From: Candidatus Woesearchaeota archaeon
Lineage (GTDB): Archaea; Nanobdellota; Nanobdellia; SCGC-AAA011-G17; GW2011-AR18
Direction: 5' to 3'
DNA: 64,000 nt
NCBI GenBank assembly: GCA_964344975.1
Contig: CAYFPK010000001.1
Coordinates: 15,485-79,484, forward strand
Positions 1 to 64,000 of this stretch are shown in pieces; the first letter of the stretch is position 1, and every line of letters starts with the position of its first letter. The notes beneath the pieces are model-generated. The model did not search any database and was not told where the DNA came from. It was given only the letters and a program-made list of their open reading frames with translations. Position numbers and translations under genes: made by a program.

Positions 1-328
1 AAATAACACTAGAGAGGCTAGAAAAAACCAACATAGAAAAATACCCTAGCAATACGCTTGTTGATTACTACGATATTATACACAAACTACTAGAGGCAAC
101 AACACTCCAAGAAGGAACAAAGATAAAAGGAGAGGGTGCACACAAAGAACTCATAGACTACTGCGCAAAAAAGATACCACTAACAGAACAAACTCGCCAA
201 TTCTTACAGAGATTACGAGATTACCGAAACAGGATAGCCTATGAAGGTTTTATGGTTCGAGCAGAATTTATTAAAACAAACAACAAAGAGATCAAGAAGA
301 TTATCAAAGAGATACTAGAAAAATGGTA
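1..328 (+). CDS. HEPN-domain protein, C-terminal part (the gene starts upstream of the window)
   Basis: Open frame from the window edge to TAA at 326-328. The C-terminus reads ...FLQRLRDYRNRIAYEGF..., an R-x-N-R-x-x-[HY] HEPN-like motif. The same motif type recurs in ORF 9270..9698 (RKIRNKINYYG). Confidence 0.45.
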
Positions 329-387
329 ACAAAGAGAACCATATGGTTTCCAAAAAGTTCAAATAGTCTTAAAAGGAAAAGAAAATA

Positions 388-1386
388 ATGAAAAAAATAC
401 AACAAACTGCAATCGTGGCAAGCGCAATTATCGCAGCAGCGCTAGTCTTCATTCTCCTAGGACAAGGAGCAAGTACAGGATTCGCAGTAGTAGACACACA
501 AGCACAACAAGCTTTACAGCAAATAGAACAAGATATTACAGAATTAGAGCAAGTAGGGCTAAGCACAGCATACGTAACAGACCTCTATGAAGAAGCACAA
601 AGAGCGTTCCAAGGAGAAGATCTACAATCACTACAAATACGGGCAAAGTTTCTCAACAAGACAGACCCACAAACCGCGCAAGAACTCTTTACGCTTGCAG
701 AAGAGTTAGCAAAAGGAGACAGTAAAGTTGGAGAAGACTACAACAAAGTTTTAGAGATCCAACAAGAGGTACGAGCACATAAAGAGCAAGCCTTAGCTCT
801 TTTTGACGAACTCCACCTTGCAAAGGCACAGATTGAGGCAGTAAACGATTCACAAGTAAACTTAAGCAACGTTTGGGACATCTACCTCACAGAAGAAGAA
901 AACTTTTACGGCGACCGGTTTGAGAACATTTCAGCCAACCTAGCAACAATTGAGGAAGAAATAATTCAAGCGCAACTAGAAGCCACACGTCTGCGAGTAT
1001 TGTACAAAGCCTCACAACGAACATTAAAGGCATTCATAGCAAGAAATTGGGCATTTATACTCTTAAGTCTTATAATTTTAGCAGCAGCAGCAGCAATCAT
1101 GAATAATGAATATATTATTAAAAAGCTAAAGAAAAAACAAAAAGAGAATCAACAAGAAGAGCGCATTCTACAAGAGCTACGCAAAAAAACACAAGAGGAG
1201 TACTACGGTAAAGGAACATTATCACGGAGAACCTATGAAGCAAGAAAAAAGAAGTACAAAGAACGTCAGCTACAAATAAAAGAGCAAGCACCAGTCATTG
1301 CAAGCAAGCTAGAAAAGAGAAGAACAAGTAGAAAATGGTACGCAAAAATAACAAAAAGCTTTATTAAACGAGAAAAAAAGAGCTAA
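388..1386 (+). CDS. hypothetical membrane-anchored coiled-coil protein
   Basis: N-terminal hydrophobic segment (IVASAIIAAALVFILLG), a long Q/E-rich coiled-coil region, a second TM (NWAFILLSLIILAAAAAIM) and a lysine-rich C-terminal tail. I recognise no catalytic motifs. Confidence 0.45.
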   Translation: MKKIQQTAIVASAIIAAALVFILLGQGASTGFAVVDTQAQQALQQIEQDITELEQVGLSTAYVTDLYEEAQRAFQGEDLQSLQIRAKFLNKTDPQTAQELFTLAEELAKGDSKVGEDYNKVLEIQQEVRAHKEQALALFDELHLAKAQIEAVNDSQVNLSNVWDIYLTEEENFYGDRFENISANLATIEEEIIQAQLEATRLRVLYKASQRTLKAFIARNWAFILLSLIILAAAAAIMNNEYIIKKLKKKQKENQQEERILQELRKKTQEEYYGKGTLSRRTYEARKKKYKERQLQIKEQAPVIASKLEKRRTSRKWYAKITKSFIKREKKS

Positions 1387-1389
1387 CAA

Positions 1390-2250
1390 ATGGTAAACAT
1401 CGCAGACATAACAAGCGAGATAAAAAAAGACCTCAAAAAGGGTGGAAAACTTGCCAAAGAACGCAAAAAACTAGTAAAAGCAGTCAACAAAGATAAAAAG
1501 AAAGGCAAAAAGTCGCGAGAATACATGTACACAGGCATTGAAGGATTCGATGCCCTTTTACACGACGGCATTCCAAAAAACGCAAGCATTGTAGTTGCAG
1601 GCGGTGCAGGTTCTGGCAAAACCATCATGTGCCTACAAATTATAAAAAATGCAATTGATGAGGGAAAACGCTGTTACTACATGAGTTTTGAAGAATCTCC
1701 AAAACACCTCAAAGAACATATGGAAGACTTTGGCTGGGACATAAAAAAAATAGAAAAAACAAAAAGGTTTTTAGTAGAACGAAAAAACCCGTATGAAATT
1801 ACTCGCTCTGTTGAAGCAATGCTTGAGGAAGCTAAGGGAGATCTGTTAATTAAGGTAGACCCATTTATTTTGCCAAAAAGTTTTAAACCAGACATTGTAG
1901 TCATTGATTCCCTAACAGCGATAGCATCTGCATTTGTCGGTAAAGAAGACTCATACAGGATTTACATTGAGCAATTATTTAGGTTCTTAGAAAAGATGGA
2001 TGCCACTTCATTTTTAATTTCAGAAACTGAACAAGTACCAAAAATATTTAGCACCACAGGCGTTGAAGAATTCTTAGCTGACGGAGTGGTAGTATTGTAT
2101 AGCCTCAAGAGAGGAAACATCAGAGAAAACGCAATTGAGGTTCTAAAACTACGTGGCGCCAAACATGAAAAAAAGATTGTGGCCATGCAAATCACTGAAG
2201 ACGGTGTCGTAATTTATCCTGAGCAGGAAGTCTTTGGCGGTATAGAATAA
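1390..2250 (+). CDS. KaiC/RadA-like RecA-superfamily ATPase
   Basis: Walker A VVAGGAGSGKT and Walker B-like hhhhD (PDIVVIDSLTAI). GIEGFDALLHDGIP is typical of archaeal KaiC-domain proteins. Lys-rich N-terminal extension. It could be FlaH-like, but no archaellum genes are nearby. Confidence 0.6.
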   Translation: MVNIADITSEIKKDLKKGGKLAKERKKLVKAVNKDKKKGKKSREYMYTGIEGFDALLHDGIPKNASIVVAGGAGSGKTIMCLQIIKNAIDEGKRCYYMSFEESPKHLKEHMEDFGWDIKKIEKTKRFLVERKNPYEITRSVEAMLEEAKGDLLIKVDPFILPKSFKPDIVVIDSLTAIASAFVGKEDSYRIYIEQLFRFLEKMDATSFLISETEQVPKIFSTTGVEEFLADGVVVLYSLKRGNIRENAIEVLKLRGAKHEKKIVAMQITEDGVVIYPEQEVFGGIE

Positions 2251-2400
2251 TTAAGATCTTCCTCTAAACAATAGTTTTCGCAAAATTTGCGAAAAAATCT
2301 CCAAAAATGCTTTAAAGAAAATAGAACCAGTCTCATCATGGAAGTATACAAAGAGCTTAGAAAAGAAAAACTTAAATACATACACATACATACACAGACC

Positions 2401-2631
2401 ATGGGAACAAAGACCATCTCAATCACAGAAGAAGCATATAGAATTTTACAATCCAAAAAAGAAAAAGAAGAAAGTTTCAGTAAAGTGATAGTTAGACTTT
2501 CAGGAAAGAAAAATCTAGCTTCTTTTTTTGGAGCATTAAGCGAAAAATCAGCTAAAGACCTCAAAAAAGAGGTAGAACTTGCAAGAAAAAGACATAAAAA
2601 AAGACACCTCAAAAGGATAAAAGAGCAATGA
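2401..2631 (+). CDS. VapB-type antitoxin (COG1753-like); longest-ORF start is 2287
   Basis: MGTKTISITEEAYRILQSKKEKEESFSKVI matches the small archaeal antitoxins paired with PIN toxins. Its stop overlaps the start of the PIN gene (ATGA at 2628-2631). The internal ATG at 2401 is the likelier start. Confidence 0.5.
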   Translation: MGTKTISITEEAYRILQSKKEKEESFSKVIVRLSGKKNLASFFGALSEKSAKDLKKEVELARKRHKKRHLKRIKEQ

Positions 2632-3023
2632 TTCTAGACACCTCATTTTTGATAGACCTTCTAAGAGGCAAGGATCAAAAAGTAAAACAAAAAGCAGAAG
2701 AATTAGATAGAGTCTTTACAACAAGAGAAGTCTCAGCCATAACAGTCATGGAGCTCTGGAGAGGCGCATGTAAAGCAGCAAAAACAAAAAAAGAAAAAGA
2801 AAAGGTAGATACCCTTTTACAATCTTTAGTAATTCATAATTTTAACCAAACAACAGCAAAATATGCTGCAGAAATAGAAGTAGACCTAGAAAAAAGAGGA
2901 GAAATGATTGATCTAGAAGATATCATGATAGCAGCAACAGCAAGAGCAACAAACAAAAAAATTCTAACAAGAAATAACAAACATTTCAAAAGAATACAAA
3001 ATATAACCATAGAAACATACTAA
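2628..3023 (+). CDS. vapC: PIN-domain toxin VapC
   Basis: MILDTSFLIDLL start with the conserved N-terminal Asp. ...ITVMEL... and ...IAATARATNKKILTRNNKHF are characteristic PIN acidic-residue positions. Start overlaps the antitoxin stop. Confidence 0.7.
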   Translation: MILDTSFLIDLLRGKDQKVKQKAEELDRVFTTREVSAITVMELWRGACKAAKTKKEKEKVDTLLQSLVIHNFNQTTAKYAAEIEVDLEKRGEMIDLEDIMIAATARATNKKILTRNNKHFKRIQNITIETY

Positions 3024-3026
3024 GTC

Positions 3027-3130
3027 TTTGGCGGCATTGTGCAAAACATTAACACGGCAGAATGTCTAGCACAAGCCATAAACAAAAACTACGAGTCGCT
3101 TAGGGTTGTAAGAAATTGGTTTAATTACTG
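3027..3130 (+). pseudogene. remnant of a geranylgeranyl reductase C-terminal region, paralogous to 13346..13440
   Basis: 3030..3085 is about 93% identical at nucleotide level to 13346..13401 of the intact reductase gene (ggcggcattgtgcaaaacattaac[a/g]cggcagaatgtctagcaca...). It translates to GGIVQNINTAECLAQAINKNYESL... versus GGIVQNINAAECLAQAIDQNKSYETL.... No start codon; ends in a poly-G tract. Confidence 0.55.
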
Positions 3131-3140
3131 GGGGGGGGGG
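3131..3140. repeat. G10 homopolymer tract
   Basis: Ten consecutive G on a plus strand that is otherwise markedly G-poor. It lies between the reductase remnant and the compositionally atypical Cache-HAMP gene block. Confidence 0.8.
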
Positions 3141-3182
3141 TCAATAATCTTTAAATAAGTAATTAATAATAATTCTTTAATA

Positions 3183-4349
3183 ATGAAACTAAGATTCCAA
3201 TTATTGATATTGCTATTGGTTGTATCCATTATTCACATTATTTCTTTCACTTATCTTTCTTACACTGATACGGTTGATATATTGTTAGATGACAGTATCG
3301 AGGATCTAGAACGAGGTGTTTTTTCTAAGACCAAGGATGTAAACTTTTTTCTTTCTGGTGCTCAAGATGAGGTTTTGTTTCTAAGCCAATCTCCAATTCT
3401 TAATAAATTGGTTAATTCCAAAGACGAAAGTGATAAAGAATCACTAAAAGCAGATTTGGAGAAAGAATTTCTTTCGTTTCTAAAGAATAAGGATAAATAC
3501 CTTCAAGTAAGATATATTGATGAAGATGGTCAGGAAACCGTACGTATTGATAGAGGTGGTGGAACACCACTTATTGTTGATGAAGGATTACAAAATAAAG
3601 GAGATAGGTACTATTTCACCGATTCAATTAGTCTTAAAGAAGGAGAGATTTTTATCTCCCCACTAGACCTTAATATAGAAGAAGGAGTTATAGAAAACAG
3701 AGGAACGGAGGAAGAACCAGCCTATGTTCCTGTTATAAGATATGCAACTCCCATTTTTGATAAAGCAGGGAAAAACAGAGGAATTGTCATCACTAATCTT
3801 CATGCAGATGAGATGTTAAGTAATTTACAAAAAGGAGTTGTTGGGGACTTATTTTTGTTGAATAAGGAAGGATTCTACTTAACCCATCCCGATTATTATA
3901 AACAGTGGGGGTTTATGTTTGATAACGATGAGAAATTACAAAAAGATCATCCAGTAATAGCAGACAAATTACTTACCTCCAGCAACTTTTTTGAGTCCGG
4001 AAAACTCGTTGTTGTTGAAAACATTGAAGTAAACGAAGAAACATCTTGGGTTTTAGCAAATATAATCTCCAAAGATATTATTATAAATCCTGTGAAAAAA
4101 TCTGCTACCAAACTAATATGGATTGCAACAGTGCTAGCTGTTCTGATAACTATACTATCTCTTTATCTATCCCACACATTAACAAAACCAATAGAACTGA
4201 TAGCAAAGTTAAGTAGAGGAGAAAAAGGAGTTGATATTAAGAAGTTTAAGAAGAAGAATGATGAAATTGGTGATATGGCAAGAGCATTTAGCAGGATGAG
4301 CGCTAGTATCAAGTTTTTATCACAAGATGAAAAGAGTAAGAAAAAATGA
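3183..4349 (+). CDS. Cache-like sensor / TM / HAMP protein with no methyl-accepting signalling domain
   Basis: N-terminal TM (LLILLLVVSIIHIISFTYL), a ~270 aa extracytoplasmic domain with a Cache-like pattern, a second TM (IWIATVLAVLITILSLYL), then a HAMP-like segment (TKPIELIAKLSRGEKGVDIKKF...IGDMARAFSRMSASIKFL). The ORF stops right after HAMP. TATA-like ctttaaataa at 3149-3158, 24 nt upstream of the ATG. Coding strand is T-rich, unlike other plus-strand genes. Confidence 0.5.
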   Translation: MKLRFQLLILLLVVSIIHIISFTYLSYTDTVDILLDDSIEDLERGVFSKTKDVNFFLSGAQDEVLFLSQSPILNKLVNSKDESDKESLKADLEKEFLSFLKNKDKYLQVRYIDEDGQETVRIDRGGGTPLIVDEGLQNKGDRYYFTDSISLKEGEIFISPLDLNIEEGVIENRGTEEEPAYVPVIRYATPIFDKAGKNRGIVITNLHADEMLSNLQKGVVGDLFLLNKEGFYLTHPDYYKQWGFMFDNDEKLQKDHPVIADKLLTSSNFFESGKLVVVENIEVNEETSWVLANIISKDIIINPVKKSATKLIWIATVLAVLITILSLYLSHTLTKPIELIAKLSRGEKGVDIKKFKKKNDEIGDMARAFSRMSASIKFLSQDEKSKKK

Positions 4350-4570
4350 CACTAAAAGATGAGATGATGAAAGTTGCAGTTGAATACATGGGACCAGCTG
4401 CAGAAAGGTTTATGAAAAGGCAGGTTAAGAGTCATTTAAACAAAACACTAACCACTATTTCTAAAGAAGATCTCCCTGAATTGGCGAAATGGATAGAAAT
4501 TTCTGCGGGTTTGCTTATAGATAAAGAAGAGGCAAAACAATTCAAACAAGAAATTAAAGCATTAGCATAG
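4346..4570 (+). CDS. hypothetical 74 aa protein
   Basis: Start overlaps the previous stop (ATGA at 4346-4349). No recognisable motif. Confidence 0.35.
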   Translation: MTLKDEMMKVAVEYMGPAAERFMKRQVKSHLNKTLTTISKEDLPELAKWIEISAGLLIDKEEAKQFKQEIKALA

Positions 4571-4748
4571 ATTTGTACCATCTGCGGATACGCCCCACCG
4601 ATTATACTTCTTTCAGTTAAGTATTCTCATTGATGTTCCAAGAAGGAAGGAGAATACTTTGCATTTAAAATACCTCCTTCAAACGAGCCGCACAAAAGCC
4701 AAAAAGCTTAAATAAGAAAAAAAACAGAAAAGAAAAAGAGGTGAAACC

Positions 4749-5048
4749 ATGACAATTATGGAAATTCTTCCAAACACAATAGCAGCACTAGCATCATTAA
4801 TAGCAAGCGTGCTTTTGATAAAATTAGCCCTAGCAATGAAAGGAGGCTCACTAAGCAGTGTAATGAATTATACCGTCATAGGAATCATCCTAGCAGTATG
4901 TCTACACGCGTTTTTTGAGTTAGCAGCACAAACAGGCCTAGTAAACGAAGCCATAGTATTCCCTGTTATGGGAACGTTACTAACAGTAGGGTCTTTAAGC
5001 TTCATAGTGGCAGGGTACAAAGGACTAAGAGTGTTTAAGGAAAAATGA
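4749..5048 (+). CDS. small membrane protein (2-3 TM)
   Basis: Three hydrophobic helices. SD-like aagaggtga 6 nt upstream of the ATG. Confidence 0.45.
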   Translation: MTIMEILPNTIAALASLIASVLLIKLALAMKGGSLSSVMNYTVIGIILAVCLHAFFELAAQTGLVNEAIVFPVMGTLLTVGSLSFIVAGYKGLRVFKEK

Positions 5049-5329
5049 CAAAAAAAGGGTACGAGGAGATCACACAAACCATTCTCAGTGAAAAGAGAGA
5101 AACGTTTGGAAATCTAGCGATAAAAGTAGCAAAAAGTGTAGATGGGCTACAAGTTAGCGAGCAGGGAAACCTCCAAGCAATCTCAGGCAATCCTAAAACC
5201 GTCTTAAACAAGTTACTAGATAGATTTGAGGAAATAGCAGGAAAACCATCCTCTACCGGCGCAAGATTAGCAATTGCAAAGATAAAAGCCAAGTACCCAA
5301 AACTAGACTTACCCAGAAGGTTGGCATAG
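5045..5329 (+). CDS. hypothetical protein
   Basis: ATGA overlap with the preceding gene at 5045-5048. No recognisable motif. Confidence 0.35.
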   Translation: MTKKGYEEITQTILSEKRETFGNLAIKVAKSVDGLQVSEQGNLQAISGNPKTVLNKLLDRFEEIAGKPSSTGARLAIAKIKAKYPKLDLPRRLA

Positions 5330-5569
5330 TTATTTCAACTTACGTAATTCTTTTTTCTTTTCTTTAAGAATTTTTGAAGCTTCATCAATTTGATTTTCAA
5401 GAACAGAGATATAATACTTCAAGTACTTCTTACGACTCATGGCTTCAACTGCATCCACGTCACACTCTAAAGCCCGATGTCGAGAAGAAGAAACAGACTT
5501 CTTACGAGAAACCTTCTTTTTCACCTTCGTACGTTTTTGAGCAGCTTTTTTCTTCCGCTTCAATACCAT
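5330..5569 (-). CDS. small basic coiled-coil protein
   Basis: 79 aa, Lys/Arg-rich N-terminus followed by a coiled-coil. No motif. Confidence 0.3.
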   Translation of the reverse strand: MVLKRKKKAAQKRTKVKKKVSRKKSVSSSRHRALECDVDAVEAMSRKKYLKYYISVLENQIDEASKILKEKKKELRKLK

Positions 5570-5600
5570 AAGGCAAAAAGGAGCTCAGGGCTATTTAAAG

Positions 5601-6134
5601 CTATTTATATTCAACAACAGAATCAACGAAAAGCCCAATTTCCTTAAGCAAACCTTTCTCAGTATCTCCTTGCAAGGCGGTAAAGACAACAGTCATATCT
5701 TGTTTTTTAAGTTTGTTCACCAGACTATGCACAAACTTACTCACGGCATCTTTTTGATTGTATATCAAAAGTGTAGACAAAGAATCAAAAATCAACCCTT
5801 TAAACTTCCCAGTTTTTAGTGCCTTGGTAATCACAATGGAGAGCTCAGTAAGAGCACCAGACGACTGCACAAACAAACAATTCTCCGCATCCTCTCGTGC
5901 TTGACCAGCTGATTTTGAAATCCCATCAATAAACAGAAATTTGTTCAAATCAATGTTAGATTTTTTAAAATCGCGACAAAGAGAATCATAGAGTTTATTC
6001 AAACTAACATACAATAGCGGCTCACAGGAAGAACAGAGCTGTTTTGAGATGGCAAGAATTTCTTTAGTATAAGCTTTATTAGAAACAACCAAAACAACAA
6101 TCTCTTCTTTAGCAACTACATCTTTCAAATTCAT
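5601..6134 (-). CDS. RecA/KaiC-like fold protein with degenerate P-loop
   Basis: Alternating beta-strand/helix pattern (VVLVVSN..., GLIFDSLSTLL, MTVVFTALQGD) but no GxxGxGK[ST]. Start ATGA-coupled to the CheC-like gene upstream on the same strand. Confidence 0.4.
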   Translation of the reverse strand: MNLKDVVAKEEIVVLVVSNKAYTKEILAISKQLCSSCEPLLYVSLNKLYDSLCRDFKKSNIDLNKFLFIDGISKSAGQAREDAENCLFVQSSGALTELSIVITKALKTGKFKGLIFDSLSTLLIYNQKDAVSKFVHSLVNKLKKQDMTVVFTALQGDTEKGLLKEIGLFVDSVVEYK

Positions 6135-6754
6135 TGTAATTTATGCTTTATAGCCTCAACAACTTTAGTTAACGATTCAATAGCAATAAGTAAAATAAAC
6201 TCACCCTCTACCTTCTGTCCAGGAACAGAAAAATGAGTCTTAAGCAAAATGGAATACTTTTCCTCAATACCAAGCAGTGCTAAATCAGCAAGAGATTCAC
6301 CAAACGTTGAGACAATACGTTCTTCAGAAGAGTTAATAGAAAGTTCCAAAAATTCAGTAAGAGAATGTACATAATTTTTAGTTAGCACATTACCCACCTC
6401 TTTTAAACGAATTTGATCCTCAGCACTCAGTACCTTTGTTGTTCCAGGTTTACGACCATTGACAAGATCTACCAAAAACAAGGCATTTTCGGTAGTATAG
6501 ACGATCAAAACGGTACCAGCAACATCACCGGTCAAAGAGGAATAGGTACCCACCACCATTTGCTGAGGACCACCAAGAACAGTAGGCAAATCCTTAACAG
6601 GCAACAAATAAATTTCAGGGGTAATAAGATTCACTTGTTGATCCAGCAAACGAGCAAGAGCCCCAGAAGCCTTACCCGCCCCAATGTTGGAAACTTCTTT
6701 TAAAGCATCTTGAAACTTATCCAGTTTAAAGCCTTTCAAAGCGAACCACCTCAC
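6131..6754 (-). CDS. cheC: CheC-family (CheC/CheX/FliY-like) chemotaxis phosphatase
   Basis: Two internally repeated segments carrying CheC signatures: ALKEVSNIGAGKASGALARLL and EDQIRLKEVGNVLTKNYVHSL (E...N motifs). Confidence 0.55.
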   Translation of the reverse strand: MRWFALKGFKLDKFQDALKEVSNIGAGKASGALARLLDQQVNLITPEIYLLPVKDLPTVLGGPQQMVVGTYSSLTGDVAGTVLIVYTTENALFLVDLVNGRKPGTTKVLSAEDQIRLKEVGNVLTKNYVHSLTEFLELSINSSEERIVSTFGESLADLALLGIEEKYSILLKTHFSVPGQKVEGEFILLIAIESLTKVVEAIKHKLQ

Positions 6755-6817
6755 TAAACATGATAAAACCTAAGGTGAAGTTCTCCTATTAAAGATTTAC
6801 GATTAAAAAAAAGAGGA

Positions 6818-7900
6818 ATGTTACCACTCAAAAAAACAACAAATAAACTAAGCAATATACTTAAAAAGACAAAACAAGAAGAACCACTCATGATTAAGGT
6901 ACTCATTGTTGACGATTCTATGTTCATGCGCAAAATGATTGCCGACATTTTGGAAGAAGATCATAGAATAAAAGTTATAGCAACAGCAAAAAATGGTTTT
7001 GAAGCGTTAGACAAGATCCAACAGTTAAAGCCTGATGTAGTTACACTTGACCTTGAAATGCCAAAAATATCTGGCCTTGACACATTATACGAAATAATGC
7101 GTACCAACCCCACGCCAACAGTCATAATTTCTGCATATTCTCCGATGGGATCAAAAGAAGCAATCCTTGCACTACAATACGGAGCAATTGACATAGTAGA
7201 AAAACCATCAGGCCCCATTTCTATGAACATCAGCACGATCAAAGAACAAATACTTGCCGCAGTAAAAGCTGCAGCAAACGCTAACCCACAGCAAGTGCAT
7301 AAATTTATCAAAAAAAAGATAGCAAGAAAAATAAAAGTAAAAAAAGAGATAATTCTCATTGCAGCATCGTCAGGGGGCCCACCAGCCATTGAAAGCATTT
7401 TAAAAACGTTTCCCAAACGATTTCCAATCCCCATCGTGATACTGCAACACATGCCAAGACATTTCACAAAAGCCTTTGCCGAACGCCTCAACCGTGTCTG
7501 CCATATAGCAGTAAAAGAAGCAGAGGACAACGAAAAACTCTGCAACGGCCAAGTATATATAGCCCCTGGTGGCAAGGATTTAACATTTGAAAAAAAAGTT
7601 ACCTCGGTCCGGATAAGGTTAACAGAGGCAAAGCAGCAGCTGACACCGAATATTGATACAACATTCAATTCAGCAGCACAAATATACAGAGAAAAAGTAC
7701 TTGCAATCATCCTCACTGGCATGGGTAGTGATGGAGCCCAAGGTGCACTACAACTAAAGAACAAAGGAGCACAAATACTCGCTCAAGATAAAAAAACAAG
7801 CACGGTGTTCGGTATGCCACAAGCAGTCGTCGCGTTAAACGCAGCTGACGAAGTAGTTTCTTTGCCAAACATGCCAGAAACAATGAATAAGTATTTATAA
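6818..7900 (+). CDS. cheB: chemotaxis response regulator protein-glutamate methylesterase CheB (receiver + methylesterase)
   Basis: Receiver domain (KVLIVDDSMFMRKMI...VVTLDLEMPKISGL). C-terminal methylesterase with the catalytic Ser in the AASSGGP context, plus ...HMPRHFTKAFAERL... and ...GMGSDGAQG.... The alternative ATG at 6890 (MIKVLIVDD) is a likelier true start. Confidence 0.75.
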   Translation: MLPLKKTTNKLSNILKKTKQEEPLMIKVLIVDDSMFMRKMIADILEEDHRIKVIATAKNGFEALDKIQQLKPDVVTLDLEMPKISGLDTLYEIMRTNPTPTVIISAYSPMGSKEAILALQYGAIDIVEKPSGPISMNISTIKEQILAAVKAAANANPQQVHKFIKKKIARKIKVKKEIILIAASSGGPPAIESILKTFPKRFPIPIVILQHMPRHFTKAFAERLNRVCHIAVKEAEDNEKLCNGQVYIAPGGKDLTFEKKVTSVRIRLTEAKQQLTPNIDTTFNSAAQIYREKVLAIILTGMGSDGAQGALQLKNKGAQILAQDKKTSTVFGMPQAVVALNAADEVVSLPNMPETMNKYL

Positions 7901-7922
7901 GAGAAAAGGAAGAAAAAGAAAG

Positions 7923-8609
7923 ATGGAAATAGCAAAACTGTACAAAAAAGAGTGTGCAAATTGTCTGCAAGTCATCAAGGTCACAGTAACAAAAATAAAG
8001 AACAAAAAAGGCAACAAGCAAACATTCGCGAACTTACGCAGAGCAGCACATACCTTAAAGAGTAGTTCTCTACAAATGCAATATTATAGCATGGGGTACC
8101 TCGCGCAACAGTTAGAGGATATCGCAAGATTATTGGCAGAAAAAAAGATAAAACCAACAAAAAAGATAGTTGCATTTCTCCACGATTTTTCAACAACGAT
8201 TGGGAAAGTAGAAAAAGCAATTCAAAGCAAAAAAACCCCTCAGATCAAGCCAGAACTCATCAAAAATTTAGACAGTATCCTTGGAAAAGCCCAAGAAAAG
8301 GGCTTCACAAAGGTTAAAAAGTTAAAAGAAACAGACGATTTAGAAAAAATTTACAAAGAAGAAACCAAAAAAGCAATTAACATGTTACTAACAGACATAG
8401 AAAGAGTAAAAAGAGAAAGCGACCTAGACCTCTTCATAGAAACAACCAACAAAGATTTAAAAAAAGAGATAGAAAGAATCGACGCAAAGATAAATTTAAA
8501 GATTGGCAAATACAACAAAGAAAACTTGGTAATAAAGGAAATAGAAAAAAACCATATTATCCTAAAAGGAGTAGATATATTTTATGAAAAAAATAAATTT
8601 TTTGACTAA
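7923..8609 (+). CDS. stand-alone HPt (CheA-P1-like histidine phosphotransfer) domain protein
   Basis: LRRAAHTLKSSSLQMQYYSMGYLAQQLEDIARLL matches the HPt/CheA-P1 phospho-histidine helix (aHtlKGss...G...lE). The rest is a K/E-rich coiled-coil. No kinase catalytic domain. Confidence 0.55.
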   Translation: MEIAKLYKKECANCLQVIKVTVTKIKNKKGNKQTFANLRRAAHTLKSSSLQMQYYSMGYLAQQLEDIARLLAEKKIKPTKKIVAFLHDFSTTIGKVEKAIQSKKTPQIKPELIKNLDSILGKAQEKGFTKVKKLKETDDLEKIYKEETKKAINMLLTDIERVKRESDLDLFIETTNKDLKKEIERIDAKINLKIGKYNKENLVIKEIEKNHIILKGVDIFYEKNKFFD

Positions 8610-8742
8610 AATCTATGCAAAATGCTCCAACAACACTAGACAAAATAAAGGCCTTAGAAAAAGTACCAAAAAACAGCTACAAGAGACCAAAGCGAAAACT
8701 ATTTAAACAAGTGTCCAATAAAATAGACAAAGAAACAAAAAA

Positions 8743-9273
8743 ATGGACAGCATAGCAAAACACTTCTACAAAGAACCTCAAAGAGAGTTCCACATAAGAG
8801 AATTAGCAAAAATAACAAAGAAATCCCCTTCAACAGTAGCAAAATACCTTCAAAAATGGGCAAAAGAAGGACTGTTAAAAGAAAAAAAGCAATACAACCA
8901 CAAGATATACAGAGCAAACACAGAAAGCGAAATATTCAAAGAAAAAAAAAGACACAATAATCTGCTCAACATAAGAAAATCAAACCTAATAGAGCACCTC
9001 AACAAGACATACAATCATCCCGAAGCAATCATCCTTTTTGGTTCATACGCAAAAGCAGAAAATACACAAAGAAGTGACATAGATTTACTTATAATCACAG
9101 AAAAGAAGAATAAAGAAGACCTTAAAAAGTTCGAAAAAAAACTAGAACACAACATACAAGTATTTACAAAAACAAAAAAGGAAATAGAAAAAACGAAAAA
9201 AGAAAATAAAGAGTTACTAAACAACTGGGTAAACGGTATAACCTTAAGTGGTCATTGGGAGTTATTTGAATGA
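8743..9273 (+). CDS. nucleotidyltransferase (MNT-type) with N-terminal wHTH
   Basis: GS-x9-DxD nucleotidyltransferase motif (ILFGSYAKAENTQRSDIDLLIIT). Confidence 0.6.
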   Translation: MDSIAKHFYKEPQREFHIRELAKITKKSPSTVAKYLQKWAKEGLLKEKKQYNHKIYRANTESEIFKEKKRHNNLLNIRKSNLIEHLNKTYNHPEAIILFGSYAKAENTQRSDIDLLIITEKKNKEDLKKFEKKLEHNIQVFTKTKKEIEKTKKENKELLNNWVNGITLSGHWELFE

Positions 9274-9698
9274 GATTCAAAAATTTTATAGAGAGTGGTC
9301 AAGTCAGAAAAGGACAAAAAGATATATCTCTAGCAAAATCACTTGTAAAAACTGCAAAACAAGATTTAGTATATTTACAAACAGTAAAAATAGATAAGGA
9401 ATCTGCAAGAAAAACAGTTACAAATTACTATGACACTTTACGAAGTTTACTCGAGGCAGAAACTGCCCTGAAAGGATACAAGGTATATTCCCATGAAGCC
9501 TTTACGTATTATCTAAAAGAGAAAGGAGAAGAAAATTTTGCAATAAAATTTGACAGGTTTAGAAAAATTAGAAACAAAATAAATTATTATGGCCAAGAAA
9601 TATCACCAGAGGAAGCAGAAGAATATTGTAAAAAAATCCAGAAATTTATTAAAGAAAAGATAGGACAAATAAACCTAGAAAGAAAAAATGCCCGTTAA
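9270..9698 (+). CDS. HEPN-domain protein (partner of the preceding nucleotidyltransferase)
   Basis: ATGA overlap with the upstream nucleotidyltransferase. Helical, with RFRKIRNKINYYG, a HEPN R-x4-6-H-like motif. Confidence 0.5.
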   Translation: MRFKNFIESGQVRKGQKDISLAKSLVKTAKQDLVYLQTVKIDKESARKTVTNYYDTLRSLLEAETALKGYKVYSHEAFTYYLKEKGEENFAIKFDRFRKIRNKINYYGQEISPEEAEEYCKKIQKFIKEKIGQINLERKNAR

Positions 9699-10587
9699 CC
9701 CAGGAATAGATTTCCAACTAGCCGAAGAAGAGTACAAAAACGCTTCAACGACCTTAGACAAGATTAAAGGCCTAGAAAAGATGTATAGGACTTGTCCCAA
9801 ACATAAAGGTTCAGAAAAATTATTACAGCAAATAAAAACAAAACTCACTAAACTCAAAGCCCAAGTTGAAAAACAAAGACAAACCAAAAAAGGCGGCGGA
9901 CATTCTATAACCGTTAAACGTGAAGGCGCAGCGCAAGTAATTTTTATGGGCACAACTAATGTAGGAAAAAGTACATTATTACAAGAACTCACTAACGCAA
10001 AACCAGACATTGCAGAGTACGAATTCACAACAACCATGCCAGAGGTGGGCAGCATGAACTACCACGGAATTCAAATCCAGTTAATAGAACTACCAGCGAT
10101 TCATGAAGGCTACGCAGATAAAGGCAACGGGCCGGCGTTTATGGCCATTGCAAGAAACGCAAAACTCATAGTAATAATCTTAGATGGAGAAAAACCATTA
10201 GCAAAACAATTAAGATTAATAAAAAAAGAATGCGACAACAGCTTTCTCAACATTGACAAAGCAATCATTACGATAACAAAAAAGTTCAAACGACCAAAAA
10301 CTAAACTACAGTTAGTTAAACCAAAACACCTCAAAGAAGCTATTTGGAAAAACCTCAACTTCATATACGTATTCACTAAACAACCACAAAAAGATAAAGA
10401 CTGGCCACCGGTACATCTCAAAAAAGGAAGTACAATTAAAGACTTAGCAAGTATAGTCCATAAAGATTTTCTAAAAAAATTCAAATTTGCAAAAGTGTGG
10501 GGCAAAAGCGTCAAACACAACGGCACCAATGCAGGACTCGACCATGTGTTAAAGCAAGGTGACGTGATAGAACTACACCTCAAATAA
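9688..10587 (+). CDS. DRG-family (Obg-like) GTPase with C-terminal TGS domain
   Basis: N-terminal KKGGGHSITVKREGAAQV then G1 GTTNVGKST, G2 FTT, and ELPAI. C-terminal TGS-like GDVIELH. The pattern matches developmentally regulated GTP-binding proteins. Confidence 0.7.
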   Translation: MPVNPGIDFQLAEEEYKNASTTLDKIKGLEKMYRTCPKHKGSEKLLQQIKTKLTKLKAQVEKQRQTKKGGGHSITVKREGAAQVIFMGTTNVGKSTLLQELTNAKPDIAEYEFTTTMPEVGSMNYHGIQIQLIELPAIHEGYADKGNGPAFMAIARNAKLIVIILDGEKPLAKQLRLIKKECDNSFLNIDKAIITITKKFKRPKTKLQLVKPKHLKEAIWKNLNFIYVFTKQPQKDKDWPPVHLKKGSTIKDLASIVHKDFLKKFKFAKVWGKSVKHNGTNAGLDHVLKQGDVIELHLK

Positions 10588-10629
10588 TGTTGTATAATAC
10601 AACAAAAAATAAAAGGAGGAAGGAAGGCG

Positions 10630-11025
10630 TTGTACAGCACAACCAAAAAGCTTAAATATATGGATAACGTTGTAGGATATAACATGAACGAAAAAGAAGA
10701 AATTTTAAGAGAAAACATGGAAGAATACACGCAATCCGCAAATAAAGCGTACAAAGAAGAAAAGTACAATACCGCAGTAACCCTCTTCTTTAAAGCAATA
10801 GCAGCAGCAAGTGACCTATACATTCTCAAAAAAGAAGGCAGAGCCCCATCATCACACCAACAAAGATTCAGAATAGCACAAGAAAAACACCCCAAAATAT
10901 ACAACATACTAGATAAAGATTTTTCTTTCTATCAAGACAGTTATAGTAAAAGAATGAATAAAGAAGCAGCAGAGGTACTAAAAGAAGATGCTCAAGAAAT
11001 TACAAAAGCAATTAAACAGCTATAA
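10630..11025 (+). CDS. HEPN-domain protein
   Basis: All-helical small protein immediately upstream of, and overlapping, a nucleotidyltransferase gene. Conserved H/R region SSHQQRFRI. Confidence 0.45.
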   Translation: MYSTTKKLKYMDNVVGYNMNEKEEILRENMEEYTQSANKAYKEEKYNTAVTLFFKAIAAASDLYILKKEGRAPSSHQQRFRIAQEKHPKIYNILDKDFSFYQDSYSKRMNKEAAEVLKEDAQEITKAIKQL

Positions 11026-11545
11026 AAAAGATGAATCAATCTTTGATATAGTCATATACGGATCTGCTACAAAAGGAGAGAAAAAGCCAAACGACATTGA
11101 CATAGTTATAATTTGCAACGAGGGAACACTCAGACAAAGACTAGAGAAGGCACAAGAAATAAAAAGAAAGATAGAAACAAACAAAAAGATAGATATAAAA
11201 ACAATACTTTGGCAAGAATTATTTCAAAAAGAGTTTTTCGCACGAGCAGGAATCTTTACTGCCGGTATAAGTTGCTTTGAGAATAAACCTTTCGCGAATA
11301 AGATTGGTTGCACAGCAGCAACAATATTCACCTATAACCTAAAAAATAAAACACATACAGAAAAAATAAAGTTTAACTATATACTAAGAGGCAGAAATAC
11401 AATAGGAATGATAAAAAGATTAAAGGGTACACATGTGGCACCAGGAGTAATCCAAATACCTACAGAAAACCAGAAAGAATTCGAAGAAGTACTTAAAAAA
11501 AATAAAATCCAATACAAAAAAAAGAATCACCTTATAGAAATGTGA
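10988..11545 (+). CDS. nucleotidyltransferase-domain protein
   Basis: IVIYGSATKGEKKPNDIDIVII gives the GS...DxD signature. Confidence 0.6.
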   Translation: MLKKLQKQLNSYKKDESIFDIVIYGSATKGEKKPNDIDIVIICNEGTLRQRLEKAQEIKRKIETNKKIDIKTILWQELFQKEFFARAGIFTAGISCFENKPFANKIGCTAATIFTYNLKNKTHTEKIKFNYILRGRNTIGMIKRLKGTHVAPGVIQIPTENQKEFEEVLKKNKIQYKKKNHLIEM

Positions 11546-11578
11546 AAAAAGGTAATAGAGTTACATTTAAAATAAAGC

Positions 11579-11851
11579 CTATTCTCGTGGGGGCAAGCCC
11601 AAAAATTGACAAATATCCTTCTTTTTTCGAGGATTCAAAGAAACATGCCACTCACCTGTTTTTTTTGCACGAAGTAAAAACTCTTTACGTAATAATTCCT
11701 TAATAGCCTTCTGCACAACTTTCTCTCCTCGAAGATGCATAGGCAGACTCTTCACAAGGTTCTTCTCCTCAGTGTGAGAAGCACCCCATTTAGGAGGCCT
11801 CATAGACATTAACTTACGAAGAATTTTTTCTTGAATAGCTCGCTTTTCCAC
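11579..11851 (-). CDS. hypothetical small basic protein, possibly DNA/RNA-binding
   Basis: 90 aa, basic, no clear motif. Confidence 0.3.
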   Translation of the reverse strand: MEKRAIQEKILRKLMSMRPPKWGASHTEEKNLVKSLPMHLRGEKVVQKAIKELLRKEFLLRAKKTGEWHVSLNPRKKKDICQFLGLPPRE

Positions 11852-11956
11852 AGAGCAAAAAAGAACAACGACTTCTTAAGTCTTTCCAAACAAAAAGGTA
11901 TATCAACATACCAAAAAGAAAAGTTTAAATAGAGGTAGTCAGTACTTACTATCGAT

Positions 11957-12283
11957 ATGAAAACAACAACAGTATTTACCCAAGCACTAGGCAACTCACC
12001 AGTAATCCGAATATTAGATTTTCTCATAGAAGGCAGAGATTTAGATTATTCATTAACAGACATAGCAGAAAATGCGCACGTAAGCTGGAGCACATTACAC
12101 AGGGTATGGAACAATCTAATACAAACAAAGATGGTGAAACCAACACGAGAAATAGGAAGAGCAAAGTTATTCAAACTCAACCAAGAAAATCCAGCAGTAA
12201 AAAAGCTAATCATACTCTACGATACACTACTCTATCAAGCCACTCAAGAAAACATGGAAGAGATGACAATACAAGTAAAATGA
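11957..12283 (+). CDS. winged-helix transcriptional regulator
   Basis: VIRILDFLIEGRDLDYSLTDIAENAHVSWSTLHRVWNNL is a wHTH pattern. Confidence 0.5.
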   Translation: MKTTTVFTQALGNSPVIRILDFLIEGRDLDYSLTDIAENAHVSWSTLHRVWNNLIQTKMVKPTREIGRAKLFKLNQENPAVKKLIILYDTLLYQATQENMEEMTIQVK

Positions 12284-12537
12284 AAGCAGACAAATTTTGG
12301 GAAAAGGTATTGGCCATGGGAAGAATTCTTTCAGAGAAAGAAGCAGAAGAAACGCACAAAACATTATACGAGATGAAAAATGAAAAAGAGTCATTTTCAC
12401 AAGCCGTGCTACGACTAACAAGAAAAAAGAAAAGTGTCATGTCTCTGGAGGGTATAGTAAAAAACAATCCTGCATTCACCAAAGGATTAAAAAAAGCCGT
12501 TAAAGAGCGAGACAAAGGGATCCTACGGACATACTAA
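12280..12537 (+). CDS. hypothetical 85 aa protein, translationally coupled to the wHTH regulator
   Basis: ATGA overlap at 12280-12283. The longer 12106..12537 ORF in the track overlaps the regulator gene and is probably an artefact. Confidence 0.35.
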   Translation: MKADKFWEKVLAMGRILSEKEAEETHKTLYEMKNEKESFSQAVLRLTRKKKSVMSLEGIVKNNPAFTKGLKKAVKERDKGILRTY

Positions 12538-12577
12538 AACAGCAACACTTTTCAAACAAACCAACCTCACAAAACCC

Positions 12578-13645
12578 ATGAAAACAAGCATAATTGGCGC
12601 AGGACCTGCAGCAAACTGGTGTGCATACAATTTAGCAAAAAAAGGCCACGAAGTGCACGTCTACGAAGAACACAAAGAAATAGGCACACCGGTACAATGT
12701 ACAGGAATACTAACCCACGCAATAAAAGACTTAATACCGCTAAAAAAAGAAGTGATTGTTAACGAATGTAAAACAGTCAAAGTCTTTGCACCAAACAAAA
12801 AATGTATAGAATTTAACCTGAAAAAACCAGATATTATAGTTTGCAGAACAAAACTGGACCAACACCTAGCAGAGCTAGCACAAAAGCAAGGCGCAGAGTA
12901 TCATCTCAACCACAGGTTCATAAAAAATAACAAAAAAGAACTCACCTTCAACAATACAACGACCAAAACAGACATTGTAATCGGCGCCGACGGTCCAAAT
13001 TCAACAGTAGCAAAACAAAACGGTTTCAAAAAAAACGACTTTTTAACAGGCATGCAAGTAACAGCAAAAATAGAGATGGATCCAAACACGTACGAAGTAC
13101 ATTTAGGCTACGGTACATTCGGTTGGGTCGTCCCAGAATCAGAAACGGTTGCAAGAATAGGTATTGTCACAAAAGAGCACCCAAAACAAAGCTTTGACGA
13201 ATTTTTAAAAATGCGCGCAAAAAATAAAAAGATTCTAGCTAACCAATCAGGCCCAATTCCATTATTCAACATGTACAAAAAGACACATAAAGAGTTCATT
13301 TATTTATTAGGCGACGCAGCAGGCATGGTCAAAGCATCCACCCACGGCGGCATTGTGCAAAACATTAACGCGGCAGAATGTCTAGCACAGGCTATAGACC
13401 AAAACAAGAGTTACGAAACACTATGGAGAAAAAGAATCGGAAAAGATTTGTACATCCACAAAAAGATCTACCAAGTCATGCAAAACTTCAGCAAAGAGGA
13501 CCACAACGAACTACTAAACTTACTAACAAAACAAAAAACAAAAGAAATCATAGAAAACCATAACAGAGACTACATTACAAAATTCATAACCAAAGCAATA
13601 ATCTCGCAGCCAAAGTTACTAAAATTTCTCACAAAATTAGCATAA
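12578..13645 (+). CDS. geranylgeranyl reductase family FAD-dependent oxidoreductase (archaeal lipid saturation)
   Basis: N-terminal FAD-binding IIGAGPAANWCAYNLAKKGHEVHVYEE, VIGADGPNSTVAK, and overall length and order typical of archaeal geranylgeranyl reductases. Confidence 0.75.
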   Translation: MKTSIIGAGPAANWCAYNLAKKGHEVHVYEEHKEIGTPVQCTGILTHAIKDLIPLKKEVIVNECKTVKVFAPNKKCIEFNLKKPDIIVCRTKLDQHLAELAQKQGAEYHLNHRFIKNNKKELTFNNTTTKTDIVIGADGPNSTVAKQNGFKKNDFLTGMQVTAKIEMDPNTYEVHLGYGTFGWVVPESETVARIGIVTKEHPKQSFDEFLKMRAKNKKILANQSGPIPLFNMYKKTHKEFIYLLGDAAGMVKASTHGGIVQNINAAECLAQAIDQNKSYETLWRKRIGKDLYIHKKIYQVMQNFSKEDHNELLNLLTKQKTKEIIENHNRDYITKFITKAIISQPKLLKFLTKLA

Positions 13646-13668
13646 TATACGGAAAAACACCCAAAAGA
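13613..13668. repeat. direct repeat copy A: reductase 3' terminus plus downstream promoter region; second copy at 14512..14568
   Basis: About 88% identity over ~56 bp with 14512..14568. Both copies encode the same peptide KLLKFLTKLA* but with synonymous differences (tta/ctg, aca/acc, tta/cta). Confidence 0.6.
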
Positions 13669-13669
13669 C

Positions 13670-13677
13670 TTATATAA
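13670..13677 (+). promoter_or_regulatory. TATA box (ttatataa) for the leaderless DUF3368/UPF0175 cassette
   Basis: 21 nt upstream of ATG 13699. Same geometry as other promoters in the window. Confidence 0.45.
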
Positions 13678-13698
13678 CATTGTGCACATTGTAATACA

Positions 13699-14184
13699 AT
13701 GATAATTAAGGATAGCATGGTATTAATTCACCTTGCAAAATTAGCCTTACTAGAAGAAAGTTGTAACCTCTTCAAGAAAGTGAGCATCCCAAAAGAAGTA
13801 CACAAAGAGATAAAAAAAGGAAAACAAAGAGGCTACGCTGACGCACAAGTAACCCTTGATCTAATCGAAGAAGGGAAAATAAAAGTAAAGAAAGTAACAA
13901 AAAAAGACCTAATAAGAAGGGCATACCAATACAACATTCAAGGCGGAGAAGCCGAAGCAGTAGCCCTCTACTGGCAAGAAAATGCAAAAGCAATCGCAAC
14001 AGATGATGACAATGTAAGAAAAAAGAGAAGAATTTTAAATTTAACAATCATAGGAACACCAGCAATCATAGCAAAACTAAAAGAAGAAAAGAAAATAAGT
14101 AAACAAAGATTCAAACAAAGCATACATGAATTAAGAAAAATAGGATGGTTTAGTCAAGGAGTACTAGATCAATTAGATGAATAG
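13699..14184 (+). CDS. PIN-like toxin of the DUF3368 family
   Basis: N-terminal Asp (IIKDSMVLIHL), GEAEAVALY and ATDDDNVRKK motifs characteristic of DUF3368 PIN-like proteins. Confidence 0.55.
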   Translation: MIIKDSMVLIHLAKLALLEESCNLFKKVSIPKEVHKEIKKGKQRGYADAQVTLDLIEEGKIKVKKVTKKDLIRRAYQYNIQGGEAEAVALYWQENAKAIATDDDNVRKKRRILNLTIIGTPAIIAKLKEEKKISKQRFKQSIHELRKIGWFSQGVLDQLDE

Positions 14185-14189
14185 ATAAC

Positions 14190-14501
14190 ATGGCCGAAGC
14201 AATAGGAATAAGACTTGAGGTAGACTTTTTAAAAAAAGTTGAACGTTTATGCAAAAAGGAAGTAGAAGATAGGAGCAGTACCCTTCGAAAATTATTGGAA
14301 AAAGGATACAGACAAAAGATAAAAGAAAATGCAACAGAAACATACAAAAAGGGATTAATAACAATTTCTAAAGCCGCACAAGAAGCAGAAATAACAGTAT
14401 GGGAAATGCAAGAGCACCTCATAAACCAAGGAGTAGTTTCAAGTTACAATAAAGAAGATCTCAAAAGAGAAAAAGAGATACTTGATAAAATCGCAAAGTA
14501 A
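14190..14501 (+). CDS. UPF0175-family antitoxin (partner of DUF3368)
   Basis: ITISKAAQEAEITVWEMQEHLINQGV matches the UPF0175 HTH core. Adjacent to the DUF3368 gene. Confidence 0.5.
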   Translation: MAEAIGIRLEVDFLKKVERLCKKEVEDRSSTLRKLLEKGYRQKIKENATETYKKGLITISKAAQEAEITVWEMQEHLINQGVVSSYNKEDLKREKEILDKIAK

Positions 14502-14511
14502 GAAAAGAGTG

Positions 14512-14568
14512 AAACTGCTTAAATTTCTCACCAAACTAGCATAATATACGAAAAAACAACCAAAAAGT
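14512..14568. repeat. direct repeat copy B (diverged reductase 3'-end remnant plus promoter)
   Basis: See copy A. Encodes KLLKFLTKLA* out of frame with the neighbouring genes. Confidence 0.6.
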
Positions 14569-14575
14569 ATATAAA
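14568..14575 (+). promoter_or_regulatory. TATA box (tatataaa) for the AbrB-antitoxin/VapC cassette
   Basis: 23 nt upstream of ATG 14599. Confidence 0.45.
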
Positions 14576-14598
14576 GATGTTTAAACATATGTATAAAC

Positions 14599-14796
14599 AT
14601 GGAAGCAAGAGTAACAAAATGGGGAAATTCAATGGGAGTCCTCTTATCAAAAAGGAAACTAGAAGAGTTAGGTATTAAAAAAGGAGATAAAATCGAAATC
14701 AACATAATCAGCAAAAAAAGAATAGATGGGTTCGGAATTTGTAAAGGGGCAAAGCCATTTAAAAGAGAAAAAGACGAACACGAAGATTTATGGTAA
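14599..14796 (+). CDS. AbrB/MazE/SpoVT-type antitoxin
   Basis: VTKWGNSMGVLLSKRKLEELGIKKGDKIEI is the swapped-hairpin AbrB-type motif (K-x-GNS). Confidence 0.6.
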   Translation: MEARVTKWGNSMGVLLSKRKLEELGIKKGDKIEINIISKKRIDGFGICKGAKPFKREKDEHEDLW

Positions 14797-14797
14797 A

Positions 14798-15184
14798 ATG
14801 GAATACATATTAGATAGCTATGCCTGGATTGAATATTTTAATGGGACAGAAGAGGGAAAAATAGTGAATAAACTCTTTAAAGATCCAAAAAAGAGATTCT
14901 ACACAGTAATTTGTTGTCTTGCTGAAATACAAGGTTGGGCTTTGAAAAATAAAGGAAATTTTGAAAACCTTTTCAGACTAATAAAAAGCAATTCGACAAT
15001 AATACAACTTACAGAGCAAGATTGGATTCAAGCAGCAAAAGAAAAGCACGAGCAAAGAAAAGCCTACAAAGATTTTGGATTAATAGATGCAACACTCATC
15101 ACAATACAAAAACAGATAAAGGCAAAAATAGTTTCAGGTGACAAACATTTCAAAGAGCAAAAAGGAGTGATCTTTCTGGCATGA
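14798..15184 (+). CDS. vapC: PIN-domain toxin VapC (longest ORF starts at 14726)
   Basis: MEYILDSYAWIEYF start immediately after the antitoxin TAA (14794-14796). GLIDATLITIQ...GDKHF are PIN acidic positions. Confidence 0.65.
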   Translation: MEYILDSYAWIEYFNGTEEGKIVNKLFKDPKKRFYTVICCLAEIQGWALKNKGNFENLFRLIKSNSTIIQLTEQDWIQAAKEKHEQRKAYKDFGLIDATLITIQKQIKAKIVSGDKHFKEQKGVIFLA

Positions 15185-15281
15185 ATGAGAAAAAAGAAAA
15201 ACTGGGTTGGCTTATATTAGTAGAAAAAAATCTTGCAAAGGATTGGTTAAGCAAGGAAGAGGAAAAAGCATGGAAAGACCT

Positions 15282-16331
15282 TTAACCTAATCTATACCGC
15301 AACACACAAACAACCCCACCAAGCCCGTCAAGCTGCGCACCAGAATCAGAAGCACCAGAAACAATATGTACAGCACCAGATGATTTTTCACAATTTTCTA
15401 AAACAGCATCAAGTTCAGCGTATCGCTCATCTTCACGCAAAGAAGCAATAAACGTATCAGTAACTAACAAAACCTTAACAGCGCCCAAAGACACAGCAGA
15501 GCTAACATCAACAAGACCATAACACACCAAACCAGGATCAGTACGCAACACAGACAAAAATTCAGTAACTAAAGCAACATCTTGTTGCAAGCGAGCAAAA
15601 GATAATGCACGTTGCACTTCACTGCGACGCAACAACTCTTGTAAACCAACTTTTCCGGTGTGATGACAGGTAGCAAGAACAACTTTAAAGTTAACAGAAC
15701 CAAGCCGTTTATAGATTTCATCCTTCCAAAACGCCGGACTACCAATAACAACAGTAGACAAACCGTACCGGTCAACATACGAGGAGATCTCAGCAACCAC
15801 ATCAGCATAAAAGTCACCAGAAGACATATGCCCCGCTCTCTTTTTAGCAACATTACCAGAAATTTCACCCAAAAAAGCAAGACCATAGCCTTGCAACAAA
15901 CCAAAGGAAGCTACTTCCCGATCAAGAGCAACTAAAAGTACAGTTGACTTAGCAGAAGAACACGCATCATCTAAATGTTTTTTTTGAAAAGCAAGCAATT
16001 TAGATTTAGTAACAAAAAAAGTATCACCTACAGCAAAACGAAACGTATGGTAACTCCCTGATGCAACCTCATCAGACCCATCGACAACAGTACCAACAAC
16101 TTCTAACACATCTTGAGCAAAAGTAACTCGCTCAACATTAACAGATAACGAAAACACTTTACGCACCACACGCGACTTAGCATCAGCATCACCTAAACGT
16201 ACTTTACGCTCATCCTTGGCAATAACAACATCCCCAGCGGATAAAAAATGACTTAAGTGCCACAAATCATCAAGGGTAGCAACACGTAAACGAAACTCCT
16301 TTTTTTTCAGATCGCAAAAGACTAAATCCAT
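15282..16331 (-). CDS. pelA: Pelota/Dom34 ribosome-rescue factor (longest ORF extends to 16382)
   Basis: MDLVFCDLKKKEFRLRVATLDDLWHLSHFL matches the Pelota N-terminus (DLKKGEIKL..EDLDDLWHL). eRF1-like central and C-terminal domains follow. Confidence 0.75.
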   Translation of the reverse strand: MDLVFCDLKKKEFRLRVATLDDLWHLSHFLSAGDVVIAKDERKVRLGDADAKSRVVRKVFSLSVNVERVTFAQDVLEVVGTVVDGSDEVASGSYHTFRFAVGDTFFVTKSKLLAFQKKHLDDACSSAKSTVLLVALDREVASFGLLQGYGLAFLGEISGNVAKKRAGHMSSGDFYADVVAEISSYVDRYGLSTVVIGSPAFWKDEIYKRLGSVNFKVVLATCHHTGKVGLQELLRRSEVQRALSFARLQQDVALVTEFLSVLRTDPGLVCYGLVDVSSAVSLGAVKVLLVTDTFIASLREDERYAELDAVLENCEKSSGAVHIVSGASDSGAQLDGLGGVVCVLRYRLG

Positions 16332-16353
16332 AACACAACCAAGTACATAACCT

Positions 16354-16361
16354 TTATAAAG
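16354..16361. promoter_or_regulatory. palindromic TATA box (tttataaa) shared by divergent leaderless genes pelA and 16383
   Basis: 22 nt from the Pelota ATG (16331, minus) and 21 nt from ATG 16383 (plus). The intergenic region is only 51 bp. Confidence 0.5.
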
Positions 16362-16382
16362 CATACGAGCTAAAATCAACAC

Positions 16383-17561
16383 ATGTTCAACAAAAGAGGT
16401 GCAGGTGAAGGCAAAGCGATAGCCTCCCTAATTATGGTCATTGCATTAGCAATCGCCTTATACGTAATTTTAATCCCCCCTGAAGAACGTCAAGCACTTT
16501 TAGAAGGGGACATCACAGACGAAATAAAAGACACAGTAAAAAGCCTAGAACTCCTCTCAGAAGCACCTGGACAACTTTCACCTAGGCAAGAGACAGGCAC
16601 TGTTCATAGCATTAACGCAATCAACTTATTCATTAAAACCGAACCAGAGATAATCAGACTCGCAGACCATTTGCAAGTAAAAAGATCTTTAGTAACAAAA
16701 TCATCCCCCACGTTAAGATTCGACGCAAACAACTTAAACAATTTAAACAAGGCAAGCCTGTACTTCACCACACAAGAACCGCAAGGCACATTAAAACTTA
16801 AAATTAACGGTGAACAGTTTTACAGTAAAGAGCTTACAGGTGGCGTAAAAGTTATTGACATACCAACCATATACATACAAGAAACAAACCAGATACAGCT
16901 CACTGCATCATCCCCAGGACTGGCATTTTGGAGAACAAACGAATTTAACTTACAAGACGTGGGAGTTCGGTTAGAATACGAAAGAATTAACGCAAAAGAA
17001 ACACGCACGTTCCAAATTGCGCAGCAAGAGTTAGAATCATTAACAGAGGCAGACCTCAAGTATACCATGGTCTGTAATGCGCCGCTACAACAAAATACAG
17101 CAAACTTAAGAATTATCCTCAACGACTTAGAAATTATTGACAGCCAAATAAGATGTGTAAGCACAGAGCAAATAATTGAACTAGAAAAAAATCACTTAAG
17201 ACAGGGCCAAAACGAGGTAACTTTCATCATTGATGACGGTGAGTTCGCATTCAACCAGCTCAAGTTAGAAACAAAGTCTGATGAGATAACCCATCCCACC
17301 TACTTCTTCACTGTAAGTAGCAAAGAAATGCAAAGAATAGAGGAGCTTAACAAAGAGGCAATCCTAGAAATTTTCTTAGAGGATAACAACAAAGCAAAAA
17401 ACGCACGGCTAAACATTAACGACGAAACTATTTTCATGACCACACAAGAAAGCAAGTTCACCTACGATATAACAGACCTGCTAGATACAGGTACAAACTT
17501 CATCCGCATCCAACCAACAACGACATTCACGATGGTAGGATTGAAACTCACAATAGAATGA
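16383..17561 (+). CDS. N-terminally anchored extracytoplasmic protein
   Basis: Short basic N-terminus (MFNKRGAGEGK) followed by a hydrophobic helix (AIASLIMVIALAIALYVILI), then a ~350 aa hydrophilic beta-rich domain. No known motif. Confidence 0.45.
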   Translation: MFNKRGAGEGKAIASLIMVIALAIALYVILIPPEERQALLEGDITDEIKDTVKSLELLSEAPGQLSPRQETGTVHSINAINLFIKTEPEIIRLADHLQVKRSLVTKSSPTLRFDANNLNNLNKASLYFTTQEPQGTLKLKINGEQFYSKELTGGVKVIDIPTIYIQETNQIQLTASSPGLAFWRTNEFNLQDVGVRLEYERINAKETRTFQIAQQELESLTEADLKYTMVCNAPLQQNTANLRIILNDLEIIDSQIRCVSTEQIIELEKNHLRQGQNEVTFIIDDGEFAFNQLKLETKSDEITHPTYFFTVSSKEMQRIEELNKEAILEIFLEDNNKAKNARLNINDETIFMTTQESKFTYDITDLLDTGTNFIRIQPTTTFTMVGLKLTIE

Positions 17562-18958
17562 AACTTCTCCAAAACAAAAAAGGACAAAGTGCAACAGGGG
17601 CACTGAGTACACCAATGCGTACAGCCGAAGGTGAAGGCCTCATACCCACACCGATAAGGAAATTCTTCCAATTTCTAACAAAGATCATTCTCGGCACAGG
17701 AAAATACGCCATCGGCGTAGTACTCATCGCATCATTTATATGGGGCATATTTTACATGTACGGCATACAACAAACAGGTCTAACAGGAACCGCAATCGAC
17801 CATGGGGCCGTCGCAGCAAAAGAGCAAGTACCAAAAGTAATAGAAGCAATAGGCTTACAAAACGCATATCAAACATTTTTCAACCCTGAAGCGTTAGTAA
17901 TAGGCTATGGTTTTGAATCAGATATCGAAGAAAACGAAAACAATGAAAAGCTAGGTGTAAGAATAACAGACCTACGACCTACGAACAAATTCTTTGAAGG
18001 CGACAGTATTGCTTTAGACGGAACAATTAAAGCGCAAAGCATCCGAGAGCCATTAACGATCCAAGTGTACTGTGAACTTGAAGACTTCAACAACGAGCAA
18101 AAAATTCCTGCACAAATAGCAAGCGCAGAAGCACAAGGGAATCAAATAACCTTATACCCAGGAACAGAAGAAACCATCCTGGCAAGTTGTTTATTTGAAA
18201 ACGCAGCAGAGTTTAGAGAGAACGAAGATGATAAAGTAATTACATCTCGTCAAGCAACTATGTCAGTAACCTACGACTTTCAAACGTTAGCCATGCACAA
18301 AACCTATTTTTTAAACCAAAAAGAAAGTAACGCACTCAAAAAACGTGGCCAAGATCCGTTTGACACCTACCAAATACAAGACCCGCAACTCAACTACGAC
18401 AACACGATAAGGTCCCGTGCAACAGCAGGCCCACTCAAGGTAGCCATTGGTACGGTACAAAGTCAACCGTTCACCCAAAACCAACCTGCAGCGTTCGCCG
18501 TAACCATAGCAAACAACCCGCAATACGGCGGCAACGTAAAAACGCTGCAACAAATCACGCTACACACACCACCAAACACCATCCTGGAAAGCGACCCTGA
18601 ATACGGATCACAAGCATTGATCGATCAGTGTGCCTTTGAAACAACCGGTGAAGTGGACCAGGAAGGATTCAAAGTGTACAGCGTCAAAGACAGTGAACTT
18701 GACCAAGTAAACCAAGACTGTAAAGATATCACCTTAGCAACAGCACACTTAACCACAGAACAATGCATCAAGTTTTACAAAGGCGAGATGAATTTTAGAT
18801 GTAAATTTAAAGCAACCGAAGTCCCTGAAGAAGGTTTATTCTACGACATCATCCGTGCAGATGCAGAATATATTTATGAGACAAAGAAAAGTAAAGTAAT
18901 AACGATTCTCAGACTTCCAGAATCCGGCGTCACGCAGAGAGGTGCAGCTTTTGCATAA
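17558..18958 (+). CDS. membrane-anchored extracytoplasmic protein
   Basis: ATGA-coupled to the upstream gene. TM at about residues 45-67 (YAIGVVLIASFIWGIFYMYG), then a ~400 aa domain with Cys pairs. Confidence 0.45.
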   Translation: MKLLQNKKGQSATGALSTPMRTAEGEGLIPTPIRKFFQFLTKIILGTGKYAIGVVLIASFIWGIFYMYGIQQTGLTGTAIDHGAVAAKEQVPKVIEAIGLQNAYQTFFNPEALVIGYGFESDIEENENNEKLGVRITDLRPTNKFFEGDSIALDGTIKAQSIREPLTIQVYCELEDFNNEQKIPAQIASAEAQGNQITLYPGTEETILASCLFENAAEFRENEDDKVITSRQATMSVTYDFQTLAMHKTYFLNQKESNALKKRGQDPFDTYQIQDPQLNYDNTIRSRATAGPLKVAIGTVQSQPFTQNQPAAFAVTIANNPQYGGNVKTLQQITLHTPPNTILESDPEYGSQALIDQCAFETTGEVDQEGFKVYSVKDSELDQVNQDCKDITLATAHLTTEQCIKFYKGEMNFRCKFKATEVPEEGLFYDIIRADAEYIYETKKSKVITILRLPESGVTQRGAAFA

Positions 18959-18989
18959 CATTTTTAAAAACAAAAAACAACAACCAAGT

Positions 18990-19853
18990 ATGAAAATCTA
19001 CCTGCTCTTGACACTAGTCTTTCTCACCGCATGTACAGGCGCACAGACAAGCTCCGGGCAAGACATCAAAATAGAATTCACAGAAATTCCAACAAGCGAT
19101 TTGTATAACAACGACATTTTCAACGTGGGCATACAAATAACTAACAATGGTAACAGTCCAGTGCAAGGACAAGTATGTACAAGAGACTCTGTAAGCAATT
19201 ATTACGAAGGTATCCCCGACGGTATCTGCGAAGGGGTAAGTTTGCAAGCAGCAGAACGATTCCAAGACGCAAGAGAACCTGAAGTACACCAAACAAATTT
19301 TGGACCATTCAAATACACAAAACTAGATCCAAACCATAAACTGACATCAACAATCACCGCCGTGTTTAGGTACGACGTGCAAACAAGCGCAGCAACAGAG
19401 ATGTGCGTAAAACACCCAGCAGCAGACACAACCGACATCCCGTGCCAAAAAGAAGAAAATATACAACCAAGCCAGCAAAGCGAAACACCTCTGCAAGTAA
19501 CCAACATTAAAAAAACAACACGTAGAGTCGGCCAAGACGAAATTAATGTGGTTCTAGATATCACAGTAGAAGTCACTGAAGATGGCACAGTCATTTCAGA
19601 CATAAACAACCCGCTCGGCCAAGACATCCCAGAAGTAGAATACGAAGTAATCTATGACAACCAAAACATCGTATGTAGTAACGCACCGACAGGTACCATT
19701 GAGTGGAGAAAAGATAGAAACAAAAAAATGTTACACTGTCAACAACAAATGGCACTTAATCAAGAATTTCTTAACGCTCCACTAGAAGTAAAGTTAGCCT
19801 ACGCATTTGAGAAAAGAATTTCATCAGGTTCAATTGATTTAGTCACCACATAA
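18990..19853 (+). CDS. putative lipoprotein (longest ORF starts 18942)
   Basis: MKIYLLLTLVFLTAC|TGAQ is a lipobox-like signal. tttttaaaaa TATA-like element 22 nt upstream of ATG 18990. Confidence 0.45.
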   Translation: MKIYLLLTLVFLTACTGAQTSSGQDIKIEFTEIPTSDLYNNDIFNVGIQITNNGNSPVQGQVCTRDSVSNYYEGIPDGICEGVSLQAAERFQDAREPEVHQTNFGPFKYTKLDPNHKLTSTITAVFRYDVQTSAATEMCVKHPAADTTDIPCQKEENIQPSQQSETPLQVTNIKKTTRRVGQDEINVVLDITVEVTEDGTVISDINNPLGQDIPEVEYEVIYDNQNIVCSNAPTGTIEWRKDRNKKMLHCQQQMALNQEFLNAPLEVKLAYAFEKRISSGSIDLVTT

Positions 19854-19899
19854 TTCTAAAAAAACGAAAGGTATTTGCGAAAAAAAGTAACAAACACAT

Positions 19900-20130
19900 A
19901 TGAACAAAGAACATAAAGTTCTAATAATGAAAAAAGAGACAATAAAAACGCTTGCAAATGTTACAACGGCATTCACAACATGTATTGGCATAGGGTTAGC
20001 AAATGCATACTACATCAAAGAAATAAAAGAAATAAGTAACTACAGTATGACAATAATTGGAATAATTTATATATTAGCAATAATAGGTATTATTGCAATA
20101 ACAATAAGGGAAATACACGATGGACTTTAG
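19900..20130 (+). CDS. small hydrophobic protein
   Basis: 76 aa with two hydrophobic segments. Weak call. Confidence 0.25.
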   Translation: MNKEHKVLIMKKETIKTLANVTTAFTTCIGIGLANAYYIKEIKEISNYSMTIIGIIYILAIIGIIAITIREIHDGL

Positions 20131-20264
20131 AAAAATAAAAGCAGAAATTAAGAGATACTGGTTATATGTCGCAGTTGCGACTCTTGTTTTCCTTTTATTT
20201 TATCTAAGCTTACGGTAGAGAGATAAAAACCTTTAAAAACAAGCAAATACAAAAAACCACTAGA

Positions 20265-21209
20265 ATGAAAAGAGGCCTCATAATTCTCAGCATAGCAATG
20301 ATACTCCTTATAGCTGGCTGTCAAGGAAAAACAGAGACCACAACAGGCTTTGGCGCATTTTTAGGCGGCACAGACGGACTTATATTCAGCTTCGTGCAAG
20401 ACGAACCACCACTAACGGTACTCGACGATAACAACGAACCATTTTTCATTACCTTAGAGCTAGAAAACGCAGGAGAGTATCCTCTCCAAGAAAACGAAAT
20501 CCTCACAACATTATCCGGCATATCCTACGACGCGTTTGATATAGAAAAGGCGTCACTAACAAACGCAAACGCATTAGAAAAAGGGTACCTTAACAAACAA
20601 ACCGGCGAAATCGTGCAAGGTGGCGTTGATCAAATCACCTACGAGGCAGTCTACAAAGACGACTTAGAATACGACTTACCATTCACGATTGCAGCAAACG
20701 TGTGTTACCAATACCAGACCCAAGCAGTCGCACAAACCTGTTTATCAAAGCAACCGACACGACGCAGCCAACCGACTGACGTATGTATCATCACTGAAGA
20801 AAAGATTGTAGGCAACTCCGGCGGACCACTGCAAGTAACGTCATTTAGTGAGCGAACATCTGGCCAAAACGAAGTGACAATAACTTTCAAGGTAGAAAAT
20901 GTAAACCTGGGTGAAAGTTACCCACAAGATTATTTAGCACAAAAAGATGACTGTATCGCTGATGATAAGCTAAGAAACCAAGTGCACATCGCTGTAGCAA
21001 GCCCACAATCAATCCAAATTAACTGTCCAAAGTTAGGCGGCACAGCAGGCAACGTACGTTTAATCAACGGCCAAACAACTGTAACCTGTCGCATGGGCAC
21101 AGCAAACTTAGCTGAAGCAACACCATTCGCCGGCGCAATGGACATCAAGTTAGATTACGTCTACAAAGACTACATTACAACTGAACTTATCGTTGAAAAC
21201 GCTCTTTAG
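20265..21209 (+). CDS. putative lipoprotein
   Basis: [19 protein letters not shown]|QGK lipobox signal. tttaaaaa TATA-like element about 27 nt upstream. Confidence 0.5.
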
Positions 21210-22170
21210 AAAACTATTTTTAAGCACCTGTATACTCCTTCTGCTAAGTGGATGTACAATAAGTAACGAGACTATGGGAGAAAAAACAGCGATATTTGCA
21301 GGCGGCTGCTTTTGGTGCGTTGAAGCTGCCTTTGAAAAGGTAGACGGTGTTACAAAAGTCATTGCAGGCTACTCTGGAGGTACAGAGCAAAACCCTACAT
21401 ACAAAGATAACAAAGACCACAAAGAAGTAGTACAAATCCATTACGATCCAAAAAAAGTAAGCTACAAAGAGTTAGTTGACATATTCTGGAAACAAATTAA
21501 TCCAACAGACGACACAGGGCAATTTAGCGATAAAGGTCCACAATACACCACAGCGATTTATTACACAACACAAGAAGAAAAACACATAGCAGAACAATCA
21601 AAAGAGCAAGTCAGCAGCCGTTACGATAAACCTATGGTAACACCAATCCTTCCAGCAACAACCTTTTACAAAGCTGAAGAATACCATCAAGATTATTATA
21701 AAAAAAATCCAATACGATACAAAACATACAGATATTTCTCCGGCCGCGACCAATACTTAAAAAAAATCTGGGAGAAGCAAGAGCTCACAGAATTACAGTA
21801 TAAAGTCATAAAAGAGGACGGCACAGAACCAGCGTTTGACAACGAATACTGGGACAACAAAGAAGAAGGGATCTATGTGGACAGAATTTCTGGTACACCT
21901 TTATTCTCTTCTAAAGATAAATTTGACTCAGGCACCGGCTGGCCAAGCTTCACCAAACCAATTGATGAAGACAACATTATAGAGAAAAAAGATTACAAAC
22001 TCATCATCCCACGAACAGAGGTACGAAGCACCTCAGGCCACTTAGGCCACGTGTTTAACGACGGACCGACAGGGAAGAGATATTGTATAAACTCAGCAAG
22101 TCTAAGGTTTATTGCAAAGCAGGATCTAAAAGAACAAGGGTATGAAGAATACGAAAAAGAATTTAGCTAA
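21193..22170 (+). CDS. msrAB: bifunctional peptide methionine sulfoxide reductase MsrA-MsrB with lipoprotein signal
   Basis: Signal LLLLSGC, MsrA active site [11 protein letters not shown], and MsrB zinc/active-site region GTGWPSF...[19 protein letters not shown] with a CxxC-type pair. Confidence 0.8.
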
Positions 22171-22940
22171 CCGATATATGGCGCAAGCTCTTCAAACAAC
22201 TCTCGACCTTTTTCAGCTTGATATTCAGTTAGCTGAGAAATCTTTTCAGAAATTTCCTTCTCCACTTGCGCAACATCAGAATCTAACTGCTTTAAACGCA
22301 GCCTAAAATTAAATTGTTGTTTTAAAAGCGATAGAATCTTTCGCGCTCCACCTAAACCTAAGTAGGTCGGATCAGCAAACGTTTCAGCAAGCACACAGAC
22401 ACCCTTCACGTTATAATGCAGCGCAAGACCAACTAACAACCCAGAAACTCCAATGATCGGCCCGGTTGCAACTGAACCGTAGGTAACTAAAGAGCTAGGT
22501 AAAGATTTTAATGTTTTAACATCAGTAGCAACAGCAAACAGTTGAGGATCAACAGGAACATCATCTAGCGCATACCCACCAAGCGTAACGATTAACGAAC
22601 CACCTAGTGAAGAAAACAATGCCAACAATTCATGAGAAACTGAGTACGAGGCAGCTGAATCACTAGGTTGCACATCACCAGATAAAAATAAATAATCTAC
22701 ACCTTTCACTTTTTTATGAAAGATTTCCCATACAGGCACACTGGCAACCCCTTTTTCTGAGACAAACGCACAATTGGCAAACGAACAAGAAGTAATAGTA
22801 TACAACTTGGTCGCCTTTAAATCATCAATAACAAAATCTACAGCAATCTTACCAACATTGCCAGCACCAGGCAAACCTTCTATTAAAATCGGTTTAGAAA
22901 GCTTAACTTTCTTATGCGTAAAAAGGCGCCAATCGTTCAT
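22167..22940 (-). CDS. PAC2-family protein (proteasome assembly chaperone-like, COG1938)
   Basis: [25 protein letters not shown] is the PAC2 family signature. It holds the conserved archaeal position after Nop10. Confidence 0.65.
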
Positions 22941-22964
22941 AACAACATTAAGTAAGAGCTGCTT

Positions 22965-23117
22965 TTAAAGATACCGACGCTTATACGCACGCCGGTACTT
23001 ACCGTACGCATCACCGACAGACCATTTAGCAGGCTTACAACTCACCGCCTTGCCACAACAAGAAGTCAAAACATACGAAGAACATTTCTGACACTGTAAA
23101 ATTTCAACTTGTGCCAC
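22965..23117 (-). CDS. nop10: H/ACA ribonucleoprotein subunit Nop10 (50 aa; not in the ORF track)
   Basis: Minus-strand translation: (V/M)AQVEILQCQKCSSYVLTSCCGKAVSCKPAKWSVGDAYGKYRRAYKRRYL*. Zn-ribbon plus the PxxFSPxDxYGxYRR-like tail of archaeal Nop10. Apparent GTG start at 23117, so the start is uncertain. Confidence 0.6.
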   Translation of the reverse strand: MAQVEILQCQKCSSYVLTSCCGKAVSCKPAKWSVGDAYGKYRRAYKRRYL

Positions 23118-23877
23118 GAACAAACTCCACGCTACCAGAAAAAGAATCAGTCACATAGTCAACAACATCTAACAAAGCTGCTTCACCAGTTTTATAATCA
23201 GACGCAACTAAACTCACTTTATATTTTGGCGCGCTGACATACGTGATAGAGCAATCAAACTTTTTAGCTGCAGCAACTAAAACTGAACGAATTTGCGCAA
23301 CACCGTCCGGTGCAAGAGAATGTAAATGTAAATGGCCAACTAAGGTGACTGAAGGCGCAGAGATTTTAGAAGTAATAATAGTGTACACATCATCAAGCTG
23401 TTTACCACTAAGACCAACAGAAGTTAACACTTCTTTACCATCAACAACAACAGCTTCAAAAAATGGCGTTAAACGTCCATATTCAGCAAGCGCAGCAGAG
23501 CCAAACAACTTGTACACAGAAGGTAAATCTTTACCTAACTTTTTCCCGATAAACCCAAGTAATTTTTCAGCCTTATCATCTTGCTTAACTTCATGCAACT
23601 TTTTGACACGTAAGCCAGTACCAACACGACGTAAAGATAAATCAATGTGCCCTTTTTTCTGATCAATTTTAAGCACTTTACACACGACACGTTTATCTTC
23701 TTTAACATAATCGCGAATGTTACGAATACGCCCAGGCGCAATTTCAGAAATATGAATAAGACCGTCTAAACGTTCAAACTCTTCAAGACGTGCAAAGACC
23801 GCATGCGGCAACACTTTGGTAACACGACACAACACAAGTTCACTCACATCAGGATATCCCTTGCGTTTATAATGCAT
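23104..23877 (-). CDS. eif2a: translation initiation factor 2 alpha subunit (aIF2-alpha)
   Basis: S1 domain (GYPDVSELVLCRVTKVLPHAVFARLEE...GLIHISEIAPGRIRNIRDYV), then helical and alpha-beta domains. Confidence 0.8.
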   Translation of the reverse strand: MHYKRKGYPDVSELVLCRVTKVLPHAVFARLEEFERLDGLIHISEIAPGRIRNIRDYVKEDKRVVCKVLKIDQKKGHIDLSLRRVGTGLRVKKLHEVKQDDKAEKLLGFIGKKLGKDLPSVYKLFGSAALAEYGRLTPFFEAVVVDGKEVLTSVGLSGKQLDDVYTIITSKISAPSVTLVGHLHLHSLAPDGVAQIRSVLVAAAKKFDCSITYVSAPKYKVSLVASDYKTGEAALLDVVDYVTDSFSGSVEFVRGTS

Positions 23878-23880
23878 TTT

Positions 23881-24051
23881 TTACAACACCTTGCCAAGAA
23901 TTTTTGCTTTACCGCCACGGGGTACAGCTAAAGGCTCACCACACACAAGACAAGCAACTGATGTTGAAGCATGAGAAAAAAGCGTTTGCTCATTTTTACA
24001 CTTCGCACAGCCAACTTTGATAAAATCACTGGTTGTTCGTTTAACACGCAT
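23881..24051 (-). CDS. rps27e: ribosomal protein S27e (56 aa; not in the ORF track)
   Basis: Minus-strand translation: MRVKRTTSDFIKVGCAKCKNEQTLFSHASTSVACLVCGEPLAVPRGGKAKILGKVL*. C4 zinc ribbon of eS27. Confidence 0.7.
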   Translation of the reverse strand: MRVKRTTSDFIKVGCAKCKNEQTLFSHASTSVACLVCGEPLAVPRGGKAKILGKVL

Positions 24052-24053
24052 CG

Positions 24054-24380
24054 TTATACCATCTCCACCTTTTTCGCGCGAATACCGCGCCTTTGCTGTG
24101 TCGCTTTTTTACAGACACTGCAACGGTATCGTGACGTTGTTTTTTTAGAAATTTTAGCACCGGTTCGTTTAAAGCCAGAAATAGCTTTTTTAGAAAATCG
24201 TCCTTGCGACCCAAAACCGGTATGTTTACCTCGCGCTTGGGTACGCTGTTTGGACCCCCGTGACAGCGGTCCACGCTTACCAGCACTCTTATACTGGTCC
24301 ACTTTTTGCTCTGTGGACTTGTTACACTTCGGGCAAAACCGTTTCATAGTTTTAGGAATTTTCATCACTGGTGGGCACAC
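24054..24380 (-). CDS. rpl44e: ribosomal protein L44e
   Basis: MKIPKTMKRFCPKCNKSTEQKV...RYRCSVCKKA is the eL42/L44e zinc-ribbon pattern. Confidence 0.8.
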   Translation of the reverse strand: MCPPVMKIPKTMKRFCPKCNKSTEQKVDQYKSAGKRGPLSRGSKQRTQARGKHTGFGSQGRFSKKAISGFKRTGAKISKKTTSRYRCSVCKKATQQRRGIRAKKVEMV

Positions 24381-24517
24381 AAAAGCACTATTAAAGCTTT
24401 TGGAACAAAACAGGATAAATCAAAAGCGAAAATCTGGACAAATCAGCGAGTGTAGAGCCAAATAACAAGATATTTAAGGATGCAGACCTAGTAAGAGAGT
24501 ACTGTCTAGGGACGAAA

Positions 24518-25273
24518 ATGGAAAGAGGACTTGAATATCTGTTGGCTGGCGCATTAGCGTTGACAGCCTGTGTTGATCCAGTAAATGACGACGATAGCTA
24601 CAATGATGATGATGTCGTCAATGACGATGATATGGTAAACGATGACGATATCACAGCAAACGACGACGATGTTAGTAACGATGATGATACCACACCGACA
24701 AATAATGCACCCTACGCTGAAATTGCATCCCCTGAGACTGGGTCAGAAGTAATCCAAGGCATCGAAGTATTTTTTGATGCGTGTACGTCCTACGATAAAG
24801 ACGGCGATAGTTTAAGCTACCACTGGTTTTTCGGTGACAGCAACACGTTGACCTTACAAGATGATTGTCTAGCAAGCCACGTCTATACAGCAGAACCTGG
24901 TTTGAAAGAAGTCGTGCTGCGTGTAGAAGATGAACATGGCGCCTACGATGAAGATACAATTGAACTCACCTTAAATGAGGACGTAAAAGAAAATCAACCA
25001 CCAGTGGCGATTGCGGGTGGACCGTATGAAGTTGATTTAAGTGTTTCACCATATCTAGTAGTAGATTTTTCAGAAGGTGGTACAGGGTCCTACGATCCTG
25101 ACGGAGAAATAGTTAATTATCATGTAAATTGGGGAAATAATGGAACAAATACCAATTCATCTGGTTCAATGGTACATCAATATCCAGCAATTGGAGAGTA
25201 TACTCTCACGCTAACAGTTGAAGACAACCAAGGAAGTGAAGATACAAACACTACAACAGTCACAGTATACTAA
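24518..25273 (+). CDS. lipoprotein with an NDDD tandem-repeat linker and two PKD-like domains
   Basis: Signal/lipobox LAGALALTAC. Then (V/M)NDDD repeated about 6 times (15-nt tandem repeats at ~24583..24690). Two PKD-like modules (SYDKDGDSLSYHWFFGDS...LRVEDEHG and SYDPDGEIVNYHVNWGNN...LTVEDNQG). The coding strand is G/T-rich, unlike other plus-strand genes. Confidence 0.6.
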   Translation: MERGLEYLLAGALALTACVDPVNDDDSYNDDDVVNDDDMVNDDDITANDDDVSNDDDTTPTNNAPYAEIASPETGSEVIQGIEVFFDACTSYDKDGDSLSYHWFFGDSNTLTLQDDCLASHVYTAEPGLKEVVLRVEDEHGAYDEDTIELTLNEDVKENQPPVAIAGGPYEVDLSVSPYLVVDFSEGGTGSYDPDGEIVNYHVNWGNNGTNTNSSGSMVHQYPAIGEYTLTLTVEDNQGSEDTNTTTVTVY

Positions 25274-25929
25274 TAATCAATAAAGACTTCTACATCATCA
25301 CCATCATACGAAAAAGACCCAGTAGCACTGGGATCTTCCGCCAAATTTTCTCTCAAAAAACCCGCAGGAACCTCTACCCCTTCAATTTGAATTTCAAGAA
25401 GATCCCAACTAGTATCTTCAAGATCAAGTGCAACTTGATTCGATTCATCATCATAATTTACCAAAGGAACCTCAACAGATTCTTCTAAGATTTGTCCCCC
25501 CACATCAAGTGCAATTGTTCCCACTGAACCAGTAGAAAGAGAAGCAACAGTTAATTGGACAACTTCTTCACCCGTTAAAGATTCTCCAGATAAAGTAATA
25601 GTCTTCCCATTAGATAAAAAATTCTGAATATAAATCACACCAGTATTCGGATCTTGATAAATTTGATAGAAGCCATAGTTAGGATCAACGGTACCTGAAT
25701 ACGCTGAAAATGTCGTCCCAAAGTTATCTAACTCTACAGCAACATCAGTCCCATCATAAATAGCCTTGTTAATCACCACATCTTGCTCATACGCAAAATT
25801 ATCATTCAACTCTTCAAAATTCTCAATCTCCACCATCGACCATGCAGAATTATACGTAGCAGTCATCAAAAACAGAAAAAAGATTATCACAATCGCAAAT
25901 ACTAAAAAGAATTGACCTTTTTTATGCAT
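25270..25929 (-). CDS. secreted/membrane-anchored protein (longest ORF extends to 26010)
   Basis: MHKKGQFFLVFAIVIIFFLFLMTATYNSAWS looks like a signal anchor. A tatataaa element lies ~23 nt upstream of ATG 25929 (on the minus strand). Confidence 0.4.
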   Translation of the reverse strand: MHKKGQFFLVFAIVIIFFLFLMTATYNSAWSMVEIENFEELNDNFAYEQDVVINKAIYDGTDVAVELDNFGTTFSAYSGTVDPNYGFYQIYQDPNTGVIYIQNFLSNGKTITLSGESLTGEEVVQLTVASLSTGSVGTIALDVGGQILEESVEVPLVNYDDESNQVALDLEDTSWDLLEIQIEGVEVPAGFLRENLAEDPSATGSFSYDGDDVEVFIDY

Positions 25930-25951
25930 ACACAAACTAAGAAATAACAAT

Positions 25952-26680
25952 TTATATACATTCCGAAAATGCAACAACAGGGTTATGATCCGAAACAGAC
26001 GAAGAGACACATTCTACATCCTTCAAAAGAAACTTTTTCTTATGAACAAGGATATAATCTAAAGTAACGGGCTCAGAATCATGAGAATGATTCGTTGGAT
26101 AAAAAGAAAAATATGGTTTAAGTTGATAAGAGATATGATAATCCTCCCCAGCAAGGTCAATCAAATCTGAAACAATGCTTAGATTAAAATCACCAGCAAT
26201 AATCGGCGTAAGACCCCGCTCTGCACACCAGGCAAGAGTCTGTCGTAGATGTTGTCTTGCTCCAGCATCAGTATTCTCAAAATGAACATTAAGTACATCA
26301 AGATCCCCCTTTGGTGTTACAATTTTCAAATACAAGAAGCCAAATTTTTTTTGTTTCTCACAAGCTGGTAAAAAAACCATTTCTTTTTTGAGAAGAGGAA
26401 ATTTACAAAGAAAGCCCAGGCCAAAAAACATTTCTTTCAAAAGAGGCTTTCCATGCCAGTGAGTCATTTTCATCATTTTAGAAAAAGCACATGCAGGGTA
26501 GTCAAGATGTTCATTAATTTCTGTCACTTGATCAGAAAAAGTACGCTCAGAGTCAAAAGCAACCTCCTGCAAAAAAACAAGATCAGCGTCTTGCTCTTCA
26601 AGAAAAGAAAGTAACTCTTCTTTACGTTTCTCCCACTCATAATATCTCCACACATTGAGGGTTAAAATTTTAAGTTGCAT
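25952..26680 (-). CDS. endonuclease/exonuclease/phosphatase (EEP) family protein
   Basis: LKILTLNVW..., ...DLVFLQEV..., ...IIAGDFN..., ...SDHNPV are EEP catalytic motifs. Confidence 0.6.
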   Translation of the reverse strand: MQLKILTLNVWRYYEWEKRKEELLSFLEEQDADLVFLQEVAFDSERTFSDQVTEINEHLDYPACAFSKMMKMTHWHGKPLLKEMFFGLGFLCKFPLLKKEMVFLPACEKQKKFGFLYLKIVTPKGDLDVLNVHFENTDAGARQHLRQTLAWCAERGLTPIIAGDFNLSIVSDLIDLAGEDYHISYQLKPYFSFYPTNHSHDSEPVTLDYILVHKKKFLLKDVECVSSSVSDHNPVVAFSECI

Positions 26681-26817
26681 TTAGCCAAATTCCTCATAGA
26701 TTATTTTTTCCCTAACACTTTCATCTTTATAGACTTTCCCCTAAACTCCTTCAGACAACTTAACAAAGTGTTTTTTCCAGATAAAAGGAAGAGTATGCGT
26801 GACAAGGAAAAAATAGT

Positions 26818-27513
26818 TTAAACTAAATGTTGAACAACATGACAAACAATAGCAAACGAATTGTGAGCTACTGTTGATTTAAACGTATTATAATCTGCTA
26901 CAGCAGAACCATCAGCCTTATCAGAAACTGTACGGATAACAACATGAGGTACCTCATTCATAACACAAACTTGCGCAACAGCGGCACCTTCCATTTCGAT
27001 ACAATCTCCCGCAAGTTCCTCAGTTAAATAAGTATGTTGTTCTTTATCAGCTTGAGTAAAAAACTGATCACCAGTCAAAATTCTTCCTACAGCAATTTTA
27101 TGATTTTCTAAAGGCGCTTTTGCCGCCAATGCAACAAGAGCTTTCTCCGCTTCAAAGAACCTGTAATCCGTATATGAAATCTGGCCACGTTTAAAACCAA
27201 GAGGTTGTGCATCAAAGTCATGATGAACAGTATCTTGCCCAACGATAACATCACCAATATCTAAGTCTTTGTTTAGCGAACCACCAACACCAGTGAAAAG
27301 AATTTGAGTAGTGTGAAAACGATCAATAAGGTGTTGACAGATCATCGCTGCAAAGACTTTTCCTACACCAGATTTAACTAATACAACTTCTTTATCATAG
27401 AGTTGACCTTCATAAAAAGTAAAGATTTTCCATTCAGTCTTCTGAAGGTTTTCAATCTTATCAAGGTACATGGCAATTTCATCATCCATGGCCCCTATAA
27501 TACCCAGTTTCAT
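26818..27513 (-). CDS. mtnN: 5'-methylthioadenosine/S-adenosylhomocysteine nucleosidase (MtnN/Pfs)
   Basis: MKLGIIGAMDDEI..., ...VKSGVGKVFAAM..., ...IEMEGAAVAQVC... are Pfs-family signatures. Confidence 0.7.
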   Translation of the reverse strand: MKLGIIGAMDDEIAMYLDKIENLQKTEWKIFTFYEGQLYDKEVVLVKSGVGKVFAAMICQHLIDRFHTTQILFTGVGGSLNKDLDIGDVIVGQDTVHHDFDAQPLGFKRGQISYTDYRFFEAEKALVALAAKAPLENHKIAVGRILTGDQFFTQADKEQHTYLTEELAGDCIEMEGAAVAQVCVMNEVPHVVIRTVSDKADGSAVADYNTFKSTVAHNSFAIVCHVVQHLV

Positions 27514-27594
27514 GACATTGGTGAGCGCAAAAGGTTTATAAGTTCGAAGGATAGGAAAGCAGACACTATAAAAAGATTATATACGTTTGCAAAC

Positions 27595-28197
27595 CTAAAC
27601 CGCAACAGCACGCCCACGTTTAATCAACACGTCAGTTAATTCTTTGGGCAAACTAGCAATGTCAGACGCAACAAACGGCCCATACACCGATTCATCCACA
27701 CCGACAAACGCAGGCACAGCGTGCAAAAACCGAATCAACACAACTTCAGAAGAGCTAGCCACAGCACCACCATACGACACAGCAGGTAAACTACACTGTA
27801 ACAAATTACCCAACACGCCATGACGGTACGCATCAAACAAACTAACTAAATGCTCATACAACTCCCGCTCTTCCTTTAAGAGCAACCGCACGCCAGGCAA
27901 AGCGGTTTCTTGACGAGAACTAAGTAAAGCCAACTGCAAAATTTTATGCTCACGTTTCTCATACAAATCCCGCAAGATTTTATGCACCTGTTCAAGCTGC
28001 CGACGCGTTTTAGCAACTGACGACGAGGCAAAGATACTCTCCTTTTTCTCTTGGGATGCTAAAATAGCTTTTTTCTCAGAAACGTACCGCACAATTTGTG
28101 CGTACAAAAGGGGATCTAGCGGCTGAATCTCCGGCTTCGTCTTCTCCAAACGAAGTAACTCGTACAAACGATCATACGTGATAACGGCATCAGTCAT
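27595..28197 (-). CDS. possible GINS-like (Sld5/Psf1 A-domain) replication protein; longest ORF extends to 28221
   Basis: MTDAVITYDRLYELLRLEKTKPEIQPLDPLLYAQIVRYV...KILRDL...LKEERELYEHLVSLFDAYR resembles the helical A-domain of archaeal GINS subunits. Pattern-level recognition only. Confidence 0.35.
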   Translation of the reverse strand: MTDAVITYDRLYELLRLEKTKPEIQPLDPLLYAQIVRYVSEKKAILASQEKKESIFASSSVAKTRRQLEQVHKILRDLYEKREHKILQLALLSSRQETALPGVRLLLKEERELYEHLVSLFDAYRHGVLGNLLQCSLPAVSYGGAVASSSEVVLIRFLHAVPAFVGVDESVYGPFVASDIASLPKELTDVLIKRGRAVAV

Positions 28198-28255
28198 ACA
28201 CACTAAAGAACAAAGATACATTTAACTATTTCGCGACAGCAAAGCACAGATTAAA

Positions 28256-28510
28256 CTATTCAGAACAATTTTCATACAAATCTGAAGTTGTAGCAACATA
28301 CACCATATCACCACCAGAAAAGTAAGGGTTCCATACAGCCAAAGTAGCAACATCACCACCTAAAAAAGAAGCAACATCAGAAAGCTCATCACCAACAAAA
28401 CTTTGATAACACGCAACAGGAGGCGGATCCTCAGCATCTTCTGAAAGTACACCAGCAGTAAGACCACCTGCTACAACAGAGTACAATATTAATCGTCGAA
28501 GTGGGATCAC
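28256..28510 (-). CDS. small hypothetical protein with hydrophobic N-terminus
   Basis: 84 aa. N-terminal RRLILYSVVAGGLTAGV signal-like segment. Confidence 0.3.
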   Translation of the reverse strand: MIPLRRLILYSVVAGGLTAGVLSEDAEDPPPVACYQSFVGDELSDVASFLGGDVATLAVWNPYFSGGDMVYVATTSDLYENCSE

Positions 28511-28542
28511 AGATAAAAAGTAAAACTCAAAGTTAAAAAAGG

Positions 28543-29769
28543 TTACTCGAATCCAACTTTCTGCAAAACATCACGACCAAGCATTTCACCTAACGATCCA
28601 TCAACACAAGTCAACTCAGAAAAAGAATCAAGACCATCCGCACGAGTCCCGTTATAAAACAACACAGGCACTAAGTCAGCAGAATGCGCACGTAAAGAAC
28701 ACGGTGTCGCATGATCCCCGGTAACGACTAAAGATAAATCAGTTTTACGTTTCCACAACCATTTGAAAAACTTCTTATCTAGTAACTCAAGCAACTCTTG
28801 TTTTAAAGCAAAATCCCCATCATGCCCAGCAACATCAATCGGTTTAAAGTGTATATAGTAAGAATCAAAATACGCTTTTTTTAGATGCGTTTTAGCAGCA
28901 GCAATTTCAGCCAACAATTGTTTACGTGCACGTTTAGCCAAATCAGCAACTAAAGCAGGGTACTCGATAGTGAGCACCCGCATACCGGCACACCGCGCAA
29001 GACCTTTCTCAAGAGGCATACCCACAACCGCCGCCCAATCCTTTTTTTTAGCAAACGTAGGCAAAGCAACACCCGCATCGCGCGGTAATACAACATTCGC
29101 CGGCAACAATTTTCTATCCAACCGCCCAAGATTTACCGAATGATCTTTAAGCACACGATAGGACTCTTTGACAAACGCATTCACAGCTGCTGCAGCAAGC
29201 TGCGATTTACTCGACGAATCAAGCGGCCGCGCTTGAAAGACTTTAGTAGATTTAGCAGACGAAGAAACACTAAACGTTCCTTCACGTCTATACGCTGGAT
29301 CCACGTTAGAAATCTGATCAGAAAAATTCCCTTTAATCACTAAAACCCCCCGATGTTCGGTGGTGGACACAAACGAAAAAGGGTAATCTAGTTTAACAGA
29401 AGCATTCAACACCTCAGCAAGCTTATGCGCTTCAGGCGTAGAAAGGCTTCGACCAGCACGTCGATCAACTAATTTACCATCTAAAAGCGTACCAAAGTTA
29501 CAACGCAACACCAAATCACCAGTATCAAAGGCAACCCGTGCACCAAACGCTTCTAAAGGCCCACGCCCGGTGTAAGACGTATACGGATCATACCCAAGTA
29601 AGGCGGTAACAGCAACATCACTTTCAGGAGCAAGACCTGCCCCGACAGGATAGTGATACCCTTGGCAACCATGCGATGCAAAGAGATCTAAAAAGGGCGT
29701 AGCAGCAGCAGATAAAGGAGTTGTATCACCAACATCAGCTAAACCATCAATGATAACTAAGACACGCAT
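28543..29769 (-). CDS. apgM: 2,3-bisphosphoglycerate-independent phosphoglycerate mutase, archaeal type (ApgM)
   Basis: MRVLVIIDGLADVG..., ...VVTGDHATPCS..., metal-binding His/Asp pattern of the archaeal iPGM family. Confidence 0.75.
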   Translation of the reverse strand: MRVLVIIDGLADVGDTTPLSAAATPFLDLFASHGCQGYHYPVGAGLAPESDVAVTALLGYDPYTSYTGRGPLEAFGARVAFDTGDLVLRCNFGTLLDGKLVDRRAGRSLSTPEAHKLAEVLNASVKLDYPFSFVSTTEHRGVLVIKGNFSDQISNVDPAYRREGTFSVSSSAKSTKVFQARPLDSSSKSQLAAAAVNAFVKESYRVLKDHSVNLGRLDRKLLPANVVLPRDAGVALPTFAKKKDWAAVVGMPLEKGLARCAGMRVLTIEYPALVADLAKRARKQLLAEIAAAKTHLKKAYFDSYYIHFKPIDVAGHDGDFALKQELLELLDKKFFKWLWKRKTDLSLVVTGDHATPCSLRAHSADLVPVLFYNGTRADGLDSFSELTCVDGSLGEMLGRDVLQKVGFE

Positions 29770-29793
29770 ACAAGCAAAAGAAACAACGATATT

Positions 29794-30207
29794 TTAAAGG
29801 TTATCGAAACTAGAACAGGCATCATAACAAGGGAAGAGTTCTACAACTTCAGCATCACCATGCTCACGAGCAGAATATTTCGCAACAACGCGTTTAGCCA
29901 AAGGCAAGCAACGATCATCAGAAACAAGAACCGGGACAGACCCTTCATGTGCAGCAAGTGCCTCAACGCAAGCCGGTGAAAAAAGAAGGTCATCAACAAC
30001 AGCACCAAGTTTACGCATATCCCACGTGGAGCCTGCATATACGTGAGGCGTACGACCGGGAGTTACTAAACGAATAAAGGGTACAGGTTTAGGCCAAGGA
30101 CCACGTTCAGTGGTCAAATGCAGGTAAAGAGAAGAGGTAGGAGGAGTTTGCGTTACAGAAAGGCCAGAATCAAGAAGGGCACGTCGTTGAGCTATTTTCA
30201 CATCCAT
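29794..30207 (-). CDS. hypothetical protein
   Basis: 137 aa, no recognisable motif. Confidence 0.3.
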   Translation of the reverse strand: MDVKIAQRRALLDSGLSVTQTPPTSSLYLHLTTERGPWPKPVPFIRLVTPGRTPHVYAGSTWDMRKLGAVVDDLLFSPACVEALAAHEGSVPVLVSDDRCLPLAKRVVAKYSAREHGDAEVVELFPCYDACSSFDNL

Positions 30208-30257
30208 ACCAGTGAGAACACCTAAAAGTATATAAAAATGTCCTGCAAAAAAGCCCC

Positions 30258-31205
30258 ATGATCATAAAAGAGCAACCAGAAGACTTCATTGTTAATGAGA
30301 AAATAGAGCTTAAAATAGAGAAAGGCCCGTATACCTACCTCAAAATCACCAAAATCAACAGAAATACGCTGGATATAGTCAAATTCTTAGAAAACAAGTT
30401 CAGAACCAAAGTCGGTTTTGCCGGGACAAAAGACAAAAAAGCGGTAACCAGCCAAGTTCTTTCACTCAAGAACGTCCAACCAGAACAGCTCAAACATCTA
30501 AAAATTGACCAAACCACGTTAGAAGTTTTGGGTACAGGAAAAACACCTATCTCGTTAGGAGACCACAAGGGCAACGAATTTATCATCATGGTAAAAGACA
30601 TAGATAAAAAAGCGCAAGAATACACCCAAGTAGAAAACTATTTTGACGAGCAAAGATTCAGTACACATAATGTAAGCATAGGCCGAGCGTTAATAAAAAA
30701 AGAGCTAGAAAAAGCGTGTAAATTAATCCAAGATAAAAAAATGAACGAATACCTACAAAAAAGACCTAAAGATTTCATCGGCGCCTTGCAGACCTTACAC
30801 AAAAAACAACTACAGTTTTATCTGCACGCGTATCAAAGTTATTTGTTCAATGAAGCACTCAAAAGTTACGTGCAGCAGCAAACAGAAAACACAGTAGAAG
30901 TATCCTACAGCAAAGGAACATTTAGTTTTACAAAAAAACAGATTAAAGAGACAGAGCTACCTTTAGCAACTTTTGACATGCCAGAATGTACATACTACAA
31001 TGACATCTTCAAAAAAGAGGAGCTAACACAAAGAGACTTTGCAACAAGACACTTACCGCAACTCATCAGCACGACAACAACCAGGCCAACACATGTAGAG
31101 GTAGAAAACCTCAAGATAGACTACAAGAAAGGCCAAGCCAAATGTGCATTTTTCTTAAAGAAAGGCAGCTACGCCACAATTGTTATAAAAAAGCTCTTTG
31201 CATAA
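30258..31205 (+). CDS. truD: tRNA pseudouridine synthase TruD/Pus7 family
   Basis: N-terminal EQPEDFIVNE and GFAGTKDKKAVTSQ contain the TruD catalytic Asp motif (GxKD). Confidence 0.7.
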   Translation: MIIKEQPEDFIVNEKIELKIEKGPYTYLKITKINRNTLDIVKFLENKFRTKVGFAGTKDKKAVTSQVLSLKNVQPEQLKHLKIDQTTLEVLGTGKTPISLGDHKGNEFIIMVKDIDKKAQEYTQVENYFDEQRFSTHNVSIGRALIKKELEKACKLIQDKKMNEYLQKRPKDFIGALQTLHKKQLQFYLHAYQSYLFNEALKSYVQQQTENTVEVSYSKGTFSFTKKQIKETELPLATFDMPECTYYNDIFKKEELTQRDFATRHLPQLISTTTTRPTHVEVENLKIDYKKGQAKCAFFLKKGSYATIVIKKLFA

Positions 31206-31243
31206 CAAGTATATTTATTAAGATAAAGGATAGGAAAAAACAC

Positions 31244-31687
31244 ATGGGTTTACCAATATACACAGAGATAAAAAGACAAATAGAATCTGGATTATTAGTA
31301 AAGACAGAAGGGTGTTCAAAAGAAGGGTTAGAATTTTGTATAAGAGGTTTTACATCCTCAGATCCAATCCCAACACTAACAATTGTAAGAAGAAACATAG
31401 TATATGGCAGAGGGTTTCAAACAATGATGTTAGATCTAGGAAGAGAGTTAGCAACACCAGTAGAATATTTTGAAAAAATAACCACTTACAAAAAGGGAGA
31501 TCTTGAACATGCAACAAGAGAGCCATTAAAAGCAGAGATTAGATTTTGGCAATATGGAAACAGTGATTTAGGAACTGTAAGTATCAAAATGGATCTCCTA
31601 ACGCAGAGAGGAGAATTCATAAGAGCCCCCCACCTAAATATTATCGCAGGGATTGAATCAAGCATAGCAAATTACACACAAGAATAA
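31244..31687 (+). CDS. hypothetical protein (longest ORF starts 31142)
   Basis: ATG at 31244 (MGLPIYTEI...) preceded by AT-rich TATA-like sequence. No motif. Confidence 0.35.
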   Translation: MGLPIYTEIKRQIESGLLVKTEGCSKEGLEFCIRGFTSSDPIPTLTIVRRNIVYGRGFQTMMLDLGRELATPVEYFEKITTYKKGDLEHATREPLKAEIRFWQYGNSDLGTVSIKMDLLTQRGEFIRAPHLNIIAGIESSIANYTQE

Positions 31688-31836
31688 GATGAACAAGGAA
31701 GAACTAAACCTAATTGAGAAATTAATCAAAGTAAGCGACAAAAGAGACCTTTACAAAACCGAAGAAGAGCTCTTTAGAGCATTAATTAAAGAAACAGAAT
31801 AACAAGCCTTTTAAAACCAAAGACCACACCATTCCC

Positions 31837-32973
31837 ATGTTCAAATTCATCAAAGATAAGCTCAAAGACGCTGTAGACAAGATTTCTGAAAAGATAGCTG
31901 AGGAAGCACCAGAAGAGGTTGCAGAGGAAAAAAAGGTTGAAGAAAAACCAAAAGAAAAGAAGAAAAAAGAACCTAAAAAAGAAAAGCCTAAGAAAAAACC
32001 TAAAGTAGAAGAATCTGTAAAAGAAGAGCCAACTGAAGAAAAAGGGTTCTTTACAAAAGTAAAAGAAAAATTAACTAAAGAAGAACCAGAAGAAAAAGAA
32101 TCTATTCTAACAAAACTTAAAACAAAGGTAACAACAAAAAAGGTAACCCAAGACCTATTCCAAGAAATATTTTGGGAATTAGAATTGGTACTGTTAGAAA
32201 GCAATGTTGCCATAGAAGTCATTGAAAAAATAAAAGAAGATTTACAAAAAAACATAGTAGACAAGCAAATTAAAAGAGCAGAGATAGAACAAACAATCCA
32301 AGATACCTTAAGAGAATCAATTGACGAAATTCTCACACAAGAACCTATTGACTTACTCAAACAAGCAAAAACAAAAAAACCGTACGTGATTTGCTTCGTC
32401 GGCATAAACGGCACAGGTAAAACAACAAGCATAGGTAAAGTCGCACAATACCTCAAAGACAACAACCTTTCAAGCATAATGATCGCAGCAGACACATTTA
32501 GAGCAGCAGCAATCGAACAGTTAGAAGAGTGGGGAAAACGGACAAAAACAAAAGTGATTAAACATGATTACGGCTCAGACGCAGCGGCAGTAGCGTTTGA
32601 CGGGATAAAACATGCAAAAGCAAAAGACATTGACGTAGTACTCATAGACACCGCAGGAAGATTGCACTCCAACACAGACTTAATGAACGAGCTACATAAG
32701 ATAATAAAAATTGCAACACCAGATTTAAAAATATTCGTTGGTGAGGCAACCACAGGAAATGATTGTGTTGAACAAATTAAAGAGTTCAACGAAAAGGTAA
32801 ATATAGACGGCATAATCCTAACTAAACTTGACGTAGACGAGAAAGGCGGCGCAGCATTATCAACAAGTTATGTGACAAAAAAACCAATCATCTTTGTAGG
32901 GACAGGACAAAACGCAAAAGATTTACAACCGTTTGACAAAAAAACAATGATAAAAAATTTAGGGTTTGACTAA
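31837..32973 (+). CDS. ftsY: signal recognition particle receptor FtsY
   Basis: Charged K/E-rich A-domain, then NG domain with G1 FVGINGTGKTTS, DTAGR, and TKLD motifs. Confidence 0.8.
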   Translation: MFKFIKDKLKDAVDKISEKIAEEAPEEVAEEKKVEEKPKEKKKKEPKKEKPKKKPKVEESVKEEPTEEKGFFTKVKEKLTKEEPEEKESILTKLKTKVTTKKVTQDLFQEIFWELELVLLESNVAIEVIEKIKEDLQKNIVDKQIKRAEIEQTIQDTLRESIDEILTQEPIDLLKQAKTKKPYVICFVGINGTGKTTSIGKVAQYLKDNNLSSIMIAADTFRAAAIEQLEEWGKRTKTKVIKHDYGSDAAAVAFDGIKHAKAKDIDVVLIDTAGRLHSNTDLMNELHKIIKIATPDLKIFVGEATTGNDCVEQIKEFNEKVNIDGIILTKLDVDEKGGAALSTSYVTKKPIIFVGTGQNAKDLQPFDKKTMIKNLGFD

Positions 32974-34316
32974 TGGTACTTGAAAAGCTAGGCTCATCAC
33001 TCAAAAACACAGTAGACAAAGTAACAAGAGCCATGTTCGTCGATGATAGAGTCATCAACGAACTCGTAAAAGACATACAAAGGGCACTCTTACAAGCTGA
33101 TGTGAATGTACAACTCGTCTTCACACTCTCAAACGACATTAAAGAACGATACAAAAAAGAACCTACTCCAAAAGCAGTCACACAAAAAGAACACCTCATA
33201 AAAATAGTATATGAAGAACTGGTAAAATTCTTAGGTGGCGAGGAGACAAAACGGCCAAAGATTGAAAAAAAACCACACAAGATTATGTTGGTAGGGCTTT
33301 TAGGTAATGGTAAGACAACCACAGCAGCAAAGCTTGCAAAGTATTATTACACAAGAGGAAAAAAGGTAGCCTGTATCCAAACAGACACTTACAGGCCTGC
33401 GGCATTTACCCAACTAGAAACTCAAACAAAAAAATTCAATATCAAAACCTTTGGAGATCCAGAAAACAAAGACGCAATAGACATCTACACTACATATGAA
33501 AAAGAACTAGAAAATTACGATATAGTCATCATTGATACAGCAGGAAGAGATGCACTCGCACAAGAGTTAATCAAAGAAATAGAGAGTTTACACAAACGAG
33601 CACAACCTGACGAAACATTCCTCGTCTTAGCAGCAGACTTAGGCCAGACAGCACAAATGCAAGCAGAACAGTTCCACAAAAGTTGCCACATTACAGGCAT
33701 TATAGCAACAAAAATGGACGGTACAGCAAAAGCAGGTGGCGCAATTACTGCATGTGCAGCAACCGACGCACCACTTACATTCATCGGCATAGGTGAAAAG
33801 ATTGACGACTTAGAAGAATTCAACGCAAAAAGGTTCGTCGGAAAAATGCTTGGCATGGGCGATTTAGAATCTTTATTAGAAAAAGCACGTTTAGCAATAT
33901 CAGAAGATGAAGCTGAAGATTTATCAAAAAAATTCCTGAAAGGAGAATTTAATTTTCTAGATTTATATGAGCAAATGGAAGCAGTAAAAAAAATGGGGCC
34001 ACTCAGTAAAGTCTTAGAAATGATCCCAGGCATGAGTAAAGCACAAATCCCAAAAGAAGCACTCACAGGTCAAGAAGACAAAATGAAAAAGTGGAAATTT
34101 GCCCTGCAGAGTATGACCAAAAAAGAGCTAGAAGAACCAGAGACCTTAAACAATGAAAGAATTAAAAGAATAGCAACAGGTTCAGGCACAGATGAAAAAA
34201 CAGTAAGAGAATTATTAAAACAATACAAGCAAGCAAAAAAAATGATGAAGTTAATGAAAGGCAAAGATCCAGAGAAAATGATGAAAAAATTCAAAGGCAA
34301 AATGCCAGGGCTGTAA
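32973..34316 (+). CDS. srp54: signal recognition particle protein SRP54
   Basis: N-domain, G-domain (GLLGNGKTTTAAKLA, DTAGR, TKMDG) and Met-rich M-domain (KMMKKFKGKMPGL). Start overlaps the FtsY stop by 1 nt. Confidence 0.85.
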   Translation: MVLEKLGSSLKNTVDKVTRAMFVDDRVINELVKDIQRALLQADVNVQLVFTLSNDIKERYKKEPTPKAVTQKEHLIKIVYEELVKFLGGEETKRPKIEKKPHKIMLVGLLGNGKTTTAAKLAKYYYTRGKKVACIQTDTYRPAAFTQLETQTKKFNIKTFGDPENKDAIDIYTTYEKELENYDIVIIDTAGRDALAQELIKEIESLHKRAQPDETFLVLAADLGQTAQMQAEQFHKSCHITGIIATKMDGTAKAGGAITACAATDAPLTFIGIGEKIDDLEEFNAKRFVGKMLGMGDLESLLEKARLAISEDEAEDLSKKFLKGEFNFLDLYEQMEAVKKMGPLSKVLEMIPGMSKAQIPKEALTGQEDKMKKWKFALQSMTKKELEEPETLNNERIKRIATGSGTDEKTVRELLKQYKQAKKMMKLMKGKDPEKMMKKFKGKMPGL

Positions 34317-34363
34317 CCTCACCCAGAAAGCTTTATAAGCTCCCCACACCCTCCAAAGGCACC

Positions 34364-34657
34364 ATGATGCGTATAGGCGGCTTTAGACGAAAAACAAGAC
34401 ACAAGTTAAGCAAAAACATCAGAAAAAAAGGTAAAGTAAGCTTAACCCAGTTTTTCCAGAAACTACAGCAAGGCGACAAAGTACTCCTAAAGGCAGAACC
34501 TGCGATCCAAACAGGCATGTACTTTCCTCGCTTCCACGGCAAAACAGGCACGGTAGTAGGCAAAATAGGCAAATGTTACCAAGTCTTAATCCAAGACAAA
34601 AACAAACAAAAGCTCCAAACGATTCACCCGGTACACTTACGAAAATGGCAGAACTAG
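34364..34657 (+). CDS. rpl21e: ribosomal protein L21e
   Basis: GFRRKTRHKLSK...GDKV...FHGKTGTVVGK..YQV is the eL21 pattern. Confidence 0.75.
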   Translation: MMRIGGFRRKTRHKLSKNIRKKGKVSLTQFFQKLQQGDKVLLKAEPAIQTGMYFPRFHGKTGTVVGKIGKCYQVLIQDKNKQKLQTIHPVHLRKWQN

Positions 34658-34986
34658 AAATAATAAACAAAACAGCGTTAAGCATGAGTGAGGTAAAGAT
34701 GAGACTAGAAACATTCAAAGAAAAAAAAGAGCTCAATTACAGATCAAACAAAGTGCTTGACCACATCCAACAGTTCCCCACGATTAAACAAGAGGCAATC
34801 AAGGCAGTTACTGAAGAGCTAGCTAGCCTAGGCATCACCCGACTCAAAGAAAAGCAAATCACTAAGCTCATTGATACCCTGCCAACGACTGAAGAACAGG
34901 TAAAAGCAACCTTAGCAGGAGAAAACATCACCGTCAAAGCAGATGACTTAAAACGCATCGCTGAAGCAATCATAAAAACACAATGA
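34645..34986 (+). CDS. rpoF: RNA polymerase subunit Rpo4/F (longest ORF starts 34573)
   Basis: MAELEIINKTALSMSEVKMRLE...; canonical archaeal position between L21e and the DUF655 gene. Overlaps the L21e stop by 13 nt. Confidence 0.55.
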   Translation: MAELEIINKTALSMSEVKMRLETFKEKKELNYRSNKVLDHIQQFPTIKQEAIKAVTEELASLGITRLKEKQITKLIDTLPTTEEQVKATLAGENITVKADDLKRIAEAIIKTQ

Positions 34987-34998
34987 TAGGAAAGACCC

Positions 34999-35562
34999 AT
35001 GATAACAAAAAAAGAACAATTTGCCATAATTCTAGACTTTTTGCCACATGGGTATCCCTTCGATAAAAGACCAATCCACAGAAAAACAGCAGTAGCACAA
35101 GCTATAGGTAAAGAAACATTAGTATTGTTAGAACTAATCCCAAAAAAAGATGTCTTCTTACAACCACACCAAGAGGTGTACATTGGCTCAGAAAAACGTG
35201 AAGAGATCCACCACATCCAAAATAGAATACTACCAAAAAAACTCACCACCACAGCAAAAGCCGAGTTAGTACACGTGCTAGAAAAAATTATCAATGACAA
35301 CGAGCAAAAGTTTGTAGAATTTTTTAGCAAGGCAGGCCCTATTAACATGCGCAGACATCAAGTAGAACTTTTACCAGGTATAGGAAAAAGACATATGCGA
35401 GAAATTCTAGATGTACGAAGAGATGGAGATTTCACCAGTTTTGAAAATATAAAAGAGCGCGTAAAATTGATGCCAGACCCGCAAAAGGCTATTCTTAGAC
35501 GAATTCTTTTAGAGCTTGAAGGCAACGAGAAATACAACTTATTTGTCAAAGCCCAGAGCTGA
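34999..35562 (+). CDS. DUF655/COG1491 predicted RNA-binding protein (conserved archaeal rpoF neighbour)
   Basis: EQFAIILDFLPHGYPFDKRP... followed by a helix-hairpin-helix-like C-terminus. Confidence 0.6.
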   Translation: MITKKEQFAIILDFLPHGYPFDKRPIHRKTAVAQAIGKETLVLLELIPKKDVFLQPHQEVYIGSEKREEIHHIQNRILPKKLTTTAKAELVHVLEKIINDNEQKFVEFFSKAGPINMRRHQVELLPGIGKRHMREILDVRRDGDFTSFENIKERVKLMPDPQKAILRRILLELEGNEKYNLFVKAQS

Positions 35563-35605
35563 AGAAAGCTTTATAAAAGACCCAAAAATCGCAAATATAT
35601 ATAAA

Positions 35606-36049
35606 ATGGCTGAATTAGAACACTTTGTACGCATCGCAAACACTGACCTACTGGGCAAAAAACAGATGGCACAAGCCCTAACAAAAATTAAAGGCATTGG
35701 CCAAAATTATGCATTTACACTGTGTAAAGCACTCAAATTAGACCCAAAAAAGCTGATGGGCTACGCAACTAAAGAAGAGGTAGAAAAATTTGAAAAAGCG
35801 ATTCAAGAAAGTCCGCTACCCACCTGGATGCAAAACCGAAGAAAAGATATGACAACAGGAAAAGATGTACACCTAACCGGTGCAGACCTCAAAATAAAAG
35901 TTGATAATGAGAAGAAAGTCCAAAAACGACTCAAAAGTTATCGGGGAACAAGATATTCTGCAAATCTCCCGGTACGTGGGCAAAAGACAAAAAGTAATTT
36001 TAGACGATCTAAAGGAAAAGCCGTTGGTGTAAAACGGAAGAAAAAATAA
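35606..36049 (+). CDS. rps13: ribosomal protein S13 (longest ORF starts 35516)
   Basis: MAELEHFVRIANTDLLGKKQMAQALTKIKGIGQNYAFTLCKAL is the uS13 N-terminus. Basic C-terminal tail. Confidence 0.75.
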   Translation: MAELEHFVRIANTDLLGKKQMAQALTKIKGIGQNYAFTLCKALKLDPKKLMGYATKEEVEKFEKAIQESPLPTWMQNRRKDMTTGKDVHLTGADLKIKVDNEKKVQKRLKSYRGTRYSANLPVRGQKTKSNFRRSKGKAVGVKRKKK

Positions 36050-36050
36050 A

Positions 36051-36653
36051 ATGGGCGACCCGAGAAAACAAAAAAAGAAATATGCAACGCCACGTCACCC
36101 ATGGATTAAAACAAGAATTGAGCAAGAAAAAAAATTAGTTGAAGAATACGGCTTAAAAAACAAAAAAGAAATTTACAGAGCAAACACCGAGTTAAAGCGA
36201 TACACCAATGCAACAAAAGCATTAACAAAGTTAGGCGAAGATAAACAGGCTCAAAAAGAAGCGCAAGAAATTGTTACAAGGCTCAAAAGATACAACATCC
36301 TACAAGAAGATCAGGGCACAGAAGACATTCTCGGATTAAGCACAACCAATTTTTTAGATCGAAGATTACAAACCATTGTTGCACGAAGGGGCCTAGCATT
36401 AACCATGAAACAAGCACGACAGTTAATTACACACGGCCACATTAGAGTTAATGGAAGAAAAATTAGCGCACCGAGTTATTTAGTAAAAAAAGACGACGAA
36501 ATTACTTTCACAGAGAAATCATCTTTTGCAAACGACGAGCAACCTGAACGTGCAAAAAAGATTCAGACAGATAAAAAAGAAATTGAACAGGCAGCAAAAG
36601 AGGTCACAGAACAGGTAACAGAAGAACCACCCAAAGAGAAGGTACAAGCATAA
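36051..36653 (+). CDS. rps4: ribosomal protein S4
   Basis: [11 protein letters not shown]... and an S4 RNA-binding domain ([32 protein letters not shown]). Confidence 0.8.
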
Positions 36654-37144
36654 TGGTAGAGCAAGCAAAAAAGGCAGAAGAAAAAAAGCCAGCTAAAGTT
36701 GAGACTAAAAAAGCTACAGAGAAAAAACATGAACAAAGACCCCATAAAAAAAGACAAGAAACACGTTGGGCAGTAGCACACATTTACGCATCATACAATA
36801 ACACCATTATTCATATCACAGATGTTACAGGAACTGAAACCTTAGCAAAAGCATCTGGCGGGATGGTCGTTAAAGCACACCGTATGGAAAGCTCCCCTGG
36901 GGCAGCTATGGCTGCAGCAAAGCTAGCAGCAGAACAAGCAAGAGAAAAAGGCATCAACGGCCTACACATTAAAATCAGAGCACCAGGCGGCCACAATGGA
37001 CCAATGAACGCAGGCCCTGGCGCAAACGCTGCAGTACGAACACTTTCACGTTTAGGTTTTAGAATTGGCGTTTTAGAAGATGTGACACCAGTACCGCACG
37101 ATTCTTGCCGTAAACGTGGCGGCAAACGCGGAAGAAGAGTTTAA
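36653..37144 (+). CDS. rps11: ribosomal protein S11
   Basis: [25 protein letters not shown]...GGM..K..R...SPGAAMAAA is the uS11 core. Lys-rich N-terminal extension. Start overlaps the S4 stop. Confidence 0.8.
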
Positions 37145-37467
37145 TCACGATAAAAGTCTTCTATAAATGTTGCTGGATCAAAACCAGCAGGTGCTAAAGT
37201 TACAGAAATATACGCTAAAGTAGCAGCTACATCTGAACAGGTAGCTTCTGGTGCAAGGTCAAGACAATAGCGAGCCAACTGCAAATCTGAAGGATACGCC
37301 CGATCACCTTTTCTTTCTAAAACATCAGCATGTAACCGTTCAGCCAAATGGATAATTTCATCTAGAGAAAGCCGAGCAAAAACAGTTTCACGGTCAGCCC
37401 GCTCATCAAAAAACAAGAGAGCTTCAGCATCATCATATTGCCAAGGCATAAAATTGCTAAAGAACAA
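37141..37467 (-). CDS. hypothetical protein
   Basis: 108 aa, no motif. Convergent with S11 (4-nt overlap). Confidence 0.3.
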
Positions 37468-37484
37468 AAAGGTAATAAAGTTAC

Positions 37485-38348
37485 CTAAAACAAAAGCGGT
37501 GTTATATATACTTCAACAAACGCGCCAACAACAAGCAAAGATACAGCAATAAACATTAAGCTTAACGCATCAACAAAGACTTTTTTAAACATGCCATCTT
37601 TAAGCCCCTTTTGCATAACAACTAAAGATAAGATACCGCCAGCCAATCCACCGATAAAATAAGAAACAATTTCAAAAACGCCATGCAGCATAAAGCGCAT
37701 AATACTCATCGAATATAAGTGAAAGTAGGAAGCAAGAGAAGACCAGCCAAAACTCAACGCATAATATTCAAGCCCACGACGAAAGTATGTCCCGACAGCT
37801 GCAGAAATAACTGAGGCGTTCCACACTAAAATAAACAAAGCTCCAGCGCCAAAAAAGAAGGCAAAAAACAAACAAAAGACAAACACCTTAATATTGTTCA
37901 ATAAAATAGCAAAAAACGTATCGACAGACCCAGAAACAGCAATGTTACCGGTAAAGGTAACGTGCGAGTTGATAGCAGAAATGGTATCAAGTTGCGACAT
38001 AAAAAGAGCAGAGACCAGATCACTAGGCAAAACTAAGTACCACAAAGAAAAAGCAACCACATAGCCCATAAAAAGTAACGTAAGAAATGATAATGCAACG
38101 CTATGCTTTTGCAACAGAGTAAGCTCAGACAACCCCGTTAAATCTAAAGCTTCCTGTTCTCGTAGAGTAGAATACATTAAAGGAATCGAGATCACCACAG
38201 TCAAAAACACCATAACTAAGGAAGCTTGCGGGCGAAAAATCCACAAACTAAACAATACAGCAAATGAAGCAAACAACCCACCCATCAAAAAAGTCCGCAA
38301 AGGATGATGAATAGCATTTTTCGGATTAACTAAAGATTCAAGAACCAT
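37485..38348 (-). CDS. polytopic membrane protein of the SpoIIM/DUF95-like type
   Basis: Six to seven predicted TM helices. This family often accompanies vWA/BatA-like membrane proteins. Confidence 0.45.
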   Translation of the reverse strand: MVLESLVNPKNAIHHPLRTFLMGGLFASFAVLFSLWIFRPQASLVMVFLTVVISIPLMYSTLREQEALDLTGLSELTLLQKHSVALSFLTLLFMGYVVAFSLWYLVLPSDLVSALFMSQLDTISAINSHVTFTGNIAVSGSVDTFFAILLNNIKVFVFCLFFAFFFGAGALFILVWNASVISAAVGTYFRRGLEYYALSFGWSSLASYFHLYSMSIMRFMLHGVFEIVSYFIGGLAGGILSLVVMQKGLKDGMFKKVFVDALSLMFIAVSLLVVGAFVEVYITPLLF

Positions 38349-38382
38349 ACAAATAATAATTTAAAAACATCCTTTAAAAAGG

Positions 38383-40770
38383 TTATCGTAGCCTATTTCT
38401 AAACGATCGACGAATAAATATCTCAATCAAATAGACAATTAACGCAAGCAACAAAAACGGCCACGCGTAATAGGTTCGCTCATACACCGCCTTCTGAGAA
38501 GCAGAACGCAAGAACACTTCAATACCATCAACATCAGCAGGATCAAACATATGCCCACCAGTACCTTCAACAATACGAGATAAATCCTTGTTAAAGCCGA
38601 CACGCTTATACTCCGTTGGCCCATTGATAGCATACGTCGCACCTAAAAGCGTATGAAACCCAACATCTTCAGCGACAAGCACACCTTCATATAAATTATC
38701 AGCAAACTTGACAAAAGAAACAGAGTCAGAGACAGGCTGCGAAGAAGACTTCACACGAACGGTGATGGTATCACCAACAGCAGCATCACTGATATCAACA
38801 AAATATTCATTCTTTCGTTCAGGATCGCCAATAGCCCAATTCACCATACGAGTAAGAACCTGCGAATTACCACGACTCAAAATTTCAGGCGCATACGCGG
38901 TCCCATCATCTAAGGTAAAGCTAGCAACACGACCAAGTCCGTACCGCCAAACCGTTAATGCAGGATCCCCTTGTGACGTAGTCAGAAGTAAATGCGCAGC
39001 AGCCTTAGGCACAACGGTGTTAAAACCATACACAGCAGCAGAAATGTCACCTAAATCTTGCGTGATAAAATGATGTTCATTTAAAACAGTTAAATGTTGC
39101 ACCGCAGCACCAGAATCGTCCGGGTCACCAAACAATAATTTAATACGCTCCTTCTCTGCAGCCTTAAAATACGCACCATGCCCATAATCCGCGATACGTT
39201 GCATCACATCATCGTTGGTCCGCCCACCAACACCGATGGTGTAAATACGCACACCCGCATCAGCAGCCCGAGCAGCGGCACGCAGAGCTTCATCATACCC
39301 CTGCGTTTTCCCATCAGAAATTAAAATAATATTTTTATCACCAGAAACCGAAGAAAGCATCTCCACACCAGCCATGATACCGACATCAATTTTTGTACCA
39401 CCCAAATCACTCAACGCAGCAACATCATCAACTAAGTCCACTTGCTCAAGTAACATCTTCATTTCAGCGATAGTGTACGGCACCGTATTAAAGGCAATAA
39501 AACCCACACGGTTGAGCACACCAATGTCACTTAACACCCCTAAAGCAATTGCTTTTTCCACATCAACTGCTTTATCACCAGCAACTAAAGAACCGGTACT
39601 ACCTGAGATATCCATAACAACAACAATGTTAATGTCACCTTGCTTTTTTCCGGCCTGCGCAACATACACAGGCAACACCTGCTCAAAGACAGAACCTTTG
39701 TAATCGCTTGCATCATACGCCTGTGGTCCACCAAAAACAACTAAACCGTTACCATCAGCAACAAAGCTAGACACTGAAGACACTGAAGGGTCAACTAAAG
39801 CAGCAGGCGTGTTTGAGACAACTAAAGCGGTGTATGGATCTAAAGCATCTAAAGATTCAAGCTCAACTAAATCATAGATAGGAGAAAAGAGTTCAACCAA
39901 AGGTGACGTGCCAAGGCTATACAAGCCAACCTTCGGCTTGGGTACAACTTTCACGGTTTTGTAAAAGACATTATTCGATGCAAAAGTATCTTGTACGGGT
40001 AGAGTCGCAACAATTTCGTGATACCCGCTTGAAAACGTTGCAGAAAACTGCCACCCAGAATCAACAGCACGTAAAGCAACAGGCATACCATCTAAGGTAA
40101 CAGTAGGTGCAGCGACACCACGATCAAGACTTTCATCGACAAAAATACCAAACGTGTTTTCCACATTCGCGGTAGTTTTCCCGGGACCAACGACACGCAC
40201 AGCAGCATCATACTCATCAGCAACAAGTTGCACAGCAGAAATGGTCGCGTTTAAAGAGGTAGCATACGTGGCAATATCTTCAAGAGACGAACCACTAGTG
40301 GTATACCCATCACTAACAAGTAAAAGGTTATCATGCTCACGCAAATGTGACAAAACACCATCACCTAAATCCGATACCGTGGCAAACCCAACAGGATTAT
40401 ATTCAACCCGTACACGTTCCGTTAAAGCGTCACGCAAAGTTGGCGCAACGTTTGCATCAAAAAGGGTAAACGAATCTGACGCATCAGCCAAAATATGTAC
40501 ACGCGGATCACCAGAAACCGTATGCGTATCATAGGTGTACGGCAAAGAAAGTGCAATAAGCAGTAAAAAGAAAATTAAGCTACGAGAGAACAAAAAGAAA
40601 ACACGTAACCGTGAACGATATTTTGCTAAACGTTCTGAAGTAAACGTTTTATGTTTAGCTTCATCTTGCAAATAAAAATATAAAAAGATAAAGAGCGGAA
40701 CAATGGCAAGCATAAACAGGGGCTTTTCAAAAAACTGATACAAGACCGTTAACAAATCAGCAAGAACCAC
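38383..40770 (-). CDS. membrane-anchored von Willebrand factor A (vWA) domain protein, BatB-like
   Basis: N-terminal double TM, vWA MIDAS motif (VVVMDISGSTGSL), C-terminal TM (WPFLLLALIVYLIEIFI). 795 aa. Confidence 0.6.
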   Translation of the reverse strand: MVLADLLTVLYQFFEKPLFMLAIVPLFIFLYFYLQDEAKHKTFTSERLAKYRSRLRVFFLFSRSLIFFLLLIALSLPYTYDTHTVSGDPRVHILADASDSFTLFDANVAPTLRDALTERVRVEYNPVGFATVSDLGDGVLSHLREHDNLLLVSDGYTTSGSSLEDIATYATSLNATISAVQLVADEYDAAVRVVGPGKTTANVENTFGIFVDESLDRGVAAPTVTLDGMPVALRAVDSGWQFSATFSSGYHEIVATLPVQDTFASNNVFYKTVKVVPKPKVGLYSLGTSPLVELFSPIYDLVELESLDALDPYTALVVSNTPAALVDPSVSSVSSFVADGNGLVVFGGPQAYDASDYKGSVFEQVLPVYVAQAGKKQGDINIVVVMDISGSTGSLVAGDKAVDVEKAIALGVLSDIGVLNRVGFIAFNTVPYTIAEMKMLLEQVDLVDDVAALSDLGGTKIDVGIMAGVEMLSSVSGDKNIILISDGKTQGYDEALRAAARAADAGVRIYTIGVGGRTNDDVMQRIADYGHGAYFKAAEKERIKLLFGDPDDSGAAVQHLTVLNEHHFITQDLGDISAAVYGFNTVVPKAAAHLLLTTSQGDPALTVWRYGLGRVASFTLDDGTAYAPEILSRGNSQVLTRMVNWAIGDPERKNEYFVDISDAAVGDTITVRVKSSSQPVSDSVSFVKFADNLYEGVLVAEDVGFHTLLGATYAINGPTEYKRVGFNKDLSRIVEGTGGHMFDPADVDGIEVFLRSASQKAVYERTYYAWPFLLLALIVYLIEIFIRRSFRNRLR

Positions 40771-42546
40771 CTAAAACGCCCCCCGTCGTCGTAAAAAGAA
40801 AAGTTCAGCAAGTAGCAACACAAAAGCACACAGAGCAAGTAAAAACAAAAACGGTTGACGTACAGATTTTCGCACAACTGAAAATTCATATTGCGCTGAA
40901 GAAACAGCATCAGCCGCAGGCGTAGCAACAAGATGCGATTCACGCTCATCAGCTAAGTTTACAGCAACCTTGTGCCCACCGACGGTAAAGATACCAACTT
41001 TATCAAGTAACGTCAAATCAAGCAACCCCTGCGCACCAGGCGCAGACACAGAATCACCGGTACGCAAATTTACAGCAGACAACTCCGGCCACCCGCCAAG
41101 ATATTTTACCACACGTGACCAAAAGATCGGATACGAAGGAGAGAGCATAAAGTCACTTGAAGCAGCAGAAATACCAGAGTACAACACTTGGCCACCTGCA
41201 ATATCAGACAACACGATGATAGGCGTAGCATCAGCAGTTGCAAGCACAACAGCATCACCACCAAGAGTAGTGTTCACATAACTGGTTACAGCACCAAACT
41301 CAACATCTTGTGTTAAACGGTTCCCGCTATGTACAGAAACAACTCCATGTCCAGAGGTAGGACCAAAATCTACAGGAAGATATGTATCAAATCCAGCAAC
41401 ATTTCCTGAAAAAATAATACCGCCTCCATCAGTAGCAATACTTTCTAAGATTTCATCAACAGTACCATGCAAAACATCATCTAAAGTAATGTCAGCAAAC
41501 ACATACACATCATACCCAGAGGTAGGAACAATCGGCGGCTCAGCCACACGCACAGAAACAACACCGGACGCTTCAAGAGCAGCACGCATGTACCGCGCAT
41601 CCCCTGAAGTCACCAAAAGGACATCTAAAAAATCTTTATCAGGTACTGAAACAAACGCTTCATTGTCAACAGTAAAATCATCAGCAACATCTAAAGCAAT
41701 TTTCGTCACACCAGGTAAAGTAGAAAAGAGGTAGGGCTCAACCGCACCAGCAGATAAAGACAATTTAGTTTGTTCTACATCATTAACAAGGATAGGCACT
41801 TGTACAGGCGCATCCAAATAATTCTTTACATAGATAGACGTGGTACGCTCATCAACAGCAACATCTACAATACCTATGTTAGCCAAATCAGACTCAGCGT
41901 AAGAGATAAAGTCAACAACAATCTCGCGAGATTCTAAAAGACCTTTAGCAACATCAGGGTGCATACCTTTCGTTGAAATAAAATCACTAAGCACATACAC
42001 GCGTCCAGGCTCACCAGCTAACAACTCCCCCGCAAGAAGCACCGCATCACCGATAGCAGATTCAGTATCTGTTGCCTGTACAGAACGCAACAACCGTTGC
42101 GCAGCACCACGATCTGCATCTTCTAGTGCAAGCAACGGCGTCGACCCGGCTAAAATAATAGTTGTGGAATCAGAAACCAAAGATAAAGCACGCTCTTGCA
42201 TAGAGGCAAAGATCTCTTCACCAGAAACTTCTGCTTGCGTACTTGCAGACACATCAAGCACAATCACGGTATGATCAGCGGCAACATCCCGAGGTACATC
42301 CATCCACGGATCCGTGATAGCAAGGGCAAGTAAAATAAAAATAAGAAACTGTAGCCAAAAAAGAGGATCTGAGACAAATTTACGAAAAAACGTTTGATGA
42401 TGCGCTTTGTGAATATCCTTCATAAAAAACATAAGCGAAGGTACCTTTAGCTTTTCCGGACGCGGTTTAATTAAATATAAAATAATTAAAGGAATCAAAA
42501 ACAAAAAAGCAGCAAACCCTGCTGCATGTAACACCCCAAAAGCCAT
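40771..42546 (-). CDS. membrane-anchored vWA domain protein, BatA-like
   Basis: N-terminal double TM (AAFLFLIPLIILYLI...), MIDAS-like VIVLDVSASTQ, C-terminal TM. Directly abuts the downstream vWA gene (zero intergenic). Confidence 0.6.
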   Translation of the reverse strand: MAFGVLHAAGFAAFLFLIPLIILYLIKPRPEKLKVPSLMFFMKDIHKAHHQTFFRKFVSDPLFWLQFLIFILLALAITDPWMDVPRDVAADHTVIVLDVSASTQAEVSGEEIFASMQERALSLVSDSTTIILAGSTPLLALEDADRGAAQRLLRSVQATDTESAIGDAVLLAGELLAGEPGRVYVLSDFISTKGMHPDVAKGLLESREIVVDFISYAESDLANIGIVDVAVDERTTSIYVKNYLDAPVQVPILVNDVEQTKLSLSAGAVEPYLFSTLPGVTKIALDVADDFTVDNEAFVSVPDKDFLDVLLVTSGDARYMRAALEASGVVSVRVAEPPIVPTSGYDVYVFADITLDDVLHGTVDEILESIATDGGGIIFSGNVAGFDTYLPVDFGPTSGHGVVSVHSGNRLTQDVEFGAVTSYVNTTLGGDAVVLATADATPIIVLSDIAGGQVLYSGISAASSDFMLSPSYPIFWSRVVKYLGGWPELSAVNLRTGDSVSAPGAQGLLDLTLLDKVGIFTVGGHKVAVNLADERESHLVATPAADAVSSAQYEFSVVRKSVRQPFLFLLALCAFVLLLAELFFLRRRGAF

Positions 42547-42594
42547 AGAAGGTTTCTACAAAATCTGCTTTAAAAGACTTTTGCTAAAGGTAAA

Positions 42595-42718
42595 CGCCGC
42601 GGGCAGGATTTGAACCTACATATCCGTGAGGAAACCGGCTCTCTCGAACTCCGTTGGGAGTAGAAAGCTAAGCTTTCGTATTCAAGGCCGGCGCAATACC
42701 AGATTATGCGACCGCGGC
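42595..42718 (-). tRNA. tRNA-Ser (anticodon UGA) with a ~40-nt intron at the canonical 37/38 position
   Basis: Manual fold of the minus strand: acceptor GCCGCGG/CCGCGGC, D-arm, anticodon stem CCGGC/GCCGG with loop CUUGAA[intron]A (anticodon UGA), 15-nt variable arm with UCC/GGA stem (type II tRNA), T-arm GUAGG-UUCAAAU-CCUGC, discriminator G. Intron about 42641..42680. Needs confirmation with tRNAscan-SE / BHB-motif search. Confidence 0.6.
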
Positions 42719-42772
42719 ACAAGTAATGAAAAAAGAACCCAGCTTAAAAAAGTAACGAAAAAAAGAAAAAAA

Positions 42773-43150
42773 TTATTTTTTCCAGGCGTACTTGCCAGGA
42801 CCAAAGCTTGCCAAAGTTAAAGCCATCGCTACAATAAGCAAATCCCTCTCAAGACCAGCAACCACACCTTGTGGCAACTGTACAAAGACAATTGCAACAA
42901 CAATAATCGCAGCCAAGATAAGATTCGCCCACATATGCCAAAGACCAACTAAGATGGCTAAAGCACACAGCACTTCAACAACACCAACGATAGGACCTAA
43001 AAATGCAGGAAAGCCCATCGCAGCAAACTTGTCCATCGCCATGGAAGGGTTCAGCGCTTTAGGTACACCGTGCCATAAAAAAATAAAAACAAGCACAAGG
43101 CGGCTTAAAAGCAAACCGCCATCTTTGTACTTCGCAAGATCCACGTTCAT
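42773..43150 (-). CDS. DoxX-family membrane protein
   Basis: Four TM helices; LVFIFLWHGVPKAL is the DoxX pattern. ATGA overlap with the upstream DsbA-like gene. Confidence 0.55.
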   Translation of the reverse strand: MNVDLAKYKDGGLLLSRLVLVFIFLWHGVPKALNPSMAMDKFAAMGFPAFLGPIVGVVEVLCALAILVGLWHMWANLILAAIIVVAIVFVQLPQGVVAGLERDLLIVAMALTLASFGPGKYAWKK

Positions 43151-43875
43151 AGCTCCGCCTCGATGATTTGTTGGAACACAGCAAACGGTTGCGCACCACT
43201 AACCAGCTTTCCATTTACTAAGAAACCCGGCGTACCTTGTACACCACCAGCCTGACCAGCTTGCATGTCAGCTAAGATCCGAGGTTCATGTTTACCTGAT
43301 TCTACACAGGAATCAAAGTCAGCTCTGTTCAAACCAAGTTCGTCAGCCCAAATGCCAAAGGAAAACGCATTCATACCAGACTGCTGCTCAAAAATTTTGT
43401 CATGATACTCCCAAAACTTCCCCTGCTCACCTGCACACTCAGCGGCAACCGCCGCAGGCATTGCTAATTGGTGAAAACTTAGTGGAAAGTGGTGGAATTC
43501 TAAACGAACTTTCCCCGTATCTATATACTGCGTCTTAATTTGTTGATACGCATCACTGTAAAACCGTCCACAGAACGGACACTCAAAATCCGACCATTCC
43601 TGGATTAATACAGGCGCATCCTCTGAACCAATTGCGTGCGCGTCACCATCAGCAACAACACTAGGCCCAGAAGGTCTATTCTCTGCGTGCAAAAATGCAA
43701 AGCCCTGCGTTGCAATAGATGCAACAAGCAACACTAAAAGCACGACAGTTGCCGCTTGCCACTTCTTTTCGGCAAGCTCTTGAAAAAACGTATTTTCTGC
43801 CATATAATATATCAACTCCCTATATATTTTTGATAGAAGCACAAAGGAAGTACCCATTAAATAAGGTTGTGGCAA
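43147..43875 (-). CDS. DsbA-like thioredoxin-fold thiol:disulfide oxidoreductase, membrane-anchored
   Basis: N-terminal TM (ATVVLLVLLVASIATQGFAF) and CxxC active site in the DsbA context (WSDFECPFCGRFY). Confidence 0.65.
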   Translation of the reverse strand: MPQPYLMGTSFVLLSKIYRELIYYMAENTFFQELAEKKWQAATVVLLVLLVASIATQGFAFLHAENRPSGPSVVADGDAHAIGSEDAPVLIQEWSDFECPFCGRFYSDAYQQIKTQYIDTGKVRLEFHHFPLSFHQLAMPAAVAAECAGEQGKFWEYHDKIFEQQSGMNAFSFGIWADELGLNRADFDSCVESGKHEPRILADMQAGQAGGVQGTPGFLVNGKLVSGAQPFAVFQQIIEAEL

Positions 43876-43945
43876 AAACCATCAAAAAAAAAGAGGAGAA
43901 AAGAAGAAAAAAAGAAGAAAAAAAGCTTCTTAACGTTCACAAAGC

Positions 43946-44494
43946 CTAAATTTCCTTTTTCAAAAATAAGGCATACGACTTTCCTTTAGGCGTGCGAGCA
44001 ATAAGACCTTTCTTTTCAAAAGAACTAACAATTTGACTGACCTTCGCCTTTGAAAGATCACAACGCACACCAACCATATGTTGTGTAATCCCCTCTGCAG
44101 CAACTATAGTTGAAAGCACCTTACGCTCCGAAGGGTCTAACACTAAAGACAAGGTATCTAAACGTATTTTACGAACATCCATTCGTTGAGCAGCATCCAA
44201 ACGAGAAAGAATATCATCAGAACCCCGGTGAAAAAGAAGAAGATAAAAAGAGAAGCTTAAAAGAGCAACCACAAGCCCCACAGCAATGTGAGAAAGATTC
44301 AAACTTTGACTAATTTGGATACAATCTGCAGAAATACTACACCCTAAAGACATACTTTGCGATTGCAACTGTGCAACAACAAAATAAAGAAAAAGAGCAA
44401 AGAAGAGGCTAAAACCAAGTAAAATGAGACCTAACTTTTTACGTTCCACAAATAAAACAGTAAAAGGCAGCTTTAAATAAATTGCGAAAAGCAA
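43946..44494 (-). CDS. membrane-anchored winged-helix regulator (start uncertain)
   Basis: Two N-terminal TM segments, then a C-terminal wHTH (LDPSERKVLSTIVAAEGITQHMVGVRCDLSKAKVSQIVSSFEKKGLI). Only 6 bp separate this start from the divergent topA start, so one of the two starts may be wrong. Confidence 0.4.
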   Translation of the reverse strand: MLFAIYLKLPFTVLFVERKKLGLILLGFSLFFALFLYFVVAQLQSQSMSLGCSISADCIQISQSLNLSHIAVGLVVALLSFSFYLLLFHRGSDDILSRLDAAQRMDVRKIRLDTLSLVLDPSERKVLSTIVAAEGITQHMVGVRCDLSKAKVSQIVSSFEKKGLIARTPKGKSYALFLKKEI

Positions 44495-44500
44495 AAGATC

Positions 44501-46687
44501 ATGTCCTACGAATTAATCATTGCCGAAAAACCATCTGCAGCAAAAAAAATCGCAGAAAGCCTAGCAGACAAAAAACCTAAAGCAACAAAGGTTGGCAAAG
44601 TAAAATATTACAAAATTACACACGAAAAAAAAGATATTATTGTCTGCTCTGCAGTAGGACACTTGTTTGGATTAAAAGAAAAAGACAAGAAAGGTTGGAC
44701 ATACCCCACATTTTCCTACGAATGGCAACCCACATTCATCATAGATAAAAAGGCAGGCTACACAAAAGAATACTATGATGTGTTAGTAAAGCTAGTAAAA
44801 GATGCAAAAAAGTTCACGGTCGCAACAGACTACGACGCTGAGGGCGAAGTAATAGGCTACAACATCATCAAATACATAGCTAAGAAAAAAGACGCAAAGA
44901 GAATGAAATTCTCAACCATGACCAAAGATGAGTTAAGAGAAAGTTATCAAAAGGCACAAAAACACCTAGATCACGCACAAGCACAGGCGGGTTTAACAAG
45001 ACACCAGCTAGACTGGTTATGGGGCATTAACCTTTCTCGCGCACTTACACTTTCCATAAAAAACGCAACAAACAGATTCAAGATACTTTCTACAGGCCGT
45101 GTGCAAGGCCCCGCACTCCACTTACTAGCTGAAAAAGAAAAAGAGATTCAAAAATTCAAGCCAACACTGTACTGGGAGTTACCCACAACAGGTGTAGTAA
45201 GAAAAACAGCAATTGAAGCTGAACATAAAAAAGGGAAATTTACAGATAAAAAACAGGCACAAAAGATCTACAAAAAGGTGCAAGGAAAAAATGGTGAGGT
45301 AACCCAGATCAAAGCCACGAATAAAAAGATTCCACCCCCCCACCCGTTCGATTTAACTAGCCTACAGATCGAAGCCTATAGAGTTGGCGGCATCACACCA
45401 AAGAAAACGCTAGAATACGCCCAGAGCCTATACAGCGATGGATATATTTCTTATCCAAGAACATCATCACAAAAGTTACCCGCTTCTATTAACTACAAAA
45501 AGATTCTCAAAAAGCTAGCAAAACAGTTCCCTAAAGAAGCAGAGTTTGTGTTAAACACAAAACTACAACCCAACGAAGGAAAAAAACAAGACGCAGCCCA
45601 CCCGGCAATATACCCGACAGGCAACGTGCCCGCAAAAAAAGTGCAAGGCCAAGAAAAGAAAGTATACGAGCTAATCGTAAGAAGATTTTTTGCAACATTT
45701 GGGCAAGCGGCAACACGGCAAACAATTACAATAACAATAGACATCGCAAAAGAACCTTTTATTACAAAAGGAACCAGAACAATAGAGCAAGGGTGGTACG
45801 ATTTATACTCTAAAAAATTCACCAAGGCAACTGAAGAAGAACTGCCCAAGGTAGAAAAAGGCGACAAAGTAACAAAAATAAAGGTAAAGTTGGAAGAAAA
45901 AGAAACGCAACCTCCAAGAAGATACTCTGAAGCATCGATCATTAAAGCGCTTGAAAAAGAAAATTTGGGAACAAAATCTACGCGCGCAAATGTGATCCAA
46001 AACCTCTACGATCGAAGTTACATTGAAGGAAAATCAATTAAAGTAACAGACCTAGGCATGACCACAGTAAAAACGCTCAACAAATACTGCCCAGAGATTT
46101 TAGACGAAGAATTAACAAGAGATTTCGAAGTGGACATGGAAAAAATTATTGAAGAAAAAAGAAAACCCGAGAACATTCTTAAAAACGCAGAAAAGTTTTT
46201 GAAAAAAACATTAAAGAACTTTAAAGAACATGAAACCAAAATTGGCAAGGTATTAGGAAAATCTCACCAAGAGACACAAGAAAAACAAAGTTATCTAGGC
46301 CCATGCCCAGTGTGTAAAAAGGCAGACTTACAGATTAGAAGAGGGCGTTTTGGTTTTTTTGCTGCATGCAAAGGCTATCCTAAATGTGAAACAACCGCAT
46401 CGTTACCTAAAGCAAAAATTGAAAGTTTACATAAAGCGTGCGAAAGTTGCAAATGGCCAATGGTAAAAATAATTAAAGCAAAATCACGACCGTTTGACAC
46501 ATGTTTAAATTTAAAGTGTAAAACAAAAGAAGTAGACAAAAAGATAGCTAAACAAAAAAAGTTCTGTCCAAAATGTGAATCACAGTTGGTGTTAAGAAAA
46601 ACATTAAATGGCGCATTCTGGGCCTGCCCAGGCTTTCCTAAATGTAGACACATTGAGGCAATTGATAAGCCTAAAGCAAAAGCGTAA
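44501..46687 (+). CDS. topA: type IA DNA topoisomerase (topoisomerase I/III family) with C-terminal zinc ribbons
   Basis: Toprim (LIIAEKPSAAKKIA, ...DYDAEGE...), active-site Tyr region (GYISYPRTSSQ), and three C4 zinc-ribbon repeats (CPVCKK...CKGYPKC, CESCKW..., CPKCES...CPGFPKC). Confidence 0.8.
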   Translation: MSYELIIAEKPSAAKKIAESLADKKPKATKVGKVKYYKITHEKKDIIVCSAVGHLFGLKEKDKKGWTYPTFSYEWQPTFIIDKKAGYTKEYYDVLVKLVKDAKKFTVATDYDAEGEVIGYNIIKYIAKKKDAKRMKFSTMTKDELRESYQKAQKHLDHAQAQAGLTRHQLDWLWGINLSRALTLSIKNATNRFKILSTGRVQGPALHLLAEKEKEIQKFKPTLYWELPTTGVVRKTAIEAEHKKGKFTDKKQAQKIYKKVQGKNGEVTQIKATNKKIPPPHPFDLTSLQIEAYRVGGITPKKTLEYAQSLYSDGYISYPRTSSQKLPASINYKKILKKLAKQFPKEAEFVLNTKLQPNEGKKQDAAHPAIYPTGNVPAKKVQGQEKKVYELIVRRFFATFGQAATRQTITITIDIAKEPFITKGTRTIEQGWYDLYSKKFTKATEEELPKVEKGDKVTKIKVKLEEKETQPPRRYSEASIIKALEKENLGTKSTRANVIQNLYDRSYIEGKSIKVTDLGMTTVKTLNKYCPEILDEELTRDFEVDMEKIIEEKRKPENILKNAEKFLKKTLKNFKEHETKIGKVLGKSHQETQEKQSYLGPCPVCKKADLQIRRGRFGFFAACKGYPKCETTASLPKAKIESLHKACESCKWPMVKIIKAKSRPFDTCLNLKCKTKEVDKKIAKQKKFCPKCESQLVLRKTLNGAFWACPGFPKCRHIEAIDKPKAKA

Positions 46688-47300
46688 TTCCTTCTTGCAC
46701 AATTTCCATGGGACATTTCTTCCCATCAGGCTCTTCTAAAGCAAACTCACGAGGGTTTGTAGAGAGTAAAATAATATAACGACAAAATGTACGAAGAAGA
46801 TTTCCACCAACATTTTTCACGCCCCCAGTGGCAAAGTCAGCATAGACTTGGTTGATTAACAACACAGGAATAGATTGTTGGTTTAAACGAGACAAATGTT
46901 GTAATTGAGCAATCATAGATTGATTAGCAGCATCAGCATCTTCACGTAAAGCCATTCTATACAAATGACCGATGGTATCAACAACAACCAACGAAACATT
47001 GGTCGGCAAAGACAAAATTATTTTTTCTTGCTCCAAAAAACTACGACAGGGCAAAACAAAGAGGTTAGATAAATAAGAATCACATTCAGGGTCCAATTGG
47101 CGTAACCGGTCAAGAGAAAACCCTTCTTCGGTATCAATATAGATAACTTTACGGCCATACTTAGCTGCAATCAACGCAGCATGCATACCCAAAGTGGTTT
47201 TGCCTGAAGCAGGCTCACCGTAAATCATGGTTAAGACAGAATCAGGGTACCCACCAATAAAACGATCAACCGTATCTGACCCAGAACTAATTTTTGGCAT
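46671..47300 (-). CDS. radB: RadB-like RecA-family ATPase
   Basis: Walker A GEPASGKTT, Walker B VVVDTIGHLYR. Short (~209 aa) RadA paralog typical of archaeal RadB. Confidence 0.6.
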   Translation of the reverse strand: MPKISSGSDTVDRFIGGYPDSVLTMIYGEPASGKTTLGMHAALIAAKYGRKVIYIDTEEGFSLDRLRQLDPECDSYLSNLFVLPCRSFLEQEKIILSLPTNVSLVVVDTIGHLYRMALREDADAANQSMIAQLQHLSRLNQQSIPVLLINQVYADFATGGVKNVGGNLLRTFCRYIILLSTNPREFALEEPDGKKCPMEIVQEGITLLL

Positions 47301-47379
47301 ACAACATCATAAGAAGAGGTATATAAATAGACATCGAAAAAGACAGATTTAAAAGTTTTACGCAACTCCAAAGCAGATT

Positions 47380-47664
47380 ATGAACGATAAAGCGCGTGGA
47401 CTCGAAGATGTGTCGTTAGACGAAGCAGCAGAAATAGTAAAAGGACTTCTAGAGAGAAGAACCCGCGATTTAGCAGAAGCTGAAGCAGAAATAGCAGCAT
47501 TCAAAGAAAAAATAAACGGCTCAAAACCTTCACTAACCTTCACAGAGCCAATGATAAGCGCTATCGCCGAATATCGAATAAGAGTAGAGCAAGAAGAAGA
47601 AACCTGCCGACCCCTACTTGAAAAGTACGATAAGTACGTAGAAAGCCAGACCTACGGGAAATAA
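47380..47664 (+). CDS. hypothetical helical protein
   Basis: 94 aa, coiled-coil character. Confidence 0.3.
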   Translation: MNDKARGLEDVSLDEAAEIVKGLLERRTRDLAEAEAEIAAFKEKINGSKPSLTFTEPMISAIAEYRIRVEQEEETCRPLLEKYDKYVESQTYGK

Positions 47665-47705
47665 AAAGGCTTATATACAAGTATACACACAAAGATGTAT
47701 ACACA

Positions 47706-48056
47706 ATGGAAGATATATTCAGCGCAACCATACTTTGTACCGAATGTAACCAGCCAACACAACGAAAAATAGAACAAAAAGACGGCTTTGAGTTACGCTC
47801 AGCACAGTGTAAGCGTTGTAACAAAGTATTCTATCATCCAGTAGACCTCCAGAGATTCCAAAAATTCAAAAATCTCAAAGAAAAGGAATTTACCGTCAAA
47901 CTCCGGATGGTAGGCAACTCCCATTGTATATCTATTCCAAAAGAAGTACTTTTATTTAGACAATTAGAACAACAACTAGATCAGTTAGTCAACCTTTCAT
48001 TACAAGGCCCAGATCAAATGATCATAACCTTTAAAAAAATCCAAAAACGGTGGTAA
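47706..48056 (+). CDS. Zn-ribbon plus AbrB/SpoVT-like small protein, immediately upstream of Cdc48
   Basis: CTECNQ...CKRCNK zinc ribbon. C-terminal RMVGNSHCISIPKEV resembles the AbrB/MazE swapped-hairpin motif. Stops 4 nt before the Cdc48 ATG. Confidence 0.4.
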   Translation: MEDIFSATILCTECNQPTQRKIEQKDGFELRSAQCKRCNKVFYHPVDLQRFQKFKNLKEKEFTVKLRMVGNSHCISIPKEVLLFRQLEQQLDQLVNLSLQGPDQMIITFKKIQKRW

Positions 48057-48059
48057 GAA

Positions 48060-50348
48060 ATGAAACCTGAAGAGAACAGAGACGTAAAACTAAAAGTGCT
48101 TGAGGCACTCCAAGAAGAAGCGTATAAAGGTATTGTGAGAATAGACTCACAAACCATGCGCGGCATTAACGTACGCCCAGGTGACATTGTTGAAATTGAA
48201 GGTAAAAGAAAAACAGTCGGTGTAGTTGACAGAGCTTACCCAACCGACGTTGGCCGTGCAGTCATTCGCATGGACGGAATTCTCAGACGTAACGCACGAA
48301 CATCTTTAGGTGAAGACGTAAAGGTGCGAAAAGCTGATGTAAAAGAAGCAACAAAAATTACCTTAGCGCCAGCACAACAAGGTGTAACTATTCAGGCAGA
48401 TCCATTACTATTCAAAAGAGGATTACTCGCAAGAGCCGTGATGGTCGGCGACCAGTTAGCTTTAGGTGGAACACGCAGACGTAAGCGAACCATGGTAGGT
48501 TCCCCGTTTGAAGACATGTTCGACATTTTTGAAGATTTTAACAGCGGGTTCGGGTTTGGTTCATTAAAATTCATCGTGGTAAAATCAGAACCAAAAGGTC
48601 CTGTCATTATCACAGAAAATACAACTATTAACATTAATCCAAAAGCAACTGAAGTAACTGAAGAACATGCAATCGATGTAACCTATGAAGACATCGGTGG
48701 GTTAACTGAAGAGGTTAAAAAAATAAGAGAGATGGTAGAGTTACCATTAAAACATCCTGAAATTTTTGAAAGATTAGGTGTACAACCACCACGAGGAGTT
48801 TTATTACACGGCCCACCAGGTACAGGTAAAACATTGCTAGCAAAAGCTGTAGCTAATGAAACAAACGCACATTTCATCCATTTAGACGCACCGGCAATTA
48901 TGAGTAAATTTGTCGGTGAAGCAGAAAAGAAAATTCGAGAAATTTTCGAAGACGCAGAAAAAAACGCACCAGCAATCATTTTCTTAGACGAAATTGACGC
49001 GGTGGCAACCAAACGTGAAGAAAGTTACGGTGAAGTGGAAAAACGAGTAGTAGCACAACTCTTAGCAACCATGGACGGATTAAGGTCACGAGGAAGAGTG
49101 GTAGTCATTGCGGCAACCAACAGACCAAACTCAATTGATCCTGCATTAAGACGCCCAGGACGTTTTGACAGGGAAGTAGAAATTGGCGCACCAAAAAAAG
49201 AAGGACGATTACAAATTTTAAAAATCCATACAAGAAATATGCCGTTAGATAAAAGTGTAGACTTAGAAGAAATTGCACGCGTAACACACGGCTTTGTCGG
49301 TGCAGACTTAGAAGCATTATGTAAAGAAGCGGCAATGGTGGTATTAAGAAAAGTTTTACCAGAGTTGCAAATGCAAAAAGATGAACCAATCCCAAAAGAA
49401 ATTTTAGAAAGGCTAAGAATTACGTACGGTGACTTTAGAGAAAGCCTCAAACTAGTAAGACCATCAGCCATGCGTGAAGTGTTAGTTGAAGCACCCAACG
49501 TAAACTGGAGTGACGTGGGTGGACTAGAAAACATCAAACAAGAACTTAAAGAAGCAGTAGAATGGCCACTCAAAAAGCCACACATTTTCAGACGCCTAGG
49601 GATCAGACCGCCAAGAGGAATCATTTTATACGGCCCACCGGGAACAGGTAAAACCCTTTTAGCAAAAGCGGTAGCAAACGAATCTGAAGCAAACTTCATT
49701 TTAGTTAAAGGTCCTGAACTCTTATCAAAGTTTGTCGGCGAATCAGAAAAAGGCATTAGAAAAATTTTCAAAAAAGCAAGACAAACAGCACCAACGATCA
49801 TTTTCTTTGACGAAATTGACGCAATAGCACCGCAACGTGGACGTAACATGGACACAAACGTAACAGAACGCGTAGTCAACCAACTGCTAACAGAGATTGA
49901 CGGCCTAGAAGAATTAAATGATGTAGTAGTTATCGGTGCGACAAACAGACCAGATATTATGGATCCCGCATTATTAAGACCAGGACGTTTCGACAGAGTA
50001 ATTTTAGCACCAGTACCAGATAAAGAGTCAAGACAAAAGATTCTACAAATTCATTCAGCAAAAATGCCACTAGCAGAAAGTGTGAACATCCAAACCTTAG
50101 CTGAAAAAACGCAAGGGTACGTCGGTGCAGATATTGAAGGGCTATGTCGTGAAGCAGCAATGATCGCATTACGTGACAACGAAAGCACAGAAATTGTTGA
50201 GATGCAACATTTCCAAAAAGCATTAGAAAAAGTACACCCATCTGTTCGCGAAGAAGATATGAAAAAGTACGAAGAAATCGAAGAAAGTTACTTAAGAACA
50301 GCTCGCGCACAAGCAATGTCTAAAGCACAAACAAACTATTTTGGTTGA
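48060..50348 (+). CDS. cdc48: Cdc48/VCP-like AAA+ ATPase (two AAA domains)
   Basis: N-domain, D1 ([15 protein letters not shown]...DEIDA) and D2 ([15 protein letters not shown]...[11 protein letters not shown]) with second-region-of-homology motifs. Confidence 0.9.
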
Positions 50349-50593
50349 TAAAAAGAGTACCCTTCTCGATAAGCAGCTAAATGAAAAAGCGCAAAACGAT
50401 CCTCAGATTCTAAACAAACGATGGCACGTGCAAGCCCATCAATCATATCAGTAACTGCAACAGATCCATCATTCGAAAAGATATAAGAATCACGTAATGC
50501 CATAAGACCATCTACCGAAACATCCAAAAAGGCATCAGCAACACCACAAGCAAAAGGACTTCGTTCCATAAAAAAAACAACACACAAAAACAT
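50336..50593 (-). CDS. hypothetical small protein
   Basis: 85 aa, convergent with Cdc48. Weak call. Confidence 0.25.
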   Translation of the reverse strand: MFLCVVFFMERSPFACGVADAFLDVSVDGLMALRDSYIFSNDGSVAVTDMIDGLARAIVCLESEDRFALFHLAAYREGYSFYQPK

Positions 50594-50600
50594 ATAAAGC

Positions 50601-51500
50601 TTACAGATGTTTAAACGGTGTCGTGATCACATGTCCGGTTTTCGTCACAAAAAATGAATTCTCATGCTGCGTAACTAACTGACCATCACGATCAGGTAAC
50701 TGTGCGTAGCCATAAATCACCCGGGCACGGTCAAGCATCATAAGACCTCGCGTAGCTTTTTGCACACCAAACTCATTAGCAATCGCTAATTTAGAAAAAG
50801 GCAGAGTCTTAAACTCAGCCAAAATAAAATTCAACACATCACGAGCAACTCTATCACGTACAGGCGCTTTACGATCAAACCGATAGATAGTAGAATGTGC
50901 TCCTTCTTTAACAAAACCACTGCCTGCAGTAACAAAAGGCTCAATAGCAATCATCTGTCCTGCTTTAAGCTGCGTCTCATCACCGTTATCATAATTAGGA
51001 ATAGTCATACCAGCGTGAACCTTCCAACGAGCAACCCCATGCCCAGATAAATTACGCACTGGATTAAACCCTGCATCTTTAGCAACATCATGTACAGCAG
51101 CACCAATTTCACGCACAGCGGTTCCAGGTTTCACAAGTTTAGTCGCCGCTTGTAAACAATGCAAAGAAGCATCAAGAATATCACTAGACCCACCACCAAC
51201 CAGAACAGTTCGCGCATTGTCAGCGATGTAGCCATCAACATGCACACCAACATCAATTTTGACTAAATCACCTTTGGCAAACACTTTAGGATCATTTGGT
51301 GCAGGCGTATAATGTGCAGCCATATCATTGACAGACAAACCAACAGGAAAAGCTAAACGTCCACCTTTACTACGAACAAACGCTTCAACCTTGTTGGCAA
51401 CATCCAAAAGTAAAACGCCCTCTTTAATCAAATGAGCACCATAATACAGAGCTTCAGACGCAATCACGCCAGGTTTTTGCCATAAAGCTAAATCATCCAT
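50601..51500 (-). CDS. map: methionine aminopeptidase, type 2 (archaeal); longest ORF extends to 51638
   Basis: Pita-bread fold motifs (...GLSVNDMAAHYTP..., ...KIDVGVHVDGYIADNARTV..., metal ligands D/D/H/E/E). Start chosen at ATG 51500 (MDDLALWQ...) because of promoter geometry and the overlap with fen1. Confidence 0.75.
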   Translation of the reverse strand: MDDLALWQKPGVIASEALYYGAHLIKEGVLLLDVANKVEAFVRSKGGRLAFPVGLSVNDMAAHYTPAPNDPKVFAKGDLVKIDVGVHVDGYIADNARTVLVGGGSSDILDASLHCLQAATKLVKPGTAVREIGAAVHDVAKDAGFNPVRNLSGHGVARWKVHAGMTIPNYDNGDETQLKAGQMIAIEPFVTAGSGFVKEGAHSTIYRFDRKAPVRDRVARDVLNFILAEFKTLPFSKLAIANEFGVQKATRGLMMLDRARVIYGYAQLPDRDGQLVTQHENSFFVTKTGHVITTPFKHL

Positions 51501-51521
51501 AAAGCAGGGAACCAAAACCAT

Positions 51522-51529
51522 TTTATAAA
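51522..51529. promoter_or_regulatory. palindromic TATA box (tttataaa) shared by divergent leaderless map and fen1
   Basis: 21 nt from ATG 51500 (minus) and 20 nt from ATG 51550 (plus). Confidence 0.5.
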
Positions 51530-51549
51530 GCTTTATTAGAGCAAAAACC

Positions 51550-52557
51550 ATGGGCATCAACTTAGCAAGTATCATTCCAAAAGAAGAAATCAAGTTTGAA
51601 GATCTTAAAGGCAAAAAGGTAGCAGTAGACTTCTCCAATATGGCCTATCAATTCCTAGCAAGCATTAGGCAACCAGACGGCACTCCTTTACAAAACAGCC
51701 AAGGAAAAACAACATCACATTTGCAAGGAATATTGTCACGAGTGAGCAATTTAACAGAAAAAGAAATTAAACTTGCTTTTGTCTTTGACGGCAAACCGCC
51801 ATTACTTAAAGTAAAAGAACTTGAAGCACGTGCACACAGAAAAGTGCTCGCAAAACAAAAGTATGACACAGCAATGCAAGAAGATAATGTAGACGACGCA
51901 TACAAGTACAGTAAGCAAACCATCAGATTAACAAAAGAGATGAAAGAAGAATCGCAAGAACTCCTAGAAGCTATGGGGTTTCCCTGTATACAAGCCCCCC
52001 AAGAAGCTGAAGCACAAACAGCATACATGACCAAAAAAAATGATGTCTTCGCAGCAGCATCTTCTGATTACGACAGTTTACTGTTTGGCTGTCCAAGAAG
52101 TATTCGAAACTTAACACTGGCACAAAAAAGAAGACTACGGGGTGGAAAATATGTATACACGTTTTTAGAACTCATGAAACTTGAAAAAATAAAAAAAGAA
52201 CTAGTCATTAACCAAGAACAACTAATAGCAATTGGGATATTAACAGGGACAGATTTTAACAGAGGCGGCATAAAAGGGATTGGCCCAAAAAAAGCAATAA
52301 AGTTAGTTAAAGAGAAAAAAACGATAAAAAACATCTTCAAAGATCTTGAGTGCGACTTTGATCCAGAAGAAATTTACAACATTTTCACCAAAATGCCCAT
52401 TGAAGAAAAATACAAACTAGTATGGAAACAACCAAACGAAAAAAGGTTGTTAAATTTATTGGTAGACAAAAATGAGTTTAACCAAGCAAGAGTCGAAGGG
52501 TACATAAAAAGACTCAGCAAAAGAGAAAAAACCCAAAAAGGGTTAAGCGACTTTTAA
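51550..52557 (+). CDS. fen1: flap endonuclease FEN-1
   Basis: MGINLASIIPKEEIKFEDLKGKKVAVDFSNMAYQFL is the XPG-N start, followed by XPG-I (GTDFN...GIGPKKA) and an H3TH motif. Confidence 0.85.
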   Translation: MGINLASIIPKEEIKFEDLKGKKVAVDFSNMAYQFLASIRQPDGTPLQNSQGKTTSHLQGILSRVSNLTEKEIKLAFVFDGKPPLLKVKELEARAHRKVLAKQKYDTAMQEDNVDDAYKYSKQTIRLTKEMKEESQELLEAMGFPCIQAPQEAEAQTAYMTKKNDVFAAASSDYDSLLFGCPRSIRNLTLAQKRRLRGGKYVYTFLELMKLEKIKKELVINQEQLIAIGILTGTDFNRGGIKGIGPKKAIKLVKEKKTIKNIFKDLECDFDPEEIYNIFTKMPIEEKYKLVWKQPNEKRLLNLLVDKNEFNQARVEGYIKRLSKREKTQKGLSDF

Positions 52558-55502
52558 AGCGTTTCAACTTCTTCTGTATCAACATCTTCTAACTCAGAAA
52601 AACTACGTTCACCTTCACCAACTTCAACAGTGTCTTCTTCTAAAGAAAGTTCAGGTAAACGCTCATCAGTTACATCCAACCAATCATCTGGTTTTTGCAA
52701 CTGCATGGCATATCGATCAAGAAATTCATGGCGCAGATAATAAAGACTAGTAGCATCTTTATCTGTACTACCAGTAAAGTTTTGAATAGTTTTTAGAGCA
52801 AGCCCATATTTAGCCATTGAAAAAACATGTACAAACGAATCCATAAGCGTCTTAAAACGTGGAGTCAACAAAGAATCAAGGTCAAGACCATACATGACAG
52901 AAAGATCAACAAATGAGGAAAGATGCTCAAAAGCCTCAACAACGGCACTTTCTACTGAAGAGATTTGTAAAAGAACAGTATCCACTGCACGATGTTGTTC
53001 ATCAGTAAGTGCAACACCATCTGTATAGCGCTTAAGCAGACGTCGCAACTTCAAAAACAAAACCTTTTCCTCATCCAAAAGATGTGCAGCATCTAAGATA
53101 GGCGCTGGAGATGTAGAAAGGCGCACATCAAACGGCAAAGAAAGAGCAAGTTCTGCACCAGAAGAATCAAAACCTCTCGCAATAAACGAAAGGACAAGTT
53201 CATCTGAAGGTTTGTAATGCAATTCTAAACCTTCACCAACTTTTTCAACAAAATGCTCCGAATCTGTAGTCCACCATTCCACACGAGCAACATTTTTCGG
53301 AACACCAGTAACATACAAATAGATTTCATCTAAAAGCGAAGCATAAGGTTTACCAGCAACAACCAATTCGGGCAAAGTCACAGCAATAGGACTAACAGAA
53401 AAAAGTAATCGAGTAAAAACTTTTTCACCTAATGAATCTTGCCCCCGGACAAGAAGCTCTTTACGACCAGGCACATGCGGCGTATACAAAAAATCAGCAC
53501 CAACAGTCAGATTTTGAGGAAAAGAAAAGTCACTTGTACGAGAAGCAACATCATAAATATCAACAGAAACAAGGTTTTCCACAAGAGGTCGAGAAGAGCT
53601 AACAGAAAAAACAACAGATTCATCAACAGCTAAACTTGCAGGAAAATTATGTACAACCAAATCAGCAACAGGCGCAGCGCCAACAGTAACCGCCCCCACA
53701 GCAGAACCTAGAAAAGCACCAGACACATGGTACGCCTCAGCACGTAACGTGACCTGTTGACCAGTTAAAGAATCAGCAAATTGATAGACAGCAACAAGAT
53801 CTCCTGCAACAGCAGCATCCTCTGGCAAAGCAGCAACTTCTCCTGAAGCATCAACATACGACCATGTAACAAACGCAGGTGCAGGCCCAGATTTCACTAA
53901 AAGGTGTACAGACAACTCCTCTCCTGCAGCAACAGCATCCTCAGAAACAAGATGATAGATAGGAAGTTCATCAACGGCAGTTAGAATTTGACGCGCAATC
54001 ATAAAATACTGTCCAGCATAACGAACATAGACATACAACGTGTACCTTCCTTCATCATGCAAGCGAAAAGAAACAGGAGAAGAAACTTGCACAGGGCCAA
54101 CAGCATCAGCCACAGCAAACTTTGAAGCAACAAGTTCATCAAAAGTAGACGAGCTCACTGCATAGTAAACATCATACAACGCCGTCGTGTCCACTGCATA
54201 AGAGACATCTGTGTTACAAGCAACAACAGCAGGCCCTTCTATGGTAACAGCAATATCTGCAGGGTGACGTAAAACTGTAATAGGAAACGAAAGTTCATCA
54301 ACAATACCATCCAAGGTATGCAATCGTGCAACTAAACGGTTTGCAGCTAAAGCTTCACCACCCAAAACAAGATCTACAACTATGCCGGCAACATCTTGCG
54401 CAACAACATCATCTAAATCAATAAAGTGTCCAGAAATTTCATATCCCCACAAAACATGCTGTACAGCAAAAGGATCGCCAAAAAAATCTACTGACCAACG
54501 TGAAGGTGAACCAACAAACAAAATGTTAGACCCATCATCCGGCGTTACAGAGAGTAAGAAAGGTACAAAAACAAGCGGCAATTCAATAGCAGAGTCATAA
54601 AGTGGGTGTGTTGCATCAACACAGGGAACTAAACGCACAGAGGTATAATCAACAAGTGCAGAGCGAGAAAAAGTAACAGCACCGTCTCCAACAGGGTAAG
54701 TCATTGCAGAACTCGTAAAGGATCCATCACTAGACAAAAAATCTACGCGAATAAAAGCAACATCAGAATCCGCAAAGGACTGATAAGCTAAAGTAACTTC
54801 TTCACGGTCAACACGCAACTCCTGCTCATCAACAAACAGATGAAACCGCCGCTCATAAGAAAAATCGCGAGAAACTGAAGCTAAAACCACATCACCACGA
54901 GAAAGAACTTCAACAACAATTTGTCCAGAACTTCCAACAACAGCAGTAGGTTTCCAAACTAAAACAACGTCACGCTGTGGGCGATCTAAAGGCAAAAGTT
55001 GCATAAGGGTACGTTTATTAGCAACGACCTGATACAAAGCAACAGAGGCAACATCTTTAAGCGAACCTGCTAAATGAATAGGGATAGAGATTTGATCACG
55101 ACTCATAATCTGGTAGGTTTCATCTGTAGCTGCAAAGGAAGCATCAATAGTAACAACTAAAGGCGCAGAAACAGTAGGCGCAGAAACAGGCTGCGGTTCC
55201 TCACGAGGAAAGTGTAAAGCAATGGGAGTAATTTTAACTAAAGATGCATCAGATTTTTTTTTAGCAATTAAAAAAAGAGTTGCATCATCATACTGGTTAT
55301 AAAAGTCAGTAACATCACAAGCTAAAGCAGGAAGCACATCAGAACCAAATCGATGCGGCTCAAGTTTATCTTCAGTAATAGCAATAGCTTTGTCCAAGTC
55401 AGCATCAACATCAAAACGATCAAGGTCCCCGGGCAAAACCAAATAAAAAAAATCAAGGTCAGAATGTAAACGTATAGAACGGTAATATATTTTAGGATTC
55501 AT
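52554..55502 (-). CDS. giant uncharacterized protein D (982 aa), last gene of a four-gene coupled operon
   Basis: No recognisable domain, signal peptide or TM. Predicted beta-rich, repetitive V/A/S/D-rich segments. Acidic C-terminal tail (...EDTVEVGEGERSFSELEDVDTEEVETL). ATG overlaps the stop of gene C (ATGA at 55499-55502). Confidence 0.55.
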   Translation of the reverse strand: MNPKIYYRSIRLHSDLDFFYLVLPGDLDRFDVDADLDKAIAITEDKLEPHRFGSDVLPALACDVTDFYNQYDDATLFLIAKKKSDASLVKITPIALHFPREEPQPVSAPTVSAPLVVTIDASFAATDETYQIMSRDQISIPIHLAGSLKDVASVALYQVVANKRTLMQLLPLDRPQRDVVLVWKPTAVVGSSGQIVVEVLSRGDVVLASVSRDFSYERRFHLFVDEQELRVDREEVTLAYQSFADSDVAFIRVDFLSSDGSFTSSAMTYPVGDGAVTFSRSALVDYTSVRLVPCVDATHPLYDSAIELPLVFVPFLLSVTPDDGSNILFVGSPSRWSVDFFGDPFAVQHVLWGYEISGHFIDLDDVVAQDVAGIVVDLVLGGEALAANRLVARLHTLDGIVDELSFPITVLRHPADIAVTIEGPAVVACNTDVSYAVDTTALYDVYYAVSSSTFDELVASKFAVADAVGPVQVSSPVSFRLHDEGRYTLYVYVRYAGQYFMIARQILTAVDELPIYHLVSEDAVAAGEELSVHLLVKSGPAPAFVTWSYVDASGEVAALPEDAAVAGDLVAVYQFADSLTGQQVTLRAEAYHVSGAFLGSAVGAVTVGAAPVADLVVHNFPASLAVDESVVFSVSSSRPLVENLVSVDIYDVASRTSDFSFPQNLTVGADFLYTPHVPGRKELLVRGQDSLGEKVFTRLLFSVSPIAVTLPELVVAGKPYASLLDEIYLYVTGVPKNVARVEWWTTDSEHFVEKVGEGLELHYKPSDELVLSFIARGFDSSGAELALSLPFDVRLSTSPAPILDAAHLLDEEKVLFLKLRRLLKRYTDGVALTDEQHRAVDTVLLQISSVESAVVEAFEHLSSFVDLSVMYGLDLDSLLTPRFKTLMDSFVHVFSMAKYGLALKTIQNFTGSTDKDATSLYYLRHEFLDRYAMQLQKPDDWLDVTDERLPELSLEEDTVEVGEGERSFSELEDVDTEEVETL

Positions 55503-56878
55503 CTAAACCAATCATCCTCCGAATCACCAGAAAAGTTTACATCTTCTTTGCCCGCAAAAATATCGGCATACGGATCCGCAGAGACTGCAGGTTCAGGTGA
55601 AAGTTCAGCAGGAGCAGTTGCAACTTCAGGCTCAGCTGCAAGCTCACTTTCACCAACTTTTACCTTAGGCTCATCAGTAATAGTAAACGTGTAACTGCGA
55701 TGTGCAAGATCTTTTCGTTCCCCAGAAGAAGAGATTCGTGAAAGGTAAACATCCAAAGTGACCTCTGAAAACTCAGCAAAGAGATCGAAATGATCAAAAA
55801 GCGAAGGGTTCTCATTATCAAAAAGAGACAAAACATCGCCTGTTGCAGAACTTTTCCAACTAAATTGTAAGTCTGGAGCAAGTACTGCCCGCTCAACATC
55901 CGTAAGACCTTGTATGGAGAAATAAAGCCAAGCATCAGCAAGATCAGATCGGGCAACAGTATATTGCATATGTTTACGCAAACCTTTACGAACCATACGA
56001 CCATCAACATGACGCATAGAGCTTAAAGAAAAGTCCAGCTTTAGTTTCGGCGCTGCAAACCTAAGCGAATATTGTTCAAAGAAAAGTTCATCAGAATGAT
56101 CAACATACTCTTTTTTATCTTTAGGTAAAACAACAAGATAAAGCTTGGGTGAATCAATAGAACTAAAATGCACATCAAGACCTGTCTTAGCAAAAGAGCG
56201 CTGCAGATCAGAAGAAGAGACATAGTAAAGAACATCATCACGTGAACGTGTACAAGCAACATAAGAGGATGAATGGCTAGTAGAGCTTTGAATACGAACA
56301 AAAACAGAGTAATCTTTAGGTTTAGCTTTAACAAACTTAAAGGCAATGCGAAAATCTTCAGGGTTTGTAACAGTAAAAGATACAGCTTTACGCCAGTTAG
56401 GCTCAGCAGAAACATTCTTAGAATATTTTTTAATAAAATTCAAGCCAAACCCATCAGGCAAGGTTGGTTTTTCTTGAGCAGGAGACTTTAAAGAAGAAAG
56501 TTCTTCATCATCAAGAATTTTTTCTCGAGCAGGTGCATGAGTAGACTCATCTATAAGTTCCTCAGGTTTTTCAGGACGCGTAGCAGCAACATAAAAATAA
56601 TCATAAAAAGCCCGACCACTCTCTTTATCTTGCAGTAACACACACACTGTCGCCATAGGGTAGTCCTTAAATGCTAGAGCAGAACAAGTAGAGGCATCAA
56701 AGTCAAAAATATAAACAGTTTTCCGAATTCTATAAGCAAAAAAAGAGGGATACTTTTTTTCTGCAAAAATTTTAGGAATTCTTGAAGCAACAAGAAATCC
56801 AGGGTAAATACAATAAGAGACAGAATCAGGAGCAACAACATCCTTAGGAATAGCCAAACGGATATATCGCCAGCTCAT
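55499..56878 (-). CDS. uncharacterized protein C (459 aa) of the coupled operon
   Basis: No motif. Acidic and aromatic C-terminus (...NFSGDSEDDWFR). ATGA overlaps at both ends (56875-56878 and 55499-55502). Confidence 0.55.
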   Translation of the reverse strand: MSWRYIRLAIPKDVVAPDSVSYCIYPGFLVASRIPKIFAEKKYPSFFAYRIRKTVYIFDFDASTCSALAFKDYPMATVCVLLQDKESGRAFYDYFYVAATRPEKPEELIDESTHAPAREKILDDEELSSLKSPAQEKPTLPDGFGLNFIKKYSKNVSAEPNWRKAVSFTVTNPEDFRIAFKFVKAKPKDYSVFVRIQSSTSHSSSYVACTRSRDDVLYYVSSSDLQRSFAKTGLDVHFSSIDSPKLYLVVLPKDKKEYVDHSDELFFEQYSLRFAAPKLKLDFSLSSMRHVDGRMVRKGLRKHMQYTVARSDLADAWLYFSIQGLTDVERAVLAPDLQFSWKSSATGDVLSLFDNENPSLFDHFDLFAEFSEVTLDVYLSRISSSGERKDLAHRSYTFTITDEPKVKVGESELAAEPEVATAPAELSPEPAVSADPYADIFAGKEDVNFSGDSEDDWFR

Positions 56879-58686
56879 TTTTTCTCGTCCTCCAACAAAT
56901 ATGCAATATCAGCTGACTCAGGCTCATCTAAAAATACAAAACGGTTTTCATCAACACCTAAAACCGCAAAATCTTCAGCACGACCAACAGGCGGAGAATC
57001 AATAGATTCGCGATCAGCTTCAGACTCATCAACAACTGGCGGTTCAACTTCCTCTTCAGGAATTAAAGAAGAAAAGTCAGGACTCTTGGAAAAATCAAAT
57101 CTAAAAAAAGCAGAGTTCTCATCACAAGAATAACGAATCGACTTAGGCATCGCTCCCGACTTCGTTGCAATAGGACCTAAAGCAATAGGGGTTTGAAAAC
57201 GGTCAGGCCTTCTTTCAGGGCCAGAGGTACCTTTAGCAAAGGGCAAACGCCAAAAAGAGATTGTTTTTCCCTCAAAAGCAGGATAAAAACTAAGACGAGT
57301 AGAACGGTATGAAGAAAAAAGATCAGTAACAAACCGAGAGGTAAAAAGAAACCTTCCATCTTCAGAAAAAGGTTCTCCTGAGTAGGAATTTCCAGCATAA
57401 AGATTGCAGGAAAAACCAACAGGAAAATCAGAAAGATTCGCAATAGTTGCAACAACGGGTTGTGAAGAGTACGGTTTATTTAATAGGACATAGTAATAAT
57501 AAATTTTTGGATCAGGACCACTAAGAAGTCTATCCAATAAAGAATCTCTCGGAGCAAGTGTTTTCACAACTGGATAGTTCAGCAAGATTTTCATCACAGG
57601 CATCTTCGGCATAGGGTCAGTTAACACCAAATAGTTCCAACCAACAATATCACCATGAGTTTTCTCACGGCCACTCACCACAACACAAAGTAACGTAAAC
57701 GTTTTAGGGTAAGGTTTTTTAAGCCGTTCACGATAATTACAATCCCACTCCAAAGAAGTTCCAAGACCCACAGGTTTACGTTTACCACGATACACTTTTG
57801 CAACATCCTTAAGCGTCAACGCCTTTTTGCCACGCACAACATACCACAAGACTGTCGCTTTCAAAGGTACATCACGCGCAGCAACCTCTAAAGTTGTATC
57901 GGTTAAAGGCAACAGCCCCTTGTGCAAATCAGAACCCACAAACGCAGCAGTATCAACAGGAGACATAATATGCACACGGGAAACTCCACGGGAAACTTCT
58001 TCTCCAGGTACTTCTTCAGTTGGAGGTTCAGGCGTAGAAAGAGGAAGTAACGGGTCAAATCTAAACAAGAACTCAGAGGTAGTCAAAAGATGTTTATCAG
58101 AGTAACGAAGAAGTGAAGCATCTAAGCGAACAACATCTGCACCATCTCCAAGTTCATCACAGATAAAATGGCTCAGCACAAGTAAAAAAGAACCATCTTC
58201 TTGAGCAACCAAAGTATGTGCAGCAAGAACAGCGCTGGTAAAAAGAAATGCACGGCCATCTTCAGTAACAAGAGAAACCTCCAATTCATAGTCTTGAAGC
58301 CGTTCCCCAGAAAGTTTAAAGGCAATCTTGGCATCATCCACACGAGTTCCATCAAAAAGCAGTACATCTTTGCGAAAACCAAAGGCACCTTCCTTGGCAA
58401 AACGCAGGTGAGCACAAAAGTTAGGATCAATATCAACTCCAAGAGATTCAGCAATCTCCTCTTCATCCACAATTTCAACAGGCACTTCTACAGGCACGTG
58501 AAACGAAAACAACACAGGCGCAGTAACAGCAATTTGTTCACCACCCACATCATAAAGTTCAGCAGAAATCTCATACTCTCCAGAAGATACCATCTTACTT
58601 AAAGCAACAAACTCAGAGGTAAAATCATAGGTAAAGTCATCACCCGCAGCAGGTTCCAAGATAAATCCTTTCTTAAACTTCTTCAT
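56875..58686 (-). CDS. uncharacterized protein B (~603 aa) of the coupled operon; longest ORF extends to 58746
   Basis: ATG at 58686 (MKKFKKGFILEPAAGDD...) overlaps the TGA of gene A (ATGA at 58683-58686). No motif. Acidic C-terminus. Confidence 0.55.
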   Translation of the reverse strand: MKKFKKGFILEPAAGDDFTYDFTSEFVALSKMVSSGEYEISAELYDVGGEQIAVTAPVLFSFHVPVEVPVEIVDEEEIAESLGVDIDPNFCAHLRFAKEGAFGFRKDVLLFDGTRVDDAKIAFKLSGERLQDYELEVSLVTEDGRAFLFTSAVLAAHTLVAQEDGSFLLVLSHFICDELGDGADVVRLDASLLRYSDKHLLTTSEFLFRFDPLLPLSTPEPPTEEVPGEEVSRGVSRVHIMSPVDTAAFVGSDLHKGLLPLTDTTLEVAARDVPLKATVLWYVVRGKKALTLKDVAKVYRGKRKPVGLGTSLEWDCNYRERLKKPYPKTFTLLCVVVSGREKTHGDIVGWNYLVLTDPMPKMPVMKILLNYPVVKTLAPRDSLLDRLLSGPDPKIYYYYVLLNKPYSSQPVVATIANLSDFPVGFSCNLYAGNSYSGEPFSEDGRFLFTSRFVTDLFSSYRSTRLSFYPAFEGKTISFWRLPFAKGTSGPERRPDRFQTPIALGPIATKSGAMPKSIRYSCDENSAFFRFDFSKSPDFSSLIPEEEVEPPVVDESEADRESIDSPPVGRAEDFAVLGVDENRFVFLDEPESADIAYLLEDEKK

Positions 58687-60908
58687 GGACGTTTTCCCCC
58701 AAAAGGCCACCAACCCTTTTTTTTCTTGGCAGGTCGCACATGCCACACAATGCGATCAACACGGTCAGCCACTTCACCAGGCTCTAAGCGAGCAACAACG
58801 GGACCTCCAGCAGTTACTTCAGCAGGCATATCCAAATGAACAACAGGCAAAGGTGTAGCTTCATCAGAGGTTTCTGCAAGTATAGACAAAAAATAATCCT
58901 CTGAAGACAAAATGGAGCGATCGTACTCAACATCCGCATCAGGCGCAAAGACTTTGAAAAAGAAAAGATAAGGTTTCCCAAAAGCAGGCGGATATTCAGA
59001 AGAAAAATGGCGGCGAAGTTGAGAAAGATCAAAAAGATAGGATCCATCATCCTCCATAAACATACCGGGAAAAAGAGTGGTACCATCCTGAGATCTAAAG
59101 AGAAGTGAAAGTTGATAAGGTATAAAATCCTTTTTTTGCAACTGTAGTCCAAGATGTAGTGGTACAGATGAATGAAAATCAGCAAAAGAGATTCTAAATT
59201 CATAAGGGGTACGCCAAGAAGGTGTAGAAATACCCGAGGATTTATTTTTCAAAAAGCGAAATTTAAAATCCTTTGGTAGAGTAGGAGGTCCATCCGCTTC
59301 AGGCTCTTCAGGACTAACTCCTTCACCTACAACTTCAACAAAAATAAGGTCATAATTAACACGCTCACCAGCATCATCATAACCTGCAACAGCAACCGTG
59401 TAAAGGTTCGAATCAAGCGGAGGAGTAGAAAAAGTAGTTAAGACTCCTCTTGCAGAGGGTCTAACAGAAATATGATCAAAAGAAACATATCCTGGTACAA
59501 TACTCCAACCAGAAGAAACAACTGAAGAACCAAATAGTGCACTAAAAGTCAACTCAGTATTTGCCGGAACTTGCACAAAGTTTTTATCTTTTCTAACTTT
59601 TATTTTAAACTCTTTCCAATCAGATCGCGCAGCAACAATCCTCACAGAAGTAGCTCGAGCAGCTTCACCCAGTTCAGCATCTTCATCTTTGCCTCGCCGC
59701 CACTTTCGCTTTAAACGTTCCCACCAATTAAGACCTTCATCCTCAGGCTTAACCTCTTCAGGTTCAGGAAGAATAGGAGCAACAGTATCATTAACAATTT
59801 GAACACCATGCACACCTGATGACGCTTTTGCGCCAGTCTCAGTATCGGTACAGGTTACTTCTAAACCAAGGTTCATGCGTTGCCCAGGCCGCAACCCATA
59901 ACGTGCAAGATCTAAGGTAATCGAATCTAAGTTCGGACCAGCAAAACGTTGTGGATAATTTTTCACACGCCACTTAAACTGATAAATACGGCCAGGTTCT
60001 CCACCTTGCACATGAGCAATGAGACGCAACGTAGGACTAGCTGAAATTCGTACAGGGTCAATGGCAGGCTCATGATGAAGTATAACAGTAAATGAAGCAC
60101 GTGGCGTTGATCTAAAAAGCCCACCGAATTTTTTAAACGGCCAAAGAGCAAGACCACCAAGTCCTTTTGCAGCACCCCAGCCAAGACCACCAACACCTTT
60201 AGCAGCGCCCCAACCTTTATCGCCAGTCCACTTAGCAGCTCCCCAACCTTTATCGCCAGTCCACTTAGCAGCACCAACACCTTTATCTTTTCCAGAAGAA
60301 GAAAGGCGACCAAGACCGTGCCAAAAACCTTCCTTAGCACCATCTTCACCAGCACCATACGCAGCAACACGATCTTTAGTACCACGTAAGATATGAATTA
60401 ATAATAGCAACCCTAAGAGTAAAGCTACAGGAAGCAAAAATTCTGCAGGGATAGGTATCCAATAAAACAACTGCGGGTACCACAGATAGCCAACAAGTAA
60501 AGCAGCAAGTAAAATGCCAATAAGGTACATCCCCGACCCATGCGTTTTATCTTTAACCAAGTGATACAAAAACCCAACAGCAATGATACCTAAGAAAACT
60601 AACACAAACGGACCAATGCTAAAAAGTGAAAACCCTTGATAAATTTCCCAGGTAACAAGTGCAAGTGAACATACTAGCCCAAGTGCAAAAGCAAGGTTCT
60701 TTGAAGTTTTACCATCACCACCCACTAACGGTTTGAGGGCAACATCAAAAAGTAAAGACAAAACAAGAAAGGCAACAAAAAAATCGAGCCAACCGTAATA
60801 ATCATAATACAAATCTAGAGGAGTAAAAACAACAGCAGAAACTAAAGGTAAACAAAGTAGCAACAGAGCAAAAACTAGCAAAAACCTACCTCTTTTTAGC
60901 ACAAACAT
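58683..60908 (-). CDS. polytopic membrane protein A (~741 aa; longest ORF extends to 61121) with W/G-rich tandem repeats, first gene of the coupled operon
   Basis: From ATG 60908: MFVLKRGRFLLVFALLLLCLPLVSAVVF..., about 8 TM helices in the first ~230 aa. Then GKDKGVGAAKWTGDKGWGAAKWTGDKGWGAAKGVGGLGWGAAKGLGG (exact 33-bp tandem duplication at 60208..60273). Then a ~450 aa hydrophilic beta-rich domain. Basic C-terminus. Start at 60908 is preferred because 61121 would overlap the divergent Trm5-like gene by 158 nt. Confidence 0.5.
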   Translation of the reverse strand: MFVLKRGRFLLVFALLLLCLPLVSAVVFTPLDLYYDYYGWLDFFVAFLVLSLLFDVALKPLVGGDGKTSKNLAFALGLVCSLALVTWEIYQGFSLFSIGPFVLVFLGIIAVGFLYHLVKDKTHGSGMYLIGILLAALLVGYLWYPQLFYWIPIPAEFLLPVALLLGLLLLIHILRGTKDRVAAYGAGEDGAKEGFWHGLGRLSSSGKDKGVGAAKWTGDKGWGAAKWTGDKGWGAAKGVGGLGWGAAKGLGGLALWPFKKFGGLFRSTPRASFTVILHHEPAIDPVRISASPTLRLIAHVQGGEPGRIYQFKWRVKNYPQRFAGPNLDSITLDLARYGLRPGQRMNLGLEVTCTDTETGAKASSGVHGVQIVNDTVAPILPEPEEVKPEDEGLNWWERLKRKWRRGKDEDAELGEAARATSVRIVAARSDWKEFKIKVRKDKNFVQVPANTELTFSALFGSSVVSSGWSIVPGYVSFDHISVRPSARGVLTTFSTPPLDSNLYTVAVAGYDDAGERVNYDLIFVEVVGEGVSPEEPEADGPPTLPKDFKFRFLKNKSSGISTPSWRTPYEFRISFADFHSSVPLHLGLQLQKKDFIPYQLSLLFRSQDGTTLFPGMFMEDDGSYLFDLSQLRRHFSSEYPPAFGKPYLFFFKVFAPDADVEYDRSILSSEDYFLSILAETSDEATPLPVVHLDMPAEVTAGGPVVARLEPGEVADRVDRIVWHVRPAKKKKGWWPFGGKRP
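60150..60290. repeat. 33-bp tandem repeats inside membrane protein A (encodes the KGWGAAKWTGD units)
   Basis: Unit ccccaacctttatcgccagtccacttagcagc(t) occurs as two exact adjacent copies (60208..60273), flanked by degenerate copies. Confidence 0.7.
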
Positions 60909-60934
60909 GTCTAAATGCAAAATCGGCGAAATGG

Positions 60935-60943
60935 TTATATAAA
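60935..60943. promoter_or_regulatory. palindromic TATA box (ttatataaa) between divergent membrane protein A and the Trm5-like gene
   Basis: 20 nt upstream of ATG 60964 (plus) and 26 nt upstream of ATG 60908 (minus). Confidence 0.45.
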
Positions 60944-60963
60944 GCTTGTGATAACATAAACAG

Positions 60964-61944
60964 ATGAAAGCAGCTAAAATCCCACTAAGCAAGGCACAAG
61001 AAGAAAAAAAACGCCTTTTTGACAAAGGGGTAATAAACAAAGAATATAAAGCAAAAAGAGACAAAAAATTTTTGTACATTCCTCTCATAAAAGAAATAAA
61101 AGGCATTAAAATGGTCAACAAAGTGTTTGAAAAAAAACAACGTATAACAGCAAAAACAATATTAAAAAAAGTGTTAACAAAAGAACAATTAAAACTCCTC
61201 CCATCTGCCTACGATGTGATAGGTAGCATCTTAATTTTCGAACTTAAAAGTGAGTTAACAAAAAAGGAAAAGGTTATTGCACAAGCATATTTGCAAGCAA
61301 ACAAAAATGTAGAGACCGTAGCAAAAAAGCAAGGCATCCACCACGGCGTGTACAGAACACAAAACATCAAAATTTTAGCAGGAAAAAACACGAAGGTAAC
61401 CACACATAAAGAGAACGGGATTCAAATTGAACTCAACGTAGAAAAGGTCTATTTTTCACCGAGAACAGCAACAGAAAGGCTAAGAATAGCAAAATTGACA
61501 AAAAAAGGTGAAGAAATTTTAGTACCATTTGCTGGCTGTGCCCCATTTCCATTAGTGATGAAAAAGCAAAACCCGACCGTAAAAATAACAGCAATTGAAC
61601 TCAATCCAACAGCATGTAGATACGCTAAAAAAAATTGTAAAAAAACAGACATAGAAGTCATCTGCGGTGATGTGAAAAAAGCAATCCCAAAAAAGACTTA
61701 CGACCGAATCATCATGCCCTTACCTAAATCCGCTGAAGAGTTCTTGCCCACGATAAAAAAACATGTCAAAAAAGGCACAAATATCCACGTGTACGCATTT
61801 AATCTAGAGCAAACCGCACAAGACATCAAAAAGCGCCTAGAAAAGGAGCATACATGGCTTAAAGTGCAAAAAACCGTCAAATGCGGCGACTATGGCCCAA
61901 ACATCCACAGGTACTGTTTTGACTGTAAAGCGAAAGGTATTTAA
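60964..61944 (+). CDS. Trm5/Taw2(TYW2)-family tRNA methyltransferase
   Basis: SAM-binding motifs (ILVPFAGCAPFPL, ...DRIIMPLP...) typical of the Trm5/Tyw2 class I methyltransferase family. N-terminal D1-like domain. Confidence 0.6.
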   Translation: MKAAKIPLSKAQEEKKRLFDKGVINKEYKAKRDKKFLYIPLIKEIKGIKMVNKVFEKKQRITAKTILKKVLTKEQLKLLPSAYDVIGSILIFELKSELTKKEKVIAQAYLQANKNVETVAKKQGIHHGVYRTQNIKILAGKNTKVTTHKENGIQIELNVEKVYFSPRTATERLRIAKLTKKGEEILVPFAGCAPFPLVMKKQNPTVKITAIELNPTACRYAKKNCKKTDIEVICGDVKKAIPKKTYDRIIMPLPKSAEEFLPTIKKHVKKGTNIHVYAFNLEQTAQDIKKRLEKEHTWLKVQKTVKCGDYGPNIHRYCFDCKAKGI

Positions 61945-61971
61945 AGAAACTACTACTAACAAAGAGTAACA

Positions 61972-62358
61972 ATGCCTTTAACAGATATCACTCAAGGACT
62001 TTTAGGAACCGCAATGATTGCTAGCGCAATTACAGCAGCAGTATTCGCATATCAAGGCTGTAATAGAAGTGAAGCCGAAGAGCTAGGCATCACAGTATGT
62101 CCAAACGGCATTTATTTAGCAAACGGTCACTGGGATCCACAATCCGACTATTTTGAAGTACGAGACGTAGGTATCGACATCAATGGTAACCCGGTTGAGC
62201 AAGGAACATACCAATTTCCAAAAGACAACGTCTTAGTTGGTCTTGACCTTGAACGTTGTGAATTTCGAAGTGCTGAAGATATGTACGAAGGACACTTAAC
62301 ACCGTTCGTTTTACAAGCACAACCAGACGGTTCATTGCAAAAAATAACAAGACCTTAA
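61972..62358 (+). CDS. small N-terminally anchored protein with a Cys pair
   Basis: 128 aa. Hydrophobic N-terminus (LLGTAMIASAITAAVFAY), then a hydrophilic domain with 3 Cys. Confidence 0.35.
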   Translation: MPLTDITQGLLGTAMIASAITAAVFAYQGCNRSEAEELGITVCPNGIYLANGHWDPQSDYFEVRDVGIDINGNPVEQGTYQFPKDNVLVGLDLERCEFRSAEDMYEGHLTPFVLQAQPDGSLQKITRP

Positions 62359-62448
62359 AAACTAAAACAACTTCTAATCATCGAGGGATGATTTAGTGAA
62401 CACCCGCGGATCCTTTCAGGAGATGACGGACGGTAGTAGCTGATGACC

Positions 62449-64000
62449 TCACAATCCTAATTTTTCAAAGGCAGAACCTTTTGCTTTAACAGCAACAGGA
62501 GCATCAGCACCATGCCACGTTTTTCGAGGATGAATTTGCAGTGGATACATTTTCTCAGCAGTATCATCTAAGACCAAAGCAGCCCCTTTCATACGCGGCA
62601 ACATATCAAAATATTTCTGAATCTGCCCTGGCAAATATGAATGCATCATCGCATTCAAAGCAGCAATGTCACGTTTAGAAGTTAAACGGTGTGACAACAC
62701 TATGTCAGTTTGCGTAATAACATCGGTATGAATCTCACCGGGCTGTTGAGTCGCTAAAACTAAACTCACACCAGGCTGACGCCCTTCACGAAGCACCTGT
62801 ACTAACGCATCCGTTGCAGGCGTCACCGCATCTTTAGGTAAAAACTCATGGGCTTCATCGACAAGCAACCAGACCAAAGGCATCTGCGAACCTACAGCCC
62901 CCATTTGTGAAGAAAAATACGAATGACCACGTTGCACATCATCAAGTTCTTCAACTTTACGATGCGCCATACGCTGTTGCATTAACTTACGAGTTAAAAG
63001 CCCAACGACCAAACTTTTTATGTTCCAATCAGCATAACAACTCACATCAAGAATACTCACCTTACCGCCAGCAACAATCTCAACTAAAGGCGTAGCATCA
63101 ACAGAAAAAATTCCCCAAGACGCAGCTGCAGAAAATCTGTTTTCACAGGCTAAACGCAGCGAAGCAGTTAATCGCGTGTCAGCACGAACAGCGGCAAGTA
63201 AATCACTTAAATCATACACATCTTTTCGAGAAGAAACGCTTCGTACAACACGATCAAGCGCAATACCCAAATCAGAGAACAGCGTTACACCAAACACCCC
63301 ACACCAGTCGGAGCTAGATAGTTCACTTGGTAAAATCGTAAAAGGCGCATCAACAGGAATCCCTGCCTCTTTTTGTGAAGTAAACGCACCTGCAGGGGTA
63401 TACAACGTCACATCAAGACCCTGCGCACGTAACCCCCACTCATCAAGCAAATCTTCTTGTTTGACGTTAGGATACTTCATGGTCCAAAACACCCCCATGG
63501 TATCAAAAATTAACACGGCAATTTTTTCTTTAATCTCAGCATCTAGAGAAGAGATTTCTTCAGCTATTGCAGCTAAGGTGTAAGAATTATGAACAATAAT
63601 ATCATTTGCAACAAAGTTATGAGTCTCAGGAACACAAAAATCATAAACCTCAAATTCACCGTCAAGATATTCTAAAGAGACAATCTCATCCCAAAAAATG
63701 TCTGATTGAGCAAGCTGTGCGATCGCAGGTTGGTTATCAGCAAGAGCAATTTGTAGCAACGTTTGCCTATGTGGTGCATAGCGAATTCTTTCACGCATGG
63801 CCTTGGGGTGCGCATAACCCATAGCACGTCCAACTGCAGCCCAATTAGCAGGCCTATACAAATCCCAAATACCTTTCGGAATAGTGTCAATATTTGAATT
63901 AGAAGCAATTTTAGCTAAATCAGCCAGACAACGTTGAGCTTTCTGCTTTTTGGCACCATAAAACCCGATTTCTTCAATAAACTTCTCACGACTTTCGGAC
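62449..64000 (-). CDS. HerA/FtsK-superfamily (DUF87-like) P-loop ATPase interrupted by an intein; 5' end lies beyond the window edge
   Basis: The reading frame is open from 64000 with no stop. Residues ...DIFWDEIVSLEYLDGEFEVYDFCVPETHNFVANDIIVHN|S are the canonical intein C-terminal splicing block (HNFxANxIxVHN followed by +1 Ser), placing the intein/C-extein junction near 63586. The C-extein carries Walker B and downstream motifs (LVWLLVDEAHEFLP, ...LVLATQQPGEI...). Upstream in-window sequence (KFIEEIGFYGAKKQ...) is consistent with a homing-endonuclease region. Confidence 0.6.
   Translation of the reverse strand, partial: SESREKFIEEIGFYGAKKQKAQRCLADLAKIASNSNIDTIPKGIWDLYRPANWAAVGRAMGYAHPKAMRERIRYAPHRQTLLQIALADNQPAIAQLAQSDIFWDEIVSLEYLDGEFEVYDFCVPETHNFVANDIIVHNSYTLAAIAEEISSLDAEIKEKIAVLIFDTMGVFWTMKYPNVKQEDLLDEWGLRAQGLDVTLYTPAGAFTSQKEAGIPVDAPFTILPSELSSSDWCGVFGVTLFSDLGIALDRVVRSVSSRKDVYDLSDLLAAVRADTRLTASLRLACENRFSAAASWGIFSVDATPLVEIVAGGKVSILDVSCYADWNIKSLVVGLLTRKLMQQRMAHRKVEELDDVQRGHSYFSSQMGAVGSQMPLVWLLVDEAHEFLPKDAVTPATDALVQVLREGRQPGVSLVLATQQPGEIHTDVITQTDIVLSHRLTSKRDIAALNAMMHSYLPGQIQKYFDMLPRMKGAALVLDDTAEKMYPLQIHPRKTWHGADAPVAVKAKGSAFEKLGL

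Follow-up and report, generated by a model that had tools for sequence, protein, structure and literature searches.

An endonuclease-type intein within the P-loop of a HerA-like ATPase from a Woesearchaeota-type archaeon

Inteins inserted in the P-loops of NTPases have been surveyed, including those at MCM site a, DnaB site b and RFC-S site a (Novikova et al. 2016, PMC4760082); HerA, DUF87 and COG0433 do not occur in the main text of that survey. We describe an intein encoded at the end of the window (the whole stretch of 64,000 nucleotides that was analysed), which likewise interrupts the P-loop of a replication/repair-type NTPase. Because it lies within the ATP-binding loop, the unspliced precursor would have to be inactive. 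A further likeness to the surveyed inteins is that insertion points in this HerA-like family cluster in nucleotide-binding motifs.

The best sequence relatives of the intein are DnaB-type class-1 inteins with a LAGLIDADG endonuclease. The NCBIfam model PRK07773 (intein-containing replicative DNA helicase) matched residues 53-478 of the full-length precursor, P0001, at E=1.8e-84, endonuclease included. DnaB mini-inteins (PDB 1MI8, 4O1R, 6FRG) have a near-identical block F/G, SDIYWD..V.DL.VP..HNFVANDIIVHN, and the intein in the window ends in ...HNFVANDIIVHN. Cys1, TxxH, HN and a +1 Ser are present in both. However, the host of these relatives is bacterial DnaB, whereas the host here is an archaeal HerA-like ATPase interrupted at its Walker A K^S site (^ marks a splice or insertion point).

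The closest known proteins to the host are HerA, the translocase of archaeal HerA-NurA DNA end resection, and bacterial anti-phage HerA, which occurs with SIR2 or DUF4297. Shared features include Walker A, Walker B, the REGR.xG...Q.P motif and the DUF87 and HerA_C domains; a predicted model of the intein-free orthologue P0030 also suggests a common fold (TM 0.6-0.68 to 9x1m, 4d2i and 8xav). In contrast, the host protein is only 17-19 % identical to HerA, is about 439 residues long, of which the N-terminal domain takes up about 45, and scores far below the equivalog thresholds. No gene for NurA, SIR2 or DUF4297 was found beside it in the window or at related loci.

The interrupted gene and its precursor

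The initial annotation had proposed a minus-strand ORF open to the window edge, and translation of 62449-63999 was indeed stop-free over 516 codons and open at that edge; the ORF caller gave the same frame as 62449..63861 with a TTG start. This ORF encodes the last 138 residues of the intein, followed by Ser+1, which opens a C-extein of 378 residues. Within the intein part, the tail of the LAGLIDADG domain is followed by a conserved helical linker region and then by splicing blocks F and G. The first 277 residues of the intein and the N-extein lie past base 64000, outside the window. Intein boundaries were set from P0001 and from intein-free orthologues. The features in the window are:

63586..63999, minus strand: C-terminal part of the intein, 138 residues, equal to P0001 residues 339-476 (translation, profile matches)
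63946..63999, minus strand: SESREKFIEEIGFYGAKK, last conserved LAGLIDADG endonuclease block (LAGLIDADG_3 match and conservation)
63745..63894, minus strand: conserved segment of about 50 residues, NIDTIPKGIW...PKAMRERIRYAPHRQTLLQIA, between the endonuclease domain and block F
63586..63651, minus strand: splicing blocks F and G, EVYDFCVPETHNFVAN-DIIVHN, with penultimate His and terminal Asn (translation, TIGR01443)
63583..63585, minus strand: Ser+1 codon TCT, first residue of the C-extein
63556-63585, minus strand: SYTLAAIAEE, start of the C-extein
62452..63585, minus strand: C-extein, 378 residues, body of a HerA-like (DUF87) P-loop ATPase (Pfam, PDB, Foldseek)
62842..62880, minus strand: Walker B, PLVWLLVDEAHEF
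62731..62793, minus strand: LREGRQPGVSLVLATQQPGEI, HerA-type REGR(K/Q)xG...Q(R/Q)P motif, downstream of Walker B
62449..62451, minus strand: stop codon TGA

The remainder of the gene was read from L001, a public metagenomic contig that is 99.94 % identical to window positions 59096-64000 (3 mismatches over 4905 bp, including one that gives a V/G difference in the C-extein) and reaches 2745 bp further. L001 supplied the N-extein and the N-terminal two thirds of the intein, both of which had been predicted to lie beyond base 64000. Its gene is an uninterrupted ORF of 2565 nt that starts with ATG and is preceded, some 30 nt upstream, by a TTTATAT box. The product, P0001, has 854 residues: N-extein 1-61, intein 62-476 and C-extein 477-854. 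The 61-residue N-extein ends in the Walker A sequence GKRGSGK, so that the junctions read GKRGSGK^C...N^S, and Ser+1 doubles as the Ser of Walker A GKRGSGK-S and as the trans-esterification nucleophile. Two intein-free orthologues of 438 residues, P0030 and P0120, read GKRGSGK-S/T unbroken, with a gap of 415 columns opposite the intein; insertion after the P-loop lysine (GxxGxGK^S), as first proposed from the window, is therefore exact. The element in P0001 is a 415-residue class-1 intein inserted after the ATP-binding lysine and carrying a homing endonuclease.

All expected splicing motifs were detected. The intein starts with CLHGDTLITL directly after GKRGSGK, followed by block B TPEHPLL, with Cys1 and TPEH both outside the window. 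At its other end, block G (DIIVHN^S, 63583-63603) contains the penultimate His, the terminal Asn and Ser+1, in agreement with the C-terminal splicing block of the initial annotation, and the HN^S junction is conserved in homologues. Cys1, TPEH, LAYLIAEGH, FSCDGS and HN were each at least 90 % conserved among 110 homologues. Pfam Intein_splicing matched the fragment in the window (E=3.7e-11, 43.5 bits) and P0001 (91.4 bits), in both cases above the cut-off of 35.8, and P0001 also exceeded the NCBIfam cut-offs for TIGR01443 intein_Cterm (26.8 bits vs 15.6) and TIGR01445 intein_Nterm (53.9 bits vs 24.5). The fragment further matched solved DnaB mini-inteins at E~1e-21. When an HMM built from 110 homologous inteins was run against the six-frame translation of the window, its sole match was ORF 62449-63999 (E=1.6e-71), with no further intein of this type in the 64 kb. 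Chance resemblance falls far short of explaining these matches. The precursor is predicted to splice autocatalytically.

The endonuclease has two LAGLIDADG helices, LLAYLIAEGH and FLNRLFSCDGS, both outside the window; their acidic E and D were at least 90 % conserved in the 110 homologues. Pfam LAGLIDADG_3 matched P0001 residues 269-350 (65.9 bits, cut-off 22.5), and the match reaches the first 12 intein residues in the window, a fragment that had already been described as homing-endonuclease-like. We take SESREKFIEEIGFYGAKK to be a block of the H/EN4 type, and the FIEEIGFYGAKK string in the window is presumably the last endonuclease block, in intein block nomenclature. Within SESREKFIEEIGFYGAKK, the pattern IGF.G..K was at least 90 % conserved among the 110 homologues. 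The NIDTIPKGIW...PKAMRERIRYAPHRQTLLQIA segment had no match to any Pfam family, and many of its columns were at least 90 % conserved across homologues; the segment probably serves the intein as an accessory module, with a DNA-binding or linker role. The endonuclease is predicted to be active. Its candidate target is the uninterrupted P-loop coding site, which reads GCTGGTAAGCGAGGAAGTGGTAAG^TCTTACTCC... in an intein-free relative; the L002 site reads ...GGAAGTGGTAAG^TCTTACTCC...

We consider it highly probable (about 0.9) that the gene product is the 854-residue precursor of a hexameric, HerA-like ATPase from a Woesearchaeota-type DPANN archaeon, interrupted at GKRGSGK^intein^S by a two-motif LAGLIDADG class-1 intein. 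The unspliced precursor would be unable to bind ATP because the intein breaks the P-loop. Splicing would follow the standard pathway, in which Cys1 carries out an N-S acyl shift, Ser+1 attacks the thioester, the terminal Asn cyclises with the aid of the penultimate His, and an O-N shift restores the peptide bond. Splicing is expected to yield an ATPase of 439 residues, its GKRGSGKS loop intact, together with the free endonuclease. The latter would presumably cleave the P-loop coding sequence of alleles that lack the intein, whereupon the intein would be copied in, and such homing would explain why some close relatives carry it and others do not. Once spliced, the ATPase would most likely be a ring-shaped translocase of double-stranded DNA resembling HerA, with no adjacent NurA.

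The host ATPase and its gene neighbourhood

The spliced extein contains Walker A GKRGSGKS and Walker B VWLLVDEAHEF, the latter being located in the C-extein as the initial annotation had indicated. Pfam matches above cut-off were obtained for DUF87 (36 bits, cut-off 23.2), HerA_C (29.8 bits, cut-off 22) and Zot (34 bits, cut-off 20.3). A PDB sequence search matched HerA proteins at 17-19 % identity, and the HerA assignment is one of remote homology. The LREGRQPGVSLVLATQQPGEI region aligned with EGRKYG...SQRPSEI of solved HerA proteins and is invariant or nearly so in the family, and the extein motifs as a whole are invariant across family members. An AF2 model of P0030 (pLDDT 92, pTM 0.90) was compared with the PDB using Foldseek. 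Almost all of the top 50 matches were HerA, one was a DndH C-domain, and the best were T. kodakarensis HerA-NurA 9x1m and S. solfataricus HerA 4d2i; HerA chains were matched with E down to 2e-20 and TMq 0.6-0.68. The model places three beta-strands and one short helix in the roughly 45 residues before Walker A, which falls well short of the length of a typical HAS barrel. In distant members of the family the ATPase is fused to DNA-binding domains of the wHTH and SAP types. Sequence and model together support a HerA-like ATPase (DUF87 family) of the HerA/FtsK superfamily, as had been proposed, and by analogy with HerA the spliced protein may form hexamers and translocate DNA.

Could this protein be a divergent but genuine HerA of double-strand break repair, an orthologue acting with NurA, Mre11 and Rad50, so that the intein would gate DNA end resection? 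The best structural matches (the archaeal HerA-NurA complex and Sulfolobus HerA) and the best NCBIfam matches, which are HerA models, are in line with this idea, as is the presence of a RadB/Rad51-like gene, FEN1 and topoisomerase IA within 20 kb. However, the NCBIfam equivalog scores were 40-48 bits against cut-offs of 800-970 (45.7 bits vs 970 for NF040819 and 39.6 bits vs 800 for NF040937), and anti-phage HerA proteins scored equally well. In addition, the matched HerA chains (458-581 residues) are about 60-140 residues longer, and the host protein has a minimal N-terminal domain. NurA, Mre11 and Rad50 domains were absent from the approximately 45 genes scanned in the window, and none of the three was found among recurrent neighbours at 84 related loci. 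On these grounds, orthology of the host protein with the HerA of break repair is unlikely. The initial annotation had suggested a DNA-end-processing or translocase ATPase, possibly with nurA or mre11-rad50 adjacent. Neither gene set was found in the scanned window genes or beside the 84 related loci, and a HerA equivalog score reached some 46 bits where 970 is the cut-off, so that DNA-end processing is unsupported; only the looser description, a HerA-like translocase ATPase, stands.

Immediate neighbours of the ATPase gene encode a 128-residue protein of no assigned function, Trm5/Taw2, an FKBP and an M48 peptidase. The ATPase gene lies in a syntenic chromosomal block found in many Woesearchaeota genomes (Trm5/Taw2, FKBP, HtpX-type M48 peptidase, RFC subunits, SSB, FEN1 and DnaG). 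Related loci have RFC-L, an SSB-like OB protein, FEN1 and a DnaG-type primase nearby, and RFC-S adjoins the ATPase gene in two relatives. Recurrent neighbours at the 84 related loci were Trm5, RFC-L, FEN1, DnaG, an aminoacyl-tRNA synthetase, HtpX and SSB. When ORFs within 5 kb of the gene were clustered across these loci, a conserved operon partner did not emerge: no partner occurred at more than 31 of 84 loci, the commonest neighbours lay on the opposite strand, and the sole co-directional downstream neighbour was an uncharacterised protein of about 100 residues (12 of 84 loci). Elsewhere the window encodes ribosomal proteins, SRP54/FtsY, aRF1, eIF2-alpha, GINS and Cdc48; a tRNA scan of its 64 kb found none. 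The mobile element sits in a conserved gene amid housekeeping and replication genes.

The host is a DPANN archaeon of the Woesearchaeota/Nanoarchaeota type, and the archaeal origin proposed earlier holds, though among characterised inteins those of bacterial DnaB are the closest. A cyanobacterial or other bacterial host, suggested by the near-identity of block F/G with the Ssp DnaB intein, was rejected because the window contains archaeal aRF1, eIF2-alpha, GINS and Cdc48, with Trm5/Taw2 as a neighbour, and because homologues are named Woesearchaeota or Nanoarchaeota.

Intein alleles in the family and their maintenance

In the HerA-like family of Woesearchaeota and other Nanoarchaeota, inteins occur at three sites and are polymorphic in presence or absence. 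Two sites are within Walker A (G^SGKS and GSGK^S), three residues apart, and one is in Walker B, where some relatives read DE^C...HN^CHEF at this site b, i.e., DE^[A->C]HEF. The alleles form a series of intein-plus, mini-intein, double-intein and intein-free forms. For example, intein-free P0122 and intein-bearing P0270 are about 91 % identical over the C-extein, and by eye 60 of 61 N-extein residues are the same. Neither the DPANN host lineage, nor the paired G^SGKS / GSGK^S insertion points, nor this intein itself was found described in the literature searched for HerA, DUF87, DPANN or Woesearchaeota inteins.

Both intein-plus and intein-free alleles are abundant. A protein search with an intein-bearing query returned the intein in 118 of the 120 top matches; near-fixation in the family was nevertheless rejected as a query artefact, since an extein-only query returned mostly intein-free proteins of 437-446 residues and the best 80 loci of a genome scan were all uninterrupted. 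Neither of the latter two sets is an unbiased measure of intein frequency. Mean pairwise identity was 54.4 % for the intein vs 54.7 % for the extein, and the correlation between the two sets of identities was no more than moderate (Pearson 0.53, Spearman 0.28), a comparison that favoured neither vertical descent nor horizontal homing. At third codon positions the intein (T 52 %, A 21 %) matches the unusual strand bias of the host.

It has been argued that inteins may be selectively retained (PMC4760082), and conditional splicing of P-loop or ATPase-domain inteins of RadA and DnaB is documented (PMC4513877, PMC6195587). By analogy, the host might keep this intein as a post-translational switch that holds the translocase inactive until conditions allow splicing. 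Location in the catalytic P-loop, conservation equal to that of the extein, fully ameliorated composition and the presence of family inteins at three nucleotide-binding-site positions all point in this direction. Yet close relatives lack the intein at least as often as they carry it, and pairs with C-exteins about 91 % identical can differ in this respect; endonuclease catalytic residues are conserved, as expected of an actively homing selfish element. With Ser+1 and a non-conserved second Cys there is no obvious redox switch, nor did the sequence reveal any sign of conditionality, and we regard retention as a switch as rather improbable. Equally improbable is a broader proposal, in which the NurA-less ATPase would be a core DNA motor of Woesearchaeota-type archaea, serving for example segregation or replication-linked translocation, with the inteins at three sites as conditional switches.

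The host could also be the ATPase of a mobile element or of a secretion or packaging machine (VirB4/TraC-like conjugation, Zot-like assembly, viral packaging or Ced-type DNA import) and not a housekeeping protein. The Zot match above cut-off, weak matches to the STIV B204 packaging ATPase, CedD, EccC and TraB, and four large adjoining ORFs lacking Pfam matches (52554-61121) would fit such a machine. This reading is very unlikely, however, given that the gene lies in the syntenic Woesearchaeota block (Trm5/Taw2, RFC, SSB, FEN1, DnaG) in a window that otherwise encodes ribosomal proteins, SRP54/FtsY, aRF1, eIF2-alpha, GINS and Cdc48, that Foldseek placed HerA far above VirB4 or packaging ATPases, and that no integrase, capsid or T4SS genes were seen. 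Finally, although the window alone cannot show gene integrity because the N-extein and the first 277 intein residues are missing from it, a decaying pseudogene that has lost splicing competence, the N-terminal part of the intein or the N-extein, and yields no functional ATPase, is hardly credible in view of the intact ORF with start codon and upstream box in near-identical L001, the presence and conservation (at least 90 % among 110 homologues) of all catalytic splice residues and both LAGLIDADG acidic residues, and the invariant extein motifs.

The P-loop intein is a real mobile element and an ordinary example of a well-known kind; its mechanism is standard, with no departure from textbook intein biology. 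Its identification corrects database names: 'LAGLIDADG family homing endonuclease' or 'hypothetical protein' is all that many copies are called. A widespread, uncharacterised family of HerA-like ATPases in Woesearchaeota/Nanoarchaeota, encoded amid replication genes without a NurA partner, is defined as well. The allele series at three Walker A/B sites could serve studies of homing, intein loss and intein-gated ATPases.

Precursor and splice junctions

In the window, the minus-strand frame at 62449-63999 translates into 516 stop-free codons with a TGA at 62449-62451, and its 5′ end is open at the window edge. The ORF listing starts this frame only at an internal TTG (63861), a mechanical artefact. 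The first 138 in-window residues terminate in ...EVYDFCVPETHNFVANDIIVHN, after which comes SYTLAAIAEE. Two further strings of the C-extein were located in the translation:

62842-62880, minus strand: PLVWLLVDEAHEF, Walker B region
62731-62793, minus strand: LREGRQPGVSLVLATQQPGEI, downstream of PLVWLLVDEAHEF

The strings quoted in the initial annotation are real, correctly placed and beyond chance, because they were found in the translation and the in-window fragment alone matched Pfam Intein_splicing (E=3.7e-11, 43.5 bits, cut-off 35.8). This fragment also matched Zot, and a HerA_C match was sub-threshold.

The missing 5′ part was supplied by a public contig, L001 (ENA sample ERZ930068, 7650 bp), which is 99.94% identical to window 59096-64000 (3 mismatches in 4905 bp) and reaches 2745 bp beyond base 64000. 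Its full-length precursor, P0001 (854 aa), was 100% identical across the query in a protein search and is divided as follows:

P0001 1-61: N-extein, ending ...HVVLVSGKRGSGK
P0001 62-476: intein, 415 aa
P0001 477-854: C-extein

The full precursor exceeded the cut-offs for Pfam Intein_splicing (91.4 bits) and LAGLIDADG_3 (65.9 bits) and for TIGR01445 (53.9 bits) and TIGR01443 (26.8 bits), bearing out the proposed intein. Both the N-extein and an N-terminal splice motif, whose absence would have indicated a pseudogene, are present on L001. The intein begins with CLHGDTLITL, has TPEHPLL as block B, ends in IIVHN and carries two LAGLIDADG motifs, LLAYLIAEGH and FLNRLFSCDGS. The predicted insertion point, between the P-loop lysine and Ser, proved exact, since the intein-free orthologues P0030 and P0120 (438 aa each, 70-71% identical to P0001) are collinear across the site and read an uninterrupted GKRGSGK-S/T, with a single 415-column gap facing the intein. 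A TTTATAT sequence lies ~33-26 nt 5′ of the ATG and is a putative archaeal TATA box.

Because the intein breaks the P-loop, the precursor should be unable to bind ATP. By established intein chemistry, splicing would proceed through an N-S shift at Cys1, attack by Ser+1 (the first C-extein residue), Asn cyclisation and an O-N shift, yielding a restored GKRGSGKS and a freed LAGLIDADG endonuclease. The latter is expected to cleave empty alleles at their highly conserved P-loop codons and thereby to drive gene conversion. The mature ATPase would probably form a HerA-like ring that translocates dsDNA.

Host ATPase family

The spliced extein (439 aa) passed the Pfam cut-offs for DUF87 (36 bits, cut-off 23.2), Zot (34, cut-off 20.3) and HerA_C (29.8, cut-off 22). 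Its best PDB sequence relatives were HerA proteins from anti-phage systems and archaeal HerA (E 2e-11 to 3e-6), with alignments spanning Walker B and the EGR(K/Q).G...Q(R/Q)P segment. An AlphaFold model of P0030, built from a 112-sequence alignment (pLDDT 92, pTM 0.90), was compared with the PDB by Foldseek, and HerA filled nearly all of the top 50 places. Ranked foremost were 9x1m, a HerA-NurA complex from T. kodakarensis, and 4d2i, the HerA of S. solfataricus (17-19% identity, TMq 0.61-0.68, E 2e-20 to 1e-18). Thus, sequence and fold agree in supporting the HerA/FtsK-like label. Orthology to the repair helicase HerA is not supported, given scores of 40-48 bits against NCBIfam HerA equivalog cut-offs of 800-970, only ~45 residues ahead of Walker A, and no NurA, Mre11 or Rad50 found near the gene. 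Accordingly, the suggested role in DNA-end processing lacked support, unlike the observation and interpretation of the initial annotation as a whole, which were upheld. More distant family members, annotated 'ATP-binding protein', come from Aenigmarchaeota, a Helarchaeota MAG and other sources; fusions to wHTH, SAP or DUF835 domains are seen in some of them and fit a DNA-associated role.

A genome scan placed nearly all of the best 80 related loci in records titled Woesearchaeota, Nanoarchaeota, Nanoarchaeia, Pacearchaeota or Nanobdellota. Some loci (L023, L032, L034, L036 and others) are GTDB-representative MAGs titled 'uncultured Methanosarcinales archaeon', and these titles, on MAGs with a Woesearchaeota-type gene, are probably taxonomic mislabels in the source records. 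When genes within 5 kb of the ATPase gene were clustered over 84 loci, no operon partner emerged. Recurrent neighbours, identified from example sequences, were Trm5/Taw2 (31 loci), RFC large subunit (27), a membrane thioredoxin-like protein (24), FEN1 (21), DnaG-type primase (21), an aminoacyl-tRNA synthetase (20), HtpX (19) and an SSB-like OB protein (10), mostly on the strand opposite the ATPase gene. In 12 of the 84 loci (L025 and 11 others), a ~100-aa acidic protein of unassigned function is encoded co-directionally 60-90 nt downstream of the HerA-like gene; it is the only candidate for a co-transcribed partner. The window lacks it at this position and has a convergent ORF there instead.

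Genomic setting and strand asymmetry

The window is cellular archaeal chromosome, neither virus nor plasmid. Within it, the ATPase gene is followed by the convergent ORF, Trm5/Taw2 and four large ORFs, and several genes of DNA metabolism lie within 12-36 kb of it:

61972-62358, convergent to the ATPase gene: 128-aa ORF, no family
52554-61121, minus strand: four consecutive large ORFs (982, 459, 623 and 812 aa), no Pfam match
60149-60287, minus strand: 33-bp tandem repeats in the 812-aa ORF, encoding GAAKWTGDKGW-type units
51550-52557, plus strand: FEN1
48060-50348, plus strand: Cdc48
46671-47300, minus strand: RadB/Rad51-like ATPase, 209 aa
44501-46687, plus strand: topoisomerase IA
27595-28221, minus strand: GINS51

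None of the last five contains an intein of the window intein's family. The 812-aa ORF carries its 11-residue repeats in tandem and has a hydrophobic, multi-pass membrane N-terminal half; syntenic large unannotated ORFs come after Trm5 in the related locus L002. These ORFs may encode lineage-specific surface or membrane proteins. Past the window edge, L001 carries FKBP and M48 peptidase genes in divergent orientation. The remaining window genes include MetAP, ribosomal proteins S13/S4/S11, SRP54/FtsY, aRF1, eIF2-alpha and TruD. A CheB methylesterase/response regulator, a Cache-type sensor protein and two KaiC-like ATPases are clustered (1390-2250, 3183-4349, 5601-6134, 6818-7900), which hints at a chemotaxis or signalling capacity unusual in reduced (DPANN-type) archaea.

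Window 1-64000 is extremely strand-asymmetric: its plus strand contains 25220 A and 13770 T (AT skew +0.29), and the skew is positive in all 4-kb bins without a switch. Gene orientation has no influence on it, third codon positions being ~50% A in plus-strand genes and 50-57% T in minus-strand genes. The same bias was present in the syntenic L002 (absolute skew 0.22); values of 0.16-0.29 are reached in a few further Woesearchaeota loci, including L039 and L053, compared with a median of 0.05 over 73 loci. This asymmetry suggests that mutation is strongly biased in a restricted lineage, perhaps as a result of one-directional replication across long distances. A CPR Microgenomates genome has been described with an analogous disparity, but in G/C rather than A/T (PMC7143001).

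Intein relatives and insertion sites

DnaB inteins are the nearest curated relatives: NCBIfam PRK07773 spans the whole intein (E=1.8e-84), and the solved DnaB mini-inteins 1MI8, 4O1R and 6FRG match at ~1e-21 with nearly the same block F/G. Among 110 aligned intein-bearing homologues, Cys1, TPEHPL, LAYLIAEGH, FLNRLFSCDG and HNF.AND.IVHN, including both endonuclease acidic residues, were at least 90% conserved. At third codon positions, the intein has 52% T and 21% A, equal to the exteins and other minus-strand genes of this skewed genome, which argues that it is a long-term resident of the lineage and did not arrive recently from a genome of different composition. An HMM of its family matched no second copy in the window.

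The intein appeared near-fixed in the family (118 of the 120 best matches); this was an artefact, because intein residues were part of the query. An extein-only query recovered mainly intein-free proteins of 432-446 aa, along with some mini-intein carriers (573-610 aa). When 50%-identity representatives were searched exhaustively with P0030, without a profile, 270 clusters were obtained at E <1e-30; among the 150 listed, full-size or mini-inteins occurred at the P-loop, full-size inteins in Walker B, or inteins at both. Junctions read directly in the sequences defined three sites (slashes mark splice points):

Site a: GKRGSGK/C...HN/S, as in the window
Site a′: GKRG/C...SHN/SGKS, 3 residues upstream of site a, in Walker A; mini-inteins of ~140 aa (P0121, P0130, P0278, P0294, P0306)
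Site b: VDE/C...HN/CHEFLP, inside Walker B; ~430-aa intein, with Cys at +1 in place of the usual Ala (P0123, P0128)

Two inteins at once were present in P0131, P0132 and P0148, with alleles of up to 1308 aa. The intein-free P0122 and intein-bearing P0270 share one 90%-identity cluster, with C-exteins ~91% identical and N-exteins 1 residue apart by eye, a comparison indicative of recent intein gain or precise loss. Mean pairwise identity was 54.4% for inteins vs 54.7% for exteins; the two co-vary in close pairs but only moderately overall (Pearson 0.53, Spearman 0.28), a pattern compatible with vertical descent as well as horizontal homing.

P-loop inteins are well documented in replication and repair ATPases, including MCM site a, DnaB site b and RFC-S site a (PMC4760082), and inteins of ATPase domains are likewise known to splice conditionally (PMC4513877, PMC6195587). 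HerA, DUF87 and COG0433 are not mentioned in the main text of the former survey, and we found no description of the window intein in the literature searched on inteins together with HerA, DUF87, DPANN or Woesearchaeota. Some copies are already labelled 'intein/homing endonuclease' or 'LAGLIDADG family homing endonuclease' in databases. As its most useful by-products, the analysis delineates a NurA-less family of HerA-like ATPases in DPANN archaea and the polymorphism of its inteins across three sites.
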